From: an uncultured Candidatus Actinomarina sp.
GTDB lineage: Bacteria > Actinomycetota > Acidimicrobiia > Actinomarinales > Actinomarinaceae
NCBI GenBank assembly: GCA_902582695.1
Contig: CACHTH010000005.1
Coordinates: 4,955-68,954, forward strand
DNA length: 64,000 bases
Direction of reading: 5' to 3'
Below, piece by piece: positions 1-64,000 of the stretch (within the stretch, counting starts at the first letter, position 1; each line of letters begins with the position of its first letter). The notes under the pieces were generated by a model, which did not search any database, was not told where the DNA came from, and worked only from the letters and a program-made list of their open reading frames with translations. A program made the position numbers and the translations under genes.

Positions 1-1
1 G

Positions 2-280
2 GTAGATATTCATATCAGTATTTCTGATTTTTCTACAGACGATATTAACAAAACACTAAATTATGAGGAAATTGTTAATTTAGTTATAAAATTCGTAAAC
101 ACAGAAAGCTATGATTTAATTGAAACTTTAGCAAAACAAATTTCTGAACAAATTGTATTTAAATACGCAAAAAATGAATCTATGTTACAAGAAATTAAGG
201 TCACAGTTCATAAACCAGACACAATTTTAAAAGATAGAACAGAAGGCATCTCGGTTTCTTATCGTGAAGAATTCAAATAG
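2..280 (+). CDS. folB: dihydroneopterin aldolase, C-terminal part (5' end lies outside the window)
   Basis: The frame is open from the window edge to TAG at 278-280. The translation ...LNYEEIVNLVIKFVNTESYDLIETLAKQISEQIV...IKVTVHKPD... fits the FolB C-terminal pattern. It overlaps the folK start by 17 nt, and folB-folK order is typical of Actinobacteria. Confidence 0.7.
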   Translation, partial: VDIHISISDFSTDDINKTLNYEEIVNLVIKFVNTESYDLIETLAKQISEQIVFKYAKNESMLQEIKVTVHKPDTILKDRTEGISVSYREEFK

Positions 281-737
281 TATTTTTCTCTCCTTGGGCT
301 CAAATATTGGTGATAAAGAAAGTAATTTAATTGATGCAGTAAGGCTAATTTCTAATTTTGCCAAGATAATTAAAATCTCATCAGTCTACAAAACAGAACC
401 ACTACTTTACAAAGAACAAGATGATTTTTTCAACATTGTTATTGAAATTGAATATCAAGAAACAGCTAGGAATTTACTGGTAAAAATTAAGGAAATAGAA
501 ACTCAAATGGGGCGAAAGAAAAATTTTAGATACGGACCAAGGTTGATAGACATAGATATTATATTTTTTAAAGGTGAAGAAATTGACGAAGAAGGTTTAA
601 TTATCCCTCATTATGATTGGCAAAATAGACTTTTTGTTGTCGAGCCTTTATACGAGGTTTTAAATAAGCATTTAGATAAATCTAGTTTTAAAATTTTTGA
701 TCAAAAAATAACTAATATTGGTAAAATTAAAACTTAA
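264..737 (+). CDS. folK: 2-amino-4-hydroxy-6-hydroxymethyldihydropteridine pyrophosphokinase (HPPK)
   Basis: GTG start. The N-terminus IFLSLGSNIGD is the HPPK signature (GSN.GD). It also has RKKNFRYGPRLIDIDII and a PH..W..R.FV block. Length is 157 aa. Confidence 0.9.
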   Translation: MKNSNSIFLSLGSNIGDKESNLIDAVRLISNFAKIIKISSVYKTEPLLYKEQDDFFNIVIEIEYQETARNLLVKIKEIETQMGRKKNFRYGPRLIDIDIIFFKGEEIDEEGLIIPHYDWQNRLFVVEPLYEVLNKHLDKSSFKIFDQKITNIGKIKT

Positions 738-764
738 GTACGGGCACCATTTTAGGGCACGATA

Positions 765-1583
765 ATGACAAAAGTGATAAATACAATAAACGATGACATC
801 CTATCTGAAAACATTTGTTTTATTCCCACAATGGGAGCAATACATGAAGGTCACCTATCGCTTGTAGATATTGGAAAAGAAACAAGTTTAAAAACTTTGG
901 TATCCATATTTCTAAATAGAAGACAATTCAATAATGATGACGATTTCAAAAATTATCCTATCGAGTTTGAACAAGATATTCAATTTTTGAAAAGTAGTGG
1001 TGTTGATTTTATTTTTCTCCCTGAGGAAAGATATATTTATCCTGGTGAAGGAGTCCCTTCTATTGTTCCTAGTAAAGTGGGATCTATTCTTGAGGGAGCT
1101 TCAAGGCCTGGCCATTTCGAAGGAGTTTTAACTGTTGTAAATAGACTGTTTGATTTAATAAAGCCTAGCCATGCTGTGTTTGGGAAAAAAGATGCGCAAC
1201 AATTATTTTTAATTAAGGACATGGTTAATCGGCTTGATTTAAATATTGAAATAATAGAAGGTGAAATATTTCGTGATACAAATGGCCTTGCTTTGAGTAG
1301 CCGAAATAAGCATCTATCAGAAGATGCTAAATTAATTGCAGCAAATATTTTTAAATCTTTACAAAAAGTGGCTAAAGAAATAAATTTAGGTAAAAGTATT
1401 GAAGAATCTGTTGAACTAGGGATTAATTCATTTAATCAAAATGAAATAGATTTGGACTATTTTGAAATAGTGGATGAGGAAAATTTTAATTATCCAAATA
1501 AATACTCAAAGAAATTAAAGTTATTAATTGCAGCTTATGTTGAAAATGTAAGGCTGATAGACAACATTGATATAGAAATATGA
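765..1583 (+). CDS. panC: pantoate--beta-alanine ligase
   Basis: PTMGAIHEGHLSLV (the HIGH-like PanC motif), FGKKDAQQL and GLALSSRN are present. Length is 272 aa. Confidence 0.93.
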   Translation: MTKVINTINDDILSENICFIPTMGAIHEGHLSLVDIGKETSLKTLVSIFLNRRQFNNDDDFKNYPIEFEQDIQFLKSSGVDFIFLPEERYIYPGEGVPSIVPSKVGSILEGASRPGHFEGVLTVVNRLFDLIKPSHAVFGKKDAQQLFLIKDMVNRLDLNIEIIEGEIFRDTNGLALSSRNKHLSEDAKLIAANIFKSLQKVAKEINLGKSIEESVELGINSFNQNEIDLDYFEIVDEENFNYPNKYSKKLKLLIAAYVENVRLIDNIDIEI

Positions 1584-2347
1584 AAAAAATAATAGCAATT
1601 GATATTGGAAATACTGAAACAACAGTTGGAATAGGAAACAAGGATGGCTGGGATTCTTACAGGTTTACTACAAGAGACGCAAACACTCCAGATGAATTGT
1701 TGGCACTTTTTAACTCCACTTTTAACCTAATAGATGACAAAAGAAATGAATTAGCAGGTTCTATAGTCTGCTCAGTTGTTCCTCAAGTAACTAATAATAT
1801 GGTTCAAGCAATTGAGAGATATTTAGATTTCCCACCTATTGTTGTGGGGCCTGGTATTAAAACCGGTTTAAAAGTAAATATTGATAATCCAAAAGAATTA
1901 GGACCTGACAGGATAGCAAATTCAGTTGCTGGTTATAAAATTGCCGAGTCAGAAGTTGTAATTGTTGATTTAGGGACAGCAACTACTTTTGATGTTGTAA
2001 ACAATAAAAAAGAGTATCTAGGCGGAGCTATTTCACCGGGCATAAAGATTAGCCTGGACGCTTTAACATCGAAGACCGCTTCTTTAAAATCTGTTGAATT
2101 AGACCTTCCAAAAAAAGTTGTAGGTAAAAATACTTATGAAGCTATTCAGAGCGGGTTAATCTTTGGGCACGCATCCATGATAGATTCTATGATTGAGAAA
2201 CTTTTACAAGAATTGGGAACAAAACCAAAAATTATTCTAACTGGAGGTTTAAGTCCAATTATTCAGCCTGCACTTAATTTAAATGCACAGTATGAAGAAA
2301 ATTTAACATTAGTTGGGTTAGAAGAAATATTTAACTTAAATAATTAG
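1580..2347 (+). CDS. coaX: type III pantothenate kinase
   Basis: IAIDIGNTETTVG N-terminus, VDLGTATTFD and GGAISPG are CoaX/ASKHA motifs. It has a 4-nt overlap with panC. Confidence 0.9.
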   Translation: MKKIIAIDIGNTETTVGIGNKDGWDSYRFTTRDANTPDELLALFNSTFNLIDDKRNELAGSIVCSVVPQVTNNMVQAIERYLDFPPIVVGPGIKTGLKVNIDNPKELGPDRIANSVAGYKIAESEVVIVDLGTATTFDVVNNKKEYLGGAISPGIKISLDALTSKTASLKSVELDLPKKVVGKNTYEAIQSGLIFGHASMIDSMIEKLLQELGTKPKIILTGGLSPIIQPALNLNAQYEENLTLVGLEEIFNLNN

Positions 2348-2356
2348 GATATAAAT

Positions 2357-3838
2357 GTGACCGAATTATCAAAATCTGAAAAAGAAATATATGACCTTAG
2401 ACGTGAGAAGGTTGAAAAATTAAAAGGAACAGAGTCTTTTCCAACATACTATAAAAATGCAAGTTTTATAAGCGACATTCATGCCAACCATCAAAGCCTA
2501 GACAATGGAGAACAAACAGATATTAGTGTTGCTGTGAGAGGTCGAGTGCTAAGTATTAGGTCTTTTGGAAAATTAACATTTATAGATGTAAAAGACTCAA
2601 CTGGCAAAATACAATTACTTGCTTCTAAAGACGATTTAGATGAGAAATTAGAAGAACACATTGAATTAATGGATGTAGGAGACATAGTAGGTACTTCTGG
2701 AAGCATAATGAAAACAAAAAAGGGAGAGCTTTCATTAAAAATTTCCAATTTAATAGTTTTGAGCAAATCTTTAAGAACACTTCCTGAAAAGTGGCATGGA
2801 TTGAAAGATAAAGAAACTAGATTTAGACAAAGGTATCTTGATTTAATCGTAAATGATGATGCAAAGAAAACCATAGATACGAGATTTAAAGTTCTCAAAT
2901 TAATAAGAGAGTTTATGGTTAGTGACGGTTTTATTGAAGTTGAGACCCCTACACTCCAGCCAAAAGCAGGAGGTGCCATTGCCAAACCTTTTGCGACACA
3001 CCATAACGCAATGAGTATTGACATGTTTCTTCGAATTGCTCCTGAGCTATATTTAAAAAGATTAATTATTGGTGGTTATGAAAAAGTTTTTGAAGTTGGA
3101 AAAGTTTTTAGAAATGAAGGCATTGACCAAACACACTCACCTGAGTTCACCATGATGGAAAGTTACGAGGCTTACACAGATGTAAATGGTGTAATGGATA
3201 TGGTTGAAAAGATGTGCGAGTACATATTAAGTCAATTAAATCATGATTTAAAGATAGAATTTACTGAAAAAGAAGCAGATTTTAGTTTTCCTTGGAAAAG
3301 AATAAGTATGTTTGATTTGGTAAGTGAACACTTTGATATTGAAATCAAACATAATTCAGATTTAAAACAAATCAAAGAAGAGTTTTTAACAAAACATAAG
3401 ATTGAGAATGAATCTAAAACTATAGGAATGTTAGTTTACGATTTGTTTGAAAAATACATTGAAGACAATATTGTAAATCCTACATTTGTAACGGACTACC
3501 CCAAAGAAGTTTCACCATTTGCCAGAGAAAGTAAAGAACAGAACGGAGTGACTGAAAGGTTTGAATTATTTGCTTTTGGTAGTGAATTAGCCAATGGTTT
3601 TTCCGAACTCATTGATCCAATTGATCAAGAGGCAAGATTAAAAGAACAAGCACAAAAAAAAGCTGATGGAGATGAAGAGGCACATGTAGAAGACAGAGAT
3701 TACATTGAAGCTTTAGAGTACGGACTACCTCCAACTGGTGGGCTTGGTTTTGGTGTAGATAGATTTGTAATGATGCTTACAAACAATGAATCAATTCGAG
3801 AAGTTATTGCCTTTCCACATTTAAAACCTGAAAATTAA
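2357..3838 (+). CDS. lysS: lysine--tRNA ligase, class II
   Basis: GTG start. It has an OB-fold anticodon-binding region (RGRVLSIRSFGKLTFIDVKD), RQRYLDL, FRNEGID, and class II motif 3 GLGFGVDRFVMMLT. Length is 493 aa. Confidence 0.93.
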   Translation: MTELSKSEKEIYDLRREKVEKLKGTESFPTYYKNASFISDIHANHQSLDNGEQTDISVAVRGRVLSIRSFGKLTFIDVKDSTGKIQLLASKDDLDEKLEEHIELMDVGDIVGTSGSIMKTKKGELSLKISNLIVLSKSLRTLPEKWHGLKDKETRFRQRYLDLIVNDDAKKTIDTRFKVLKLIREFMVSDGFIEVETPTLQPKAGGAIAKPFATHHNAMSIDMFLRIAPELYLKRLIIGGYEKVFEVGKVFRNEGIDQTHSPEFTMMESYEAYTDVNGVMDMVEKMCEYILSQLNHDLKIEFTEKEADFSFPWKRISMFDLVSEHFDIEIKHNSDLKQIKEEFLTKHKIENESKTIGMLVYDLFEKYIEDNIVNPTFVTDYPKEVSPFARESKEQNGVTERFELFAFGSELANGFSELIDPIDQEARLKEQAQKKADGDEEAHVEDRDYIEALEYGLPPTGGLGFGVDRFVMMLTNNESIREVIAFPHLKPEN

Positions 3839-4818
3839 TTAGTTCGATTAACTAGATAATTGTTTATGTTTTCTAAAACTGGAAATAGTTCATGATTTTT
3901 GAGTGTAAATATAGCTTCCACACTCTGATTTAAGTAGCCATTAATTATTTCTTTTGAGTCGTCAATTATTTCCTTTGTGGTAAATTCACTAAGTACATTT
4001 TGAACATCGATTTTATTTTCTTTTATTTCAGTCAAGATTTCCTGGTACTTACCTTTATCTTTATTCAATGCAATTAAGACTGGTAATGTGTAAGTCCCTT
4101 CTAGGATGTCATTACCTGCAGGCTTTCCTAACGTTTCTGAGTCAGAAGTTAAATCTAATATATCATCAGATATTTGAAAAATTATTCCACAATTCCAACC
4201 CCAATTGCTCAAGGCGTCAATAATCTCACTATCTGCTGAGCTAGCAAGAGAACCGAGTCTTGCACTTGTTCTAATAAGACTCGCAGTCTTACCTTCAATA
4301 ACTGTTAAATAATCATCAATCTTTTGATTAAGGTCAAAAGCTAAATTTAATTCTTTTGTTTGACCTTCAACCAATTCTGCATAAGTTGATGCTAACAGTT
4401 TGACAGATTCCAATCCTAAATTCTCTGCAGCAAGCTCTGAAGATCTTGCAAGTAAATAATCTCCAGCAAGTATTGAAAGGGTAGAGTTCCATTTTGAGTT
4501 TGAACTTTCAACACCCCTTCTTGTTGTGGCATTGTCCATGACATCATCATGATATAAACTTCCAATATGAATTAGTTCTACACAAACACCAGCATCAATA
4601 ATTTTGCTAATATTATCAATTTCATTTCCAAACTTTCCAGCAAGCGAAGTTACTATTGGTCGAAATCTTTTCCCTCCGGCATTTATAAGATATTGAGAAA
4701 TTGATGTAAGGTAATCATTTGAGGAACTAGAAACTTCTAAAAGTCTTTTCTCTAATACATTTAAGTTATCCCAAATATCATCAAAAGGTATGATTTTTTT
4801 GATTTCATTGCTTTCCAT
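3835..4818 (-). CDS. trans-polyprenyl diphosphate synthase (chain length undetermined)
   Basis: First DDxxD-type motif LIHIGSLYHDDVMD and second motif FQISDDILD are present. Length is 327 aa. It is convergent with lysS and the stop codons overlap. Confidence 0.85.
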   Translation of the reverse strand: MESNEIKKIIPFDDIWDNLNVLEKRLLEVSSSSNDYLTSISQYLINAGGKRFRPIVTSLAGKFGNEIDNISKIIDAGVCVELIHIGSLYHDDVMDNATTRRGVESSNSKWNSTLSILAGDYLLARSSELAAENLGLESVKLLASTYAELVEGQTKELNLAFDLNQKIDDYLTVIEGKTASLIRTSARLGSLASSADSEIIDALSNWGWNCGIIFQISDDILDLTSDSETLGKPAGNDILEGTYTLPVLIALNKDKGKYQEILTEIKENKIDVQNVLSEFTTKEIIDDSKEIINGYLNQSVEAIFTLKNHELFPVLENINNYLVNRTN

Positions 4819-4897
4819 AACTAAAGAATAAGGTAAATGTATAAATAGTTGTAATTTTCATTTAAGTGTATAAACAGACCCTTGGTAATATAACAAT

Positions 4898-7378
4898 ATG
4901 TTTGAAAGATTTACAGATAGAGCCAGAAGAGTTGTAGTTTTAGCACAGGAAGAAGCTAGAAGACTTAATCACAATTATATTGGCACTGAACACATACTTC
5001 TTGGTTTGATTCAAGAAGGTGAAGGCCATGCCGCAAAAGCTTTAGAAGAATTAAACATCAATATCGACAGTGTTAGGTCAGAGGTTGTTGAAATTATTGG
5101 AGAAGGCCAACAATCTCCAAGTGGACACATCCCATTTACCCCCAGAGCTAAAAAAGTTCTAGAACTTTCATTAAGGGAGGCATTACAACTCGGACATAAC
5201 TACATAGGAACAGAACACATACTTCTTGGTTTGATTCGTGAGGGAGAAGGTGTAGCTGCTCAAGTACTTAAAAAATTAGGTGCTGAATTATCCCAGGTGA
5301 GACAAACTGTAATTAAATTAATATCTTCTGCGGGAGAAAGTAAAAAACAACAAGCTGCATCAACTGGTGGTAGAGAGAGGCCTGGATCCGGTACAGGCTC
5401 TGCAATTTTAGATCAATTTGGTAGAAATCTAACGAGAATGGCAAAAGAAGGAAAACTTGATCCGGTAATAGGTAGGACAACCGAAATCGAAAGAGTCATG
5501 CAAATTCTTTCTAGAAGAACAAAAAATAACCCTGTTTTAATTGGTGAACCAGGAGTTGGTAAAACAGCAATTGTTGAAGGCCTTGCCCAAAAAGTTGTTG
5601 CTGGAGATGTTCCAGTCACTCTTGAAGGTAAACAAATTTATACTTTAGACCTTTCCGCACTTGTTGCAGGTTCTCGTTACAGAGGTGATTTTGAGGAACG
5701 TTTGAAGAAAGTCCTTAAAGAGATAAAAACAAGAGGAGATATTGTATTATTTATCGATGAAATACACACTCTTGTAGGCGCTGGTGCAGCAGAAGGTGCT
5801 ATAGACGCGGCATCAATCCTTAAACCAATGTTAGCTAGAGGAGAACTTCAGACTATTGGTGCTACTACACTTGAAGAATTCAGAAAACATTTTGAAAAAG
5901 ACGCAGCACTTGAAAGAAGATTTCAATCAGTCCAAGTAGATGAGCCAAAATTATCTGATGCCATTGAAATATTAGATGGACTAAAAGATAGATATGAAGT
6001 ACATCACGGAGTACGTTTTACTGATCAGGCAATAGCTTCTGCTGTAAATATGGCAGATAGATATATTTCTGATAGATTTCTACCTGATAAGGCAATTGAT
6101 TTAATTGATGAAGCTGGAAGTCGAATGAGAGTATATAAAAAACCATTAGATCAAGAAAAGCAAGAAATTGCTGACAAACTTAAAAATCTTAGAGAGCAAA
6201 AGATTGACGCTGTCCAATCTCAATTATATGAAAAAGCTGCTCAAATAAGAGACCAAGAAAAGCTTTTGTTAGATGAAGTCAATACAACAGACGCATCATC
6301 TGTAGATGAAATTGAGATGGTTATAGACGAGGAAGAAATAGCTGAGGTTTTAGCTCAATGGACTGGTATTCCCGTTCATAGACTAACCCAAGAAGAGACT
6401 GCAAGATTACTAGAGATGGAAGTTGAATTACACAAGAGAATTATTGGCCAAAATGAAGCAATTTCTGCTGTATCTAAAGCAATAAGAAGGACTAGATCTG
6501 GATTAAAAGATCCAAAAAGACCTTCAGGATCATTTATATTTTTAGGTCCATCTGGAGTTGGAAAGACAGAGACTGCAAAAGCTTTAGCTGAATTCCTATT
6601 TGGTGACGAAGAATCTTTGATTCAGATAGATATGTCTGAATACATGGAAAAGCATACTGTAAGCAGACTTATCGGTTCTCCTCCGGGATATGTAGGTTAT
6701 GATGAAGGCGGTCAACTTACAGAAGCTGTAAGAAGGAAACCATTCAGCATTGTACTTCTTGACGAAGTTGAAAAAGCTCATCCGGATGTTTTCAACACTT
6801 TGCTTCAGATTTTAGAAGATGGGAGGCTCACAGATGCACAAGGTAGAACAGTAGACTTTAAAAACACAATAATTATTATGACTTCTAACTTAGGTACAAA
6901 AGACATAGCTAAAAATATTGGATTTAGCTCCTTAGATGAACTAGACAATTATGAAAAAATGAAATCAAAAGTACGAGAAGAACTAAAAAGATACTTTAGA
7001 CCAGAGTTCTTAAATCGTATCGATGAAACTATTGTTTTCCATGAGCTTACTATTGATGAAGTTAAAGAAATTGTTGACTTAATGCTTGATAGAGTACATG
7101 CCCAACTTAAAAATTCAGATTTGGAAATAGTTCTATCTGATGAAGCAAAGGAATTTTTAGCAACTGAAGGTTATGATAAAGAATTTGGTGCAAGACCTTT
7201 AAGAAGATCAATCCAAAGATTACTAGAAGACCCATTATCTGAAGAGCTTTTGCAGGGAAAGTATAAAGCTGGATCAACTATCATAATTTCTTTAAATAAA
7301 GAAGATAATACTTTAGAGTTTGAATCTGTTGAGGCTCCAGATGAGCCACCTGTTGATTTTGTAGAATCTGAATCTTAA
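4898..7378 (+). CDS. clpC: ATP-dependent Clp protease ATP-binding subunit ClpC (ClpC1-type)
   Basis: [37 protein letters not shown] is a repeated Clp_N domain. There are two AAA+ modules (GEPGVGKTA and GPSGVGKTE) and a UVR-like linker. Length is 826 aa. Confidence 0.95.
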
Positions 7379-7396
7379 ATTACTAAACTAGATTAG

Positions 7397-8329
7397 ATGA
7401 AATTTATTATCGATACCGATCCAGGTACTGATGATGCTGTTGCAATACTCATAGCTTTAGCAAACTTTAGTGATGAGGAATTCTTGGCAATAACAACTGT
7501 AGCGGGAAATGTTACAGTTGATGTAGGTACTAAAAATGCTTTAAGGTTGTTGGAGCATACAAATAGAAACAATATTCCTGTTTATAAAGGTGAAGCAAAA
7601 CCTTTATATCGTGAATTAACAACTGCAGAATGGGTACATGGATCAGACGGACTTAATGGTGTAGATTTTCCAAATCCCTCTAAAAATGAAGAATCTTCAG
7701 ATGCAGTTAGCTACATAACTAACCTTCTGATAAATAGTGATGAAAAGATTACTATTTGTGTACTTGGACCAATGACCAATATAGGTAAGGTGCTATCTCA
7801 AGACCCAAAATTATCATCTAATATTGAACAAATAATTTTTATGGGTGGAGGAGCAGGTTTTGGAAACACAACACCAGTTGCAGAATTTAATTTTTTTGTA
7901 GACCCTGAGGCAGTAAATATTGTATTAAATTCTGGAGTAAAGTTGATAATGATGGGTTTAGATGTTACACATCAAGCAATAGCAACCAAAACAAGACTTG
8001 AAGACATCTTAGAAACCAAAACTGTTACAGGTAAGAATATTGTCAGTTTAATGAGTTCACTTTCAGACATAGAAATTGTTAGAGAAATTTTTCCTGATGG
8101 TACACCTGTTCATGACGCATTTGTAACGGCTTATTTAGTAGACGATACACTCACTAATGGTAAATTTGTAAACATAGAAATAGAAACAAAATCAGAACTA
8201 TCTTTAGGCCAATCAGTAATTGATACAAATAGCGTCACAGGCAGAAAGAAAAATGTATATTGGATGAACCAAGTAAATGATGACAAGCTCTTCGAGATTA
8301 TTAAGTCTGCATCCTCTAAGCTTCCCTAG
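7397..8329 (+). CDS. nucleoside hydrolase (IU-NH family)
   Basis: The N-terminal IIDTDPGTDDAVAI aspartate cluster (DxDxxxDD) is typical of inosine/uridine-preferring nucleoside hydrolases. Length is 310 aa. Confidence 0.88.
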   Translation: MKFIIDTDPGTDDAVAILIALANFSDEEFLAITTVAGNVTVDVGTKNALRLLEHTNRNNIPVYKGEAKPLYRELTTAEWVHGSDGLNGVDFPNPSKNEESSDAVSYITNLLINSDEKITICVLGPMTNIGKVLSQDPKLSSNIEQIIFMGGGAGFGNTTPVAEFNFFVDPEAVNIVLNSGVKLIMMGLDVTHQAIATKTRLEDILETKTVTGKNIVSLMSSLSDIEIVREIFPDGTPVHDAFVTAYLVDDTLTNGKFVNIEIETKSELSLGQSVIDTNSVTGRKKNVYWMNQVNDDKLFEIIKSASSKLP

Positions 8330-8486
8330 TGTTTATTTTTACCAACTAAAAAGTTAATTGGTTGTCAAATTGATTAAAAAAACTTAGCAAACAAGCGAGC
8401 TTATTCAATAGTATTTGTCTACTATATTATGCATAAAGGTATTTATATACCTTCAACTAGTTGGACAAGGAGTAAAAGTGACTCGA

Positions 8487-9599
8487 ATGAAGTCAAAATG
8501 GCTAATACTTTTTATGGTTTTTAGCTTATTTTTAGTTGCTTGTGGTGGTGGATCTGATGAAGCTGCAGTGGAAGAAGTTGTTGAAGAGGAACCAGCTGAA
8601 ACGCTGGATGCTCCAGCAACAACAGCTGCTCCAGCTGAACCAGAAGAAGACCCTATGGGCATATGCTTAGTGTTAGATATAGGTGGTCTTGGTGACCTCT
8701 CATTTAACGATCTAGCTTACGCTGGATATGAAAAAGCTGTCGCCGACTTTGGCATGAAAGGAACTTTCTTAGAGCCAGAGGGTGGTGGAGAAAATAGAGG
8801 AGAACTTCTAGAACTTTGTGCAGAAGCAGGAAATGATTTAATAATTGGAAATGGTTTCTTGTTTGATGCTTCAATGAACGAAGTTGCTCCAAATTATCCT
8901 GATTTGAATTTTGCAATTACCGATGGTGTTGCTGAACCTGCAAATGTTAGAGGCATGTTATTCAACCATGCTGAAGGTTCATTCTTAGCAGGTGTTGCAG
9001 CAGCATTGAAAACACAAACAAACAATGTTGGATTTTTAGGTGGAGTTGATTTCCCACTTATTCATGAATTTGAACAAGGATTTATTGCAGGTGTTCAGGC
9101 AATAAATCCAGATATCACAATTCAAATTGGATACGCCAGCGTTGCTCCAGATTTTTCTGGATTCAATGATCAAGTGAAAGGTAAAGAAATTGCTCTTGCT
9201 CAGTATGAAGCAGGTGCAGATATTATCTATCACGCTGCTGGCGGTACAGGAACAGGAATGTTCCAAGCTGCTAAAGAAGTATCAGAAAGTACTGGATCTA
9301 AAGTTTGGGGTATTGGTGTAGACTTTGATCAATATTATCAAGTCGGAAACGCACTACCTGAACTTCAAGAATATATACTTTCATCTATGGTGAAAGCAGT
9401 AGATGTTTCTATCTATAATGCTGCAAAAGCAACTATGGAAGGCACATTCACTGGTGGAGCAAACGTAGATAACTTAGCAACAGGTGGAATTTATCTATCC
9501 TATTCTGGAGGCTACATTGATGACATTAAAGATCAAATTGATAGCTATAAAGAAAAAATTATGAGTGGAGAAATTGTTCCTCCATCAGCTAGGCCTTAA
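8487..9599 (+). CDS. BMP-family (PnrA-like) ABC transporter substrate-binding lipoprotein, probable nucleoside binding
   Basis: I chose ATG 8487 (MKSKWLILFMVFSLFLVACGGG, signal plus lipobox) over the ORF-track start 8415. AAGGAG lies at 8467-8472. A BMP-like core follows (DLSFND, GFLGGVD, WGIGVD). It sits next to CUT2-type ATPase and permease genes and a nucleoside hydrolase. Confidence 0.8.
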   Translation: MKSKWLILFMVFSLFLVACGGGSDEAAVEEVVEEEPAETLDAPATTAAPAEPEEDPMGICLVLDIGGLGDLSFNDLAYAGYEKAVADFGMKGTFLEPEGGGENRGELLELCAEAGNDLIIGNGFLFDASMNEVAPNYPDLNFAITDGVAEPANVRGMLFNHAEGSFLAGVAAALKTQTNNVGFLGGVDFPLIHEFEQGFIAGVQAINPDITIQIGYASVAPDFSGFNDQVKGKEIALAQYEAGADIIYHAAGGTGTGMFQAAKEVSESTGSKVWGIGVDFDQYYQVGNALPELQEYILSSMVKAVDVSIYNAAKATMEGTFTGGANVDNLATGGIYLSYSGGYIDDIKDQIDSYKEKIMSGEIVPPSARP

Positions 9600-9621
9600 A
9601 TAAGTCTAGAAATTTTATATT

Positions 9622-9656
9622 CGTTCCAGGGGAAACCCTGGAACGGATATTTTTTA
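9622..9656 (+). terminator. intrinsic terminator/attenuator hairpin after the binding-protein gene
   Basis: CGTTCCAGGG-GAAA-CCCTGGAACG is a perfect 10-bp stem with a GNRA-type loop. It is followed by GATATTTTTT. Confidence 0.75.
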
Positions 9657-9663
9657 TAAAAAC

Positions 9664-11175
9664 ATGAAATTAGCAATAAACATTGAAAATATCACCAAAA
9701 CTTACCCTGGTGTTTTAGCTAATTCACAAGTCTCAATAAAAGTTAACTCGGGAGACATTCATGCGATTGTGGGTGAAAATGGCGCAGGCAAATCTACACT
9801 CATGAAAATTTTATATGGAATGGTGAAACCAGATTCTGGAAATATAGAAATTTTTGAAAAGAAAGCTAATATGTCTTCACCTAAAGATGCAATAAATTTA
9901 GGAATTGGAATGGTGCATCAACATTTCATGTTGGCAAAAAATTTGACAGTTTTAGAAAATATAATTCTTGGTATCGATAAACCTTTTCTAAAAAATATAA
10001 AATTATCTAAATACAGAACAGAGATTCAAAAGGTAATGGAATTATATTCCCTTGATATAGATTTAAATCAGTATGTAGATGAGTTAAGTGTTGGTGAAAA
10101 ACAAAGAGTAGAAATAATAAAAGTTTTATATAGGGGTGCAAAAATACTTATTCTAGATGAGCCAACTGCTGTTTTAGTACCTCAAGAGGTAGAAGAGTTG
10201 TTCAATAACTTAAGAGATTTAAAAAACAATGGCGTAACGGTATTATTTATATCTCATAAATTAGATGAAGTTTTAGAGATTGCTGATGAAATTTCTGTAA
10301 TGAGGTCTGGGCAAATGATTGATACTGTAGTAAATGATAATGTTAGTAAAACTCAATTGGCAGAAATGATGATTGGCAAAAGTCTTCCAACACCTCCTGC
10401 AAGGGTCACTTCAACCGGTGAAAAAGTAATATTAAAAGTTGAAAATATCAAATCAACAGACGAAGACGGTAGAACTATTTTTGAAGAAATTACTTTTGAA
10501 GTTAATAAATCAGAAATTCTAGGAATAGCAGGAGTTGAAGGAAATGGTCAAAAAGAAGTAGTTGAAGCAATTATTGGAATTCAAGCTCTTGATTCTGGAA
10601 AAGTAATATTTATGGATAATGATATTGAGGAACAAGGAACTAGAGAAAGATTAGAATCTGGAATTAGCTTTATTCCTGAAGACCGCCAGCTACAAGCAAT
10701 GATTATGGACATGAACCTTACAAATAATGTAATTATTGGACGGCAAAATATTGATAAATATAAAAGCAGTTTAGGAACAATGAAAATGAAAAATGCTGTT
10801 AATGAGTCAGAAAAAGTAATTTCAGCATTTGACGTGAAAACACCCGGAACAAGCACACTAGCAACAGCCTTGTCTGGAGGAAACCAACAGAAATTTGTTG
10901 TAGGTAGGGAATTAGAAGACAACCCCAGTCTCTTGATAGCATCGCAACCAACTAGGGGAATCGATATTGGTGCACAAGCTTTAATATGGGAAAAATTAAG
11001 AAATAGTAGAGATGAAGGGCTTTCAGTTTTATTAATATCTGCAGATTTAGAAGAGTTGATTGGATTGTCAGATAGAATAATTGTTTTTTATCAAGGAAAA
11101 CTTGTTAAAGAATTAGATGCAGAAAAAGTTACACCAGAAGACTTAGGTGGATATATGACAGGATTAAAAAAATGA
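9664..11175 (+). CDS. ABC transporter ATP-binding protein, duplicated ATPase (CUT2/nucleoside type)
   Basis: First domain has GENGAGKST, LSVGEKQRVEI and LILDEPTAVL. The second domain has a degenerate Walker A (GVEGNGQKE) and LSGGNQQK, as in RbsA/NupO-type proteins. Length is 503 aa. Confidence 0.88.
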   Translation: MKLAINIENITKTYPGVLANSQVSIKVNSGDIHAIVGENGAGKSTLMKILYGMVKPDSGNIEIFEKKANMSSPKDAINLGIGMVHQHFMLAKNLTVLENIILGIDKPFLKNIKLSKYRTEIQKVMELYSLDIDLNQYVDELSVGEKQRVEIIKVLYRGAKILILDEPTAVLVPQEVEELFNNLRDLKNNGVTVLFISHKLDEVLEIADEISVMRSGQMIDTVVNDNVSKTQLAEMMIGKSLPTPPARVTSTGEKVILKVENIKSTDEDGRTIFEEITFEVNKSEILGIAGVEGNGQKEVVEAIIGIQALDSGKVIFMDNDIEEQGTRERLESGISFIPEDRQLQAMIMDMNLTNNVIIGRQNIDKYKSSLGTMKMKNAVNESEKVISAFDVKTPGTSTLATALSGGNQQKFVVGRELEDNPSLLIASQPTRGIDIGAQALIWEKLRNSRDEGLSVLLISADLEELIGLSDRIIVFYQGKLVKELDAEKVTPEDLGGYMTGLKK

Positions 11176-12251
11176 AAATGAGATTTAGGCTCGTGAGTGT
11201 CTCAGCACCAATTATTGCTTTGACAATTTCGTTTGGATTAAGCTCTCTTATATTATTAATTATTGGTAAAGATCCATATGAGACATTTAAAATTATGTTT
11301 GAATACGGAATTCGTGGCAAGTCAATAGTTTCTATCATTAATAGATCAATTCCACTCTATATTTCTGCAATCGCAGTTGCTGTTGGTTTCAAAATGGGAT
11401 TATTTAATATCGGTGTTGAAGGTCAGTATTTGATGGGGTCACTAATTGCAGCTTATGTCGGTGCGCAATTTTCCGTTATAACTCCACTTCACATTTTATT
11501 TATAATTATTGTCGCAGTTGCTTCATCATCTTTATGGGCAGCCATTGCTGGATATTTAAAAGTTGAAAAAGGAATTCATGAGGTTATTTCTACAATAATG
11601 TTGAATTATATTGGCACTGGACTTATCGCTTACTCTTTAACAACAATTTTTGACGAACCAAATTCAAATTATGATTTACCTAGAACTAAAGAGTTACCGG
11701 AAACTGGAAAAATGCCTCCATTGAATAAGTTTTTAAATATTGAAGATTTACAGGATTTACATGGTTTTTTAGTTATTGCAGTACTAGTTGGTATTTTTTA
11801 TTACTGGCTTGTTTGGAAGACTACTTTAGGATTTGATTTAAGAATTACTGGATCAAATCCAATTGCAGCAAAATTTAGTGGTATAAATCCTAAGAGATTA
11901 GTTGTAATTGCCATGATTACTTCAGGAGGTTTTGCGGGCCTTGTTGGATTGGGACCTCTTTTAGGATATTTTCATAGATACACAATTGACTTTCCAACAG
12001 GATTAGGTTTTGCAGGCATTGGGGTGGCATTGTTGGGTAGAAATCACCCATTTGGAATGGCCGTAGGTGCATTATTGTTTGCATTTTTGCAAAGATCTGC
12101 ACAAATTTTAGATTTAAATGATGTTCCTAAAGAAATAGAACAAATGATGCAAGCATTTATCTTGCTTATTGTTGTTGTATTTTATGAAGTAATTAGAAGA
12201 TTCATTGTAAAGCAGCAGGTCAAAGATGCCTCAAAAAGGACTGACGAATAA
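11172..12251 (+). CDS. ABC transporter permease (BMP/CUT2 system)
   Basis: A multi-TM 359-aa protein with FNIGVEGQYLMG typical of this permease family. It has a 4-nt overlap with the ATPase gene. Confidence 0.82.
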   Translation: MKMRFRLVSVSAPIIALTISFGLSSLILLIIGKDPYETFKIMFEYGIRGKSIVSIINRSIPLYISAIAVAVGFKMGLFNIGVEGQYLMGSLIAAYVGAQFSVITPLHILFIIIVAVASSSLWAAIAGYLKVEKGIHEVISTIMLNYIGTGLIAYSLTTIFDEPNSNYDLPRTKELPETGKMPPLNKFLNIEDLQDLHGFLVIAVLVGIFYYWLVWKTTLGFDLRITGSNPIAAKFSGINPKRLVVIAMITSGGFAGLVGLGPLLGYFHRYTIDFPTGLGFAGIGVALLGRNHPFGMAVGALLFAFLQRSAQILDLNDVPKEIEQMMQAFILLIVVVFYEVIRRFIVKQQVKDASKRTDE

Positions 12252-13492
12252 TGAAAATATTTAAATCATTAACAAAACGATATATTATTCTTACACCTAT
12301 TTTATTAGTTATTGTAGTTGCTCAAGTCGAAACATATTCACAATTAACAACTAGTGGCACATTTGGTGCTGCCGTAAGATTAGCAATTCCAATTTTACTA
12401 GCAGGCTTGGGTGGCTTATATTCTGAAAAAACAGGTGTTGTCAACATTGGTCTTGAAGGAATGATGATAATGGGTACCTGGTTTGGAGCTTGGGGTGGAT
12501 ACACATTTGGTGCATGGCAAGGTGTTTTCATAGGAATGTTAGGCGGTGCATTATTTGGACTTATACATGCAATAGCCACTGTATCTTTCCAAGTAGATCA
12601 TATTGTTTCAGGTGTTGCAATTAATATTTTAGCTGCAGGAGTCGCAAGGTTTTTGAATGTTATTGCATATAAGGACGTTGCTTTTGCCTCTTCAACTGCT
12701 TCTCCAAGAATTCAGGGCGATATAGGTATTTTTACAATGCCATTTTTAGCTGGAGGAAAAATTGGTGAAATAGAGACTCCCAACATTATAGGAAGTATAG
12801 AAGATCTCGATATATTTTTAGTGTCTGATTTTGCAGGACTTATCTTGGGATTTTTGTCAAATATATCATATTTAACTTTATTTGCCCTAGCTTTAGTTCC
12901 AGTTTCTATATTGATCTTATGGTTTACACCATTAGGTCTTCAAATGAGAAGTGTAGGTGAGTATCCTGCTGGAAGTGAATCATTAGGCGTAAATGTATAT
13001 TTAATGAAATATATTGGTGTTACTATTTCAGGAGCTTTATCTGGATTGGCTGGATCATATTTGGTTGTTGCTGGAACTGGGACTTACTTAGAAGGACAAA
13101 CTGGAGGAAGGGGTTTTATTGGATTAGCTTCAATGCTATTTGGGAACTATAAGCCATTCGGCATACTCATGGGTTCAGGATTATTTGGATTTGCTGACGC
13201 TTTGCAGTTAAGATCTCCTCAAGCTGTCCATGGTTTATTGATAGTAATTTCAATATTCTTATTAGTACTAACTTTTAAGTCTTTTTTTGAGAAAAAATAT
13301 AAAGCAGGTGCTTTTTCATTTCTTTTCAGTGCAGCTTTTTTAATTTGGTTTATGAATTCTACAAGTATCCCAAATCAGTTTGTATACTTTACACCTCACA
13401 TAACAACTCTCATCGTTCTATCTTTTGCTAATCAGAGGATTAAACTTCCAGAAAAGATCGGCGTTCCTTATAAAAAAGGTGAACTTAATTAA
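12251..13492 (+). CDS. ABC transporter permease (BMP/CUT2 system, second subunit)
   Basis: A multi-TM 413-aa protein with VNIGLEGMMIMG. Its start overlaps the preceding stop (TAATG). Confidence 0.82.
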   Translation: MKIFKSLTKRYIILTPILLVIVVAQVETYSQLTTSGTFGAAVRLAIPILLAGLGGLYSEKTGVVNIGLEGMMIMGTWFGAWGGYTFGAWQGVFIGMLGGALFGLIHAIATVSFQVDHIVSGVAINILAAGVARFLNVIAYKDVAFASSTASPRIQGDIGIFTMPFLAGGKIGEIETPNIIGSIEDLDIFLVSDFAGLILGFLSNISYLTLFALALVPVSILILWFTPLGLQMRSVGEYPAGSESLGVNVYLMKYIGVTISGALSGLAGSYLVVAGTGTYLEGQTGGRGFIGLASMLFGNYKPFGILMGSGLFGFADALQLRSPQAVHGLLIVISIFLLVLTFKSFFEKKYKAGAFSFLFSAAFLIWFMNSTSIPNQFVYFTPHITTLIVLSFANQRIKLPEKIGVPYKKGELN

Positions 13493-14304
13493 CCTCTGCC
13501 GTAGAAAGTTATTTCCTGAATAGCACATTCGGCAAATGGTTCAGCACCATTAACCTCTTCTCCTGGATACGCACTTAAAATTTGTATTGTAATGACTGAT
13601 GAAGTTGTATTTAAATCGATCCATTGTGAGCTAGTATTTTGATTTTCAAGCTCATATTCTATTGAGAAACCCTCTTCTTCTGATGTTATTAATAAATCTC
13701 TTGGTTTAAAGTTCCTTTTGAAAGACTTTGAATCTTCTATGTTTTCATAAGTTAAAAATTGAAAATAGATATTTTTTGAGAAAGTAAATTCTAATTTAGC
13801 ATCTGCACATTCTAAGGCATTATCTTGCCAAGAAGATGGCTCATCATCATATATTTTTTCGCAAGACCAACCATCTCCTAGACTGCTTGAGGCAGAACAG
13901 CTAAATGGGTATTGAAGTTGAAGTAAGCTCTGAACTGTAGTTGAGGTACTTGTTGTAGTTGACTGTTCTATAACTTGAATTTCTTCAATAACTTCCTCTG
14001 CGATATTTTGGTTGTAATAGTAACTAGCCGCTGCAATTAATGGGATAATTATCGCTAGAAAAAACACAGCTCTGATACCGGGGACTTCAGTTCTTTTTGG
14101 TAAAGAAGTTGCGCCATAATTTGAAAGTGGTTGAGATAACAGTTCTTCTGGAGGTCTAACTCTTCTAGTAACTGCAGGTTCTGTTTTAGTATCTGAATTC
14201 TCTATGTCTTTTATGCTTAAACCAAGCCATTCACCACAGCTTGAACAAAACTCAAGTGATTTGTCAACTGAAGCTGAGCAAGCTTTACATTCTATTTTTT
14301 CCAT
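13489..14304 (-). CDS. hypothetical membrane protein: N-terminal zinc ribbon, one TM helix, extracytoplasmic beta-rich domain
   Basis: CKAC...CSSC at the N-terminus, a TM segment AVFFLAIIIPLIAAASYYY, a Ser/Thr linker, and a Cys-containing C-terminal domain ending ECAIQEITFYG. It is divergent from disA. Confidence 0.6.
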   Translation of the reverse strand: MEKIECKACSASVDKSLEFCSSCGEWLGLSIKDIENSDTKTEPAVTRRVRPPEELLSQPLSNYGATSLPKRTEVPGIRAVFFLAIIIPLIAAASYYYNQNIAEEVIEEIQVIEQSTTTSTSTTVQSLLQLQYPFSCSASSSLGDGWSCEKIYDDEPSSWQDNALECADAKLEFTFSKNIYFQFLTYENIEDSKSFKRNFKPRDLLITSEEEGFSIEYELENQNTSSQWIDLNTTSSVITIQILSAYPGEEVNGAEPFAECAIQEITFYGRG

Positions 14305-14384
14305 TTAATTAGCCTATTGTCCCTATTTATAAAATAATACAGTAACATTCAAATAACAATATTGTTCAAATAATAAAGAGGAAT

Positions 14385-15443
14385 ATGAACTTATACAACA
14401 ACACAAGTGCAAGCCAGTTATTACCAGGCCAACCTTTAAGGATTGGTGTTGATTTAATTGCCGACAAAAAAGCAGGAGCACTAATCGTTATAGGTTCAAC
14501 AACAAAATTAGAAAAAATTTCTTCAGGCGGTCTAATTCTAAATGATTGTGAATTTTCACCTGAGATGCTTTCAGAATTATCAAAAATGGACGGTGCTATT
14601 GTTGTAAATGAGAAAGTTACAAAAATTTTAAAAGCTAATGTGCATTTAAATCCAAGTGACTCAATTTCTACCACACAAACCGGAACAAGGCACAGAACTG
14701 CAGAACGAACTTCAGCCACTACTGGTTTGACAGTGATAGCTGTATCTGAAGAAACCTCTTTAATTAAAGTATTTGAGAACCTTCAGACCATAGAGTTGGA
14801 GGAGTCCTCAGCAATACTAGGAAGAGTTAATGAATCTTTGCAATCAGTTGACAGGATGAGAAGAAGGTTTGACGACGCTGTAACAAATTTAGGAGAGCTT
14901 GAGATTGAAAACACATTAACAAATCAAGAAGTTTTAGAAGTCATTCAAAGAGGAGAACTTCTTACTCGGCTTGCTAACCAAGTCAAAGCTGAAGCACTTA
15001 AACTTGGTGAGGATGCAGGATTGATCATGATTCAGATAGATTCTTTAGAATCAGGTGTTCTAAATACATTAAATCTTGTTTTGAAAGACCATCTTCCAGC
15101 AAGGAAATTTAGAACTACCACTAAAGCTATTAATGAGATAAGTAAATTATCATATGATGAATTGAATGCGGTAGATTATCTTGGCAGCGTGTTGTCCAAG
15201 CTACCTCTTGATGATATTTCAGTATCAAAAGGGTATAGGGTTCTCGCAAGATTACCAGGATTACCTGAAAATTTACATGATCAAATTATTCAAAAATTTA
15301 AAACATTACCAAAATTACTCACTGCTTCACCAGAAAAATTGTTTGAAGTTGAGGGCATTGGAAGAAGTAGGGCACAACAATTAAGAGATTATTTCGATAC
15401 ATTGCTTAAAAACATAGGTTTTTCATATATAAATGGACATTAA
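14385..15443 (+). CDS. disA: DNA integrity scanning protein DisA (diadenylate cyclase)
   Basis: DAC-domain motifs DGAIVV and TGTRHRTAER are present, followed by a helical linker and a C-terminal HhH (VEGIGRSRAQQL). Length is 352 aa. Confidence 0.92.
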   Translation: MNLYNNTSASQLLPGQPLRIGVDLIADKKAGALIVIGSTTKLEKISSGGLILNDCEFSPEMLSELSKMDGAIVVNEKVTKILKANVHLNPSDSISTTQTGTRHRTAERTSATTGLTVIAVSEETSLIKVFENLQTIELEESSAILGRVNESLQSVDRMRRRFDDAVTNLGELEIENTLTNQEVLEVIQRGELLTRLANQVKAEALKLGEDAGLIMIQIDSLESGVLNTLNLVLKDHLPARKFRTTTKAINEISKLSYDELNAVDYLGSVLSKLPLDDISVSKGYRVLARLPGLPENLHDQIIQKFKTLPKLLTASPEKLFEVEGIGRSRAQQLRDYFDTLLKNIGFSYINGH

Positions 15444-15472
15444 ATAGTTCTGAATATATAGTATTGTTGACA

Positions 15473-16033
15473 TCTATGGCAACAAAAACAAAAAAAACTG
15501 CTGATAAATATAAACCAAACCAATTTGTAGTTCATCCCCACCATGGCGCTGCAAAAGTTGTAAGAAAAGTTAACAAGAATGTTGAAATTTTTGATGAAAA
15601 TGGTGAAGTAAAATCAAAACGAAGACAGTACTTTGAGATTGAAGTCCTTACAGATGGATTACTAGTAATGGTGCCAGTAGAAAATGTCGATGAAGTTATA
15701 AGACCTGTTATCTCAAAAAATGCAGTCTCAAGAAAAGTGTTTCCTATATTTAAAGAAAAACCAGAAGAGGCAGGTACTAATTGGAGTAGATGGTACAAAG
15801 TTTTGACAGAAAAAATGACTTCTGGAGATGTTATACAGGTTGCTGAAGTTGTTAGAGACCTTACACACGCTCAAATTAACAAGGGCATATCACCTGCACT
15901 TAAGAGAATGCTTGCAAAAGCAAGAACAACTCTAGCAAGTGAAATAGCATGTGCATTAAGTATTGATGAAGAAGCAGCTATAGAAAAAATTAACCAATAT
16001 CTTCCAGAGGAAGACCCTGACGACGGTTTATAA
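15473..16033 (+). CDS. carD: CarD-family RNA polymerase-binding transcription regulator
   Basis: It has an N-terminal CarD_CdnL_TRCF domain (FVVHPHHGAAKV...YFEIEV). I preferred ATG 15473 to the TTG at 15464. It sits in the carD-ispF-cysS position conserved in Actinobacteria. Confidence 0.85.
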   Translation, partial: SMATKTKKTADKYKPNQFVVHPHHGAAKVVRKVNKNVEIFDENGEVKSKRRQYFEIEVLTDGLLVMVPVENVDEVIRPVISKNAVSRKVFPIFKEKPEEAGTNWSRWYKVLTEKMTSGDVIQVAEVVRDLTHAQINKGISPALKRMLAKARTTLASEIACALSIDEEAAIEKINQYLPEEDPDDGL

Positions 16034-16059
16034 TTTATATATAAATCAAAAGAGGCATA

Positions 16060-16530
16060 ATGCTTGTAGGTAATGGTTTTGATATACACAAACATTCAAA
16101 TGATGAAAAATTAGTCCTTGGAGGGATATCGGTCGAGGGACCTGGTTTTGAAGCTCATTCCGATGGAGATATAATTCTACATTCACTCAGCGATGCATTG
16201 CTTGGATCTAAAGCAAAAAAGGATTTAGGTTTTTATTTTCCATCTAATGCAAGTACACCGAAAAATATATCGAGCGTGGAAATGTTAAATAAAGTTTTGG
16301 AAATTATTGAGTATGACAAAGTAGTTATAAACAATATTGACATAACTGTTCTTTCACAAGTTATAAACATTTCAAAAATAACTGAGGCTATTATCTCAAA
16401 TCTTGCTGATTTACTAAGGATTGATAAACAATTAATAAATGTAAAGGGCAAGTCTTTTGATAACCTAGGTGTGATTGGAGATGGCATAGCATCAGCTTGT
16501 ATTGTATTAGTTTCGGTGAAAGATGCTTAA
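16060..16530 (+). CDS. ispF: 2-C-methyl-D-erythritol 2,4-cyclodiphosphate synthase
   Basis: GNGFDIHK and HSDGDIILHSLSDALLG are IspF metal and substrate motifs. Length is 156 aa. Confidence 0.92.
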   Translation: MLVGNGFDIHKHSNDEKLVLGGISVEGPGFEAHSDGDIILHSLSDALLGSKAKKDLGFYFPSNASTPKNISSVEMLNKVLEIIEYDKVVINNIDITVLSQVINISKITEAIISNLADLLRIDKQLINVKGKSFDNLGVIGDGIASACIVLVSVKDA

Positions 16531-17920
16531 ACTACATAATACATATACCAACGCTGTTGAGGAGTTTAAACCAAATTCAGAAAATGTAAAAATTTATCTT
16601 TGTGGCCCAACAGTACAATCTTCACCACACATTGGGCATGGACGATCTGCTGTAGTTTTTGATTTTTTAATTAGATATCTGGTTTATCTAGATTATGAAG
16701 TTAATTTTGTTAGAAATATAACTGATATTGAAGACAAAATAATTGAAAGGGCAGCAGCAGAAGGAATCACTACCAAGGAATTAGCTGATAGAGTAACAAA
16801 AGAATTTCAAGATGCCTATAAAAGCCTGAATTGCTTACCACCAGATAATGAACCCAAGGCTACAGAGACTATAGATCATATAATAAATTTTATTGAGACC
16901 TTGATTGAAAATGGATATGCATACGTAACACAATCAGGTGTTTATTTTGAAGTTACAAAATTTAAAGATTATTTGAAATTATCGGGTAGAAATAAAGATG
17001 AAGTCATTTCTGGAACCAGAGTTGACATAGAGTCTGATAAGAAAAATACTGAAGATTTTGCGCTATGGAAGATTTCAATGGAAAACGAACCTTCGTGGAA
17101 TTCACCTTGGGGGGATGGGAGGCCTGGTTGGCACATTGAATGCTCTGCCATGATAGATAAAATATTCGATTCAGGCATTGATATTCATTGTGGAGGTAAT
17201 GATTTAATTTTTCCTCACCATGAAAATGAGCTTGCACAATCTTCTGCTGCATTTGAAAATCAAGTATTTGTAAAATACTGGTTACATAATGGCATGATTA
17301 ACCTTTCAGGACAAAAAATGTCTAAATCGGAAGGTAATATAAAACTCCTCAATGAATATATAGATAAGTTTGGTGGAAACATTATTAGATTTTTCTTTTT
17401 AAGATCACACTATCGAAAGCCACAGGAGTTTTCCGAAGGCTTATTAGAAGAGTCAAAAACAACTTTTAAAAGAATACAGGATTTCACAAGTGGTGTTGAG
17501 GCTAATGTTTCAGATTTATCAGTTATTGAAACATTCAAAAATTCTATGAATGATGATTTAAATACACCGAAGTTTTTAGGAGAAATCTTCGAAAAAATGA
17601 ATAATCTAAGCAATTTTAGTGAAGATGAAGAGAAAAATTTAAAAGAAACTATCAAATTTATATTTGAAATCTTAGGTTTTAACTTTGATATCAAAGATAA
17701 TGTAAAAATAAATCACGATGAACTTTCCAAATTTTTCAATACATTTCAAATAAATTATGACAATTTAGAACAAGCAATGGAAGAATTTCTTGCAAAAAGA
17801 GAAAAACTTAGAAGCGATAAGGATTTTAATCAAGCTGATGTTATGAGAGATAAATTAAAAGAAATAGGCTTGTTAATTAAGGATGGTGATGATAGTGCCT
17901 GGTATTGGGAAAATAGTTGA
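16523..17920 (+). CDS. cysS: cysteine--tRNA ligase
   Basis: The class I HIGH motif (PHIGHGRS) and KMSKS are present, along with CGGNDLIFPHHENE. Length is 465 aa. Confidence 0.94.
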   Translation: MLKLHNTYTNAVEEFKPNSENVKIYLCGPTVQSSPHIGHGRSAVVFDFLIRYLVYLDYEVNFVRNITDIEDKIIERAAAEGITTKELADRVTKEFQDAYKSLNCLPPDNEPKATETIDHIINFIETLIENGYAYVTQSGVYFEVTKFKDYLKLSGRNKDEVISGTRVDIESDKKNTEDFALWKISMENEPSWNSPWGDGRPGWHIECSAMIDKIFDSGIDIHCGGNDLIFPHHENELAQSSAAFENQVFVKYWLHNGMINLSGQKMSKSEGNIKLLNEYIDKFGGNIIRFFFLRSHYRKPQEFSEGLLEESKTTFKRIQDFTSGVEANVSDLSVIETFKNSMNDDLNTPKFLGEIFEKMNNLSNFSEDEEKNLKETIKFIFEILGFNFDIKDNVKINHDELSKFFNTFQINYDNLEQAMEEFLAKREKLRSDKDFNQADVMRDKLKEIGLLIKDGDDSAWYWENS

Positions 17921-18617
17921 AGGAATTAATTCAGTAAACAGTGCTATTGATTCTGATCGAGCAGAAAAAGTTATCTTCTTAGAATCTGATAAAACTACAT
18001 CACATCGTTTAGAGCTATTAATTGAGAAAGCAAAAAATAAAGGATTAATAGTTGAAAAAATTAGTAAAAAAGATAGTTGGACATATAACAATAGACATTC
18101 GGTTGTTGCACTTTGTACCCCCAAAAAAACCTATGATGAAAAAACTTTTGATCAGTTAACACTTAGCAACATTGTTGTACTGGATCATATTCAAGATACA
18201 AATAATTTTGGTGCTATAACCAGAACTTCATCAGCATTTGACTTTAACATAGTTTGCATTCCAAAAAAAAGATCAGTAAATATTTCAGAGAGAACTTTTG
18301 CAATTTCTTCAGGTGGTCTTGAAAATGTAAATATTGTTTTTTATAATTCTATCTTTTCTCTAATCAAGAAACTAAAGTCACATGAGTATTGGACTGTTGG
18401 CTTGGAAATGAATACCAAAGAGGATTTATTGAATGTTGACTTGAATAATCAAAAAGTTGCCCTATTTATTGGTTCGGAAGAAAATGGATTAAGTAATGAG
18501 ATACAAAACAAATTAGATTTAATTGTAAAAATAAATATGAACAACACTGTCGAATCACTTAATGCCTCTGTTGCTGCAGCGATTGCAATGAACCATTTTT
18601 TTAAAAAAAGTAGCTGA
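17883..18617 (+). CDS. TrmH/SpoU-family RNA 2'-O-methyltransferase (RlmB-like)
   Basis: SpoU methylase motifs are present (LDHIQDTNNFGAITRT, ALFIGSEENGLS, ESLNASVAAAIAM). The start is uncertain because the ORF overlaps cysS by 38 nt; in-frame ATG 17889 and GTG 17895 are alternatives. Confidence 0.8.
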   Translation: MVMIVPGIGKIVEGINSVNSAIDSDRAEKVIFLESDKTTSHRLELLIEKAKNKGLIVEKISKKDSWTYNNRHSVVALCTPKKTYDEKTFDQLTLSNIVVLDHIQDTNNFGAITRTSSAFDFNIVCIPKKRSVNISERTFAISSGGLENVNIVFYNSIFSLIKKLKSHEYWTVGLEMNTKEDLLNVDLNNQKVALFIGSEENGLSNEIQNKLDLIVKINMNNTVESLNASVAAAIAMNHFFKKSS

Positions 18618-18650
18618 TTCAATACTGATTTTGCTATTATTTTACTGTTT

Positions 18651-18723
18651 GCCGGAGTAGCTCAGTGGCCAGAGCAGCCGACTTGTAATCGGCAGGTCAG
18701 GGGTTCGACTCCCCTCTCCGGCT
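18651..18723 (+). tRNA. tRNA-Thr (anticodon UGU)
   Basis: I folded the cloverleaf by hand. Acceptor GCCGGAG/CUCCGGC, D stem GCUC/GAGC, anticodon stem GCCGA/UCGGC with loop CUUGUAA, variable AGGUC, and T arm AGGGG-UUCGACU-CCCCU. The discriminator is U, and no CCA is encoded. Confidence 0.93.
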
Positions 18724-18727
18724 CTGA

Positions 18728-19585
18728 GTGATTAAGTATATAAATTCTATTAAAATTTTTATATCTTCAATAATAGCTGTTCAAATTTCACTGTATTTTT
18801 TTGGTTATCTAAGACCTTCTATTGTCTATGACTATATTGATTTTTTCCCTTTTACTATTATTCCTGCAGTTATTTTTTTATATTTAAACATCAAAAAAAT
18901 TACCAATAGGATTTATTTTTATCTAACCATATATCTTTCAGCAGTTTTATTATTGTTTCCTATCGCTCAGATTTTTGATGCAAAATTTCTAACAACTTAT
19001 AGTTTCCCTTCATATCTAGAAAATAGGGAACTTAACAAAGATTCAGAATATTTACTTGTTATTGATACAAGTGGAAGTATAAATTTAAATACTTTTAATG
19101 AAACAGGTTATACGGCCGACGTTATAGATAAACCAGGAAACATAGGTTACCCAGAAGCAGTTGAAACTTTAGTTGGAGAACCTAAAGCTGTTTTGTTTCG
19201 AGAAATGCAAACATCAACACTTTTAAAAGTTGCGGGATGGAATGTCAATATTGGAAATAAAAACATGTGGCAACTAAATTTAATATCTTTCAATTCCGAA
19301 ATAAATTTAGACAATATTAAATTAAACGATTCAAGAATCGCAGGCACTGGAAGCATCTTTCTTGGTGAAGGATTAGAAGTTAAAGAATTGAAGATAAATG
19401 GAAATTTTGAAGTAAGGGTATCTAAAGATTTGGCAGTTGTAGTTATAGGAAAAGTAGAGACCCCAGCCTCATGGATAGGTGCTACAATAGGATATTTAAA
19501 CCAAGCTGATGAAGTATACAAACTAAAAATAATCGTAGAGGATGGTTCTGATGTTAAGTTTTATGATGAAGAAGAAGGTTCCTAA
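18728..19585 (+). CDS. hypothetical membrane protein (N-terminal TM helices, C-terminal beta-rich domain)
   Basis: A 285-aa ORF whose only early start is GTG 18728, 4 nt after the tRNA 3' end. It has about 3 TM helices, then a soluble domain with repetitive beta-strand-like segments (LKINGNFEVRVSKDLAVVVIGK). I recognise no family. Confidence 0.5.
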   Translation: MIKYINSIKIFISSIIAVQISLYFFGYLRPSIVYDYIDFFPFTIIPAVIFLYLNIKKITNRIYFYLTIYLSAVLLLFPIAQIFDAKFLTTYSFPSYLENRELNKDSEYLLVIDTSGSINLNTFNETGYTADVIDKPGNIGYPEAVETLVGEPKAVLFREMQTSTLLKVAGWNVNIGNKNMWQLNLISFNSEINLDNIKLNDSRIAGTGSIFLGEGLEVKELKINGNFEVRVSKDLAVVVIGKVETPASWIGATIGYLNQADEVYKLKIIVEDGSDVKFYDEEEGS

Positions 19586-20503
19586 TTGTTAGATCAACTT
19601 GGTAATGGGCTTCTATTAGGGATAATAATTTCTGTTGCTTCTGTTGCACTTTCTTTGTTATATGGTGTCACAAGAATCGTTAATTTTGCTCATGGAGAAA
19701 TTATTGCTCTAGGTGCAATTGCTACCTTATTTTTCTCAAGCCCACTTGATTACAGAGTATTATTTTTAGAGAAATTTTCACCTTTAGGTCTAAATTTTGC
19801 AATTTCATGCTTTTTAGCAATATTAGTGTGTGGTTTATTTGGTGGTTTATTAGAGGTATTTTTATTCCGACCTTTAAGAAAAAATGATGTCGGGAATATC
19901 GCTGTATTAGTTGTAACTATTGGTCTTTCAATATTGGTAAGACATTTATATTTACTTTTCGCTACTGGTAAAGTGCAGAATTTCCCACTTGAGTTACAAA
20001 GAAGACAAACTTACTTGTTTTTTGACATGACTCCAAGGAACTTTAATGTTTTGATTGCTGGAATAATTGTAATGATTATTGTTGGACTTCTTTTAACTTA
20101 CACTCGTTTAGGAAAAGCGATGAGAGCTGTAAGAGACTCAGAAGAACTTTCAAGTGTTTCTGGAATCAATTCAGATAATATTATTTTAATTACGTGGGTT
20201 TCATCGAGCATGTTGGCTGGGTTAGCTGGAATATTCCAAGCCACTATCAATGATGTCAGATGGAATATGGGATTTTTAATTCTACTCCTTATTTTTGCTG
20301 GAACTGTCCTTGGAGGTATAGGAACTTCTTTTGGTGCAATGGTAGGAGGACTAATGATTGGAATAATGGTTCAAGTATCGGTTGGATTACCGTTTATGGA
20401 AGGTCATACTGAAGCTAAAAATGCAGTGGCACTCGCAGTAATGATTTTAATCCTGCTATTTAGGCCACAAGGAATATTTGGTAAGAAGGAAAGAATTTCG
20501 TGA
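19586..20503 (+). CDS. livH: branched-chain amino acid ABC transporter permease
   Basis: TTG start directly after the preceding stop. LLYGVTRIVNFAHGE is the LivH-type N-terminal motif. A multi-TM protein of 305 aa. Confidence 0.85.
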   Translation: MLDQLGNGLLLGIIISVASVALSLLYGVTRIVNFAHGEIIALGAIATLFFSSPLDYRVLFLEKFSPLGLNFAISCFLAILVCGLFGGLLEVFLFRPLRKNDVGNIAVLVVTIGLSILVRHLYLLFATGKVQNFPLELQRRQTYLFFDMTPRNFNVLIAGIIVMIIVGLLLTYTRLGKAMRAVRDSEELSSVSGINSDNIILITWVSSSMLAGLAGIFQATINDVRWNMGFLILLLIFAGTVLGGIGTSFGAMVGGLMIGIMVQVSVGLPFMEGHTEAKNAVALAVMILILLFRPQGIFGKKERIS

Positions 20504-21564
20504 CATCTACCAAAATTTCATTTAGATTTATTTTTGCTTTACTTGTCACTGCGTTTTCTATTTATCTAGTATTTTTCCTTAACCCAGATGGTGCTTTAAG
20601 AATTCTTTTAAATTTATTAACATTCGCGGGTATTTACGGACTAAGTGCTATCGGTTTAAATGTTCATTTTGGATGGACTGGACTATTAAATTTTGGACAT
20701 GCTTCCTTCATGGGAGTCGGTGCTTATGTTACCTTACTATTAATGCCTCACGCAGCTGGTAGAGAAGGTGAAGTTACAACTACAGGTTTACCATTTTTTG
20801 CAGCATTAATTTTAGGCATTATGGCTGCTGCTTTATTTGGATTATTACTTGGCCTTCCAGCTATAAGATTACGGGGTGATTACTTAGCAATTGTAACGAT
20901 CGCTGCAGCAGAAATTTTTAGACTACTCGTTAGAGACTTGGAGTCAATTACAGGCGGTGTATACGGCATAATAAACTACACGGAAAATTTTCAAAAATAC
21001 AGACCTTTATTCATTGATAATTTTTCAGAAAATTTAGGATTTTCACCTTCACAAGCTTGGGTATGTTTAGCTGCGTGGGTCTCCATATTTTTTACTGTAT
21101 TGTTACTTAAGCGTTTAAGTAACTCACCATGGGGGCGTGCATTAAAAGCCGTAAGAGAAGACGAAGATGCTGTTAGAGCAATGGGTAAAAATGCAGTTTG
21201 GCTAAAACTTCAAAGCTTTATGCTTGGTGCAGGAATTGCTGGTTTATCAGGTGTACTACTCGCATTTAATTATGGTTCTCTTGAAACAACAGTCTTTATT
21301 CCGTTATTAACTTTTTATGTATGGGCAATAATGATTTTGGGTGGAGTAGGTACAATTACAGGACCAATATTTGGATCAATTGTATTCTGGGTAATTATTT
21401 CAGAGACTGACAGATTGGCCTATCTATTATTCGAAAATGCAAATGGTCAACAATTAGCAGGTGTTAGGTTTCTTTTAGTCGGAGTTTTAATTATGTTTCT
21501 TATGATATTTAGACCAAGTGGGTTATTAGGAAAGAAAGAAGAGCTACTTTTAGATGTCAAATAA
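20500..21564 (+). CDS. livM: branched-chain amino acid ABC transporter permease
   Basis: GLNVHFGWTGLLNFGHASFMGVGAY and LRGDYLAIVTIA are LivM-type motifs. Length is 354 aa, with a 4-nt overlap with livH. Confidence 0.85.
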   Translation: MTSTKISFRFIFALLVTAFSIYLVFFLNPDGALRILLNLLTFAGIYGLSAIGLNVHFGWTGLLNFGHASFMGVGAYVTLLLMPHAAGREGEVTTTGLPFFAALILGIMAAALFGLLLGLPAIRLRGDYLAIVTIAAAEIFRLLVRDLESITGGVYGIINYTENFQKYRPLFIDNFSENLGFSPSQAWVCLAAWVSIFFTVLLLKRLSNSPWGRALKAVREDEDAVRAMGKNAVWLKLQSFMLGAGIAGLSGVLLAFNYGSLETTVFIPLLTFYVWAIMILGGVGTITGPIFGSIVFWVIISETDRLAYLLFENANGQQLAGVRFLLVGVLIMFLMIFRPSGLLGKKEELLLDVK

Positions 21565-22324
21565 CCTTATTTCTGTAAATAATTTAAAAAAATCGTTCGG
21601 TGGCTTAAAAGCAGTTGACGTCCAAGAATTATCTTTTAAAGAAGGTGAGCTTACATCGATAATTGGTCCAAATGGTGCTGGTAAGACTACCTTTTTCGAT
21701 TTAATCTCCGGATTTCAAGATGCAGATAGTGGGAGTATTTTTTTAAAAGACAAAGATATTTCAAATTCACAACCATATAAAATTGCGAGAATGGGCATGG
21801 TTAGAACTTTTCAGCTTACAAAAGTTTTTGACAGAATGACAGTTATGGAAAATCTATTATTTTCTGGTTCAAATATAAAAAATGACTCTTTTTTAAGATC
21901 ATTTATTAAATTAAATTCTCAGAAATTATATGAAAGCAATCTTAGAGAAAAAGCTAATGAAATAATGAATGATTTGAATATTGGACATATGGCAAATTCT
22001 TATGCAAGAGAATTATCAGGTGGTCAAAAAAAACTGTTAGAACTGGCAAGATCAATAATCAATGAACCAGAAATTTTGCTTTTAGATGAGCCATTAGCAG
22101 GGGTCAATCCAAAGTTAGCCGAGGATATTTTATCTCTCATTACAAAATTATCTGATAGCGGAATCACAATACTCATGGTTGAACATAATATTGAAGCCGT
22201 GATGAAGATTTCTGAGAGAATTGTTGTACTAGCTGAGGGTTCACTTATTGCTGATGGCATACCTAATGAAATTAGAACGGATAGTAATGTAATTGAAGCC
22301 TATCTTGGAAAAGCTGATGAATAA
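21554..22324 (+). CDS. livG: branched-chain amino acid ABC transporter ATP-binding protein
   Basis: GPNGAGKTT, LSGGQKKLLELAR and LLLDEPLAGVNP are present. Length is 256 aa. Confidence 0.88.
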   Translation: MSNNLISVNNLKKSFGGLKAVDVQELSFKEGELTSIIGPNGAGKTTFFDLISGFQDADSGSIFLKDKDISNSQPYKIARMGMVRTFQLTKVFDRMTVMENLLFSGSNIKNDSFLRSFIKLNSQKLYESNLREKANEIMNDLNIGHMANSYARELSGGQKKLLELARSIINEPEILLLDEPLAGVNPKLAEDILSLITKLSDSGITILMVEHNIEAVMKISERIVVLAEGSLIADGIPNEIRTDSNVIEAYLGKADE

Positions 22325-23030
22325 AACAATTTTAGAATGTAACGGAATTGCAGCAGGTTATGTAAAGGGTTTAAATATTCTGCAAGGAGTTGACTTAGTT
22401 GTTCATGAGGGTGAAATTGTTTCAATCATCGGCCCAAATGGAGCTGGTAAATCAACTTTGTTAAAAGCAATTATGGGTTTAATTAAAGTATCTGCGGGTA
22501 GATTTTACATAAATGGAATTGAAAAAACTAATCTTTCAACACACAAAATTGTCACGGAGGGAATAGGCTATGTTCCTCAAGTAGCAAATGTATTTCCTTC
22601 TTTAACTATTGAAGAAAATCTAGAAATTGGTGCATGGAGTGTAAATAATAAAAAAGAATCAATAAAAAATATTTATACGAATTTCCCAATGTTATCTGAG
22701 AGAAAAAAGGATAAAGCTGGAAACTTATCTGGTGGACAGCGTCAAATTCTTGCTTTAGCTAGGGCTTTAATCACTTCACCTAACCTCCTATTGCTTGATG
22801 AACCATCAGCAGGTTTATCACCAGTAGCTATAAACGAAGTATTTGATTCTATCAAAGGAATAAATGACTCAGGTGTCTCAATATTATTAGTTGAACAAAA
22901 TGCTAAAAGAGCACTTGCGTTCAGCGATAGGGGCTACGTTCTTGATCAGGGTAGGAATGCTTATCAAGGAAAAGGTGAAGAACTACTTAATGACCCTCGA
23001 GTAATTGATTTATATCTAGGAAAATTATAA
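22317..23030 (+). CDS. livF: branched-chain amino acid ABC transporter ATP-binding protein
   Basis: GPNGAGKSTL, LSGGQRQILALARA and LLLDEPSAGLSP are present. I preferred ATG 22317 (8-nt overlap with livG) to the TTG 22293 given in the ORF track. Confidence 0.85.
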   Translation: MNKTILECNGIAAGYVKGLNILQGVDLVVHEGEIVSIIGPNGAGKSTLLKAIMGLIKVSAGRFYINGIEKTNLSTHKIVTEGIGYVPQVANVFPSLTIEENLEIGAWSVNNKKESIKNIYTNFPMLSERKKDKAGNLSGGQRQILALARALITSPNLLLLDEPSAGLSPVAINEVFDSIKGINDSGVSILLVEQNAKRALAFSDRGYVLDQGRNAYQGKGEELLNDPRVIDLYLGKL

Positions 23031-23061
23031 AAAAAAGGCCTGATTTCTCAGGCCTTTTTTT
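23031..23061. terminator. bidirectional intrinsic terminator between convergent livF and the binding-protein gene
   Basis: AAAAAA-GGCCTGA-TTTC-TCAGGCC-TTTTTTT is a 7-bp GC-rich stem. It is flanked by an A-run and a T-run, so it can terminate both strands. Confidence 0.85.
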
Positions 23062-23076
23062 AAATCTAATTAAAGA

Positions 23077-24375
23077 TTATGAACCGAAGTCTACTGATTT
23101 AAGAACTGGGTTAGTATCACCCTCTGTTGTCCAAATATCGTATGTAGCAGCAGTAGGATCACCAACTGCATTTAATTCGATTTCACCAGATGCGCCAACA
23201 TAGTCAACATCAACACCGTCTGCTGCAAGTGCTATACATGCAACTCCGATACATTTTTCACCACCAGATGATGCAGCAACTAAACCAGAAGCAATTTCTG
23301 GGCCAGTTACACCATTAGCAGCAGCTGATATTGCCATTAACATAACAGCATCATAAGCTTGTGGAGCAAAGATGAATGTTGGTGAGCCATCTGCAGAAAC
23401 TCCTGCATAAGCTGCTTCAAATGCATCTTTTGCTTCTCCTGCAGCTGAACCTGGTGCTGTACCCTTGAATCCATCAAGTGCAGTTCCAAGACCACACAAT
23501 GATGCAAGACCAGCATCTTTAACACCGTCAGTCATGTACCAAGGTGTGTCAAGAAGACCTTGTTCGAATGCAGGTTGAAGAACACCACAACCAGTTTCTG
23601 GAAATAAAATTCCAACAATAGCATCTGGAGCACCTTTACCAACAGCTGTTACTTCAGAAGTAAATTCTGTAGCATCAGTTGCGTGGTATACGATAGTCTT
23701 TACTGTTCCACCAGCTGCTTCAAAAGCTGCTGCAGTAGCTTCAGCAAGACCTCTACCGTAAGAGTCTGCTCTAGAAATTATAGAAACTGTTTGAACTCCA
23801 TCTTCTACTAAAAGAGATGCTAATACATCACCTTGAAGAAGATCTGATGGAGCAGTTCTTGCATAAAATCCTTTTTTATCAATTTTTGTAAATTGAGGAC
23901 TTGTATTTGATGGAGACACCATTACAACTTCTGCTGCAATTGCTGTGTCAAGAATAGCTAGTGAGGTACCGCTACATGCAGCTCCCATAACACCTTGAGC
24001 ACCTTGGGCAATTACATCATTTAAACTTGTAAGAGCTACAGCTCCATCACAACCACTATCACCTTCAATAAGTTGAACTGGTTGTCCGTTTATACCGCCA
24101 GCAGCATTGATTTGCTCAACAGCAAGAGCTGCACCTAGTGCAATACCAGGTCCTAACGATGCAAGGTCACCAGATAATGGCATTAAAGATGCCAAAATTA
24201 ATGGATCACCAGCAGGCGCAGGAGCAGCTGTAGTTGTAGGGGCTTCAGTTGTTGCAGGTGCTTCAGTTGTTTCAACTTCCACTACTGCATCATCACTTCC
24301 ACCATCACTACCGCCACAAGCCGCAGCAACAAGTGCTAAAATCGCAATCAAAGCCAAAGCTTTGCGATTCTTCAT
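23077..24375 (-). CDS. branched-chain amino acid ABC transporter substrate-binding lipoprotein (LivJ/type I PBP)
   Basis: I chose ATG 24375 (MKNRKALALIAILALVAAACGGS, signal plus lipobox, with GAAAGGAAAT about 8 nt upstream) over GTG 24396. An acidic/Thr/Pro/Ala linker precedes a Leu/Ile/Val-binding-protein-like fold. Confidence 0.8.
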   Translation of the reverse strand: MKNRKALALIAILALVAAACGGSDGGSDDAVVEVETTEAPATTEAPTTTAAPAPAGDPLILASLMPLSGDLASLGPGIALGAALAVEQINAAGGINGQPVQLIEGDSGCDGAVALTSLNDVIAQGAQGVMGAACSGTSLAILDTAIAAEVVMVSPSNTSPQFTKIDKKGFYARTAPSDLLQGDVLASLLVEDGVQTVSIISRADSYGRGLAEATAAAFEAAGGTVKTIVYHATDATEFTSEVTAVGKGAPDAIVGILFPETGCGVLQPAFEQGLLDTPWYMTDGVKDAGLASLCGLGTALDGFKGTAPGSAAGEAKDAFEAAYAGVSADGSPTFIFAPQAYDAVMLMAISAAANGVTGPEIASGLVAASSGGEKCIGVACIALAADGVDVDYVGASGEIELNAVGDPTAATYDIWTTEGDTNPVLKSVDFGS

Positions 24376-24501
24376 ATATAATTTCCTTTCAGTCACTGAA
24401 ATTAAAAAATCCTACTAATTTGTAGGAATTATTAAACAATAGCGGATATTTAGTACTATTCAATAGCAGAATTAAATAATTTACAAATAAAATGAATAAT
24501 A

Positions 24502-25512
24502 ATGAGTGAAATAATCGAAAATTTACTAATTGATTTATCTAATCAGCAGTATTTGGACGTATTTATGTATATTTTCATGCTTTATTTCCTCTATTTGGGA
24601 TGGAAAAAAGGGGCAGTTTTTCAAATATTTTATCTATTTTCACTTTTAATAGCTGTTTCCCTAAGTTTTCGATATTCAGATGAGATTGGTGCATACATTA
24701 GCAGTTGGTTAAATTCAAATCTACAGTTGTCAGAAGTATTTGGGGGCATAATAATTTTTGTAGCAATATTAACTATTGCATCATTTCTACAAAATTTGTT
24801 AAATAATCGTATAAAGACTTCAGATTTAGGAAGCAAAGCTTTGGGAGCAGCTATATCACTTTTAGTAAGTAATTTAATTCTGACTTTAATTTTTACTGCA
24901 CTAAACATTGTAAATCTCCCAACCTTATTTGAAAATTCGGTCAAAGAATCAAATCTTGTTAATTTCTATGTAAGCCCAGAAGGATCACCTCAACAAACTT
25001 TAGAAGTGATTATCGGTACAGATTTGTTAAAAGTTGTAAACAGGATTAATTATTTAACCGGGAAATCATCTGTAGTCGTTGATGATGATGGTTGTCTAGA
25101 AATTCCAAGATATAACGAATCCAATCTTCAGTCGCGACAAGATTTTTCTATAGAGATTTATAACTTACTTTCTCTAGAGAGACAAAATGAAAATGTTGAT
25201 GGACTTGAGTTAAATCAAATATTATCCAATGTTGCTCAAGCTTATGCATATGAAATGTATGTCGGTGGTTTTTGGTGTCATCAGAATCCAAATAATGGTG
25301 AAAGTGTAAATGAAAGACTCTCAAAAGTTGGCTTTCCTTTTACAACAGTTGGAGAAAACTTAGCAATTGCATCAACTGTAAGGTCAGGGCATCAAAGCTT
25401 AATGCAATCAGATTCACATAGAAATACTATTTTAGATAATGAATTTCGCAGGGTAGGTATTGGAGTAGTATCAGGACCGATTGGACTAATAATTGTTCAG
25501 GTTTTTTCATGA
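24502..25512 (+). CDS. membrane protein with N-terminal CvpA-like domain fused to an extracytoplasmic CAP/SCP (YkwD-like) domain
   Basis: Four TM helices resemble the colicin V production (CvpA) fold. The C-terminal region has GENLA..., SGHQSLMQSDSHRNTILDNEFRRVGIGV, which resembles the CAP-domain signature (GEN.., H..N.L...f...G.G.). Confidence 0.6.
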   Translation: MSEIIENLLIDLSNQQYLDVFMYIFMLYFLYLGWKKGAVFQIFYLFSLLIAVSLSFRYSDEIGAYISSWLNSNLQLSEVFGGIIIFVAILTIASFLQNLLNNRIKTSDLGSKALGAAISLLVSNLILTLIFTALNIVNLPTLFENSVKESNLVNFYVSPEGSPQQTLEVIIGTDLLKVVNRINYLTGKSSVVVDDDGCLEIPRYNESNLQSRQDFSIEIYNLLSLERQNENVDGLELNQILSNVAQAYAYEMYVGGFWCHQNPNNGESVNERLSKVGFPFTTVGENLAIASTVRSGHQSLMQSDSHRNTILDNEFRRVGIGVVSGPIGLIIVQVFS

Positions 25513-25808
25513 GTAGTATTGATATAAATTCTTTCGTAAAGATTTTAACTAATGGTTTAAAGTTTTACCTAAAAAATGAAAAAGTCAAAATAGAAGAATC
25601 TGATTTTCAAATATTAGAGAATGAATTATTTTCTGAATTTTCTCTTCCGTATATCAACCAAACACAAACTCCAACTCAATTTTTAAACGAGTTTATAAAA
25701 AATAAATATGATCTGAAGAAAATTATTACACCACAAAATTTAGGACCTGATGCACATGAACAAATTATGTTATGGGGCCTAACTAAAGCAAGAAAATTAA
25801 ATGATTAA
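25509..25808 (+). CDS. hypothetical protein
   Basis: A 99-aa ORF that appears translationally coupled (ATGA overlap upstream, 8-nt overlap downstream). I recognise no family. Confidence 0.45.
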   Translation: MSSIDINSFVKILTNGLKFYLKNEKVKIEESDFQILENELFSEFSLPYINQTQTPTQFLNEFIKNKYDLKKIITPQNLGPDAHEQIMLWGLTKARKLND

Positions 25809-27081
25809 TTCTGTTAGAAAAGACATATGGATTAATTCTTATCCAATATTTCTATGGCTTGCGTTGGAACCAATAGTAGGGTTAATTGATTCAAAAATAG
25901 CAAGTATTATAAATCTAGATACTCTCTCTGCAATTGGGATTGGTGAAACAATTTATTTTGTTTTCATCTGGGTTTTTATATTTTTAGCGTACGGAACAAC
26001 ACCACTTGTATCATCATTAAATACTAAAAATGAAGTAAATAAATTAAATTATTTCATAAAGTTTGGAAGAAATGTATCTATATTATTAGGTTTAATTTCA
26101 TTCTTTATTCTTTATTTAAGTAGTGACTTTTTTATTTCTACATTTGAGCCAACCAGCAAGATCAAAGTTTTGTCATCTGACTATCTGATTTTTAGGTGTG
26201 TTGGATTACCATTTTACTTAGTAAATATGCACTCAACAGCTGTTTTAAGGGGCCTTAAAGTAGCCAAGATCACTTTTTATAGTGCTTTTATAGTTTCAGC
26301 TTTCAATATAGTTTTTAGCTTGTTTTTTGGTTTATTCTTAGGTTTTGGTGCAGCTGGAATTGGTTTTGCAAGCTCACTTGCGTTCTTTTGTGCATCAATT
26401 TATTCAACTTTCGTATTAAAAAAACACCAAAACACTCTTTCCTCGACAAGTGAAAATGTTGACAAAGTTAGCATGAGAAAGAAATTTTTTAGTGTTGGTG
26501 TTTACATACTCATTCGGTCACTATTTTTGACTCTTTTCATGGCCTACTTAAGAAATAGGTCTTCATTAATGTCAATGGAAGAAATTGCTCTACAGCATAT
26601 TCTTTTACAACTTTGGTCTGTTGGATATATTTTTGTCGATGCAATTGCAATAGCCTCACAAACTTTAATTTCTGAATTAATTTCAAAAAAGGAAAAATAT
26701 CAGAAATCTATATTACAAAAAGAACTTATTTCTGTAACAACTTTAATTTCAATTTTTCTAACCGTAGCAACAGTCATATTTCTAGAAGATTTTGTACAGT
26801 TATTTGCTGCTAGTAGTTTTGATTCATTGCTAAATACAAATTTAAAATTGATGGTAGCTGCAAGTTTGTTTATTGGTTGTTTTGCATTTCTTTGGGATGG
26901 AATTTTGTTAGGACTTGATAAGTCAAAAGAGTTCTCAATGTTGACTGTAATTTCTTCAATTTCAGGATTTTTAATTTGCAGTTATCTTCTAAGAACTGAA
27001 AATACTATTTCAACACTTTGGTTAAGTTTAAATGTTAGTTTGGTAATTAGGGCAGTATTAGGATATGTATATCAAAAATAG
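25801..27081 (+). CDS. MATE-family efflux transporter (DinF-like)
   Basis: A 426-aa protein with about 12 TM helices. The N-terminal segment PIFLWLALEPIVGLIDSKIASIINLDTLSAIGIG resembles the MatE repeat (...l...vD...vg.lg...laa.g.). Confidence 0.6.
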   Translation: MINSVRKDIWINSYPIFLWLALEPIVGLIDSKIASIINLDTLSAIGIGETIYFVFIWVFIFLAYGTTPLVSSLNTKNEVNKLNYFIKFGRNVSILLGLISFFILYLSSDFFISTFEPTSKIKVLSSDYLIFRCVGLPFYLVNMHSTAVLRGLKVAKITFYSAFIVSAFNIVFSLFFGLFLGFGAAGIGFASSLAFFCASIYSTFVLKKHQNTLSSTSENVDKVSMRKKFFSVGVYILIRSLFLTLFMAYLRNRSSLMSMEEIALQHILLQLWSVGYIFVDAIAIASQTLISELISKKEKYQKSILQKELISVTTLISIFLTVATVIFLEDFVQLFAASSFDSLLNTNLKLMVAASLFIGCFAFLWDGILLGLDKSKEFSMLTVISSISGFLICSYLLRTENTISTLWLSLNVSLVIRAVLGYVYQK

Positions 27082-27082
27082 T

Positions 27083-27727
27083 CTAGTCAACTGCCTTTAA
27101 GACTGGTCTATCTAGGTAGTAGCTCAAAATTTGTAATTCTTGGGAGAGGTCAACCGATCTTATTTGTACATCTGGTACATTTTTGAGAAGTACGGGTGCA
27201 AAGTTAAGAATTGATCTTACTCCACATCCAATTAATTGATCTGCAACACCTTGAGCATATTCGCCAGGAGTCGCAATTATTCCAATTGCTACATTGAATT
27301 TTTCACAGTACTTTTCTAAATCACTTAAAGGTTTGATAACTAAACCTGCAACTTGACTATTAATTTTCTTGGGATCATCATCAAACAGTCCAACAATTCC
27401 AAAACCTTTTTCTCTAAATCCACCATAATGTGCCAAAGCTGACCCCAAATTACCAATACCTACAATTACGGCACTCCAGCCTTCAACAAGGCCAAGTTCA
27501 AGCTGAAGTTGATTTCTGAGAGTAGAGATATCATAACCAACACCTCTTGTGCCTAGGGTACCAAGATATGACAAATCTCTTCTAACTTGAGCATCATTTA
27601 CTTTTGCTAGTTCAGCTAACTTACTTGATGAAATACCAATATCATCATCACTAACTTGATCTAGGCACTGTAAATACAGAGGCAATCTCTTTACCGTAGC
27701 TGGTGGTATTTTTTTATTTTCTTTCAC
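27083..27727 (-). CDS. rex: redox-sensing transcriptional repressor Rex
   Basis: It has an N-terminal winged helix (TVKRLPLYLQCL...ISSSKLAE) and a Rossmann NADH-binding motif IVGIGNLGSAL. Length is 214 aa. Confidence 0.9.
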   Translation of the reverse strand: MKENKKIPPATVKRLPLYLQCLDQVSDDDIGISSSKLAELAKVNDAQVRRDLSYLGTLGTRGVGYDISTLRNQLQLELGLVEGWSAVIVGIGNLGSALAHYGGFREKGFGIVGLFDDDPKKINSQVAGLVIKPLSDLEKYCEKFNVAIGIIATPGEYAQGVADQLIGCGVRSILNFAPVLLKNVPDVQIRSVDLSQELQILSYYLDRPVLKAVD

Positions 27728-27834
27728 TAATGCACAATCTAATTAGATACTGAAATTATATGTAATTATTTAAAGTTATTTATTAGCTTTATTTAGTTTC
27801 GTATTAATGGAAATACAATGTAAGTTAATAAAAT

Positions 27835-29100
27835 ATGGAAAAAAGCCCTAAAAATTATGACGTTTTAATAATTGGTGCCGGCCCAGCTGGTGCAAATGCT
27901 GCTATTTCTTATAAAAACTTAAATCCCAACTTAACAGTTGGATTAGTTGATAAAGCTATATTTCCAAGAGATAAATCATGTGGTGATGCGATTGGTCCTG
28001 GAGTAATAAGTGCATTAAAAAGATTTAACAATGAGCATATTTTAGATGGTGAGCCACAAGTTGTTTCAACTACTCTTTACGGGCCGGACAACATTGGTAT
28101 TCAAAATTATATTCCTGAAGTAAAAAATAAGGAAGATTCAATCGTATATGTTATTCCTCGGGTAGACCTAGATAATAGAATATTGGACTTAGCTAAGGAA
28201 TGTGGAGTTGATGTTTATGAAGGATATAGTTTTGTAGACTTTACTTCTAATTTGGACAAAAGTTTAAATGTACAAATCAAGAATGAAAATGAAAACCTAG
28301 AATTTTTAACAAAGATTCTTGTAGGGGCCGATGGAGCAAATTCAAGAATCAGAAAAAAATTAAGTTATAAATCGAATTCTGATTGGCATAAAGCAATTGC
28401 CATAAGAGCCTACATTGATAGTCCTAATTACCTAGAGGTATTCAATGAGAGGACGCTAATGTTCGAAATAAATGTATCCGCAGACAAAGGATATGCTTGG
28501 GCATTTCCAAGCAAGGGTAATTTGTTAAATATAGGAATAGGTGTTCCGGTAAGCATATTTAAAAAAGACAAATTAGATATTAATGTACTGCTTGATAATT
28601 TTGTATCTGAGCTTGAAAGCAGAGGAGTAATTGTTGAAAATATTAGAAAACAAAAATCATATTTACTTCCTTTTGCTTCATCGAGACCAAAGCGAAATAA
28701 AGATCTAAATATTGCATTAATTGGAGATGCAAGCTCTATGATAAATCCGATGAGTGGAGAGGGTATATTCTACGGCATGGAAGCTGGTTATTTATTAGCT
28801 AAAAATACACATGAAATAATTCATTCATCAAAATTAAGTGATGGAATTGACTTATACGAAAAAGAGTTCAGCAAAAGATTCAGAAAACACTATTTAAGCT
28901 GTGCCTTAGCAAGACTAATTTTACAGAGTCCATTTATGACCAAAAGATTGTTAAGAGTTGCCTCAAATGATCAGGATACAATTGACTTTGTTGTGGAATT
29001 ATTATTTGACGAAGCCTATCTTACGTTAAAAGAAGTCTTCAAAATAGCTTACAAATTTATAATTCCAACAAAACTTTTAGTACTTAGTTCAAAAAACTAA
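27835..29100 (+). CDS. geranylgeranyl reductase-family FAD-dependent oxidoreductase (MenJ-like candidate)
   Basis: YDVLIIGAGPAGANAA (the FAD GxGxxG motif) and LIGDASSMINPMSGEGI (the GDA...P..GEGI motif of this family) are present. Length is 421 aa. Confidence 0.8.
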   Translation: MEKSPKNYDVLIIGAGPAGANAAISYKNLNPNLTVGLVDKAIFPRDKSCGDAIGPGVISALKRFNNEHILDGEPQVVSTTLYGPDNIGIQNYIPEVKNKEDSIVYVIPRVDLDNRILDLAKECGVDVYEGYSFVDFTSNLDKSLNVQIKNENENLEFLTKILVGADGANSRIRKKLSYKSNSDWHKAIAIRAYIDSPNYLEVFNERTLMFEINVSADKGYAWAFPSKGNLLNIGIGVPVSIFKKDKLDINVLLDNFVSELESRGVIVENIRKQKSYLLPFASSRPKRNKDLNIALIGDASSMINPMSGEGIFYGMEAGYLLAKNTHEIIHSSKLSDGIDLYEKEFSKRFRKHYLSCALARLILQSPFMTKRLLRVASNDQDTIDFVVELLFDEAYLTLKEVFKIAYKFIIPTKLLVLSSKN

Positions 29101-29148
29101 TTAGCGAAATAATTTAACATATTATTGGTAGTACAATAAGAGTATAGC

Positions 29149-29166
29149 TTGTGAAAAATTTCACAA
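29149..29166. promoter_or_regulatory. Rex operator (ROP site) in front of nuoA
   Basis: TTGTGAA-AAAT-TTCACAA is a perfect 18-bp palindrome matching the Gram-positive Rex consensus TTGTGAAnnnnTTCACAA. It lies 14 nt upstream of the nuoA ATG. A TACAAT -10-like hexamer is at 29132-29137. Confidence 0.85.
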
Positions 29167-29179
29167 ATATGGAGGGAAC

Positions 29180-29581
29180 ATGTTAGATTGGCTTCCGATA
29201 CTGGTTATGCTGGTTGTTGCAGTTGGTTTTGCTTTGGCTTCACTTGGTGCTTCATATATATTATCGCCAAAAAAAGCAACGCCTGAAAAACTTGCACCCT
29301 ATGAATGTGGGATTTTCCCAGAAGTTGAACCATCTCAAAGGTTTCCAGTCAAGTTTTATATGGTTGCAATGCTTTATATTGTTTTTGACATTGAAATAAT
29401 ATTTTTATTTGCATGGGCTACAAGGTTTAATGACTTAGGATGGTTCGGCATAGCTGCCATATCAATATTTACGTTTTTTGTTTTAGAGACTCTTTACTAT
29501 GTTTGGAAAAAAGGAGTACTAGATTGGAATATTCCACGTAGAGAGAGATACTTCAAAGAAGAATTGCAGGAGGTAGCATAA
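29180..29581 (+). CDS. nuoA: NADH-quinone oxidoreductase subunit A
   Basis: GGAGGG RBS. A 3-TM protein with the APYECGIFP motif. Length is 133 aa. Confidence 0.9.
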
Positions 29582-30042
29582 TGTACACTCCTGACAATAT
29601 CTTCACAACAACTATTGATAAAGCTGTCAGATGGTCAAGGACTCAGTCAATGTGGCCAGTCACATTTGGACTTGCATGCTGTGCAATAGAAATGATGGCT
29701 GCTGGAAGTGCTAAGTATGATCTAGCAAGATATGGAATGGAAGTTTTTAGAGCATCACCTCGACAAGCAGACTTGATGATTGTAGCTGGAAGAGTATCTC
29801 AAAAAATGGCACCAGTGCTAAGACAAGTTTATGATCAAATGGCTGATCCTAAATGGGTAATCGCTATGGGCGCTTGCTCTTCAACTGGTGGAATGTTTAA
29901 CAACTATGCTTTAGTTCAGGGTGTAGACCACATAGTTCCAGTTGATATTTATGTTCCCGGATGTCCACCAGGACCACAGTCTCTTATGCACGGAATTTTA
30001 ACTTTACACGACAAAATAATGGATGGAGAGATAAATAGATGA
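29581..30042 (+). CDS. nuoB: NADH-quinone oxidoreductase subunit B
   Basis: [31 protein letters not shown] and VPGCPPGP supply the four Cys of cluster N2. It is short, at 153 aa. Confidence 0.93.
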
Positions 30043-30452
30043 ACCCTGAAATTATTAGTACCTCAACAGAAGAATATAAAGAACTAATCGAATCCATAAA
30101 AAAAGATGGATATGAAATGATGGTAGACCTCACAGTAGTTGATTGGTTTAGAAAAAAAGAACCTAGATTTGAAATAGTTGTACAATTTTTATCAACTTCA
30201 AAAAATTCACGTAAGACAGTAAAAGTATTCGTTAATGATGAAGATTTAACAATACCTTCAATAACTGACATATACCCTAGTGCAAATTTTTACGAAAGAG
30301 AAGCCTATGACATGTTCGGTATCGTTTTTGAAGACCATCCAGACCTAACAAGAATATTAATGCCTGATGATTGGGAAGGACATCCATTAAGAAAAAATTA
30401 TGGATCTGGAAGAATACCAGTCCAGTTTAAAAATGCGCCAAAGGTTGATTAA
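30039..30452 (+). CDS. nuoC: NADH-quinone oxidoreductase subunit C
   Basis: [37 protein letters not shown] is present. It is unusually short, at 137 aa. Confidence 0.88.
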
Positions 30453-31829
30453 GTGAAAAATAATAAAATTAAAAAAAGTAAGCTTAGTAATTTCAAAAAT
30501 AAATTAGATTTTTGGGCTACAAATTCAGAAGAAGGTGGCTGGAATATATCTTCAACTGACGAAGGTTCTCAAAAAATGCTTGAAAACGAAAATGAAAAGC
30601 AAATAAAAATTCAGACAGGAACTGAAGTAGTTGATGATTTTGTTATTGATGAGGACACTTCTGACGATGAAAGAATGATTGTAAATATGGGACCTCAGCA
30701 TCCTTCAACTCATGGTGTTTTAAGACTTCAGGCAGAGCTTGAAGGAGAGGTTGTAAGGCGTGTTAAGCCAATTATTGGATATTTACATACAGGTATGGAA
30801 AAAACTGGTGAAGAATTAAATTATTTTCAAGGTCCAACTAACACAACAAGAATGGACTATCTTTCTCCCTTATTTAACGAGTTAGTTTTCTCTCTCACAA
30901 CTGAAAAACTTATTGGTATTGAAGTGCCTAAAAGGGCAGAAACAATAAGAATTTTGATGACCGAACTTAATAGGGTTTCGTCACATTTAGTTGCTCTTGC
31001 AACTGGCGGAATGGATATAGGAGCTTTATCCATGATGATTTTTGGCTTCAGAGAAAGAGAGTTAATTTTAAATTTCTTTGAAAAAACAACAGGGCTAAGA
31101 ATGAACCATAACTATATAAGGCCTGGTGGAGTAGCAGCAGATTTACCTGATGGATGGCAAAAAGATGTCGAAGAAATTTTAAAAATAATACCTGAAAAGC
31201 TACAAGATTATGACGACATGCTCCTAGACAATCCTATTTGGAAAGGAAGGTTACAAAATGTTGGAATCCTCACAACAGAGGAGTGCTTTGCTTATGGCGT
31301 AACTGGACCAAGCTTAAGAGCTTCTGGGTATTCTTGGGATTTAAGAAAGTCTCAACCTTACTCGGGAATAGAAAATTATGAATTTGATGTTCCAACATTA
31401 ACTGAAGGAGACGTGTTTGCTAGATGGAGAGTAAAAGTATTAGAAATATTTGAAAGTCTAAAAATCATTGAACAAGCAATGAACAATATGCCAAAAGGCC
31501 CTTATAAAGTACAAGATAAAAAAATTACACCACCCCCACGCAAAAGATTAGATGAATCAATGGAAGCTCTAATTCATCATTTTAAAATTTATACGGAGGG
31601 TTTTAAAGTCCCAGAGGGCGATGCATATGTTGCCGTTGAGTCACCCAGAGGAGAGCTAGGTTGTTACATAGTTTCCGATGGTTCAGCAAAGCCTTATAGA
31701 ATGCATGTCAGAGGGCCTTCTTTTTGTAATCTTCAAGCACTTCCTGTCATTATGACTGATAGTCCAATTGCAGATGCTGTTGCTGCAATAGCTTCCTTAG
31801 ATCCCGTGATAGGAGATGTAGATAGATGA
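30453..31829 (+). CDS. nuoD: NADH-quinone oxidoreductase subunit D
   Basis: GTG start. NMGPQHPSTHGVLRL is present and the C-terminus ends GDVDR. About 75 aa of low-complexity sequence precede the core. Length is 458 aa. Confidence 0.92.
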   Translation: MKNNKIKKSKLSNFKNKLDFWATNSEEGGWNISSTDEGSQKMLENENEKQIKIQTGTEVVDDFVIDEDTSDDERMIVNMGPQHPSTHGVLRLQAELEGEVVRRVKPIIGYLHTGMEKTGEELNYFQGPTNTTRMDYLSPLFNELVFSLTTEKLIGIEVPKRAETIRILMTELNRVSSHLVALATGGMDIGALSMMIFGFRERELILNFFEKTTGLRMNHNYIRPGGVAADLPDGWQKDVEEILKIIPEKLQDYDDMLLDNPIWKGRLQNVGILTTEECFAYGVTGPSLRASGYSWDLRKSQPYSGIENYEFDVPTLTEGDVFARWRVKVLEIFESLKIIEQAMNNMPKGPYKVQDKKITPPPRKRLDESMEALIHHFKIYTEGFKVPEGDAYVAVESPRGELGCYIVSDGSAKPYRMHVRGPSFCNLQALPVIMTDSPIADAVAAIASLDPVIGDVDR

Positions 31830-32440
31830 GTTGGGATGATAAATTATTAAAACAGGCAAAAAAAATAATTAAGCTCTATCCTCAAAAAAGATCTGCACTA
31901 GGTCCTCTTTTGCATTTAGCACAAAGTAAGGATGGCTATATTTCTGATGACTCCATAACTGTGATAAGTGAATTAGTAGGTATAACAGAAGTACAAGTGA
32001 AATCAGTTTCAACGTTTTACTCAATGTACAAACAAGAACCTACTGGAAAGTACTTATTAAGTGTTTGTAAATCAATATCATGTGAGATCAATAATTCAAG
32101 CGAAGTAATAAATAAAGTTCAAGAATTTACGGGCTTAAATAATAATGAAACTGATGAAGAAGAATTATTCACCTTTGAGGCTGTGGAATGCATTGGTGCT
32201 TGCGGTGGAGCTCCAGCAGTACAAGTCAATTATGAGACAGTTGAGGGTGTGACTCCTGAAAATGCAATAAGTTTGTGCAAATGGTTAAAAGAAACAAAAC
32301 CAGATGTTGTTGTAGCTGATGAAATGCAAGAAAATTTCGGAGGTATAAAATCTTTTGATTGGGCTATTCAAGATAACTCTGGTGCTACCTCTACAGCTCC
32401 AGGCTTTCAAACTTTAAAGACAACTAAGGTAAAAAAATGA
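31826..32440 (+). CDS. nuoE: NADH-quinone oxidoreductase subunit E
   Basis: The 2Fe-2S ligand pattern is present (SVCKSISCE ... ECIGACGGAPAVQVN). Length is 204 aa. Confidence 0.9.
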   Translation: MSWDDKLLKQAKKIIKLYPQKRSALGPLLHLAQSKDGYISDDSITVISELVGITEVQVKSVSTFYSMYKQEPTGKYLLSVCKSISCEINNSSEVINKVQEFTGLNNNETDEEELFTFEAVECIGACGGAPAVQVNYETVEGVTPENAISLCKWLKETKPDVVVADEMQENFGGIKSFDWAIQDNSGATSTAPGFQTLKTTKVKK

Positions 32441-33726
32441 AAGAAACCATTCTTCTTACAAAACACATGCGAGATAATCCAGAAGATAGCCATCTAATTG
32501 ATAGTTATGAAAAGAACAATGGGTACTCGACTGCAAAAAAAACAATATTAGAAAGCTCTCCTGAAAAAATATTAGAAGAAATTAAGGCATCAAATATAAG
32601 AGGAAGAGGTGGTGCAGGGTTCCCAACTGGAGTTAAGTGGGGATTTTTGGCTGAAGATGAAGATCGATACTTAGTAATTAATGCAGATGAGTCAGAACCA
32701 GGTACATTCAAGGATAGGATTTTACTGGAAAGAGATCCTCACCAACTTATTGAGGGCATTATCATTACATGTTTTTCAGCAAACATTAAAGAAGCTTTCA
32801 TATACATAAGAGGAGAGTATGCGAAGCCTGCTAGAAGAGTTCAGCAAGCAGTTGAACAAGCATATCAAAAAGGATATTTGGGAAAGAATATTTTTGGTTC
32901 TGAGATCAATCTTGACATAGTTGTCCACCTAGGAGCAGGGGCGTATATATGTGGTGAAGAAACTGCACTGCTTAATTCACTCGAAGGCAGAAGAGGAGAG
33001 CCAAGACTAAAACCTCCTTACTTCCCAGCAGTAAAAGGTTTATACATGAAACCAACTTTGGTAAATAACGTTGAAACAATTTCCTCTGTACCTTGGATAA
33101 TTGAGAATGGTGGCGAAGAGTACAACAAGTTGGGAGTTGAAGGCTCTACAGGTACTAGGATTTTTAGTTTGTCTGGACATGTAAATAACCCAGGAAACTA
33201 TGAAATCGAAATGGGCAGTTCTTTTGGTGAATTTGTAGAAACACTTGGTGGAGGTATAAGAAATAATAAAAAAGTCAAAGCTTATATACCTGGAGGTGCT
33301 TCTGCACCATGGTTTAGAGGAGATCAGCTAGACATAAAAATGACAATTGATGATGTAGCTAACAACAATTCAATGCTTGGCTCAGGTGCTGTGGTAATGA
33401 TGGACGAAGATACCAATCTTGTAAGTGCGGCAAAAAGCATAGTCAGTTTTTTTGCACATGAATCATGTGGTCAATGCACTCCATGTCGTGAAGGAACAAC
33501 GTGGCTTGAAATGATACTAGATAGGATAGCTAGTGGTAGAGGAAGAACTTCTGATATGAATTTACTACTTGATGTTTGCGACAACATCTCACCAGGCTTG
33601 TCATGGCCGCCTAAAATGACCACAATTTGCCCCCTTGGTCCATCTGCAGTTTCTCCAATTACTTCACTAATGAATGATTTTAGAGATGAGGTAGAGAGTT
33701 TAATTCCTACGAAAGTTCTTTTATGA
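32437..33726 (+). CDS. nuoF: NADH-quinone oxidoreductase subunit F
   Basis: GRGGAGFPTGVKW (FMN/NADH site) and ESCGQCTPCREG (cluster N3) are present. Length is 429 aa. Confidence 0.94.
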   Translation: MKETILLTKHMRDNPEDSHLIDSYEKNNGYSTAKKTILESSPEKILEEIKASNIRGRGGAGFPTGVKWGFLAEDEDRYLVINADESEPGTFKDRILLERDPHQLIEGIIITCFSANIKEAFIYIRGEYAKPARRVQQAVEQAYQKGYLGKNIFGSEINLDIVVHLGAGAYICGEETALLNSLEGRRGEPRLKPPYFPAVKGLYMKPTLVNNVETISSVPWIIENGGEEYNKLGVEGSTGTRIFSLSGHVNNPGNYEIEMGSSFGEFVETLGGGIRNNKKVKAYIPGGASAPWFRGDQLDIKMTIDDVANNNSMLGSGAVVMMDEDTNLVSAAKSIVSFFAHESCGQCTPCREGTTWLEMILDRIASGRGRTSDMNLLLDVCDNISPGLSWPPKMTTICPLGPSAVSPITSLMNDFRDEVESLIPTKVLL

Positions 33727-36035
33727 GTGAAAAAGTTAATTTAAATGTTAACGGTATAGAAATTGAGTCTGATCCTAATAAGTTATTAATTGAAGCATGT
33801 GAAGACTCTGGAATTCACATTCCAAGATTTTGTTGGCACAAACGCTTAGATCCCGTCGGCATGTGCAGAATGTGTCTAGTTGAAGTTGATACACCAAGAG
33901 GCAAAATGTTGGTGCCATCTTGCACAACTGAAGTTAGTGATGAAATGGTTGTTGATACAGAATCTGAAGTAGTAAAAAAAGCTCAAGAGGGAGTTCTTGA
34001 ATTTTTATTGATCAACCACCCTCTTGATTGTCCTATATGTGATAAAGCTGGAGAGTGTCCGCTTCAAGACCAAACAATGGCTTACGGCCCAGGAGAGAGT
34101 CGTTTTGTTGAGGAAAAAAGACATTTTGAAAAACCAATAAATATATCTGAAATAATATTGCTTGACCGAGAGAGGTGTATTTTATGTGCAAGATGTACAA
34201 GGTTCTCAGATGAAATTTCAGGTGATCCGTTAATTGAGTTTATCCAAAGAGGAAATAAAACAGAAGTTAATACTTTTCCAAATGAACCTTTTAAGTCATA
34301 CTTTTCAGGTAATACTGTTCAGATTTGTCCAGTTGGTGCTTTAACTTCTACATCTTATAGGTTTAAAGCAAGGCCTTGGGACCTAAAATCTACTAGATCA
34401 ACTTGCAACGGTTGTTCTATGGGTTGTTCAATAGAATTAAATTCATCACAAAATAAGATGTTAAGAATTCTTGGTGTTGATAATGACGCTGTTAATCAAG
34501 GATGGTTATGCGATAAAGGTCGATACAATTTTGAGTATTTGAATTCTGATTCAAGATTAAAAACACCCCTTAAAAAGATTGATAATGAATTAGTAGAAAT
34601 CGAAATTCAGGACGTATATTCTGAACTTTCAGAAATTATAAAAGACAGACAAACAAAAGTTAACTTTTTACTTGGTTCAAATTTAACAAACGAAGATTAT
34701 GTTGCATTTAGAGAATTTTCAGAGACTATTTCTCAATCTGAAAAAAGTTTTTATTTAAATGATGACATGTTGCACCCAGGACTTTTTGGTGAAAATGTAG
34801 AATTAGCTAAAATTGACGATTTAAACTCGTCTGACGCAATAGTTGTGTGGGCTGAAGATTTGAAAGAAAAAATTCCCGTTCTTTATTTAAGAATTCGCCA
34901 GGCAGTAAAAAATGGAGTTAAGTTAGTTGTTTTTGGCCATACGAATGAGACCTTAAGTGACATCGCACACGTATTTTATGGTAAAGAAATAGTCTCAGAA
35001 AATTTTGAAATAGTAAAAGATATTTCGAAATTGAAAGAAATTAAAGATTTAGTAATAGGTAAAAATATTACAGCAATTTTGGGTAAATCCACGCCACATC
35101 AGTCTGATGAAAGTATCACAAAATTATTTGAATTCTTAAATTCAAATTCAAATTCAAAAGTACTAAATGCCTATTCAAAAGGCAATACTTATGGAGCCTT
35201 TCAAACTTTAAAAAATGTAAAAGGACTAAATGATTTTGTTAATGACATTTCAGAAGAAAACACTGACATATTATTTATTGTTGGTGCAGATCCTGTTGGC
35301 CGCTCTGTTTATTCAAATCAAATAAAATCAATTATCGAAGGCCTTGATACAGTTGTAGCATTAGACAATTTCAATCATGAAACTTCAGAACTGGCTAACT
35401 TTGTGATACCAATGAGTTCAACACTCGGTGAAAAAGAAGGTACTTTTACAAATATTGAATTTAGAACTTCTCGCATAGATAAACTTGTCCCATCTCCAGG
35501 GCAAACTGTTAGTGATTGGGAATTTATAACCAGTCTAATGAATTTTGCAGGACTAAGAGTTGAGACAAATAGCTTAGAGAGCCTTAATAAAAAAGCTTAT
35601 GAAAATCTTGACCCTTCTTCAAGTCCAGTGTTTGATAATTTAGATAAACCATCAAATTTAGATGGAATGGTAAATGTTTATAAACCTAAAATTTCTTCTT
35701 CGGATAATAATTCAAATGAGTCCAAATTTTTTACTGGAGAAAAACTTTATGGGGATTCTGCTACTGAAAGACATTCCGATAGCATTTCTCTATTAGGTTC
35801 CAAAAAATACATTGAAGTAAGTGAAAGTGTAGTTGAAAAATATAATTTAACTTCAGGTAAATGTACATTAATTCAAGATGAAATTGAAGTTGCAGTTAGT
35901 TATGGAGTTAATAAAAGTTTTCCTAATGACCTAATTTATATTCCAACAAATAGAAGGGAGTTAAATAAGTTTGACTTCTCAAGGGAAATTATGATCATAC
36001 CTAGTCAGGTGAAAGAAGCATTAAATGTCAACTGA
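33723..36035 (+). CDS. nuoG: NADH-quinone oxidoreductase subunit G
   Basis: CWHKRLDPVGMCRMCLVEV, HPLDCPICDKAGECPLQD and CILCARCTRF are present. A molybdopterin-oxidoreductase-like domain follows. Length is 770 aa. Confidence 0.92.
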   Translation: MSEKVNLNVNGIEIESDPNKLLIEACEDSGIHIPRFCWHKRLDPVGMCRMCLVEVDTPRGKMLVPSCTTEVSDEMVVDTESEVVKKAQEGVLEFLLINHPLDCPICDKAGECPLQDQTMAYGPGESRFVEEKRHFEKPINISEIILLDRERCILCARCTRFSDEISGDPLIEFIQRGNKTEVNTFPNEPFKSYFSGNTVQICPVGALTSTSYRFKARPWDLKSTRSTCNGCSMGCSIELNSSQNKMLRILGVDNDAVNQGWLCDKGRYNFEYLNSDSRLKTPLKKIDNELVEIEIQDVYSELSEIIKDRQTKVNFLLGSNLTNEDYVAFREFSETISQSEKSFYLNDDMLHPGLFGENVELAKIDDLNSSDAIVVWAEDLKEKIPVLYLRIRQAVKNGVKLVVFGHTNETLSDIAHVFYGKEIVSENFEIVKDISKLKEIKDLVIGKNITAILGKSTPHQSDESITKLFEFLNSNSNSKVLNAYSKGNTYGAFQTLKNVKGLNDFVNDISEENTDILFIVGADPVGRSVYSNQIKSIIEGLDTVVALDNFNHETSELANFVIPMSSTLGEKEGTFTNIEFRTSRIDKLVPSPGQTVSDWEFITSLMNFAGLRVETNSLESLNKKAYENLDPSSSPVFDNLDKPSNLDGMVNVYKPKISSSDNNSNESKFFTGEKLYGDSATERHSDSISLLGSKKYIEVSESVVEKYNLTSGKCTLIQDEIEVAVSYGVNKSFPNDLIYIPTNRRELNKFDFSREIMIIPSQVKEALNVN

Positions 36036-37122
36036 ATTAATAATTGCATTAATTAAATCAAATATTGTTTTGGCTGTTTTGTTGACTAACACAATATTGT
36101 TGATATGGCTTGAAAGAAAATTAGTTGCTGGAATGCAGTCTAGAGTGGGGCCTGATAGAGCTGGTCCTTTTGGGATTTTACAAACTGTAGCAGATGCAAT
36201 TAAATTATTATTAAAAGAGCAAATCATGCCTCTAAAAGCTGATAGAGCAATGTATTTGTTGGCGCCAATAATTGCATTGGTACCATCATTTTTAATTTTC
36301 ATGATCATTCCATTGGGTCCGGACTTAAACATTGAAATTGGTGGTAAAGATTATATTGTTGATTTTGTTGGTGCAGACTTAAATGTAGGTGTTCTTTATT
36401 TCTTAGCTTTGTCATCAATTGCTGTATATAGTGTAGTTTTAGCTGGGTGGTCTTCTGGATCTAAATACCCACTTCTCGGCGGTGTTAGAGCATCCGCACA
36501 AATGATATCTTACGAGGCAGCTATGGGATTATCTTTAGTACCAGTAATCTTATATTCTGGTTCACTATCACTTGTAGATATAGTTAGTAGCCAATCCGGA
36601 AACTTATCGACAACAATTCCGATTCTTAGCTCAATTGTTTCATTTATTCCTAAATGGAATATTTTTCCTCAATTTATTGCATTTGGAATATTTTTCATAG
36701 CTGCTGTAGCTGAAGTAAACAGAGCCCCTTTTGACTTAGTCGAAGCAGAACAAGAATTGGTCGGAGGGTTTCATACAGAATACTCGGGATTCAGGTTTGC
36801 TATGTTTTTCTTGGCGGAATATATAAATATGTTCAACATGTGTGCAATTACTGCAACCTTTTTTCTAGGTGGGTGGCTTGGTCCTACTTTTGAGGGGATT
36901 TTGCCTCCAATAATATCTGCAATTATGCCAATAATTTGGTTAGGAGTTAAAACGTTTGCACTTTTATTCATATTTGTTTGGATAAGAGCCACATTACCAA
37001 GGCTTAGATATGATCAGTTGATGGAGCTTGGGTGGAAAAGGCTTATACCGGCATCTCTAGTTTGGCTTATTTTGTCCGCTATTGTTCTAGGATTAAGAGA
37101 GTTTGGTTTACCTTGGAGCTAA
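36025..37122 (+). CDS. nuoH: NADH-quinone oxidoreductase subunit H
   Basis: ERKLVAGMQSRVGP and EYSGFRFAMFFLAEYINM are present. A multi-TM protein of 365 aa. Confidence 0.93.
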   Translation: MSTELIIALIKSNIVLAVLLTNTILLIWLERKLVAGMQSRVGPDRAGPFGILQTVADAIKLLLKEQIMPLKADRAMYLLAPIIALVPSFLIFMIIPLGPDLNIEIGGKDYIVDFVGADLNVGVLYFLALSSIAVYSVVLAGWSSGSKYPLLGGVRASAQMISYEAAMGLSLVPVILYSGSLSLVDIVSSQSGNLSTTIPILSSIVSFIPKWNIFPQFIAFGIFFIAAVAEVNRAPFDLVEAEQELVGGFHTEYSGFRFAMFFLAEYINMFNMCAITATFFLGGWLGPTFEGILPPIISAIMPIIWLGVKTFALLFIFVWIRATLPRLRYDQLMELGWKRLIPASLVWLILSAIVLGLREFGLPWS

Positions 37123-37125
37123 GTT

Positions 37126-37740
37126 ATGAGTGACAGTTTTGGTTTAATAAAAGGATTGAAAGTAACTTTCAAAGAATTATTTAGAAAGTCAGTTACCGAC
37201 AAATATCCAAAAGAATTTAGAGAAAAGCCCCAAAGATTTCATGGTCGTCATGTTTTAAATAAGTATGAAGACGGCATGGAAAAGTGTATAGGTTGTGAGC
37301 TATGTGCAGGAGTTTGTCCAGCACAATGCATTTATGTTCGAGGAGAGGATAATCCAGAAGAGAACCCTGTAAGCCCAGGGGAGAGATACGGATTTATTTA
37401 TGAAATCAATATGCTCAGGTGTATTTACTGTGCGTTATGTGTGGAAGCCTGCCCAACTGAAGCAATCACTATGACTTCTCTTTTTGAGATGAGTGTTGCT
37501 AATAGGTCCGAGGCAATATTTGACAAAGAGGTATTAGTTGTAAAAGATGATGGAACTCCTAACACCCATGAGGAACAAACTAAGCTTACTAATTTTGATG
37601 ATTTGAATACATCTGATGGATGGATGAGAGCAACCTCTCCTAATGGAAATCCAAATTTTCAAAATGTTGTAAATTGGTCAGGTTCACTTGGAGTAGGAAA
37701 GAAACCTCCTGAAGAAGGACAGACATTGGAGGAAGAGTAA
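37126..37740 (+). CDS. nuoI: NADH-quinone oxidoreductase subunit I
   Basis: Two 4Fe-4S motifs are present: CIGCELCAGVCP and CIYCALCVEACP. Length is 204 aa. Confidence 0.93.
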   Translation: MSDSFGLIKGLKVTFKELFRKSVTDKYPKEFREKPQRFHGRHVLNKYEDGMEKCIGCELCAGVCPAQCIYVRGEDNPEENPVSPGERYGFIYEINMLRCIYCALCVEACPTEAITMTSLFEMSVANRSEAIFDKEVLVVKDDGTPNTHEEQTKLTNFDDLNTSDGWMRATSPNGNPNFQNVVNWSGSLGVGKKPPEEGQTLEEE

Positions 37741-37741
37741 G

Positions 37742-38269
37742 TTGGTTGAGGCGCTTTTATTCTTCGCTCCAGCAAGTCTCATTATCATAGGCGCACTCAT
37801 TGTTATATTTGCCAAAAACCCTGTACATAATGCTATGGGTTTAGTTATGACACTGGTTTCCTTAGCAATAATCTATATAACTTTAAATGCAACTTTTGTT
37901 GCAATGGTTCAAATGTTAGTTTATGCAGGAGCAGTTATGACTCTATTTTTGTTTGTGATAATGATGATTGGGGTAGATAAAAAAGAACAAACTACTGACT
38001 CTATTAAAGGTCAAACATTTTTAGTGAGTGGAGTATTTTTAATTCTCATTTCCCTTTTAGCATATGTTGCAATAAGTTCAGACTTCAAGTGGGATCTCTG
38101 GTTCCCACCTGTTGAGTTTGATGCAGAAGGTACACCACAATTAATTGCAGGCGCACTTTTTACAGAGTGGATATTTCCATTTGAAATCATTTCTTTACTT
38201 CTTATTGTTGCCACCGCTGCAGCTATAGCTTTAGCTTATGATACTAAGAAACGAAATACTAATGCTTGA
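37742..38269 (+). CDS. nuoJ: NADH-quinone oxidoreductase subunit J
   Basis: TTG start. A 5-TM protein with [18 protein letters not shown]. Length is 175 aa, in the expected operon position. Confidence 0.88.
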
Positions 38270-38570
38270 AGTAACTACCGATTGGTATCTTACACTTGCA
38301 GCGATTCTCTTTTCAATAGGGTTTCTAGGAATGATGATTAGAAAAAATGCTCTCATTATGTTTATGTGTATTGAATTAATGCTCAACGCAGTAAACCTAA
38401 CTTTTATTTCTGCATCAAAACATTTTGGACAGGTTGATGGTCAAGTCTTTGTATTTTTTGTTCTTGTAGTAGCAGCAGCTGAAGTAGTAGTTGGCCTTGC
38501 GATTATTGTTTCTATATTTAGAAAGCAGTCATCTGCATCAGTAGATGTATTGAATGTATCAAGAGGTTAA
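38262..38570 (+). CDS. nuoK: NADH-quinone oxidoreductase subunit K
   Basis: I preferred ATG 38262 (8-nt overlap with nuoJ) to the longer ORF-track start 38238. A 3-TM protein with [11 protein letters not shown] and [11 protein letters not shown]. Confidence 0.88.
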
Positions 38571-40473
38571 ATTGGAATTAATTTTTCTTCTCCCAATCTT
38601 TCTACCTTTTTTAACTGCTATCTTCCTTTTTCTAAACAAAAAATTATTTAATGAATTAATCACAAACTTTTTTACTTTAAATAGTGCACTCTTGTCATTT
38701 GCAATTGCAGCTTATTCATTCATTACCTTAGCGCTTGATAAATTTAAACCTGTAAACGTTGAGTTGTTTCAATGGATTTCTAATCCTGACATAAGCATTG
38801 GTTTTACTCTTGATGGACTATCTGGAATTATGCTGATCTTAGTAACTGGACTATCTTTTGTAATTCAACTTTTTTCTACTTCTTATATGGAAAAGGACGA
38901 AAATCATTGTAATTATTTTGTGTATTTTAACTTTTTTGTTTTTTCAATGTTACTTCTAGTCATGTCATCAAACTTCTTAGTGATGTTCTTTGGTTGGGAA
39001 TTAGTTGGTTTGAGTTCATATCTATTAATTTCATTTTGGTCTAAAAAACCAGCTGCTGCAAAAGCCGGTAATAAAGCATTTGTTATAAATAGAGTTGGGG
39101 ATTTTGGATTTTTAATTGGATTAATGATTATTTTAGATACTTTTAATACGTTTGATTTTTATAAAATTTTACAAAATACTACTGGAATAGCTGAGTCTAC
39201 TATTACCGCAATATCCCTCTTTTTATTGCTAGGTGCTTTTGGTAAATCCGCTCAATTCCCTCTTTTTAGTTGGCTTCCAGATGCCATGGAAGGTCCAACT
39301 CCTGCAAGCGCTCTTATTCACGCAGCCACAATGGTTACTGCAGGAGTGTTTATGCTTGTCAGGATATCTCCCTTATTACAACACTCAAAAATAGCTAGCT
39401 TATTGATTATAATTTTTGGACTTATAACGGCACTTCTTGCTGCATTTTCTGCCATAAATCAGTTTGATATCAAAAAGGTATTGGCATATTCAACAATTTC
39501 TCAGCTCGGATTTATGTTTATTGCAATTGGGGCAGGGGCTTATGTCGCTGCAATTTTTCATTTAGTCACTCATGCATTTTTTAAAGCACTTTTGTTTCTT
39601 GGCGCTGGTGCTGTTATTCACTCTATGCACCACGAACAGGATATCAGAAAAATGGGTGGACTTAGAAAAAAAATGCCAATTACTGCATCAATGATGGGAA
39701 TAGGAACTCTTGCAATATCAGGTATTCCTCCTCTTGCAGGTTTTTGGTCAAAAGATGAAATACTTGCTTCCGTTTTTGTAAATGGAGGTATTTATTATGT
39801 TTTTTGGGCTTTAGCATTAGGTGCGGCTTTTCTTACAGCATTCTATATGGGAAGACATTGGTTGCTAATTTTTGAAAAAGATAATGGTTTTGAACACTCA
39901 GATGTTGCTGAAGCACCAAAAGCAATGACGAGACCCCTGCTACTTTTAGGTATATTTTCTATATTTATTGGTTTTATAAATACACCATTTTTTCATGGTC
40001 TAGAAAAAGTTTTACACGTGACTTTAGAGAATGTTGAAGTAACGCATTTACCAAAGGGCATTACATTAGTTGTATTAGCAGTACTCTCTATTGGTGCTGG
40101 TTTCACAGGACTAATTATTGCTTTTCTCTTATTTGGAATGGAGCTTCATAAAAGAATTGACTTGAGAAAATTTAAACTTGAAAGTCCTATCAACCTAGTT
40201 AAAGATCTATCCTCAAATGTTTTATATTTAAATAAATTTGGTAATTTTTTCTTTGTCTCCGGCATGAAGAACCTTAGTCGCAAAGTAGCAGTTGTTGTTG
40301 ATGGAATGTTGATTGATGGATCTGTTAACTTTGTATCAACTGCATTTAATAAAAGTTCAAAAATTACATCTACAACTCAGACTGGTTTAGTGAGAAATTA
40401 TGTCGTTTATTTTGGTTTATTTTTACTACTTCTAATTGGATTGTTTATCGCTACATCATTGGTGCCAAGATGA
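38554..40473 (+). CDS. nuoL: NADH-quinone oxidoreductase subunit L
   Basis: [16 protein letters not shown] and [35 protein letters not shown] are present. Length is 639 aa. An alternative TTG start at 38572 follows AAGAGG. Confidence 0.92.
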
Positions 40474-41957
40474 TTTCTATTATGTTCTCTTTGTTATTAG
40501 TTCCACTTTTTAGTGCATTACTTATCTTTTTGATTCCAAATTCAAGAAAAGAGACATTTAGACCAATTGGAATTGCCTTTTCTTTAATAACGTTAACTCA
40601 ATGTGTTTATTTGCTATTTGGGGAATATGCAAAAACAGAATTTACAATTTTATCATCTTTTCAATGGATACAGTCTTATGGAATTAATCTACATTTCGGT
40701 CTCTCTGGAATGTCGACACTTTTGTTATTGCTTAGCTCATTATTAGTATTTGTTTCATTACTTTCTATTGGCAAAGATCACTCTGAAAGCAAAGGATTTG
40801 TTGGATCATTGTTAATGTTACATTTTGCAATCAATGGTGTATTTATTAGTGGTGATTTAATTTCATTATTTATATTTTTTGAGGCTTTACTTATTCCTAT
40901 GTATTTCCTAATGGGAATATGGGGAGGTGAGAATAGAAGATACGCAACTATAAAGTTCATTCTGTACACTGTTTTTGGTTCGGTATTTATTTTTATTGGA
41001 ACAGTTTACACAGCAGTATTAAGCTTTGGAGTTAATGGTAGGCTTGCTGTAGATTTTGAAACATTGTCTTCATTAAGTTTGCTTGAATCACAGTCAAAAA
41101 CTTTATTTTTATTATTTACATTTGGGTTTTTAATTAAAGTGCCTATATTTCCACTGCATACTTGGTTGCCAGATGCACACGTAGAAGCTCCAACTGCTGG
41201 AAGTATAATGTTGGCAGGAGTGCTTCTAAAAGTTGGTGCTTACGGAATACTAAGAGTGTCCATACCATTTTTTACAGAAGGTTTTTTAGCTTACAAAAAT
41301 CTGATTGCAATACTGTCTGTAATTGGAATTATTTATGGTGCTATTGTTGCCATTGCTCAGATCGATATCAAAAAGCTGATTGCTTATTCTTCAGTTAGCC
41401 ATATGGGATTTGTTATGCTTGGAATTTCAGCTGGTGGATTTTTAAGTATTGAGGGAGCAATCATACAAATGATAAATCACGGTATTACTGCAGGTGCTTT
41501 GTTTATGCTGGTTGGATTTATATACGAAAGAAGACATACTCGAAAAATTAGTGACTTTGGCGGAGTCAAGATATCTATGCCAAGGTATGCAGCAATATTT
41601 CTATTTACATCATTCGCCTCTATAGGCCTTCCTGGTTTAAATGGTTTTGTTGGAGAGTTCATGATTCTTATGGGAAGCTTTAACAGCTACAAAATTCTGA
41701 CATCCTTTGCAGCATTTGGTGTAGTTTTAGCTGCAATATATATGTTATGGGCATATCAAAGAATGTTTACTGGACCTATTAAATATGAAGAAAATGAAAG
41801 CTTAACTGATCTCAATTCCCGTGAAACAGCGTCAATAGCTCCATTAGTTTTATTAATGTTATTTATTGGAATTTATCCAAACTATATTGAGAGTTTTGTA
41901 ATTCAAGAGGCAAGTTTTTTGAGTGATACTATAGCAATGTTTAAGGACCTAAAATGA
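40470..41957 (+). CDS. nuoM: NADH-quinone oxidoreductase subunit M
   Basis: PLHTWLPDAHVEAPTAGSIMLAGVLLK is present. Length is 495 aa. Confidence 0.92.
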   Translation: MISIMFSLLLVPLFSALLIFLIPNSRKETFRPIGIAFSLITLTQCVYLLFGEYAKTEFTILSSFQWIQSYGINLHFGLSGMSTLLLLLSSLLVFVSLLSIGKDHSESKGFVGSLLMLHFAINGVFISGDLISLFIFFEALLIPMYFLMGIWGGENRRYATIKFILYTVFGSVFIFIGTVYTAVLSFGVNGRLAVDFETLSSLSLLESQSKTLFLLFTFGFLIKVPIFPLHTWLPDAHVEAPTAGSIMLAGVLLKVGAYGILRVSIPFFTEGFLAYKNLIAILSVIGIIYGAIVAIAQIDIKKLIAYSSVSHMGFVMLGISAGGFLSIEGAIIQMINHGITAGALFMLVGFIYERRHTRKISDFGGVKISMPRYAAIFLFTSFASIGLPGLNGFVGEFMILMGSFNSYKILTSFAAFGVVLAAIYMLWAYQRMFTGPIKYEENESLTDLNSRETASIAPLVLLMLFIGIYPNYIESFVIQEASFLSDTIAMFKDLK

Positions 41958-43426
41958 GAACAGTTTCTGAGATATTAGGAATAAATTATGTAGTAATTGC
42001 ACCTACATTGGCACTATTGCTGACAGTTATTGTTTTATTATTTTGCACAATTACCATTTCAACTCCAATGTACGTAAAAAAATATGTATCGTTTGTTGGA
42101 ATCTTGCTAACTTTATTTACAATATTTTTAAAGTTCGGTTTATTTCTAACTGATGGTGTCTCTTCTTATTTCACAGAAAAAATTCTTCTTGATGAGTTTG
42201 CCCTTGTTGGAAACGTACTTGTTGGAATGGTTTTGCTTTTTACTTTTAATTCTTTCTGGAAAACTTCAGAATTAATAGAAGACAAAACTACTGAAGCTTT
42301 AATACTAATTTTAATGTCTGCATCTGGATTTTTATTAATGATTGATGCTGAGAACTTCATAATGTTATTCATAGGTTTAGAAATTGGTTCAATTAGTTTA
42401 TATGCTTTAGCAGGACTTAACAGAGGAGATCAATTAAGTAATGAAGCTGCTTTGAAATATTTCTTACTTGGTTCACTTGCTTCGTGTATATTTGTATACG
42501 GTATTGCGTTAATTTATGTCTCACTATCAATAATTGGTGTATATGAAACTAGTATTGCAATTAGTTTCATAGGACCAGATAATGTTCCACTAACAACATT
42601 TGTTGGATTGATATTGATAACTGTTGGATTATTATTTAAAGTTGCAGCTGCACCTTTTCAAGCATGGGCACCAGACGTATACCAGGGTTCTCCTACTGGA
42701 TATGTGGGATATATGGCAACTGTTGCAAAGGTTTCATCATTCATAGTCCTTGCAAGACTTGTTGCAGTCTCTTTAACATTCATTATTGATCAATTTGATT
42801 TATTTTTTGGTGCCGTTGTAATCTTGTCAGTACTCGCTGGGGCTTTATTTGCTGCAAACCAAACTGATTTGAAAAGACTAATTGCTTATAGTGGAGTTAT
42901 TCAATCAGGCTTTATACTTTCTGGTATATCTTCAGGAGTTTATGGAATAAGTGCATCAACGTTTTATTTAATAACTTACATTATCCAATTAATTGGAATC
43001 TTTACAGTTTTTTCAATAATAAGCGGTCAATTGAGTTCGGACTTTCAAATCTCAAATATCTCAGGGTTATTTAAGGAAAATAAATTTATAACAATTACAT
43101 TTTCAATATTCATGCTTGGCCTTGCAGGATTACCATTAACAAGTGGATTCGTCTCGAAATTTATCCTTATTACCAATCTTTGGTCATATGAGAGATATAT
43201 ATTGGTAACAGTCTTAATGCTGACTACAGTTGCGGGATTTTATTTTTACTTACGACCAATTTGGGTAGCAGCAGTTGAGAAAACAGAAAATGTAGTTGAA
43301 AAAATACAGGTTAAAAACTCAGACAAACTACTACTAGGTTTATTGGCTGCTTTAACAATATATTTTGGATTACTTCCAGATACCCTTGTTAATATAACTC
43401 GCTGGATGGTCGAAGGTTATCTCTAA
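41954..43426 (+). CDS. nuoN: NADH-quinone oxidoreductase subunit N
   Basis: AAAPFQAWAPDVYQGSPT is present. Length is 490 aa, and it is the last gene of the operon. Confidence 0.92.
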   Translation: MRTVSEILGINYVVIAPTLALLLTVIVLLFCTITISTPMYVKKYVSFVGILLTLFTIFLKFGLFLTDGVSSYFTEKILLDEFALVGNVLVGMVLLFTFNSFWKTSELIEDKTTEALILILMSASGFLLMIDAENFIMLFIGLEIGSISLYALAGLNRGDQLSNEAALKYFLLGSLASCIFVYGIALIYVSLSIIGVYETSIAISFIGPDNVPLTTFVGLILITVGLLFKVAAAPFQAWAPDVYQGSPTGYVGYMATVAKVSSFIVLARLVAVSLTFIIDQFDLFFGAVVILSVLAGALFAANQTDLKRLIAYSGVIQSGFILSGISSGVYGISASTFYLITYIIQLIGIFTVFSIISGQLSSDFQISNISGLFKENKFITITFSIFMLGLAGLPLTSGFVSKFILITNLWSYERYILVTVLMLTTVAGFYFYLRPIWVAAVEKTENVVEKIQVKNSDKLLLGLLAALTIYFGLLPDTLVNITRWMVEGYL

Positions 43427-43560
43427 TGTACACCAAAATAATTCCACCACCTGCACTTAATCATCAGGGTGGTTGGGATGAAATGTTGATGTTTCTAGTA
43501 CCTGCTTTACTATTAACTTGGTTAAGAAATAAGCAAAAAAATGAAAATTTAGATGAATAG
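43426..43560 (+). CDS. candidate 44-aa single-TM micro-protein translationally coupled to nuoN
   Basis: Not in the ORF track (under 60 aa). Its ATG overlaps the nuoN stop (TAATG). I translated it by hand as MYTPKIIPPPALNHQGGWDEMLMFLVPALLLTWLRNKQKNENLDE, which has one hydrophobic helix and a basic/acidic tail. Confidence 0.45.
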   Translation: MYTKIIPPPALNHQGGWDEMLMFLVPALLLTWLRNKQKNENLDE

Positions 43561-43568
43561 CTTAATAA

Positions 43569-44132
43569 TTAGTAATTATCCAGATATAAAATCAAGTCAT
43601 TAATTTTTGAATTTATATTGTTTTTATTTTCGTTTTCCAAATCTATTATCAGTTCGTCAATGCTGAAATAAAATTTTCCAATAAACTCTTCTCTTTCTTT
43701 ATTGCTAAATCCTAACTTTTCTAACTCCATATCTAAATCTTTATAAACACCACCCATCAGCTGAAAATTATATTTGCCAGCAAGAAGTATATAAGCTGCA
43801 TATATGTTTCTTCCAAGGGTAAAGTTTTCGTAAGTAAATTCAGTCCAAACTTTAAAAATAGTTTTTATATTTTCTTTTGGTTTATCTTGTAATTTTTCAA
43901 GATAGCTTTGTCTCCTTTTTTTATAAACATGCTTGATTACATCAGATAAAAATTCTTCAAACGAATGAAAATGTTCATAGATAGTTGTTTTAGAAATATC
44001 TGTGTATTCTTTTATAGAATTTAGGGATATTTGGGTAAGTCTTTTGGTGTTTAATAGCTTTTCACCAACTTCAAGGAGTTCATAATGAATTTCTTCATAT
44101 CGATTTTTAGCTACTACTTTTCTTTTATCCAT
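43569..44132 (-). CDS. TetR/AcrR-family transcriptional regulator
   Basis: It has an N-terminal HTH (ISLNSIKEYTDISKTTIYEHFHSFEEFL). Length is 187 aa. It is divergent from the ABC-2 exporter genes. Confidence 0.8.
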   Translation of the reverse strand: MDKRKVVAKNRYEEIHYELLEVGEKLLNTKRLTQISLNSIKEYTDISKTTIYEHFHSFEEFLSDVIKHVYKKRRQSYLEKLQDKPKENIKTIFKVWTEFTYENFTLGRNIYAAYILLAGKYNFQLMGGVYKDLDMELEKLGFSNKEREEFIGKFYFSIDELIIDLENENKNNINSKINDLILYLDNY

Positions 44133-44222
44133 GATTAAATATTTACTATAAGCATAAAATAAGTTTCTTATAATTTAAATTATCGAAATTAATCGGAAAA
44201 TAGTAAGTTCAATTTATAAGTT

Positions 44223-44238
44223 TTATTGTTTACAATAA
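44223..44238. promoter_or_regulatory. candidate TetR operator (inverted repeat)
   Basis: TTATTGT-TT-ACAATAA has perfect 7-bp arms. It lies just upstream of the ABC ATPase start, in the tetR/ABC divergent spacer. Confidence 0.4.
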
Positions 44239-44243
44239 GAATA

Positions 44244-44957
44244 ATGATAGAAATTAAAAATCTCACTATGAGATACAAAAATGGAAAAGGTGTTGGAGAT
44301 ATCAATATCTCTGTTGATAATGGTGAGGTTAAAGGGCTTCTTGGTCCTAATGGGGCTGGAAAATCTACAACAATGAGAAGTCTTATGGGATTTTTGATGC
44401 CGTCTGACGGTTCACTTTCAGTTGAGGGAATTGATACAATTGAAAACCCTGTTGAGGCAAAGAAAATAATAGGATATTTACCTGGAGATCCTCAACTTCC
44501 ACAAAATTTAAATTCTAAGTCACTATTTAAACTTGGTGCAGATATGAGAGGTCAATCAACCGATTATGCTATGGAGTTAGCAGAAAAGTTTGAATTGGAG
44601 GTTGATCAAACTCTCAAAGAATTATCTAAAGGTAACAGACAAAAAGTTGCCTTGATTCTAGCAGTACTGCATAAGCCAAAGGCATTAATTTTAGATGAAC
44701 CAACTTCAGGCCTAGACCCCTTTCATCAAAGAACTTTTTTTGAAATTGTAAAAGAATTTGCTAATAATGGTGCAGCAATACTTTTATCATCACATATTAT
44801 TTCTGAGGTTGAAAAAGTTGCCGACTCGATGGCTGTTTTAAGAGAAGGTGCAAAAGTATATGATGAAACATATGAGACATTTTTAAATAAAGCAAAAGAA
44901 GAAGGTCAAGATTTAGAAGATGCTTTCTTTACGTTTTATGATAGAAGAGAGGAATAA
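44244..44957 (+). CDS. ABC transporter ATP-binding protein (ABC-2/exporter type)
   Basis: GPNGAGKSTT, LSKGNRQKVAL and LILDEPTSGLDP are present. I preferred ATG 44244 (MIEIKNLTMRY) to TTG 44226. Confidence 0.85.
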   Translation: MIEIKNLTMRYKNGKGVGDINISVDNGEVKGLLGPNGAGKSTTMRSLMGFLMPSDGSLSVEGIDTIENPVEAKKIIGYLPGDPQLPQNLNSKSLFKLGADMRGQSTDYAMELAEKFELEVDQTLKELSKGNRQKVALILAVLHKPKALILDEPTSGLDPFHQRTFFEIVKEFANNGAAILLSSHIISEVEKVADSMAVLREGAKVYDETYETFLNKAKEEGQDLEDAFFTFYDRREE

Positions 44958-45781
44958 TGTTTAACTACTTTAAATACATGATTACAGTCCCAAGAAAATT
45001 TATTTTAAATTGGGCAATTTCCGGAGGAGTTTACTTATTAATACTTCCACTAGCTTTCGCAAATTCAAGTGTAGAAAGTTTGCTTATTGACACACAAAGA
45101 GAAGCTTTTAGAGGAATGTCAGAAAATGAAACAATGATGAATTTATTGGGAATTTCGGATTGGGATAATGTATTTACATTAGAAGGAATGGTAACAACTT
45201 ATTTCTTAGTACCATTTGTTCCACTTTTAATTGGCACTGCCACAATAATTCTTTTAAATAAATTAGGATCGAAAGCAGAAGAAGATGGAACTTTCGAATT
45301 TGTTGCTGCTCTACCGATGACCAGAACTTCTGTGTATTTAACACAATCAATTGTTGCTGTTCTATTTGGTTTATTTGTAACTTTTGCATGGACAAATATT
45401 ATGTTTATTCCAATTGCAACTATGGAACTTAGTCAAACACTTGATTATGTACCACTTATGAAAGCAACACTTCAAGCTGCTTTAGCTGGTGTTACTTTTG
45501 GTGCTCTAGGATTTGCTCTTGGAGCGTTTACTGGAAAATCTTCAATGGCTTGGGCTTTTGGTGGAGGTTTAATGGCATTTGAATATTTAACCAACTCTCT
45601 AGCTGGAACAAATGAATTCTTTGAATGGTTTGATGACAATCTCTCATCTTTTGGAGCATATGGAAACCCGTATCAAGATGGATTATTTGCTGAAGACTTA
45701 TTGCTCGTCATAGGAAAAATAGCATTATTTTTGGTAATAGGATTTATAGGTTTTAGAAATAGATCTTTAAATCTTAGATAA
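44957..45781 (+). CDS. ABC-2-type transporter permease
   Basis: A 274-aa protein with about 6 TM helices. Its start overlaps the ATPase stop (TAATG). I saw no distinctive motif beyond its topology and position. Confidence 0.6.
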   Translation: MFNYFKYMITVPRKFILNWAISGGVYLLILPLAFANSSVESLLIDTQREAFRGMSENETMMNLLGISDWDNVFTLEGMVTTYFLVPFVPLLIGTATIILLNKLGSKAEEDGTFEFVAALPMTRTSVYLTQSIVAVLFGLFVTFAWTNIMFIPIATMELSQTLDYVPLMKATLQAALAGVTFGALGFALGAFTGKSSMAWAFGGGLMAFEYLTNSLAGTNEFFEWFDDNLSSFGAYGNPYQDGLFAEDLLLVIGKIALFLVIGFIGFRNRSLNLR

Positions 45782-45821
45782 ACAATTCCCAACAAAAATT
45801 TAATTTATTTAATATAAACGT

Positions 45822-46259
45822 ATGCCAAATTTTTCAAGAACAGTAACAGTCAGCTCAGATATTGATTCAGCTTTTGGTTTTTTGTCAGATTTTAGAAATT
45901 TAGAAAAATGGGCTGAAGGTGATGAAGGCGAGCTTATTACAAAAGAACCTTTAAGACAAGGTTCAGTTTTCAAAGTAAAAACACATTTTAACAATAAGCC
46001 AAGAGAATATAACTATGAAATTATTGAATGGGGTCCACCGTTAAGAGTCTCATTACAAGCGAGTACTTCTATATTTACAATTGTTGACACTATTTTTTTA
46101 TCAGCAAACTCAAAAGGTACTGAAGTTACTTACTCTGTAGATATTAAATACAATTTTCCTTTTTTTGTATTGGGGATCTTTGTAGGACCTATTTTTAACA
46201 AATTAATGGATAAACAAATTAAAAATCTTGAGGCAGTCCTTGGTCCGGTTCAAGACTAG
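45822..46259 (+). CDS. SRPBCC (START/polyketide cyclase-like) domain protein
   Basis: FSRTVTVSSDIDSAFGFLSDFRNLEKW is a typical SRPBCC N-terminus. Length is 145 aa. Confidence 0.65.
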   Translation: MPNFSRTVTVSSDIDSAFGFLSDFRNLEKWAEGDEGELITKEPLRQGSVFKVKTHFNNKPREYNYEIIEWGPPLRVSLQASTSIFTIVDTIFLSANSKGTEVTYSVDIKYNFPFFVLGIFVGPIFNKLMDKQIKNLEAVLGPVQD

Positions 46260-46773
46260 CTTCCTTGTATTAATTTTATTTTTTTCTGTAAGTTGTCAAG
46301 CAGAACAGGAGAATGAAGTGACTGTTGAATATGGAGAGTTTCCAGAGATAAATGGAAGAGATTTAAATAAAAGAGACAAAGTTGTACCAGATGATTTTGT
46401 TGATAAAAATCTAATTATTATCGTAGCGTTTCAACAATGGCACCAACCTCTGGTAGATGAGTCAATATCTTTACTAGAAAGTAATGGATTTGGTGATTCA
46501 CATAACATTATTGAAGTACCAACTGTACAAAAAAGTTCTAAACTATTTGAAGTTTATTTAGATGGAATTATGCGAGCTGGAATAAGAGATGACAGAATCA
46601 GAGATAGAACAATTACTGCTTATGTCGACCTAGACCAGTTTTTAACAAATTTAGACATACCTTCTAATGAAACAATATATTGGTTTTTGATTGAAAAAGA
46701 TAGCAAAAATATTCTTACTCGAGGATACGGAATTATTGCTGAAGAAGACTTAGATTTAATTAATTCTTTTTAA
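46228..46773 (+). CDS. hypothetical secreted protein or lipoprotein
   Basis: It has a signal-like N-terminus, FLVLILFFSVSCQAE, with a possible lipobox Cys. The start is TTG 46228 or TTG 46240, and both overlap the preceding gene. I recognise no family. Confidence 0.45.
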   Translation: MRQSLVRFKTSFLVLILFFSVSCQAEQENEVTVEYGEFPEINGRDLNKRDKVVPDDFVDKNLIIIVAFQQWHQPLVDESISLLESNGFGDSHNIIEVPTVQKSSKLFEVYLDGIMRAGIRDDRIRDRTITAYVDLDQFLTNLDIPSNETIYWFLIEKDSKNILTRGYGIIAEEDLDLINSF

Positions 46774-47150
46774 ATATATATAGTTGCTAGGTACACAACT
46801 ACTAAAGCAAGAATTAACATTACCCCATTAAAAGCACCTCTTAATGCAGCACTAAGTTTTGTAGCATAGCTATGTAATGCAATCACAACACCAGCTAACC
46901 CAAGAAGTGATACTTCAAGTAGCCAATTTGAAGTTGTGCTTTGTTCTAAAAAGTAAAGAGTCAATCCGGACACTAATGCTAAAAAGTATGATGTCCAAGA
47001 GACTGAACTAAAATAGCCTCTTAAAGTATCTGTAGTTTTTTTTGAAGGATCGATTTTATAAAGCTGAGGTGCAAATACTGCCCAAAGAATCATTGATCCA
47101 AGCCAGACTGACAAACCAATCATGTGTATGTATTTAATAATTACTTCCAT
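46770..47150 (-). CDS. small integral membrane protein (CopD-like 4-TM fold, function unknown)
   Basis: A 126-aa protein with 4 TM helices. Its N-terminus YIHMIGLSVWLGSMILW resembles CopD/DUF2269-type helices. Confidence 0.45.
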   Translation of the reverse strand: MEVIIKYIHMIGLSVWLGSMILWAVFAPQLYKIDPSKKTTDTLRGYFSSVSWTSYFLALVSGLTLYFLEQSTTSNWLLEVSLLGLAGVVIALHSYATKLSAALRGAFNGVMLILALVVVYLATIYI

Positions 47151-47191
47151 AAAAAAAGACTACCATTAATAAATTCTTTTATGATATTGAT

Positions 47192-48187
47192 ATGAATGAA
47201 TACAAAGCATTAGTTCAAAAAGAAATGGGTTTATTCTCAGATCTTGAATTCACAACAATGGATTACCCAAAAATCAAAGATAAAGAGTTAATAATAGAAA
47301 CCAAAGCAGCAACTTTAAATTATGCTGATCTTTTATTATCAAGTGGGCTGTACCAATCGAACCCAAAACATCCATTTGTACCTGGTTTTGAGGTTGCGGG
47401 CTACATAAAGGAGTGTCATGAAGATAGTCAGTTTGAAGTAGGAGATAGGGTTGTAGCAGCGACCACTGTATTTAGATCTGGAAGACATGGAAGTTTTGGT
47501 GATGTTTGTGTGGTGTCTGAAAATCTAACATATAAACTTCCTGAAAATATTTCATTTGAAGTAGGTGCGGCAATTCTTATGTCATACCTTACTTCAGACT
47601 TTGCACTACACAGAAGAGCTCAAATAAAACCTAATGAATTGGTATTAGTTAATGCAGCAGCAGGTGGAGTGGGATTATCAGCTATTCAACTTGCAAAGAT
47701 ATCTGGTGCAAGAGTTATTGCCGCAGTAGGTTCTGAAAAAAAGAAAGAGTTGGTTAAACAATTTGGACCAGATTTAGTAATAAATTATCAAGAGGAAGAT
47801 TTAAAAGAAACTGTGGAAGCAAAATTTGGTAAAAGACCAGTGGATATTTTTTATGATCAAGTTGGAGGCGAACCATATGAACAAGGAATACGTCTGCTCA
47901 GTTCTGAAGGCCGAGCACTGATAGTAGGCTTTGCAAGTGGAAATATTCCCACCCAACCTCTTAGCTATTTACTTGTTAAGAATATTTCAATTATGGGAGT
48001 TTTCATGATCAGTTTCGAAAATGATGATAAAAAATATCTTCAATCAAGGATGGAGTTAATATTTGATTTATACACCAATCAACAAATTGAACCTGTCTTT
48101 AAAACTATTAAATTTGATGAAATTGTCGAGTATCTTGACATGATTGGAAGCAGAAAAACTGTTGGAAGAATAGTTGCTGTTCGATAG
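47192..48187 (+). CDS. NADPH:quinone oxidoreductase / zinc-type alcohol dehydrogenase superfamily (MDR)
   Basis: It has a GroES-like N-terminal domain and the Rossmann motif NAAAGGVGLSAIQLAK. Length is 331 aa. Confidence 0.8.
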   Translation: MNEYKALVQKEMGLFSDLEFTTMDYPKIKDKELIIETKAATLNYADLLLSSGLYQSNPKHPFVPGFEVAGYIKECHEDSQFEVGDRVVAATTVFRSGRHGSFGDVCVVSENLTYKLPENISFEVGAAILMSYLTSDFALHRRAQIKPNELVLVNAAAGGVGLSAIQLAKISGARVIAAVGSEKKKELVKQFGPDLVINYQEEDLKETVEAKFGKRPVDIFYDQVGGEPYEQGIRLLSSEGRALIVGFASGNIPTQPLSYLLVKNISIMGVFMISFENDDKKYLQSRMELIFDLYTNQQIEPVFKTIKFDEIVEYLDMIGSRKTVGRIVAVR

Positions 48188-48219
48188 CAACAATAAATTA
48201 AGTAACTAATATATAAGAA

Positions 48220-48822
48220 ATGGCAAAATTATATTTTTATTATGCAGCAATGAATGCTGGAAAAAGTACAACTCTCTTACAGTCTGCACATAATTATGAA
48301 GAGAGAAATATGAGAACTCTTTTATTCACACCAAAACTAGATGACAGATTTGGAGAGGGAAAAATTGCTTCAAGAATTGGTTTGGACAGGGAATGTGAAA
48401 TTTTTACTGCTGATGATGATCTATATGTTTGGACTGCACATGAACATCAAAGGGAAAAAGTGTCTTGCGTACTTGTTGATGAATCACAGTTCCTTAGCCC
48501 AAAACAAGTGCTTCAATTGTCTTTGGTTGTAGATAAGCTTAAAATTCCTGTTCTTTGCTATGGATTGAGAACAGATTTTCGTGGAGAACCTTTTCCAGGA
48601 AGTGTATATTTATTAGCCTGGGCTGATGAGATGACTGAAATAAAAACAATTTGTAAATCTGGCAAAAAAGCAACCATGAATGCAAGGCTAGATGAAAATG
48701 GGAATAGGGTTACTGAAGGAGATCAAATATCTATAGGATTGAATTACGAAGCTCAAGCAAGAGATGTATTTGAATTAGATAAAGTTTCACCAATAGGCTA
48801 TCAAATCCCCGAAGCTAACTAA
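48220..48822 (+). CDS. tdk: thymidine kinase
   Basis: [18 protein letters not shown] (P-loop), VDESQFL and [11 protein letters not shown] are present. Length is 200 aa. Confidence 0.92.
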
Positions 48823-48824
48823 AT

Positions 48825-49307
48825 TTAAGCTTCGTTTTCAAGAGGTGGCTCTGGTCTAGTTGCTAACCATGTGCAAAGAGCGATTCCAAAAGCACCAAAA
48901 ATTAAGTCCCCAACAAGTGAAAAAACAAAGTAGATAGTAAATACAAAAGTTGGAATGATCATTGAAATGGCTAGCTTCTTAGCCCTTCTTGAAAGACCTC
49001 TATATGTTTTCCAATTTAAAATGATTGGACCAAAAATTCTGTGGTTTTCAATCCAAAATGTAAATTTTTCTGAACATTTTGAGAAAGCCCATGCTGCAAT
49101 CAGTATAAAAACAGTTGTGGGAAGACCAGGAATTACAATTCCAACGTATCCTAAAGATAATGACAATATACCTATCGTGAAAAAGACTGGTTTATGAATC
49201 TTAATAAATAAATTTGGGAAAAATTTATATAAGATGATAAACAAAAATATTCCACCACCAATATAACTAAATAGTTCATAAGGTATATTTGACAATAAAT
49301 CACTCAT
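48825..49307 (-). CDS. DUF454/YbaN-family inner membrane protein
   Basis: GIVIPGLPTTVFILIAAWAFSKCSEKF...WIENHRIFGP matches the YbaN pattern (PG.PTT.F.L.AA..F.r.S.r...WL). Confidence 0.75.
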   Translation of the reverse strand: MSDLLSNIPYELFSYIGGGIFLFIILYKFFPNLFIKIHKPVFFTIGILSLSLGYVGIVIPGLPTTVFILIAAWAFSKCSEKFTFWIENHRIFGPIILNWKTYRGLSRRAKKLAISMIIPTFVFTIYFVFSLVGDLIFGAFGIALCTWLATRPEPPLENEA

Positions 49308-49347
49308 AAGTCAATTATAAAAAATCTCTGTATAATCATAAATTGAA

Positions 49348-50034
49348 TCAACCGACAAATACTCTCTCAGCAATGTACTGATCGAGACCAAAATATTGAT
49401 TTTTTGTAATACTGACAGTAATTGAATACTTGTTTGTATCAGAAATAAAAATATTGTTTCCAGGCAACATCTGATTTTTCTGTAGAAAATCAATTACATT
49501 GTTGTCTTTTTTAAGCTCTTCTGAAATTTTTAAAATTTCATAATCTTCATTTGGATCAACATCCAATAAATTTTTCATGGGAACTTCTTTATAGTTTGAA
49601 TAAGGAATTGGGTTACCAAAAGGACCAGTAGTTGGATTACCCAAAATTTTTAACATTGCCTCTTCAGTAGTAGGACTTAGAATGTTTTCCCATTTTTTTG
49701 TTTCTTTGTAAACTTTGTCCCAAGGCAAGTCAAGGACTTCTGAAAGAAATCTCTCAATTATTCGATGTCTGCGTGAAATTATTTTTGCTAGATAAGCACC
49801 TTTTTTAGAGAGCTTTAATTCATCTGTTAATTCAATAAGACCATTATTTTGCATTCTTCCTATAACTTGAGAAACGTTTGCTCTACTAACACCTAGCCAC
49901 TCTGCTACTCGGGTTTGCTTTACTTCAATACCAACTTCATTAAGATGATATATTGCTTCAGCATGAGAATAAAAAGAATTTGGTAAACTTTCTATTTCAT
50001 CTTGAGAGAGAATATTTGGGTTTTTAGTATTCAT
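49348..50034 (-). CDS. DtxR/IdeR/MntR-family transcriptional regulator with C-terminal SH3-like (FeoA) domain
   Basis: It has an HTH (QTRVAEWLGVSRANVSQVIGRMQNNGLI), the dimerisation helix RRHRIIERFL, and GPFGNPIP. Canonical metal ligands are partly replaced (see findings). Length is 228 aa. Confidence 0.82.
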   Translation of the reverse strand: MNTKNPNILSQDEIESLPNSFYSHAEAIYHLNEVGIEVKQTRVAEWLGVSRANVSQVIGRMQNNGLIELTDELKLSKKGAYLAKIISRRHRIIERFLSEVLDLPWDKVYKETKKWENILSPTTEEAMLKILGNPTTGPFGNPIPYSNYKEVPMKNLLDVDPNEDYEILKISEELKKDNNVIDFLQKNQMLPGNNIFISDTNKYSITVSITKNQYFGLDQYIAERVFVG

Positions 50035-50460
50035 TAGTTACATGTTAACAGTAATTAACAAATAATGATATTTCTAAAATGCTGGGCAACCAACCGCGAA
50101 GGTCAATCCAAAAAAAAGTAACCAAATTACTGGTTCATATTTTCTTACAATCTTAGGGTCTTTTTGCATTATTAATATTTTACTATTTAATGTATAATAT
50201 CAGTAATATGATGTGTCCTTACGCTTACTTACTTGCTGGCTTTATGTGGTTTGTCCGCAATGGGGGAAAGTTTGTTTTAAGATCGTTTAATTTTAAAAGG
50301 CTTTCTAAATCAGGTAGCGTAAACTAATTTTCTCAACACAGTCAAATTTCTTAAACTTAAATCTGAATTCTATAAATTTTTAATTTTTTTTTAAATAAAT
50401 TAGCATTAACTTAAAATGTTAAGTAGTATTAACAAAGTAAATTTGAAATTTGAGGTAAAT

Positions 50461-51561
50461 GTGAATAAAAAATATATTTTAGTTTTAGTTGCTCTCACAA
50501 TAGTTTTATCGGCTTGTACTACTACAGCTGGTGAACGTGGTCCGGCTGGTGAACAAGGTCCAGCTGGAGAAGTCTCTCAAGAAGAAATTGAAGCTGCAGT
50601 TAATGCAGCATTAACCGAGGAAGAAGCAGAAGTAAGCGGGACGCTTGTCATCTATAGCGGAAGAAAAGAAAGTTTAGTATCAGAAATTATTGCTGAATTT
50701 GAATCTACTTCGGGGGTAACAGTCGAGGTAAGATATGCTAAAAGTGCGGAGTTAGCAGGAACTCTTAAACTTGAAGGCGCAATCAGTCCTGCTGATGTTT
50801 TCTTTTCTCAAGACCCAGTAAGTCTTGGAATTGTCGCCAAAGAAGGCCTGTTTGAGAGACTACCGGCTGATATTTTAGATAATGTTCCCGGCTGGGCTGT
50901 AGATAAAAATAATTACTGGGTGGGAACATCTGGTAGATCTAGAGCTCTAGTTGTTGATACTAGAGACGTTCAAGATTCGGAGTTGCCAAATGATATTTAT
51001 GGTCTTGCAGATGAAAAGTTTAGAAATCGATTAGGACTTGCTCCAACCAATTCTTCATTCATAGCAATGGTTGCTTGTATGGTTGAGTTGGACGGTGAAG
51101 AAAAAGTCTTAGAATGGCTAACCACCATAAATGGACTTGGATATGCTGAATATCCTAAAAACTCACCACAAGTTGCAGCTGCTGCAGCCGGTGAGCTAGA
51201 TATTGGAATGATTAATCACTATTACACATTGCGAGTGTTGGCTGAAAGCGGAAATGAGCCAATTAAGAATGTATATTTGGATGAAGGATGTGGAGCAATG
51301 GTTATGCCTGCTGGTGTTGGTATTTTGTCTTCAAGCCAAAATAAACCAGCAGCGTTAGCATTTATTGAATTCCTACATTCAAAAGCGGCTCAAGAAACAT
51401 TTACAAATACTGTTTACGAGTTCCCTCTTGTTACAGGTATTAAGCCTAATGCTTTGCTTCCAGACATTAATAGTTTGAACTCTCCTTCAAACCTAAATTG
51501 GTCAGCGTTATCTCTATGGCAGGAAAAAGCTGTAGAGTTGATTGCTCAGGCAGGATTTTGA
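50461..51561 (+). CDS. Fe(3+)-type ABC transporter substrate-binding lipoprotein (FbpA/AfuA-like)
   Basis: I chose GTG 50461 (VNKKYILVLVALTIVLSACTT, GAGG 5 nt upstream) over ATG 50416. LVIYSGRKESLVSEIIAEFESTSGVTVEVRY is typical of the family 1 iron-binding-protein N-terminus. Confidence 0.72.
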   Translation: MNKKYILVLVALTIVLSACTTTAGERGPAGEQGPAGEVSQEEIEAAVNAALTEEEAEVSGTLVIYSGRKESLVSEIIAEFESTSGVTVEVRYAKSAELAGTLKLEGAISPADVFFSQDPVSLGIVAKEGLFERLPADILDNVPGWAVDKNNYWVGTSGRSRALVVDTRDVQDSELPNDIYGLADEKFRNRLGLAPTNSSFIAMVACMVELDGEEKVLEWLTTINGLGYAEYPKNSPQVAAAAAGELDIGMINHYYTLRVLAESGNEPIKNVYLDEGCGAMVMPAGVGILSSSQNKPAALAFIEFLHSKAAQETFTNTVYEFPLVTGIKPNALLPDINSLNSPSNLNWSALSLWQEKAVELIAQAGF

Positions 51562-51590
51562 TTCTTCATTTAGTATCAAAATGAGTCAAA

Positions 51591-51626
51591 AATTCTGGCC
51601 AGGAAACTCTGGCCAGAATTTTTTTC
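51591..51626 (+). terminator. intrinsic terminator/attenuator hairpin after the binding-protein gene
   Basis: AATTCTGGCCAG-GAAACT-CTGGCCAGAATT is a perfect 12-bp stem running into a T-run (TTTTTTTCTTTT). Confidence 0.8.
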
Positions 51627-51662
51627 TTTTAATAACTGTAATTTTTATTTATCCTTAATAGA

Positions 51663-53219
51663 GTGAAGGCACCAAAACCTCTGATAGTAACAAATACTTT
51701 TATTTTAATTTTATTTTTGATGCCTATTTTTTATATGTTTTGGCGTTTTGCAAATTTTTCAAAAAATTTGTCTGAATTTTTACAATCATGGGATGTTCTT
51801 ACATTATTTTTGAATACAATATTTTTATTTATTGCAGTAATTCTTACAAGCCTATTTTTAGGTTTATTAATTTCTATTCTTATTGTTCGATATGAAATTC
51901 CTGCTTCTAAGTTATTGTTTACTCTTACAATTTTACCTTTAGTAATACCGTCTTACATAGGTGCTTTAACATATGTTTCAGCATTTTCACCAAGGGGATT
52001 ATTTGTAGATATTTTTTCAAGTTTTGGGATAAATGAAATATCTGGAATTGATGGTTTTATTGGAAGCTGGATTGTACTTACTTTGTTTACTTATCCATAT
52101 GTTCAATTAATTTGCAGTAGTGCACTTAGAAATTTAGATTCAACAGTTGAAGATGCTGCTAGGTCACTTGGAGTTAAAAAAATAAAGATGTATAGCAGTA
52201 TTGTTTTACCAAGATTAAAAAAACCTATTATTTATTCATCTCTTTTAGTTGGATTGTATGTAATTTCTGATTTTGGTGCTGTTTCTTTAATGAAATATGG
52301 AACATTAACAAAGGCAATTTACTCTTATTACACAATAAATATAAATGGTGATCCTGTAATTTTTTATTCGACCTTGTTGATATTTATTGCTTTAATAATC
52401 AGTTTTGCTCAAAGGGGAAGTGAATTAAGTAGGTCAGCTAAAGTTTCTGGAACACCAAGAGAAATTGTAAAAGCTAAATTGTCTCACAAAAATAAAGTTT
52501 TAGTTTTAGCATTTTTTGCTTTAGTTATTTTATTCAGTTTAGTTATACCAATAAGTGTTCTTTCCTATTGGTTAATTCGAGGTATGTCACAAGGCAATGC
52601 TGTTAATAACGTTCTATCAGGCGTAGTTGGATCACTAACAGCAGCTACTGTAACTTCAATATTTGCAATGATTATTGCTACTCCAATAGTTATAATGATT
52701 TCTCAATATAGATCAAAATTTGGTGATTTATTCGAAAAAGTAACCCTTACTTTATATGGGCTTCCTCATATTGCTGTAGGAATTTCAATGTTGTTTATAA
52801 CTATTAAAATTGTTCCAGCGATTTATCAAACTTTTACAACACTTATAATCTCATACTTAATAGTTTTTTTACCTCAAGCTGTTGGAGGAGGACAAGCGTC
52901 AATGGAACAAGTGAAACTATCCTATATTGAAGCAAGTTCTGGCCTTGGTTTTTCAAAGATGGAAACATTTATAAAAATTACATTTCCACTTATTTACAAA
53001 GGATTATTAGCTGGTGCAGCTTTAGTTTTTCTTTCAACAATGAAAGAGTTACCGCAAACCTTACTACTGCGTCCAACCGGCTTTAGCACTATGGCTGTTG
53101 ACATATGGTCTAACGCTTCTGAAGCTTTATTTACACAAGCAGCATTTTCTGCATTTATTTTGTTAGCAATTAGCGCACTTCCTACATATATACTTAGTAC
53201 TAGAAATTTAACAAACTAA
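51663..53219 (+). CDS. Fe(3+)-type ABC transporter permease (fused double domain, FbpB-like)
   Basis: GTG start. A 518-aa protein with about 12 TM helices and two EAA-type loops (VEDAARSLGVKK and IEASSGLGFSK). Confidence 0.8.
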   Translation: MKAPKPLIVTNTFILILFLMPIFYMFWRFANFSKNLSEFLQSWDVLTLFLNTIFLFIAVILTSLFLGLLISILIVRYEIPASKLLFTLTILPLVIPSYIGALTYVSAFSPRGLFVDIFSSFGINEISGIDGFIGSWIVLTLFTYPYVQLICSSALRNLDSTVEDAARSLGVKKIKMYSSIVLPRLKKPIIYSSLLVGLYVISDFGAVSLMKYGTLTKAIYSYYTININGDPVIFYSTLLIFIALIISFAQRGSELSRSAKVSGTPREIVKAKLSHKNKVLVLAFFALVILFSLVIPISVLSYWLIRGMSQGNAVNNVLSGVVGSLTAATVTSIFAMIIATPIVIMISQYRSKFGDLFEKVTLTLYGLPHIAVGISMLFITIKIVPAIYQTFTTLIISYLIVFLPQAVGGGQASMEQVKLSYIEASSGLGFSKMETFIKITFPLIYKGLLAGAALVFLSTMKELPQTLLLRPTGFSTMAVDIWSNASEALFTQAAFSAFILLAISALPTYILSTRNLTN

Positions 53220-54244
53220 TGGCATTTGAAAATTTAATTATACGAGCAAGATCAGTAACAAAGTCTTACGAAAAAGAGACTGTTTTGTCAGATTTTAATT
53301 TGGACGTTTGGAATGGATCAATTGTTGGCGTGTTGGGAATGTCAGGCTCAGGAAAAACTACTGCATTAAGATTAATTGCTGGATTTGAAAAACCAGACTC
53401 TGGTTTAATAGAAATGAGAAATCAAATCATTTCAAGCGATGAAGTTTTTGTACCTCCTGAAGATAGAAATGTTGGTATGGTTTTCCAAGACTATGCATTA
53501 TTTCCACATCTAGATGTTGAAAAAAATATATCTTTTGGACTTTCCAAAAATGAAATAAATGAAGGAAGATTAGAAGAAGTTTTAGAAATGTGTAATTTAG
53601 AAAATTATAAAAATAAATATCCTCAAGAACTATCTGGTGGTCAACAACAAAGAGTTGCACTTGCAAGGGCGATAGCTCCCGGTCCGGAAGTAATTCTTCT
53701 AGATGAGCCATTTACAAGCTTAGATGCACATATGGCCAGGGAATTAAGAGACGAAGTAGTTTATCTCTTAAGAAAAACTGAGACTACTGCGATAATTGTA
53801 ACTCATGATCAAGAGGAAGCATTGTCAGTGTGCGATGTAGTTAGTGTGTTAGAAAATGGAACAGTTATACAAAGCGCTACGCCGCAAGAAATTTATTTAA
53901 ATCCAGTTAGCCAAACTGTGGCGAACTCTGTAGGTGACCCCAATATATTAAAGGGCTACTCAGTTAACGGTAGAGTTGAGACATCTTTAGGAACTTTTGT
54001 ATCTGCTTATGATGGTGCTTTAGATGTATCAATTAGACCTGAGTGTATTGAACTCACTTTAGATTCAGACGGAAGTTACTTGGTTAAAGAATGTACCTTC
54101 TATGGCCATGATCAGGTAATATCATTCCAAAATAGTAAAGGTGAAGTTTTTAGAGCACGTTCTTTACCTAATACAATATTTGAATCTGGCGATAAGGTAA
54201 ATATAAATATTTCAGAGGTTACAACATTCCCCTCAAAGGCTTGA
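53219..54244 (+). CDS. Fe(3+)-type ABC transporter ATP-binding protein (FbpC-like)
   Basis: GMSGSGKTT, LSGGQQQRVALARA and ILLDEPFTSLD are present, plus a C-terminal TOBE-like domain. Length is 341 aa. Its start overlaps the permease stop (TAATG). Confidence 0.88.
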   Translation: MAFENLIIRARSVTKSYEKETVLSDFNLDVWNGSIVGVLGMSGSGKTTALRLIAGFEKPDSGLIEMRNQIISSDEVFVPPEDRNVGMVFQDYALFPHLDVEKNISFGLSKNEINEGRLEEVLEMCNLENYKNKYPQELSGGQQQRVALARAIAPGPEVILLDEPFTSLDAHMARELRDEVVYLLRKTETTAIIVTHDQEEALSVCDVVSVLENGTVIQSATPQEIYLNPVSQTVANSVGDPNILKGYSVNGRVETSLGTFVSAYDGALDVSIRPECIELTLDSDGSYLVKECTFYGHDQVISFQNSKGEVFRARSLPNTIFESGDKVNINISEVTTFPSKA

Positions 54245-54427
54245 TTTAATATAAGAAACTCTTCCTGCAAGAGATTGTAATTCAATTTCAAGTTCCGAAA
54301 GCTTTGAAGTAGCACGGGCATAATCTCCCTCTGCTATATATTCCCTAGAATTTGCAAGAGACTTAATTAATGTGTCCATATCAAAAATTAGTGATTCAAT
54401 TTCTGAAAAAATTAATTGTTTATCCAT
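54233..54427 (-). CDS. hypothetical 64-aa helical (coiled-coil-like) protein, divergent from the heliorhodopsin gene
   Basis: MDKQLIFSEIESLIFDMDTLIKSLANSREYIAEGDYARATSKLSELEIELQSLAGRVSYIKSSL. A 64-codon open frame is unlikely by chance in AT-rich DNA because stop codons are frequent. There is no Shine-Dalgarno sequence. Its 3' end overlaps fbpC by 12 nt (convergent). Confidence 0.5.
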   Translation of the reverse strand: MDKQLIFSEIESLIFDMDTLIKSLANSREYIAEGDYARATSKLSELEIELQSLAGRVSYIKSSL

Positions 54428-54480
54428 GATTTAATATTAATTAGAAAACTAAACTTAGCTTACTGATTTAAAGAGGGAGC

Positions 54481-55284
54481 ATGGAAACAAAAATTCAAAA
54501 ATTAAAAAAGTTTAACTTAATTATGGGAACAGTCCATCTTATTCAGGGAGGGCTTTTATTTTGGCTTGGAACAGTTGTTAATTCAGATTTTGTTGTTCCA
54601 ATAACCTTGACTCAACTTGTTGGAGTTGGCTCTCCTAATGATCCATCAAGCTTTGCTCTTGTTCCAGAATTAGAAATTTGGACAGAAGTTACAAATTTTG
54701 GTCCAGCAGTTGCAACTTTCTTACTTGCGTCAGCTGTCGCTCACTATTTAATTTCCGGTCCTTTTTATAAAAAGTACAAAGAAGACTTATCAAAAGGAAT
54801 AAATAAGGTCAGATGGATTGAATACTCTATAAGTGCATCAGTCATGATTGTTCTTATTGCACTTTTAGTTGGCATCTATGATATTTGGGCATTAGCTGGA
54901 ATATTTTTTATGAACGCAGCTATGTGTTGGTTTGGATGGATGATGGAAGTTCACAATCAGTACACAGAAAAAGTTGATTGGACAAGCTACATAATGGGTT
55001 GCCTAGTTGGTGTTGCCCCTTGGATTTTTATATTTATTAATCTAATAGGTGATGGGGTAGCAACTGACTCTAATCCCCAAGGAGTTCCACAATTTGTTGT
55101 TTGGATTTTTGTTAGTATATTTTTATTCTTTAATACCTTTTCAATAAATATGATTTTGCAATATAAGCAAGTAGGTAAATGGAAAGACTATCTATACGGT
55201 GAAAGAGCTTACATTTGGTTAAGCTTGCTTGCTAAGACTTGTCTTGCATGGCAAGTCTTTTTTGGAACATACCAACCGAATTAA
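54481..55284 (+). CDS. heliorhodopsin (7-TM retinal-binding protein, inverted topology family)
   Basis: A 267-aa protein with 7 TM helices. The blocks FNLIMGTVHLIQ, SAVAHYLIS, RWIEYSISASVMIVLIA, FLFFNTFS and GERAYIWLSLLAKTCLAWQVF match, from memory, heliorhodopsin 48C12 (…FNRIAGVFHLLQ…, …RWVEYSLSSSVMIVLIA…, …GERAYIVLSLVAKSALAWQIF…). Lys252 is the predicted Schiff-base lysine and Glu114 the predicted counterion. Confidence 0.87.
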   Translation: METKIQKLKKFNLIMGTVHLIQGGLLFWLGTVVNSDFVVPITLTQLVGVGSPNDPSSFALVPELEIWTEVTNFGPAVATFLLASAVAHYLISGPFYKKYKEDLSKGINKVRWIEYSISASVMIVLIALLVGIYDIWALAGIFFMNAAMCWFGWMMEVHNQYTEKVDWTSYIMGCLVGVAPWIFIFINLIGDGVATDSNPQGVPQFVVWIFVSIFLFFNTFSINMILQYKQVGKWKDYLYGERAYIWLSLLAKTCLAWQVFFGTYQPN

Positions 55285-55359
55285 ATACTTATTTAATTTT
55301 TTTTCCAAAAAATATAAGCAGGATAATTATTAAAAATAAACCAATATAAGAAAGCGCCA

Positions 55360-56154
55360 TTAGTTTTTAGATCTAAATTTTCTAAATCCTAATACTAGCA
55401 ACAACAACGGAACTGCAATTATTCCAAAAGATACTACAAAACCAATAATTGATTCAATCCAATTTAATGCTCTTTGAACATAATAATTCCATGAAAACAG
55501 CGATACTCCAGAACCCTCTCTAATATCTAATGTCAAAGATGAGTACGATACTGAATTTTCATAATATTCTTTTTGTCCTTCCAAAACTTGAATGTCTTGA
55601 TTTATGTAACGAAGTTGAGACTGCACTTGAAGCTTATCTGATGTCGATACAGCTTCTGCTTTAATTTCTTCAAGTGCTTCCTTCTCATCATTTAATGATT
55701 TCAATCTTGAATCTATATCAAGAACATATTTTGTTACATCATTTGCATTTAAATTTATGTTTGTAAACTTTGAAATATCCTCTACTGCCTTTAGAAAACT
55801 CTCAAAATCCTCAGCTGGAATATTCATAGTTAAGTTATAACTTTTAAGTCCTTGGTAATTTGTTGAAAGATACGTATTAGAAATATTTCCATTGAAATTC
55901 TTTACCAAGAGTTCTACTTCATCAATTGTATTTTCAAAATTAGATGAACTAACGTCTGTGCTTGCATAAGCAGTCTTAATGATATAGTCACCTTGTGAAA
56001 AAGAAGATTCTCTTGAGAAAGCTACTTCAGAAGTAGCCATATCTTCTACTCCTCCAAAATACGGCTCAGGAGCTCCCATTGTCATTTCACTGGACTGGGA
56101 ACAAAAAGAAAATGTTAACAGAAGAAGCAAAATTTTTAAATTTTTCACACTCAT
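55360..56154 (-). CDS. DUF4349-like lipoprotein with C-terminal TM anchor
   Basis: It has a signal plus lipobox (LLLLLTFSFCSQ). The central region NANDVTKYVLDIDSRLKSLNDEKEALEE resembles the DUF4349 pattern (DVT..y.D...RL). It has a C-terminal TM helix and a basic tail. Length is 264 aa. Confidence 0.6.
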   Translation of the reverse strand: MSVKNLKILLLLLTFSFCSQSSEMTMGAPEPYFGGVEDMATSEVAFSRESSFSQGDYIIKTAYASTDVSSSNFENTIDEVELLVKNFNGNISNTYLSTNYQGLKSYNLTMNIPAEDFESFLKAVEDISKFTNINLNANDVTKYVLDIDSRLKSLNDEKEALEEIKAEAVSTSDKLQVQSQLRYINQDIQVLEGQKEYYENSVSYSSLTLDIREGSGVSLFSWNYYVQRALNWIESIIGFVVSFGIIAVPLLLLVLGFRKFRSKN

Positions 56155-56166
56155 AGTATAAGTAAC

Positions 56167-57255
56167 TTAGAAGTTAGAGAATTCAATAATTGGAATTTTT
56201 AACTCCTCTTCGGATATTCCTCCATGGTAACCCTTTAATTTTGCCGAAAGATGTTTTGGATATACGATATTTTTATCTTCAACTAAAAAACAAAAATCAG
56301 GATAAATTGACTGCAAAAATTCATCTATTGGATCTCCTAGAAGATAAGACAAATCATGTTGCTCCAATAAAACACCTGGTATTTCAGAAAAAGTTTCTAA
56401 AACATTTTCTTTAGCCCCATTTATATAAACTGAACGTTGGTCTCCGTATATTTGTAGGTCATCACCATAATTCAAATGATGACGAAATTCATCGTTAATA
56501 TTTACAAGACCGTGATCAGCAGAAATTATTGTTTTTGTTTTTTTGTTACTAATATTTGAAATCTCATTAACCAATTTTTCAAATTTAGTTATTTCAATTT
56601 GCCACTCATCTGAATTCACTCCAAATATATGGGCTGTAACGTCAATTAATGGATAGTAGATAAAATTAAACCTATTTTCTAAAATCGAAGAATCTGATAA
56701 CAACTCTAAAAGACTTTGTGCATCATCATAAGGAATAGTATTCGATTGCTCATACAAAAAATTTGATAGTGGACTTCCAACCAAGTTTCTAGGTTGAAAA
56801 TTCGAAGCATAAATTTTGTTGTCTTTAAAAATTTTCCAAATTGAACTTTGTTTTTGATAATAATTATTTGATAATAAATTTTTATTATCCTCATTCCAAT
56901 TTAAAGCATTTATGATGCCATATTTTGATTTGTCATACATGTAATATCCTATCAAACCATGTTCAATTGGATTCTTTATGAAGGATATTGATGATAAGGC
57001 AACGTTAGTTGATGAAGGAAATGTTGTATTAATAGATTGAGTAACGTTCTTATTCAATGAAGAATCTGTACTGCTTAGATTTTTATAACCCAGACCATCA
57101 GCCAGTATGAAGTTTATAGTATCTGCTTCGTAAAGGTCTTGTGACAAAAGTTCAAATCTTGTATCTATTTCAACTTTGTCACGAACTACTGCTTTAAATA
57201 TTTCTTTCGAAAGATCTATTAGGTTAGGTTCTTGTAAAAAATTTTTATTAATCAC
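56167..57255 (-). CDS. alkaline-phosphatase-superfamily metalloenzyme (nucleotide pyrophosphatase/phosphodiesterase-like)
   Basis: The AP-superfamily motif set appears in order: ILADGLG (metal Asp), TTFPSST (nucleophile region), IDVTAH, ISADHGL and KGYHGG. Length is 362 aa with no signal peptide. Confidence 0.72.
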   Translation of the reverse strand: MINKNFLQEPNLIDLSKEIFKAVVRDKVEIDTRFELLSQDLYEADTINFILADGLGYKNLSSTDSSLNKNVTQSINTTFPSSTNVALSSISFIKNPIEHGLIGYYMYDKSKYGIINALNWNEDNKNLLSNNYYQKQSSIWKIFKDNKIYASNFQPRNLVGSPLSNFLYEQSNTIPYDDAQSLLELLSDSSILENRFNFIYYPLIDVTAHIFGVNSDEWQIEITKFEKLVNEISNISNKKTKTIISADHGLVNINDEFRHHLNYGDDLQIYGDQRSVYINGAKENVLETFSEIPGVLLEQHDLSYLLGDPIDEFLQSIYPDFCFLVEDKNIVYPKHLSAKLKGYHGGISEEELKIPIIEFSNF

Positions 57256-57336
57256 TTATAAAAAATCTTACAAAAAAATTACACTGAAGTTTGAGAAAAA
57301 ACTAAACTTTTTAGAGGTTTAACTAAACTATAAATT

Positions 57337-57705
57337 ATGATTTCTTATTTTCAAGATTACGTGACCATAGGAGCAGTACTAGGTTTTGGCCTCTTTCTTG
57401 TCGTATTGCTTCTTGGAGTAGCTTCAGTACTAAGACCAAACAAGCCTTACGAAGAAAAGTTGCAAACTTATGAATGTGGTGTTGATCCAGTTGGAACTGG
57501 ATGGAGTCAAACATACGTAAGGTATTATATATTTGGCTTGCTTTTCGTAATATTTGATGTCGAAGCGGTCTTCATATTTCCATGGGCTATCAACCTAGAA
57601 AAACTTGGCTACTTTGGCTTAATTGAAATGTTTGTTTTTATATTTATTTTGTTAATTGGACTTATATACGCAATAAGAAAGGATGTCTTAAAATGGGAGT
57701 CATAG
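57337..57705 (+). CDS. nuoA: NDH-1-type complex subunit A, second copy
   Basis: A 3-TM protein with QTYECGVDP. Length is 122 aa. It is the first gene of a second nuo-like operon. Confidence 0.88.
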
Positions 57706-58190
57706 ATAAATTCGGCCTACCAAAACCTATATCCTCAGTATTCAACTGGGCCAGATCATACTCGCTATGGTACTTTCAATTTGGATTAGCATGTTGCGCT
57801 ATTGAGGTTATGGCTGTAAGCGGACCAAGACATGATTTTATGAGGTTAGGAGTTATTCCACTTCCAGCATCTCCACGTCAGGCGGATTTTATGATTGTTG
57901 CAGGAACAGTAACAGATAAAATGGCTCCTTCTGTGAAAAGGCTTTATGACCAAATGCCAGAGCCAAAATATGTTATTTCAATGGGATCTTGTTCTAATAG
58001 TGGTGGACCTTATTGGGACTCTTACTCAGTCACCAAGGGAGTAGATCAATTAATCCCTGTTGATGTTTATGTTCCCGGTTGTCCACCAAGACCTGAGGCA
58101 TTGCAGGAAGGAATTATTCTTCTACAGAAAAAAATTCGCGGAGAAGACATGAAAGAGAAGTGGTTAGAAGTTCAAACTGAGCCAATTTAA
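57693..58190 (+). CDS. nuoB: NDH-1-type complex subunit B, second copy
   Basis: [39 protein letters not shown] and [11 protein letters not shown] are present, so all four N2 cysteines are there. Length is 165 aa. Confidence 0.92.
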
Positions 58191-58191
58191 A

Positions 58192-58737
58192 ATGGAAGAA
58201 TTTTTTAACAATATAAAAGAAAGCTTTAAAGAGGCAACTCTTGAGTTTGAAACAATCAATATAAAAATTGATTCAACAGAGTGGATTGATGTACATAAAA
58301 AACTTAGAGATGAATTTAATTTAAAATTTTTCTCTTGGCTCTCAGCAATAGATTGGGACAATGAAGTTTCTGTTGGCGAAGCACCAAAAGAGAGCGTTTC
58401 CCCTAGTTTTGAAATAATTACATGCCTGTCAGATTTAGACAATACTAACTTAGTTACTGTATCAACAAGTATTAGTAAATCAGAGCCAAATATTAACTCA
58501 CTTATTGATGTGTACGCTGGTGCAAATTGGCATGAAAGAGAAGCGTACGAAATGTTTGGTATAAATTTTGAAAATCATCCAAATCTTGAAAAACTTTATC
58601 TTCCTGATGGATATGAAGGAAATCCTATGCTGAAATCTTTTGAGTTAATAAGCAGAGAAGTTAAACCTTGGCCGGGAGATGTAGATGTTGAGGGAATGCC
58701 AGAAGAATCAGAAAGTGATGGATCAGTAGATGGTTAA
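58192..58737 (+). CDS. nuoC: NDH-1-type complex subunit C, second copy
   Basis: NWHEREAYEMFGINFENHPNLEKLYLPDGYEGNPMLK is present, followed by an acidic C-terminal tail. Length is 181 aa. Confidence 0.88.
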   Translation: MEEFFNNIKESFKEATLEFETINIKIDSTEWIDVHKKLRDEFNLKFFSWLSAIDWDNEVSVGEAPKESVSPSFEIITCLSDLDNTNLVTVSTSISKSEPNINSLIDVYAGANWHEREAYEMFGINFENHPNLEKLYLPDGYEGNPMLKSFELISREVKPWPGDVDVEGMPEESESDGSVDG

Positions 58738-59926
58738 TGCTTTAGATCCACAGAATATGAACAGTTTTTCAGAGGCTTCTGTATCAGTTGAAATTGAAAC
58801 TGAAGATATGACACTTAACATCGGACCTCAACATCCATCTACTCATGGAGTTTTAAGACTGGTAGCAAAAGTAGATGGTGAAAAAGTACATGATGTGAAA
58901 CCTGTTTTGGGCTATATGCATCGCGGATATGAAAAGCTCGCAGAAGTAAGATCCTATCCACAAATTACAACACTTGTAAATCGAATAGATTGGGTTGCAG
59001 GGTTTTCAAATGAGATTCCATTCATTGCTGGAGCTGAAAGATTAATGGAAATAGAAGTACCTGAAAGAGCGAAGCATATCAGACTAATTCTTACTGAGAT
59101 GGCCAGAATTTCTTCACATTTCGTCTTTAATGGTGCATACGCTCTTGAGGTTGGTGCACTAACCCCAATTTTTTATGCGATGGAAGACAGGGAACGAGTT
59201 TTAGATTTAATAGAGTCAGTAACTGGAGGACGATTTCATCCAAACTTTAATCGTATTGGAGGAGTAAAACCTGCAGCCGGAGCAGGGCCCACTTCGAAAA
59301 AAAATATTCAAGATTTACCTGCTGGATTTTATAGAGATACAAAAGTAGCCATGGAAAAAGTTATACAGGCAGCTGATCAATTTCAAAATTTAATCGGTGG
59401 AAATGAAGTTTTTAAGAAAAGAACCAAAAATGTAGGCGTTCTCACTGCAGAAACAGCAGAAGCTTATGGTGTTTCTGGCCCAATACTCAGGGCATCAGGA
59501 GTTAAGTCAGACTTAAGAACCCAGACAGATTACCTGCCATATGATCAATTTGATTATGATATTCCAGTCGGAGAAAATGGAGATTGTTACGACAGATGGG
59601 ATGTCAGAGTAAAAGAAATGGTTGAATCTGCAAAAATTGTTTTACAAGCAATCGACTCTATGCCATCTGGCCCACTACAAGCAAAGGTGCCCAAAGTTAT
59701 CAAAGTTCCCCAAGGACGTACCTATGTAAGAGCAGAAAATCCAAAAGGTGAAATGGGTTACTATATAGTCTCAGACGGTGGGTTAGGGCCTTACAGACTT
59801 AAAGTTCGTACAGCTTCGTTCAGCAATGTTTCTATTTTACCTATTATGCTTGAGGGGGCTTTACTCCCAGACTTAATTGCAATTATGGGAAGTTTAGACT
59901 TTGTTCTAGGAGATGTAGATAGATGA
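58730..59926 (+). CDS. nuoD: NDH-1-type complex subunit D, second copy
   Basis: NIGPQHPSTHGVLRL is present and the C-terminus ends LGDVDR. Length is 398 aa. Confidence 0.92.
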   Translation: MVNALDPQNMNSFSEASVSVEIETEDMTLNIGPQHPSTHGVLRLVAKVDGEKVHDVKPVLGYMHRGYEKLAEVRSYPQITTLVNRIDWVAGFSNEIPFIAGAERLMEIEVPERAKHIRLILTEMARISSHFVFNGAYALEVGALTPIFYAMEDRERVLDLIESVTGGRFHPNFNRIGGVKPAAGAGPTSKKNIQDLPAGFYRDTKVAMEKVIQAADQFQNLIGGNEVFKKRTKNVGVLTAETAEAYGVSGPILRASGVKSDLRTQTDYLPYDQFDYDIPVGENGDCYDRWDVRVKEMVESAKIVLQAIDSMPSGPLQAKVPKVIKVPQGRTYVRAENPKGEMGYYIVSDGGLGPYRLKVRTASFSNVSILPIMLEGALLPDLIAIMGSLDFVLGDVDR

Positions 59927-60894
59927 CAGAAGTTTTAGTCAAGGTTGGATTTCTTGCGATTGCTGCTTTGAACGGAGCAATTATATTCACAATAATGGAT
60001 GTAAAGGGTGCCTCATGGATGCAGCGAAGACCGGGTCCTTTACATGTAGGACTTAGAGGTTTCATATTTCCTCTTGCGGAAATACTTAAATTTGTTCAAA
60101 AAGAAGACATTATCCCTACAGAAGTTGATAGGCCCGTGTTTAAATGGGCACCTGCTTATGTTATGGTTTCTTGCGTCGCACTTTTTGCAGTAGTCCCAAT
60201 GAGCCCAACTTTGGTAGTAGCAGATTTAGAATTGGGTGTTTTCTTTGCACTTGCGATCAGCTCTTTGGGAACTATAGGAGTGCTAACTGCTGGATGGTCA
60301 TCAGCAAACAAATATTCCCTAATGGGTGGTTTGAGAGCTGCAGGACAGCTTATAGCTTATGAACTTCCGTTAATTCTTGCTGTTGTTGGAGTAGTTATTC
60401 AAGCTGAAACTATGTCACTAGTTGGAATAGTAGAAAAGCAAATTGAATGGGGAGTACCTTTTGTAGTTGGGGGACAGATTGTAGGATTCTTAATTTTCAT
60501 GGTTGCTGCAACAGCTGAAATGATGCGAGTACCGTTTGATATGCCAATTGGTGAATCAGAACTAACTATGGGTTTTATGACAGAATACTCTGGTATCAGG
60601 TTTCTTATATTTTATATTTCTGAATACATGAATATGTTTATTTTGTGTGCAATTGCTTCAACATTATTCCTTGGTGGTTACCATGTACCACTCCTTCCAA
60701 CTGAATGGGTAAACTTTTATGGACCAGTAGTTCTTTTGACAAAGACAGCTATTTTAGGTTTTATCTTGGTTGCAATAAGATGGTCCCAACCAAGATTCCG
60801 AGAAGATCAACTTCAAAATCTTGCATGGAAGATACTTATTCCTGCATCTTTAGTTAATATTCTTGTAACTGCAGTTATGAAGGTTGGATTTTAA
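59923..60894 (+). CDS. nuoH: NDH-1-type complex subunit H, second copy (directly follows subunit D)
   Basis: WMQRRPGP and TEYSGIRFLIFYISEYMNM are present. Length is 323 aa. An ATGA overlap with the nuoD copy leaves no room for nuoE, nuoF or nuoG. Confidence 0.92.
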   Translation: MTEVLVKVGFLAIAALNGAIIFTIMDVKGASWMQRRPGPLHVGLRGFIFPLAEILKFVQKEDIIPTEVDRPVFKWAPAYVMVSCVALFAVVPMSPTLVVADLELGVFFALAISSLGTIGVLTAGWSSANKYSLMGGLRAAGQLIAYELPLILAVVGVVIQAETMSLVGIVEKQIEWGVPFVVGGQIVGFLIFMVAATAEMMRVPFDMPIGESELTMGFMTEYSGIRFLIFYISEYMNMFILCAIASTLFLGGYHVPLLPTEWVNFYGPVVLLTKTAILGFILVAIRWSQPRFREDQLQNLAWKILIPASLVNILVTAVMKVGF

Positions 60895-61379
60895 TGAAAA
60901 CATTTAAACCAAAAGTGCCTGGATTTTTAATTGGAATAAAAATCGTAATTGTTAATATGTTAAAAACTTTGTCTCCTTTCCATTCAAAACCAAATGTAAA
61001 CTATCCGTTTGAAAAGGAGAAAGTTGCACCAAGAGCAAGGGGTGTGATCGCTTTAGATCAAGAAGCATGCACTAGTTGCATGCTTTGTGCCCGTCAATGC
61101 CCAGACTGGTGTATTTATATTGAGGGCCATAAAGAATTACAACCTCCATCTAAACCTGGGGGTAGGCAAAGAAGTAGAGCCGTTCTAGATAGGTTCGATA
61201 TTGATTATGCATTATGTATGTACTGTGGAATTTGTGTAGAAGTTTGTCCTTTTGATGCATTATTTTGGTCACCAGAATATGAATATTCTGAATTTAACAT
61301 GGGCGACATGTTGCACGACAAAGAACGTTTGGATGATTGGTTAAAAACTGTTCCAGAGGCTGAAGGTCTAGAAAGCTAA
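60894..61379 (+). CDS. nuoI: NDH-1-type complex subunit I, second copy
   Basis: CTSCMLCARQCP and CMYCGICVEVCP are present. Length is 161 aa. Confidence 0.9.
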   Translation: MKTFKPKVPGFLIGIKIVIVNMLKTLSPFHSKPNVNYPFEKEKVAPRARGVIALDQEACTSCMLCARQCPDWCIYIEGHKELQPPSKPGGRQRSRAVLDRFDIDYALCMYCGICVEVCPFDALFWSPEYEYSEFNMGDMLHDKERLDDWLKTVPEAEGLES

Positions 61380-61381
61380 AA

Positions 61382-61900
61382 ATGGAAATTTTTGAAATTG
61401 TAACTTATTTCGTTCTTCTTGCGCTTCTTTCAACTGCAATAAGGGTAGTTACAACCTCAAACGTTATTCATGCAGCTATTTCATTAGTTTTTACTTTGGC
61501 TTTAACGGCAATATTGTTTTTAATGTTGTCAACAGAGTTCGTAGCACTTGTGTTGGTTCTCGTTTATATTGGAGCAGTAATAGTTCTTTTCTTGTTCGGT
61601 ATTATGATTACACGTGCTCCCCTTGGCAAAAATGCAGAACTTGATAACGATAAAAATAAAAAATTGGGAGCAGCAATAGCTGGATCAATTTTTCTTCTAT
61701 TCTCATATATATTAATTAATGGTTTTGATGGCGATGTGACGATAACATCCGGTTCTTCAACGGAGCTATTAGGTGAAATACTACTTAGTAGATTTGTATT
61801 CCCATTTGAACTAGTGTCTTTTGTTTTACTCGCAGCTTTAATTGGAGGCATAACGCTTGCTAGGAAAGACGAAGCATTAATTGATGAGGATCAAGTATGA
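61382..61900 (+). CDS. nuoJ: NDH-1-type complex subunit J, second copy
   Basis: A TM protein with LVLVYIGAVIVLFLFGIMI. Length is 172 aa, in the expected operon position. Confidence 0.85.
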   Translation: MEIFEIVTYFVLLALLSTAIRVVTTSNVIHAAISLVFTLALTAILFLMLSTEFVALVLVLVYIGAVIVLFLFGIMITRAPLGKNAELDNDKNKKLGAAIAGSIFLLFSYILINGFDGDVTITSGSSTELLGEILLSRFVFPFELVSFVLLAALIGGITLARKDEALIDEDQV

Positions 61901-62202
61901 TTGTACAGCCTGTATTAGTTGTTGCAGCTGCTCTATTTTCTTTAGGTATTTATGGAATCTTAGTTAGAAGAAATGCCGTAATGGTTTTATTGTCAATTGA
62001 GTTAATTTTGAATTCTGTCAATATCAACTTTATTATATTTGATACCATGCTTGCAGATACATTGATGCAAGGACAAATTTTCACAATTTTTATTATTACA
62101 ATTGCTGCTGCTGAGGTTGGAATTGGTCTTGCGATTGTACTCATGTTGTTTAGAAATAGACAAACCGCAAACATTAATGAATTTGATTTAATGAAATGGT
62201 AA
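61897..62202 (+). CDS. nuoK: NDH-1-type complex subunit K, second copy
   Basis: A 3-TM protein with SIELILNSVNI and AAAEVGIGLAI. Length is 101 aa. Confidence 0.88.
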   Translation: MIVQPVLVVAAALFSLGIYGILVRRNAVMVLLSIELILNSVNINFIIFDTMLADTLMQGQIFTIFIITIAAAEVGIGLAIVLMLFRNRQTANINEFDLMKW

Positions 62203-64000
62203 AAACAAATATTAATTTATTCGCTGAGGGTGAGGTCGTCTACACAGATGGCGGCGTACTTGCAGAATTTGCTTGGGTCCTTGTAGTTCTTCCTTTTATA
62301 GCTGCACTAATAATTACTTTTGCTGGAAAGAGCCTTCCACTAAAGGGTGCTGAAATTGCATTAGGCACCATCGGAATAATTTTTATTTATAGCTTAGCTT
62401 TAATGTACCTTCATGTAACTGAAGGGGTTGCCAATGAATTTTTTATTAATGTTGGAAATATCGGACAATTTGATATTGAATTCGGTTGGGTAGTAGATGG
62501 TCTATCAATCATGATGTACTTTGTTGTTGGACTTGTTGCGCTTCTTGTATTTATTTATGCGACAAATTATATGGAAGGTGAAATAAGATATACATTTTTC
62601 TTCACGTCCTTGACTTTATTTGCAGGAAGTATGCTTGTATTAGTTTCTTCACCTACGTTAATCCAAATTTTAATTGGTTGGGAACTAGTTGGAGTCTGTT
62701 CGTATTTACTTATAGGGCATTACTGGGAAGTCAAGGATAACTCTTCAGCAGCTATGAAGGCTTTTATTACAAATAAGATTGCTGATGTGGGCTTAATGAT
62801 TGGAATAATAATTCTTGCTTTAAATACTGGCACTATGAGGATATCTGAAATTCTGTATCAAGCAACGCATGATTATCCAGCAATAAAAAATGTCGCATTT
62901 GTAGCCGGGGTATTGCTATTTATAGGTGCAATGGGTAAAAGCGCACAGTTTCCATTACATGTCTGGCTACCCGACGCAATGGCAGGCCCAACTCCAGTTT
63001 CAGCACTAATGCATGCTGCAACAATGGTCACTGCAGGAGTCTACTTATTAGCTAGAATGTTCCCTTTTTATCAAGGAATAGCAAATGAAGCATTAGACAT
63101 TGTAATGTTATTTGGAGTAATAACTCTTCTTACGGCTGGACTTATAGCAATTGTTCAAGATGATCTAAAGAAAGTTCTCGCATATTCAACTGTAAGTCAG
63201 CTTGGTTATATGGTTGCCGCAATTGGTTCTGGAGCGTACACTGCAGCACTCTTTCATTTGTGGACACATGCGTTTTTTAAAGCTCTATTATTTCTAGGGG
63301 CTGGATCAGTAATACATGCAGTACACAGTAATAGTATGTTAGAAATGGGTGGTTTGAGGAAAGTCATGCCAAAAACTTTTTCAACATTTATTATTGGAAC
63401 AGTAGCACTTGCCGGTTTACCACCATTCGCAGGTTTCTTTTCTAAGGATGAAATCCTTGCATCTTTTAATCATGAAGGTGAAACAACCTTTTTCTTTATA
63501 GCTGTATTAGGTGCTTTCATAACTGCTTTTTATATGACTAGAGCAGTTTGCCTTACTTTCTTAGGAGAGTACAGAGGTCACGGTCATCCACATGAGTCAG
63601 ATTCCATGATGACCACACCTTTAGTTGTACTGGCTGTATTTGCAGCAGCTTCTGGATGGGTTAATATTCCAGGGGTTTACACAGGCTTTACCAAATGGGT
63701 AACTACTCGTAAAAATCCTATTATTGAATATCACCCAGAAAGCTTCGACTTATTTGCTCTAGGACTCGGTTTAACTGCAGGATTGCTAGGGATAGGTCTA
63801 GGTTACTATTTATACCAACTTCAAGGAAGTGCTGAGACTGGAGACGACAAAATTAAAATCGAACCTATTTGGAAAGTATTAGAAAATAAATACTACATTG
63901 ATGATTTCTATTTCAAATTTATTATTGATCCAATCAAATTAAATATGGCTAAAGCAGTTGATGCATTTAACACAAATGTAATAGATAGATTTGTAAATGG
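62196..64000 (+). CDS. nuoL: NDH-1-type complex subunit L, second copy (3' end outside the window)
   Basis: Not in the ORF track because no stop is reached. ATG 62196 overlaps the nuoK stop. My hand translation gives GWELVGVCSYLLIGHYW and [37 protein letters not shown]. The frame is still open at 64000 (...IDRFVNG). Confidence 0.88.
   Translation, partial: MVKTNINLFAEGEVVYTDGGVLAEFAWVLVVLPFIAALIITFAGKSLPLKGAEIALGTIGIIFIYSLALMYLHVTEGVANEFFINVGNIGQFDIEFGWVVDGLSIMMYFVVGLVALLVFIYATNYMEGEIRYTFFFTSLTLFAGSMLVLVSSPTLIQILIGWELVGVCSYLLIGHYWEVKDNSSAAMKAFITNKIADVGLMIGIIILALNTGTMRISEILYQATHDYPAIKNVAFVAGVLLFIGAMGKSAQFPLHVWLPDAMAGPTPVSALMHAATMVTAGVYLLARMFPFYQGIANEALDIVMLFGVITLLTAGLIAIVQDDLKKVLAYSTVSQLGYMVAAIGSGAYTAALFHLWTHAFFKALLFLGAGSVIHAVHSNSMLEMGGLRKVMPKTFSTFIIGTVALAGLPPFAGFFSKDEILASFNHEGETTFFFIAVLGAFITAFYMTRAVCLTFLGEYRGHGHPHESDSMMTTPLVVLAVFAAASGWVNIPGVYTGFTKWVTTRKNPIIEYHPESFDLFALGLGLTAGLLGIGLGYYLYQLQGSAETGDDKIKIEPIWKVLENKYYIDDFYFKFIIDPIKLNMAKAVDAFNTNVIDRFVN

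Follow-up and report, generated by a model that had tools for sequence, protein, structure and literature searches.

A full-length heliorhodopsin of Candidatus Actinomarina, encoded by a lone gene in a conserved backbone and probably a light sensor using scavenged retinal

What does a heliorhodopsin (HeR) do in a cell that is reported to make no retinal, and does its place between an iron importer and an 11-subunit complex I operon say anything about its function? These questions are raised by a gene found in a 64-kb stretch of DNA (hereafter the window) that is 100% identical to the single-cell genome of Candidatus Actinomarina sp. AG-911-M23. Of the widespread heliorhodopsins, few have a known function. 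The role of the Actinomarina protein is ecologically relevant, whatever this function may be.

Publications of 2020-2021 already describe the gene, where it lies and the absence of a retinal pathway, and we report no new kind of object. Lopez-Perez et al. 2020 (PMC7771536) placed the Actinomarinales heliorhodopsin between two nuo operons, with a ferric ABC importer next to it, and Bulzu et al. 2021 (bioRxiv 10.1101/2021.02.01.429150, later mSphere 2021) describe the same locus. Cluster C11 of the latter work corresponds to the "Ca. Actinomarinales heliorhodopsin" of the former and has the same position as the gene of the window: between the 14-subunit and the 11-subunit nuo operons, after afuABC. 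Our additions are minor. They concern a small opposite-strand gene (orf64), a 23-aa open reading frame (ORF) and a related backbone that lacks the heliorhodopsin, none of which is mentioned in the accessible parts of these two papers.

The ORF spans positions 54481..55284 of the plus strand and encodes 267 amino acids and a stop codon from an ATG start. The ORF list confirms these exact coordinates, which the sequence-only reading had given, and the four peptide strings quoted in that reading all occur in the translation. Upstream of the ATG lies a purine-rich stretch, AGAGGGAG (54472..54479, plus strand), which on reading the sequence resembles a Shine-Dalgarno motif and may function as one; a comparison of loci shows the purine-rich block at the same upstream site in the orthologues. 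The protein matches the Pfam heliorhodopsin profile PF18761 with 295.8 bits (cut-off 26.7, E 2.8e-88) over residues 8-263 and profile positions 1-241 of 242, and the NCBIfam equivalog model NF038020 (HeR) with 311.2 bits (cut-off 100, E 4.9e-93). Searches of the PDB with phmmer retrieved TaHeR (5.7e-67) and 48C12 (1.5e-56), while the type-1 rhodopsin profile PF01036 (Bac_rhodopsin) gave no match to the ORF in the Pfam search, even at E<=1. Hence the initial assignment to the heliorhodopsins rather than to the type-1 rhodopsins was correct, with heliorhodopsin profiles far above their curated cut-offs and type-1 profiles without a match.

The gene is also very well conserved. Each of the 53 Actinomarinales loci retrieved has an orthologue at this position, with 83-100% identity and a length of exactly 267 aa in every case. 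Comparison with 12 orthologues gave a dN/dS ratio of 0.03-0.06 for 8, dS being too saturated for the other 4. Together with the E-values of the profile and PDB searches, these ratios indicate that the ORF is real, far beyond chance. It is the full-length heliorhodopsin apoprotein of Candidatus Actinomarina, under strong purifying selection, and that the gene is functional is close to certain. The host belongs to the Actinomycetota and is monoderm, and heliorhodopsins are stated in the literature to be restricted to monoderm organisms. Standard annotation models find the gene, and it provides a clean and well-supported candidate for expression.

The predicted structure agrees with this assignment. 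The AlphaFold model (pLDDT 90.9) has seven helices (residues 2-32, 73-92, 109-129, 135-160, 168-190, 204-228 and 237-263) and a beta hairpin between helices A and B. Its best 10 Foldseek matches are all heliorhodopsins (E 5e-23 to 4e-17, TM 0.79-0.93), whereas the best type-1 rhodopsin matches reach only E about 4e-4, TM 0.5-0.7 and 9-15% identity; the fold is thus nearer to the solved heliorhodopsins. The distribution of charges predicts the inverted topology, with a cytoplasmic N terminus and the C terminus outside: the N terminus and the B-C, D-E and F-G loops hold 15 lysines and arginines, and the A-B, C-D and E-F loops and the C terminus hold none, their charges being exclusively acidic. 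By the positive-inside rule the N terminus would therefore be inside, as previously expected. The A-B loop (residues 34-72; 54580..54696, plus strand) is predicted to be extracellular because it has no lysine or arginine and five acidic residues. It forms the hairpin (strands 38-49 and 59-71 by DSSP on the model) and is 39 residues long, compared with 29-34 in most other heliorhodopsins. Pro40, within it, is nearly invariant in our heliorhodopsin alignment, and Kovalev 2020 describes the position as highly conserved across the family. On the opposite face, the F-G or third cytoplasmic loop (residues 228-242; 55162..55206, plus strand) carries K229, K233, K235, D236 and R242, charges that are conserved across Actinomarinales.

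The residues of the retinal pocket are conserved. The alignments bear out all four correspondences proposed with 48C12, whose codons lie on the plus strand: His19 (54535..54537) is homologous to His23, His88 (54742..54744) to His80, Glu114 (54820..54822) to Glu107, and Lys252 (55234..55236) to Lys241. The two functionally central codons read GAA and AAG in the raw sequence. Glu114, the predicted counterion of the Schiff base (TaHeR Glu108), is in helix C, and Lys252, the predicted retinal Schiff-base lysine, is inside the last helix (G), so that both residues are where the sequence-only reading had put them. Their pairing is predicted from the homology to TaHeR and 48C12. His19, His88 and Glu114 are invariant in 80/80 loci (53 from Actinomarinales and 27 other heliorhodopsins), and Lys252 is present in every locus of this set that covers the position. 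The same holds in 80/80 loci for N12, S84, Y99, N108, Y115 and S248, which align with N16, S76, Y92, N101, Y108 and S237 of 48C12. The 53 orthologues further share Q22, W112, E156 and W257, in addition to N12, H19, S84, H88, Y99, N108, E114, Y115, S248 and K252. The protein thus retains the histidine pair as well as the polar cavity residues that Kovalev 2020 lists on the cytoplasmic side of the Schiff base. It also keeps the fenestration motif, namely Y170 and F217 (48C12 positions 162 and 206), C174 and S221 (166 and 210), G177 (Gly169) and N218 (Asn207).

Where, then, would the retinal come from? The sequence-only reading found no crtB, crtI, crtY or blh in the 64 kb, and this stood when we read the 56 remaining large ORFs, the ambiguous ones with Pfam and NCBIfam. 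The window has only two isoprenoid genes, neither of them one of these four: a polyprenyl diphosphate synthase of the long-chain type (3835-4818, minus strand) and a flavoprotein of the geranylgeranyl reductase family (27835-29100, plus strand). There is no type-1 rhodopsin gene within the window either. According to PMC7771536, the order Actinomarinales lacks retinal synthesis, and the genomes also keep a type-1 proton pump, which needs the same chromophore and is adjoined by a photolyase. Without retinal biosynthesis in the order, the heliorhodopsin would have to load scavenged retinal, and scavenging is the parsimonious reading because the same genomes keep the pump.

The neighborhood of the gene is equally conserved, and the view that it lies in an actinobacterial core-genome region is confirmed by a gene order maintained in all Actinomarinales loci retrieved. 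Upstream, on the plus strand, an ABC importer region identified with Pfam (50416..54244) encodes a solute-binding protein (50416-51561; SBP_bac_11/6/8/1), a double permease (51663-53219; BPD_transp_1 twice) and an ATPase (53219-54244; ABC_tran, with TOBE_2 below threshold at 17.5 vs a cut-off of 21 bits). It is called a ferric-iron AfuABC system in PMC7771536 and bioRxiv 10.1101/2021.02.01.429150. No NCBIfam equivalog reaches its cut-off for these genes, and the ferric substrate is a name taken from the literature. The 380-bp spacer at 50035-50415 was considered as a ferrochelatase remnant, which was rejected (no tblastn match), and as a non-coding RNA, which was dropped (no Rfam match, and two divergent mini-ORFs on the minus strand). 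A first periodicity test of this spacer was flat; the two mini-ORFs emerged when the alignment was read on the minus strand.

Two small minus-strand ORFs flank the heliorhodopsin. The first, orf64 (54233..54427), encodes a helical orphan protein of 64 aa and is transcribed divergently from the heliorhodopsin across a 53-bp spacer, its 3' end overlapping the ABC ATPase gene by 12 nt. An intact ORF of this type (51-73 aa) was found in 50 of the 52 loci with enough upstream flank, with dN/dS of 0.10-0.41. The protein matches no Pfam or NCBIfam family, and a set of 1.84 billion representative proteins contains only 13 relatives. The second is a conserved single-helix mini-ORF of 23 aa, MALSYIGLFLIIILLIFFGKKIK (55289..55360), convergent on the heliorhodopsin: its stop is 4 nt from the heliorhodopsin stop and its ATG overlaps the stop of the DUF4349 gene. 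It is present in 53/53 loci and is always 23 aa long. We considered both as heliorhodopsin-specific elements, orf64 as a partner or transducer, and rejected both. The most distant relative of orf64 lies on a backbone without heliorhodopsin (L082), still convergent on afuC, so that orf64 tracks the backbone. The 23-aa ORF is likewise found in two loci without heliorhodopsin (L082 and L083), directly upstream of the orf64-like gene.

The heliorhodopsin gene therefore stands alone, inserted in the opposite orientation between two small, conserved ORFs of the minus strand. This speaks against its belonging to an operon with the iron transporter or nuo, because the flanking ORFs, both on the opposite strand, are contiguous on the related backbone that lacks the gene. 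In the 53-bp spacer upstream, consensus scans gave nothing resembling a promoter, and their single terminator-like match around the gene falls inside its own coding sequence. Adjacent to the heliorhodopsin we found no glnA, photolyase, nadE, MerR, TerC, SDR, DUF2177 or DUF2238 gene. For the helper heliorhodopsins, Cho et al. 2024 describe ten recurrent neighbor types. The arrangement here is not a helper-type operon: the ABC genes close by encode an importer that depends on a binding protein, with an antisense gene in between. Because a conserved backbone surrounds this single inserted gene, the search for a partner should not rely on the iron transporter or nuo neighbors.

What could such a protein do? 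The sequence-only reading had called the physiological role of heliorhodopsins unresolved. This applies to much of the family but is partly out of date, since three bacterial members bind a partner and regulate it in light: a glutamine synthetase (PMC9529153), a photolyase (PMC9769723) and an ABC exporter (PMC11109279). We suggest that the Actinomarina heliorhodopsin is probably a light sensor using scavenged retinal. The apoprotein would load all-trans retinal from seawater, probably through the lateral fenestration by the retinal ring, and absorption of green light would lead to a long-lived state rather than to ion transport. The signal could then be passed by direct contact between the lysine-rich cytoplasmic loops, chiefly the F-G loop with K229, K233, K235 and D236, and a candidate partner protein whose activity would be raised in light, as in the three other bacterial heliorhodopsins. 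The gene would be transcribed alone, and not with the iron importer or the 11-subunit complex I. We give this explanation as a whole a probability of roughly 0.55. From homology at 44-47% identity we predict its chromophore binding, its absorption, its photocycle and a lack of transport. The step to a partner-binding regulatory photoreceptor is drawn by analogy, and we regard it as an even bet. Charges in ICL3 are required for binding in AbHeR with glutamine synthetase (PMC9529153), TfHeR with photolyase (PMC9769723) and OcHeR with OmrDE (PMC11109279). This charge pattern does not discriminate between models, because it is conserved in nearly all heliorhodopsins.

Among the alternatives, the one that survives best, although we think it unlikely, is that the protein is mainly a light harvester, with an exogenous xanthophyll as second antenna at the fenestration, and/or an enzyme working in the cytoplasmic cavity. 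The two-antenna light harvester was proposed as the primary role of heliorhodopsins in the Kornilov et al. 2025 preprint, and catalysis in the cavity by Kovalev et al. 2020. The motif that the preprint assigns to the carotenoid-binding site is fully kept in our protein, the polar residues of the cavity are invariant, and an organism making neither retinal nor, as PMC7771536 reports, carotenoids would depend on external pigments. However, the same preprint gives the motif for about 91% of heliorhodopsins, so that its presence says nothing specific on this one, and carotenoid binding is derived there, in the accessible text, from docking, structural comparison and ordered crystal lipids. The use of the absorbed energy is left unexplained by the antenna, and for the enzyme the literature searched holds no demonstrated activity in any heliorhodopsin.

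Next comes the proposal of a light switch: the heliorhodopsin would regulate its neighbors, namely the ABC importer for ferric iron and/or the 11-subunit complex I, as part of one transcriptional unit. Bulzu et al. 2021 (bioRxiv 10.1101/2021.02.01.429150) put it forward by analogy with OcHeR, which up-regulates its ABC exporter in light, and one demonstrated interaction between a heliorhodopsin and an ABC transporter is on record (PMC11109279). All Actinomarinales loci with enough flank share the order SBP-permease-ATPase-HeR-...-nuoA2B2C2D2, which the literature reports too. Yet adjacency conserved within one order has little weight, because Actinomarinales genomes are highly syntenic overall (PMC7771536). 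Outside the order the association is absent from 26/26 heliorhodopsin loci of other lineages (L055-L080): a link with the importer was tried there with tblastn searches for the binding protein, permease and ATPase against these loci from other phyla, and was rejected, with only generic ABC ATPase similarity appearing 2-8 kb away. The demonstrated case, moreover, is a type-I exporter with fused domains and not a binding-protein-dependent importer. Conserved opposite-strand genes part the heliorhodopsin from afuC (orf64) and from nuoA (the 23-aa ORF, the DUF4349 gene and a phosphodiesterase-like gene), and the backbone of afuC, orf64 and the 23-aa ORF exists without a heliorhodopsin (L082/L083). 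Nor is the rule that only opposite-strand genes vary a strict one: many loci lack the quinone oxidoreductase gene of the plus strand, and nearly every locus that covers the minus-strand orf64 and the phosphodiesterase-like gene retains them. We therefore find this switch doubtful. Quite doubtful too, on our reckoning, is the looser claim that the protein regulates, in response to light, iron acquisition and/or the 11-subunit complex I, which is possibly F420-linked, including the variant in which the 23-aa membrane peptide would be the membrane partner. These neighbor-regulator readings are weakened and yet keep a small probability, because physical interaction needs no co-transcription. If one of them were true, daylight and iron import or respiration would be coupled in a photoheterotroph that ranks among the most abundant in the ocean.

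It is very improbable that the protein resembles the viral V2HeR3 in being a light-gated proton channel or transporter, although it belongs to the same family and transport is documented in the cited literature for some viral members. In viral subfamily 2, the positions corresponding to 162 and 166 of 48C12 are histidines and the fenestration motif is lost (Kovalev 2020; Kornilov et al. 2025 preprint), whereas our protein has Y170 and C174 there together with the complete motif. The only membrane-embedded carboxylates found in its helices are E114 and E156, and its closest solved relative is TaHeR. Both TaHeR and 48C12 reportedly showed no ion transport when first characterised. Finally, a non-functional relic, with an opsin never loaded since the cell makes no retinal, would fit the absence of retinal genes from the window and, as reported, from the order, but is scarcely credible given the low dN/dS, the fixed length, the invariant pocket and the retention of a pump with the same need for retinal.

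How does a light sensor of the kind that we propose compare with the known systems? AbHeR (glutamine synthetase), TfHeR (photolyase) and OcHeR (ABC exporter OmrDE) belong to the same family and share the positive cytoplasmic face. K229, K233 and D236 are spaced like K216, K220 and D223 in ICL3 of AbHeR (PMC9529153), a match of spacing only, with Gln230 at the position of AbHeR K217; and K229/K233/K235/D236 match R229/R233/R235/D236 of OcHeR (PMC11109279), by spacing and not by alignment. These systems differ in context, since there the partner gene is co-operonic with the heliorhodopsin, whereas here both adjacent genes are on the opposite strand and, unlike in the characterised cases, no glnA, photolyase or half-transporter ABC exporter lies beside the gene.

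The founding heliorhodopsin, 48C12 (PDB 6su3, 6su4, 6uh3 and 9ljj), comes from a freshwater actinobacterial fosmid. It has 44-46% identity to our protein, a TM of about 0.81/0.85 and the same Schiff-base cavity residues. Where 48C12 has Gln213, almost completely conserved in its subfamily 1 (Kovalev 2020), the window protein has Met224, and because of this replacement it probably stands outside that subfamily. Although both hosts are Actinobacteria, 48C12 is more distant than the archaeal TaHeR.

TaHeR, from a Thermoplasmatales archaeon (PDB 6is6, 7clj and 7u55), is the best match in both sequence and structure, with 47% identity, TM of 0.88/0.93 to 6is6 and an rmsd of 2.1 A. The two differ in their hosts, an archaeon and a bacterium, and in their loops: the A-B loop is about 30 residues long in TaHeR, against 39 here, and the E-F loop about 8-11, against 16. 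Retinal synthesis is said to be absent from the archaeal host as well (Shihoya 2019, as cited). TaHeR and the Actinomarina protein have in common the counterion glutamate, the Schiff-base lysine and the histidine pair, a Met at the position of 48C12 Gln213, an Ala at that of Ser112, and a tyrosine as the fenestration aromatic, Y164 in TaHeR (Kornilov et al. 2025 preprint) and Y170 here.

Our analysis confirms the observation made in the sequence-only reading and supports its interpretation of the ORF at 54481..55284 as a heliorhodopsin gene (HeR). The ORF was recovered at exactly these coordinates in a plus-strand frame, with an ATG start preceded by a purine-rich stretch (AGAGGGAG), and its 267-aa translation contains all four peptide blocks quoted in that reading. 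In the raw sequence, Glu114 is encoded by GAA (54820-54822) and Lys252 by AAG (55234-55236). The search with heliorhodopsin profiles, proposed as a check, gave matches far above the cut-offs. PF18761 (Heliorhodopsin), the sole meaningful Pfam match, scored 295.8 bits (cut-off, 26.7; E 2.8e-88; profile positions 1-241 of 242), and the NCBIfam equivalog model NF038020 ("heliorhodopsin HeR") scored 311 bits (cut-off, 100). The best relatives among solved structures were TaHeR, from a Thermoplasmatales archaeon (5.7e-67), then the founding heliorhodopsin 48C12 (about 1.5e-56). The correspondences claimed with 48C12 (H19/H23, H88/H80, E114/E107, and K252/K241) were given by both the printed alignment and the MAFFT alignment, and the alignment with 48C12 shows that the other polar cavity residues around the Schiff base, as given in Kovalev et al., are retained.

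The AlphaFold2 model, built from an input alignment of 50 sequences, has a mean pLDDT of 90.9 and a pTM of 0.84. Besides its seven helices, the model has a short helical segment in the B-C loop, and strands 38-49 and 59-71 form a beta hairpin in the A-B loop. When it was compared with the PDB using Foldseek, the top ten matches were exclusively heliorhodopsins, including TaHeR (TM 0.88/0.93, rmsd 2.1 A) and 48C12 (TM about 0.81/0.85). Type-1 rhodopsins came next (E about 4e-4, TM 0.5-0.7, 9-15% identity), and the Pfam search of the protein revealed no bacteriorhodopsin-type family even at E<=1, in agreement with the claim that this is not a type-1 rhodopsin. The loop charges are one-sided: the 15 Lys and Arg residues lie in the N terminus and in the B-C, D-E, and F-G loops, and the A-B, C-D, and E-F loops and the C terminus have none, their charges being only acidic. 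Hence, the inverted topology with the N terminus inside, expected from the sequence-only reading, is also what we predict. Two extracellular loops are long in the Actinomarinales clade, with lengths that are invariant throughout the order: the A-B loop (54580-54696) has 39 residues, versus 29-34 in most relatives, and the E-F loop (55045-55092) has 16, versus 9-13. All the defining features of heliorhodopsins that can be checked in silico are present, and chromophore binding and photocycle are predicted only.

How is this gene distributed? Scanning one genome from each species gave 241 stretches that encode relatives. The best relative is identical (100%) and lies in contig CACHJT010000001.1 of Candidatus Actinomarina sp. 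SAG AG-911-M23. We found 53 full-length loci in Actinomarinales, at 83-100% identity, and beyond this order identity falls to about 50% (archaea, Patescibacteria, Firmicutes, and other Actinomycetota). Each of the 53 orthologues is exactly 267 aa long, with no variation at the key residues. When the window's neighbor genes were searched in all loci with tblastn, a single fixed order was found wherever the flank was long enough, which bears out the claim of a core-genome region. It consists of an ABC importer (solute-binding protein, double permease, and ATPase, 50416-54244), the small minus-strand gene orf64, HeR, a minus-strand DUF4349 gene (missing from 20 loci), a minus-strand phosphodiesterase-family gene (56167-57255), and nuoA-B-C-D of a second nuo operon (from 57337). 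This neighborhood is absent beside the HeR genes of other lineages. An additional contig-end fragment (94% identity) lies on JAQBWI010000065.1, a contig of 6.3 kb assigned to "Proteobacteria bacterium". Its arrangement of importer, orf64, and HeR is that of Actinomarina, and the contig most probably comes from this genus and was mis-binned. Such mis-binning should be kept in mind when heliorhodopsins are reported from diderm MAGs. The GC content of the window, about 33%, matches the value reported for the genus in a 2026 preprint.

The finding of a heliorhodopsin in Actinomarina is correct but not novel, since both the gene and the locus have been published. The passages on this locus in Lopez-Perez et al. 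(2020; PMC7771536) compare the key residues with 48C12 and describe one nuo copy lacking EFG. Those in Bulzu et al. (bioRxiv 10.1101/2021.02.01.429150) define the Actinomarinales-only cluster C11, whose heliorhodopsins always follow the importer, there named afuABC, and precede an 11-subunit complex I; the 2026 preprint lists the gene again. Routine annotation models catch this gene, the locus is described in detail in print, and the window makes the role of heliorhodopsins in abundant marine bacteria no more testable than before.

The window contains housekeeping genes, several ABC systems, a DtxR-type repressor, and two nuo operons, between which the heliorhodopsin region sits. The first (29180-43426) has a complete nuoA-N set; the second (57337 to beyond 62202) has nuoA, B, C, D, H, I, J, K and further genes without nuoEFG. 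Both operons, the second with a possible F420 link, feature in the same accounts of the locus (PMC7771536; bioRxiv 10.1101/2021.02.01.429150). Besides HeR, the window has 56 large ORFs; we went through their translations and used Pfam or NCBIfam on the neighbors and on every ambiguous ORF. No crtB, crtI, crtY, blh, or type-1 rhodopsin gene was found in the 64 kb, as the sequence-only reading had stated for the retinal and carotenoid genes, and a chromophore source outside the window is consistent with the literature. Two genes of isoprenoid metabolism were found, for a polyprenyl diphosphate synthase (best models, nona- and heptaprenyl synthases) and a geranylgeranyl-reductase-family flavoprotein related to MenJ; both are likely menaquinone genes.

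What could the protein do? It has all that is required to bind retinal through a protonated Schiff base whose one counterion is a glutamate, and its predicted orientation is inverted. We favor the reading that it is a slow-cycling regulatory photoreceptor acting on a partner. Its retinal would be scavenged, since the organism cannot make it, and would probably enter by the lateral fenestration described for TaHeR and 48C12 (Kovalev et al.) and conserved here (see Shihoya 2019, as described in a citing paper). Its output would be the light-enhanced activity of a bound partner protein. Alternatively, the protein could have a two-antenna light-harvesting or enzymatic role. The fenestration/carotenoid-site motif outlined in a 2025 preprint (in 48C12, an aromatic pair at 162/206, small residues at 166/210, Gly169, and Asn207) is intact (Y170/F217, C174/S221, G177, and N218); still, we regard such a role as unlikely.

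A second alternative, that HeR regulates the neighboring importer or complex I, draws on the fixed gene order and on the proposal in Bulzu et al. that afuABC, HeR, and complex I form one transcriptional unit. However, the "spacers" beside HeR hold small genes on both sides. Upstream, orf64 (54233-54427, minus) encodes a helical protein of 64 aa, is divergent from HeR, and overlaps the ATPase gene by 12 nt at its 3' end. It is conserved across the order (dN/dS 0.10-0.41; core KSLA.SRE.I.E...AG+) and lineage restricted, with just 13 relatives in a set of 1.84 billion representative proteins and no family assignment in Pfam or NCBIfam. Downstream, a minus-strand mini-ORF (55289-55360; MALSYIGLFLIIILLIFFGKKIK) encodes a hydrophobic peptide of 23 aa and converges on HeR, with 4 nt between the stops. 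Its ATG overlaps the DUF4349 stop (TAATG), by which it is predicted to be translationally coupled to that gene. All 53 Actinomarinales loci have it, always with 23 aa, and it also occurs in L082 (about 850-1136) and L083, two short metagenomic contigs (33% GC) with a diverged copy of the backbone. There, the mini-ORF lies immediately upstream of an orf64-like gene on the same strand, with no heliorhodopsin in between; the orf64-like gene converges on afuC, and a low-molecular-weight phosphatase gene lies further along in place of DUF4349. This arrangement indicates the insertion or deletion of HeR as a single gene. In Actinomarinales, HeR is thus a single opposite-strand gene between two small genes that are otherwise a contiguous pair, which makes a monocistronic HeR more likely than an afuABC-HeR-nuo unit and gives its position beside the iron importer less weight as a clue to function. 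Regulation of the neighbors seems to us unlikely, slightly less probable than an antenna or enzymatic role. The rule in Bulzu et al. that only opposite-strand genes vary at C11 loci is not strict either, because many loci lack the plus-strand quinone oxidoreductase gene (tblastn), whereas the minus-strand orf64 and phosphodiesterase-like gene are kept in nearly every locus covering them. The latter, also kept in L082, encodes a 362-aa protein that matches Pfam Phosphodiest at 49 bits and belongs to the alkaline-phosphatase/phosphodiesterase superfamily, with no specific NCBIfam assignment.

The importer, which published accounts call "Fe3+ AfuABC", reached no NCBIfam equivalog cut-off, so its link to iron depends on KEGG-type annotation and on having DtxR as a neighbor rather than on a specific model; the best models for its solute-binding protein are of 2-aminoethylphosphonate type (45 bits, with a cut-off near 390). 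Within the genus, the "iron cluster" varies. A 344-aa gene lies between dtxR and the solute-binding protein gene in 28 of 53 loci (e.g., L006, a locus from the scan, 4825-5859), and dtxR is missing in five (L019, L022, L024, L025, and L052). We take the former, from its N-terminal sequence alone, to be the ferrochelatase reported at the locus (PMC7771536); it is absent from the window, with no remnant at 50035-50415 (tblastn). This 380-bp "spacer", which separates the DtxR-like gene from that of the solute-binding protein, holds two divergent conserved mini-ORFs, one on the minus strand (50074-50169; MQKDPKIVRKYEPVIWLLFFGLTFAVGCPAF; 31 aa, one predicted helix, C-terminal GCP[AL]F) and one on the plus strand (50208-50327; MMCPYAYLLAGFMWFVRNGGKF...; 34-39 aa). 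Neither matches Pfam, NCBIfam, or Rfam. At the three codon positions, 12/6/27 and 10/10/29 sites vary, and both mini-ORFs persist in loci without dtxR or with the inserted putative ferrochelatase gene. Between the stop of the 31-aa mini-ORF and the dtxR start, a 19-nt motif (50042-50060; ATGTTAACAGTAATTAACA) with the palindrome GTTAAC, conserved in most dtxR-bearing loci, may be an operator site.

The two remaining alternatives fare worse. A proton channel of the viral type is very improbable, as the subfamily-2 pocket of viral heliorhodopsins is absent. That HeR is a dead relic can practically be dismissed, being contradicted by pairwise dN/dS values of 0.03-0.06 (with dS saturated) that reveal strong constraint.

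A regulatory photoreceptor acting on a partner would have counterparts among known systems. In three bacterial heliorhodopsins, light raises the activity of a bound partner, namely, glutamine synthetase (PMC9529153), photolyase (PMC9769723), and an ABC exporter (PMC11109279). In the first case, binding relied on positively charged residues in cytoplasmic loop 3, and in the second on two basic residues, R162 and K227. K229, K233, K235, and D236 are retained in our protein with a matching spacing. We give this reading a probability of about 0.5, because no known partner gene adjoins HeR in the window and nearly all members of the family share the charge pattern. The loop charges, positive inside and negative outside, are as described for 48C12 by Kovalev et al. 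Finally, the protein differs from 48C12 in having Met224 instead of Gln213 and Ala119 instead of Ser112, and at both positions it is like TaHeR.

Follow-up and report, generated by a model that had tools for sequence, protein, structure and literature searches.

An intact second complex I operon without NADH-oxidising subunits in Candidatus Actinomarina

The plus strand of the window (the whole stretch of 64,000 nucleotides analysed, from an uncultured Candidatus Actinomarina) contains at positions 57337-64000 an intact second complex I operon without the NADH-oxidising subunits. It is proposed that its genes, nuoABCDHIJKLMN, would give an 11-subunit complex I-type enzyme (Nuo11) with a Q-module and a proton-pumping membrane arm but no N-module. 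On balance, and by a modest degree, we favour an enzyme fed by a soluble low-potential carrier and equipped with a remodelled quinone pocket, in which Trp88 takes the place of Tyr87 and is joined by Met63, Phe391 and Asp395.

The exact locus has already been published by Lopez-Perez et al. 2020 (PMC7771536) and Bulzu et al. 2021 (bioRxiv 10.1101/2021.02.01.429150), so the operon itself is known; both describe two nuo clusters, one of them without EFG, flanking heliorhodopsin and an Fe3+ ABC transporter. The "paralog nuo cluster with 11 genes" of Candidatus Actinomarinales (PMC7771536) is the same locus in the same organism group, with the same downstream order of NDUFAF7, htpX, pspE/rhodanese and adenosine kinase. 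The NuoD of the window shares 98% identity with that of the Actinomarina SAG AG-447-P23 and 99% with that of SAG AG-910-M10. Added here are the NuoD Trp clade, its NDUFAF7-like linkage and the lack of F420 support; the available portions of PMC7771536 and 10.1101/2021.02.01.429150 mention neither Trp88, nor its spread across the clade, nor the broader link with NDUFAF7, nor a non-canonical start for nuoN.

Gene order and integrity of the second operon

ORF calls over 57337-64000 gave nuoA-B-C-D-H-I-J-K-L on the plus strand, abutting or overlapping and without nuoEFG, and a Pfam search matched each of the nine ORFs to its expected family (E = 1e-28 to 1e-96), in agreement with the order nuoA-B-C-D then nuoH-I-J-K-L read in a preliminary description. 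The overlap of the nuoD stop with the nuoH start noted there (ATGA, 59923-59926) is present in the sequence, so that no gene can fit between D and H. The genes of this operon (copy 2), their continuation on contig L010 (which matches the window at 99.0% identity across the 6.4 kb they have in common) and the paralog (copy 1) are as follows.

57337..57705, +, nuoA2: 122 aa; PF00507, E=3.4e-36; 34% identity to NuoA1
57693..58190, +, nuoB2: 165 aa; PF01058; carrier of cluster N2; 52% identity to NuoB1
58192..58737, +, nuoC2: 181 aa; PF00329; acidic C-terminal tail; pI 4.2
58730..59926, +, nuoD2: 398 aa; PF00346; quinone-site subunit
59923..60894, +, nuoH2: 323 aa; PF00146, E=2e-96
60894..61379, +, nuoI2: 161 aa; Fer4 families; two [4Fe-4S] clusters
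61382..61900, +, nuoJ2: 172 aa; PF00499
61897..62202, +, nuoK2: 101 aa; PF00420
62196..64000, +, nuoL2: 601 of 671 codons, gene cut by the window end; PF00361/PF00662
6655-8223 of contig L010, nuoM2: 522 aa; PF00361
8226-9704 of contig L010, nuoN2: about 492 aa; PF00361
9780-10724 of contig L010, NDUFAF7-like gene: 314 aa; PF02636
29180..43426, +, complete 14-gene nuoA-N paralog, not part of the 11-subunit enzyme: 14 ORFs

The ATG at 62196 (MVKTN...) is a likelier nuoL2 start than the GTG at 62199 and is the one called in related contigs; full-length NuoL2 has 671 aa in contigs L001/L010. The nuoM and nuoN genes, expected beyond the window end, are intact on near-identical contigs and under purifying selection. 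No nuoEFG, which would have contradicted the preliminary reading, lies 3' of nuoN; the NDUFAF7-like methyltransferase comes next. In ten contigs with identical NuoD2, nuoL-M-N is followed by this gene (PF02636), an M48 peptidase, a rhodanese and a PfkB kinase; contigs with identical NuoD2 are listed in 750 index blocks, some >1 Mb. Upstream, the reported 2-kb distance to heliorhodopsin is confirmed (PF18761, 54481-55284, 2053 bp from the operon), with two opposite-strand genes between it and nuoA2.

Ligands for clusters N2, N6a and N6b form a full set in copy 2. NuoB2 (best PDB match mitochondrial PSST, 196 bits) has Cys34, Cys35, Cys100 and Cys130 aligned with the N2 ligands of solved PSST/Nqo6 chains, and NuoI2 carries two CxxCxxCxxxCP motifs, CTSCMLCARQCP and CMYCGICVEVCP, with eight Cys aligned to TYKY/NuoI chains; alignments and motif reading thus bear out the four NuoB Cys and two NuoI motifs described earlier as intact. 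NuoL2 matches cyanobacterial NdhF best among PDB chains (397 bits) over residues 22-661, through the lateral helix to the C-terminus, and has in common with solved NdhF/NuoL the lateral helix at the C-terminus and the conserved stretches WELVG, KAF, KSAQFPLHVWLPDAM and SKDEIL. The three antiporter-like subunits keep their conserved Lys/Glu motifs; those of M2, N2 and K2 were read straight from the translations and presumably correspond to the canonical residue numbers.

Three core genes are absent, the key Tyr of NuoD2 is replaced and nuoN2 has no canonical start codon, all of which could point to a decaying or non-functional duplicate. This reading is effectively refuted: dN/dS is 0.010 over A2-L2 (106 synonymous and 4 non-synonymous differences from contig L002, which has 90.5% DNA identity to the window over the aligned stretch), M2 and N2 are full length with like purifying selection and show neither the frameshifts nor the stops looked for as signs of decay, no gene has an internal stop, every cofactor ligand is kept, and the operon is conserved across the whole class. 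As for nuoN2, an ATT lies 5 nt after a conserved GGAGGA, and the first 97 codons contain 9 synonymous and 0 non-synonymous changes. The gene set of copy 2 is complete, intact and strongly purified by selection.

Relation to the 14-gene paralog and to known enzymes

The 14-gene operon at 29180-43426 is complete as described earlier, with NuoE (PF01257), NuoF (PF01512, PF10589) and NuoG found; within the window these three are encoded solely there, at 31826-36035. Identities between the copies are 34% (A), 52% (B), 40% (C), 39% (D), 38% (H), 30% (I), 33% (J), 41% (K) and 42% (L), so that the estimate by eye of roughly half for NuoB was accurate, and the view of the operons as distant paralogs, not a recent duplication, is upheld by this 30-52% range and by the NuoD tree. 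NuoD2 is 44-72% identical to NuoD of 11-gene operons from other orders and phyla but 39% identical to NuoD1 of its own genome, the most distant sequence in the tree. None of the 80 best NuoD relatives among 185,579 GTDB species genomes has nuoEFG beside it. In the NuoD phylogeny copy 2 groups with other EFG-less operons, away from the 14-subunit paralog, in a clade spanning Acidimicrobiia, Dehalococcoidia, Ignavibacteria, Acidobacteriota and Bacillales. Within this widespread EFG-less clade, copy 2 represents an ancient paralog of the 14-gene operon, and its predicted membership in Nuo11 holds by gene set and phylogeny.

Two other assignments were rejected. A canonical 14-subunit NADH:quinone oxidoreductase needs NuoE, NuoF (the FMN/NADH site) and NuoG, which are not in the copy-2 operon. 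A group 4 membrane-bound [NiFe] hydrogenase (Mbh/Ech/Hyc) has CxxC NiFe ligands, absent from NuoD2, and fewer antiporter-like subunits; with its single Cys NuoD2 lacks a NiFe site, which rules out a hydrogenase, and Mbh, Mbs and FHL are its weakest PDB matches.

Other Nuo11 enzymes (PMC11238625, PMC3144371) share with copy 2 their 11 genes and gene order, and likewise lack an N-module and a dedicated partner gene; the studied examples come from anaerobes, whereas Actinomarina is described as an aerobe and also has the full 14-subunit enzyme. The 32 nearest relatives that keep Tyr87 (Tyr-type) lie in EFG-less clusters, mostly with the full 11-gene order, in Dehalococcoidia, Ignavibacteria, Acidobacteriota, Bacillales and Bacteroidota; an adjacent NDUFAF7-like gene was found in 0/32, whereas copy 2 has both Trp88 and that gene. 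The ferredoxin-dependent photosynthetic NDH-1 of cyanobacteria and chloroplasts shares the 11 core subunits without NuoEFG, its NdhF being the best solved match to NuoL2 and its NdhH the second best to NuoD2 (320 bits). However, none of its extra subunits NdhL-NdhS/V, including the ferredoxin-docking NdhS, is in the copy-2 operon, NdhH keeps the Tyr, and its quinone is plastoquinone, as against presumably menaquinone in Actinomarina.

The quinone site of NuoD2 and its methyltransferase neighbour

Alignment to Thermus thermophilus Nqo4, cyanobacterial NdhH and the Drosophila 49 kDa subunit places Trp88 of NuoD2 (58991-58993, codons checked) at the canonical quinone-ligating Tyr87. Of the ligand pair His38 and Tyr87, NuoD2 thus keeps the His (His39) and has Trp for the Tyr; Glu140 is present, Met63, Phe391 and Asp395 are clade-specific residues around the former NiFe site, and 13 aa are inserted at residues 181-193 (59270-59308). 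Trp occupies the Tyr87 position in 120/120 close NuoD2 homologs; this Trp-type NuoD forms an Actinomycetota-wide clade (60/60 bootstraps) and marks a paralog clade of 48 GTDB loci, an oligotrophic marine bacterium among them. NuoD1 retains the Tyr (TRMDY). Site-directed replacement of Tyr87 by Trp severely lowers decylubiquinone reduction (as summarised in PMC4758237), so normal quinone reduction by NuoD2 cannot be assumed. The NuoD of a piericidin-producing Streptomyces, likewise actinobacterial, has the same change (Degli Esposti 2015, PMC4758237); in that case it was described as rare and explained by self-resistance of the 14-subunit enzyme, whereas here it marks a whole paralog clade.

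An NDUFAF7-like gene lies 3' of nuoN2 here and in 12 other Acidimicrobiia operons, and is almost always linked to NuoD in the Trp-type clade. Human NDUFAF7 methylates an Arg (PMC3829151) that in our alignment corresponds to Arg65 of NuoD2 (58922-58924), a position held by Thr (HTG) in NuoD1. Mitochondrial NDUFS2/NDUFAF7 resembles copy 2 in that a PF02636 methyltransferase goes with a NuoD homolog whose methylated position is an Arg (HRG), but NDUFS2 keeps the Tyr. By analogy with the human enzyme, the NDUFAF7-type protein probably dimethylates Arg65 of NuoD2 beside cluster N2.

We tentatively put forward, as a possibility that falls short of probable, an Actinomycetota-wide complex I-type subfamily, with the Actinomarina operon as one member, in which Trp invariably takes the place of the catalytic quinone-site Tyr and NuoD has a genetic link to an NDUFAF7-type arginine methyltransferase. 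This subfamily would include 11-gene operons in Acidimicrobiia as well as stand-alone pairs of nuoD2 and methyltransferase in Streptomyces, Micromonospora, Nocardioidaceae and others. If so, the changes might include another acceptor, another pose of binding, an inherent resistance to natural Q-site inhibitors or a preference for reverse operation, and the reading of Y87W as piericidin self-resistance would need reinterpreting; should the Trp pocket alter the chemistry, the result would be a functionally distinct class of respiratory enzyme.

Source of the electrons

Electrons would reach Nuo11 not directly from NADH but from a soluble carrier of low potential that docks on the surface made by NuoI, NuoC and NuoD; as for other relatives that lack the N-module, reduced ferredoxin or a flavodoxin-like protein is the likeliest candidate. 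Electrons of 11-subunit relatives are thought to come from ferredoxin (PMC11238625; PMC3144371), and by this analogy reduced ferredoxin or a similar carrier is our best guess for the donor. The inter-motif loop of NuoI2 has a basic RQRSR patch, whereas that of NuoI1 is acidic; 38 Nuo11 enzymes have a basic or neutral loop, and the four upstream copies that best match copy 1 an acidic one, a difference that may hint at a distinct, acidic docking partner. No electron-input module had been visible in the preliminary description, and the operon and its 10-kb flanks show none; neither a donor protein, a ferredoxin-reducing enzyme nor an NdhS-like docking subunit was identified in the window and 10-kb flanks. 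Ferredoxin-linked catabolism is less obvious here than in the anaerobes with studied Nuo11, since the host is described as an aerobic photoheterotroph (PMC7771536).

The main rival, which we regard as unlikely though a serious contender, is that the 11 subunits borrow NuoE/NuoF/NuoG from the 14-gene operon, giving a second NADH:menaquinone oxidoreductase isoform with a different membrane arm and quinone site, possibly inhibitor-insensitive, as the self-resistance reading of the Streptomyces Trp (PMC4758237) would suggest. In Acidimicrobiia the 11-gene operon closely follows, on the same strand, a second ...nuoLMN set whose best match is copy 1; in L020, L032 and L033 only 74-199 bp separate the stop of the upstream nuoN from the first nuoA residue that aligns, so that both gene sets are probably co-expressed, and this placement, found in many Acidimicrobiia, fits shared NuoEFG equally well. 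A streamlined 1.1-Mb genome (PMC7771536) that retains 11 extra genes also speaks for borrowing. However, in other phyla the closest relatives of the Tyr type are 11-gene operons that stand alone, enzymes of this kind reportedly function without NuoEFG (PMC11238625, PMC3144371), NuoB2/C2/D2/I2 are only 30-52% identical to copy 1, and the NuoI loop differs between the types in charge and length, so that a common NuoG docking surface would not be expected.

The paper first describing the cluster suggested an F420H2:quinone oxidoreductase analogous to Fpo/Fqo, citing identities reaching 35% with the Fpo cluster of Methanosarcina mazei and the F420 biosynthesis and F420-dependent oxidoreductases encoded by Actinomarinales (PMC7771536). 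Archaeal Fpo/Fqo is likewise a complex I-type core without NuoEFG, but it needs FpoF, not seen in the copy-2 operon or its 10-kb flanks, and an FpoF/FqoF-like or FpoO-like gene occurs in 0/27 Trp-type loci (operon and 10 kb). Moreover, 35% is no higher than the identity to any complex I, and among solved structures the best matches are subunits from Thermus, cyanobacteria and mitochondria. Fpo is reported to have Tyr87 and to lack His38 and Asp139 (PMC4758237), the reverse of NuoD2 with His39, Glu140 and Trp88. Fpo/Fqo is listed for Methanosarcinales, Archaeoglobales and ANME alone, the listed bacterial F420H2-to-menaquinone route being the soluble Ddn (PMC8498797). The closest Tyr-type relatives, too, belong to Ignavibacteria, Bacteroidota and further phyla other than Actinomycetota. 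The F420 suggestion, which we consider improbable, finds no support in the present analysis.

Complex I-type enzymes are reversible, and Nuo11 might run mainly in reverse, the proton-motive force driving menaquinol electrons to a low-potential carrier for biosynthesis. A quinone pocket altered by loss of the proton-donating Tyr would suit this direction, as would the heliorhodopsin gene 2 kb away and the proton-pumping rhodopsin reported for the host (PMC7771536), which would also supply proton-motive force. We give reverse operation little credence: no acceptor is known, the two opposite-strand genes separate heliorhodopsin from nuoA2, and Acidimicrobiia loci from soil and groundwater, with no heliorhodopsin nearby, carry the Trp-type operon too, so the trait is not tied to light.

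The second nuo operon and its integrity

Nine close-packed ORFs run on the + strand from position 57337 to the end of the window, and Pfam assigns them to NuoA, B, C, D, H, I, J, K and L with E-values from 1e-28 to 1e-96. Neighbouring genes either overlap or are separated by 1-3 bases, and the nuoD stop and nuoH start share an ATGA at 59923-59926, leaving no room for a hidden gene between D and H; the gene order without EFG claimed in the preliminary description is thereby borne out. The nuoL gene is present as claimed, but its start had to be corrected and is probably the ATG at 62196, the one correction to an otherwise accurate account of both operons and the identities between their copies. 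In alignments with solved structures, the N2-ligating cysteines of NuoB2 (four) and the cysteines of NuoI2 (eight) fall on their counterparts, in agreement with the intact cofactor motifs already noted in these two subunits. NuoL2 can be aligned with cyanobacterial NdhF across its conserved charged motifs and through the lateral helix at the C-terminus. NuoD2 carries a 13-residue insertion, PAAGAGPTSKKNI, after the IGGVK motif (aa 181-193, window 59270-59308), which occurs only in Actinomarina and four Acidimicrobiia MAGs (loci L014-L017) and is missing from every solved NuoD homolog aligned.

Identical NuoD2 is found on many long marine metagenome contigs (750 index blocks, some contigs longer than 1 Mb), and across their common stretch the related locus L010 and the window share 99.0% identity. 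In 10/10 loci fetched, the order after the window is nuoL (671 aa), nuoM (522 aa), nuoN and a PF02636 methyltransferase gene, followed by genes for an M48 peptidase, a rhodanese and a PfkB kinase. No nuoEFG stands downstream of nuoN in these 10 loci, where they had been thought worth looking for, its place being taken by the genes just listed.

Decay in nuoM or nuoN, which lay out of sight of the preliminary description, was a further concern. Gene callers give nuoN2 (L010 8226-9704, just past the window end; also in L001-L009 and L013) lengths of 352, 405 or 469 aa. The nuoN reading frame is open from directly behind the nuoM stop, no ATG, GTG or TTG is present at the conserved N-terminus, and all 9 differences between L010 and L002 in the first 97 codons are synonymous. 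Since the sole conserved start candidate is an ATT 5 nt past a conserved GGAGGA, translation of nuoN2 probably starts at AUU to give a protein of ~492 aa, and the varied lengths are a start-codon problem rather than decay. Comparison of nuoA2-nuoL2 between the window and L002 gives 106 synonymous changes against 4 non-synonymous ones (dN/dS 0.010), which, with the exclusively synonymous changes in the 5' codons of nuoN, excludes a decaying duplicate; the copy 2 enzyme is intact and maintained by selection.

The GC content is 30-38%. Among GTDB species, each represented by one genome in the scan, two single-cell genomes labelled 'uncultured Candidatus Actinomarina sp.' encode NuoD proteins of 98% and 99% identity. 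The EFG-less second operon is thus real and its earlier interpretation correct, and it is already known, because the locus features in two publications. The account of the nuo genes in Lopez-Perez et al. 2020 (PMC7771536) describes two copies in all Ca. Actinomarinales, one 'truncated, missing the subunits EFG', with a Fe3+ ABC transporter and an iron repressor between them, and the window matches the arrangement in that account exactly. The portion of Bulzu et al. 2021 (bioRxiv 10.1101/2021.02.01.429150) dealing with this region gives afuABC, heliorhodopsin, an 11-subunit nuoABCDHIJKLMN, NDUFAF7, htpX, pspE and adenosine kinase, and terms the 11-subunit cluster the 'ancestral type' of Moparthi and Hagerhall. 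As a catalogue entry, two nuo clusters of Actinomarinales, one of them without EFG and beside heliorhodopsin, add nothing. Actinomarina is abundant in the surface ocean and its genome is very small, and the retention of 11 or more genes in such a genome implies a real role for the enzyme. The operon also bears on what feeds an N-module-less complex I in aerobic bacteria.

Relatives of NuoD2 and the age of the duplication

None of the 80 best genomic NuoD relatives (0/80) has nuoEFG adjoining. The relatives are grouped here by genomic setting and by the residue at the canonical Tyr87 position.

Groups of NuoD2 relatives
Group 1: 11-gene operons of Acidimicrobiia and other unclassified Actinomycetota; 27 loci; Trp
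Group 2: stand-alone nuoD of Streptomyces, Nocardioidaceae, Micromonospora, Glycomyces, Intrasporangium and others; 23 loci; Trp
Group 2 loci, first part: L038, L041, L042, L044, L046-L048, L050, L051, L053, L054, L056
Group 2 loci, second part: L061, L062, L064, L065, L069, L071, L073, L079, L082, L085, L088
Group 3: EFG-less nuo clusters of other phyla, mostly in full 11-gene order; 32 loci; Tyr

The stand-alone Trp-type genes (Streptomyces, Micromonospora, Nocardioidaceae, Glycomyces and others) carry the motif 'ANRHDW' and have no other nuo gene on the same strand within 10 kb; presumably, Streptomyces has a partial nuoA2-N2 cluster without nuoD elsewhere in its genome.

The 14-gene operon at 29180-43426 is confirmed, NuoE, NuoF and NuoG included. 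Two of its subunits differ in length from their counterparts in the 11-gene copy:

30453-31829: NuoD1, 458 aa, with ~60 extra N-terminal residues relative to the 11-gene copy
37126-37740: NuoI1, 204 aa, with an acidic C-terminal extension missing from the 11-gene copy

Identity between copy 2 and copy 1 ranges from 30% (NuoI) to 52% (NuoB, for which 'roughly half' had been estimated by eye). NuoD2 shares 50-72% identity with the full-length proteins of group 1 that come from other organisms than Actinomarina, and only 39% with NuoD1, which is the most distant sequence in a neighbour-joining tree of Kimura distances; the duplication is therefore old, just as the preliminary description had held in arguing against a recent one. 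In at least 12 Acidimicrobiia loci (L015, L018-L022, L029, L031-L034, L036), the ...nuoLMN end of a second nuo set lies upstream of the 11-gene operon on the same strand; in L020, L032 and L033, only 74-199 bp separate the stop codon of its nuoN from the point where the alignment with nuoA begins. The best match of this upstream set is copy 1, so it is presumably part of a 14-gene operon, and the tandem layout of the two operons accordingly looks ancestral. The ~14 kb between the two operons in Actinomarina, which include heliorhodopsin and iron-uptake genes, look like a later insertion.

Trp88 in the NuoD2 quinone site and a linked methyltransferase

NuoD2 was aligned residue by residue with T. 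thermophilus Nqo4, cyanobacterial NdhH and the mitochondrial 49-kDa subunit. The quinone-ligating His is kept (His39), and the second quinone ligand, Tyr87, is Trp88 in NuoD2 (NRIDW versus RMDY, RWDY and RLDY); Trp is present in 120/120 close homologs, and Tyr in NuoD1. All 48 actinobacterial Trp-type sequences form one clade in 60/60 bootstrap replicates (neighbour-joining, Kimura distances), within which the stand-alone nuoD genes are nested. Two archaeal NuoC/D fusions with Trp, P0133 from a Methanofastidiosia MAG and P0164 from a Methanonatronarchaeales MAG, fall outside the actinobacterial clade, indicating that Trp at this position arose more than once. Compared with the Tyr-type 11-gene operons, the Trp-type clade also differs consistently at NuoD Met63, Gly167, Phe391 and Asp395 and at two NuoH positions. 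Residues 63, 88 and 391-395 of NuoD2 are in segments matching the hydrogenase NiFe-binding motifs, which we take by homology to be the quinone head-group pocket. These results show a widespread paralog clade in which Trp is fixed in place of Tyr87. The same Y87W substitution is described in NuoD of piericidin-producing Streptomyces, where it was called rare and interpreted as self-resistance (Degli Esposti 2015, PMC4758237), whereas it is clade-wide in Trp-type NuoD; when engineered, it greatly lowered decylubiquinone reduction and conferred strong inhibitor resistance (PMC4758237).

A profile made from the Actinomarina PF02636 protein (NDUFAF7/MidA-type methyltransferase family) and its relatives was used to locate this gene near NuoD loci. 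It directly follows nuoN in 13 operon loci, those of Actinomarina and 12 further Acidimicrobiia operons. For 21 of 23 stand-alone Trp-type nuoD it is no more than 10 kb away, often immediately adjacent, and it is found beside 0/32 Tyr-type operons of other phyla.

PF02636 genes linked to Trp-type nuoD
L010: 9780-10724
L013: 18543-19559
L044: 7514-8521
Further loci: L018-L027, L029, L030; 20 other stand-alone nuoD loci

The human enzyme NDUFAF7 dimethylates NDUFS2 at Arg85; the equivalent residue in Thermus Nqo4 is Thr64, ~7 Å from cluster N2 (PMC3829151). At this site NuoD2 has Arg65, invariant in the Trp-type alignment, and NuoD1 has Thr, suggesting NuoD2 as the likely substrate of the methyltransferase. 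The Trp-for-Tyr quinone site and the linked methyltransferase provide a concrete handle on N-module-less complex I, and the same enzyme clade occurs in cultivable relatives such as Streptomyces, Aquihabitans sp. McL0605 and Aeromicrobium panaciterrae.

Proposed function, electron donor and neighbouring genes

Because clusters N2, N6a and N6b are intact and the membrane arm is full, the simplest reading is that copy 2 encodes a putative proton-pumping oxidoreductase that would transfer electrons from a cytoplasmic low-potential donor to the quinone pool. The donor may be ferredoxin or a similar carrier, as proposed for other 11-subunit enzymes (PMC3144371, PMC11238625). Whole-protein pI of B, C, D and I reveals no clear trend between copy 1 and copy 2; in charge comparisons of these subunits, only the NuoI loop between the cluster motifs differs consistently between copy types, with a patch of basic residues in 38 Nuo11 enzymes, whose loops average a net charge of about +0.4 to +0.6, and an acidic loop (-1 to -3) in NuoI1 and the four upstream copies best matching copy 1. 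This loop charge weakly favours a ferredoxin-like carrier.

Another candidate donor, F420H2, is put forward in the nuo account of the 2020 paper (PMC7771536) and is not supported here: the 35% identity to Fpo is unspecific, no FpoF-like gene is located in the window or the 10-kb flanks of related loci that the donor-gene search covered, NuoD2 shows the reverse of the residue signature published for Fpo (the FpoD state at position 87 being taken from PMC4758237), and Fpo and Fqo are listed for archaea only (PMC8498797). Two cluster look-ups among 50%-identity representatives returned no Fpo-labelled protein. The main rival to a ferredoxin-type donor is a putative isoform with an inhibitor-insensitive quinone site, in which the copy 2 subunits would assemble with the NuoEFG encoded by the nearby 14-gene operon. 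The tandem operon layout in Acidimicrobiia and the phenotype of the Y87W mutant both fit this rival.

The discussion of this region in Bulzu et al. 2021 (bioRxiv 10.1101/2021.02.01.429150) suggests that heliorhodopsin and the operon form one transcription unit. One simple unit is unlikely, given that two opposite-strand genes (55360-56154 and 56167-57255) lie between heliorhodopsin and nuoA2 and that no relative outside Actinomarina has heliorhodopsin in its operon flanks; for the same reasons, its proximity is given no functional weight. A promoter/terminator scan of 55200-57800 was uninformative, with 10 promoter-like sites, fewer than the 13.7 in shuffles. Two genes precede the 14-gene operon:

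27083-27727, - strand: Rex-type redox-sensing repressor (Put_DNA-bind_N + CoA_binding), upstream of the 14-gene operon
27835-29100, + strand: geranylgeranyl-reductase-like FAD protein, directly upstream of the 14-gene operon

Control of nuoA2 by Rex was considered and dropped, as the operator TTGTGAA-N6-TTCACAA (up to 3 mismatches) has 10 matches in the whole window, where chance predicts 10.7, and none of the 10 lies upstream of nuoA2.

Three further genes deserve mention. The gene at 23077-24396 is annotated by Pfam. An ORF at 54233-54427 (- strand), between the ABC ATPase and heliorhodopsin genes, has no Pfam match and is called at 64-65 aa in 8/9 related contigs covering the stretch, and at 47 aa in the frameshift-prone L006. 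The Phosphodiest/PglZ-family gene at 56167-57255 (- strand), divergent from nuoA2, has a counterpart of 24-26% identity in the same position in the four closest non-Actinomarina Acidimicrobiia operons (L014-L017).
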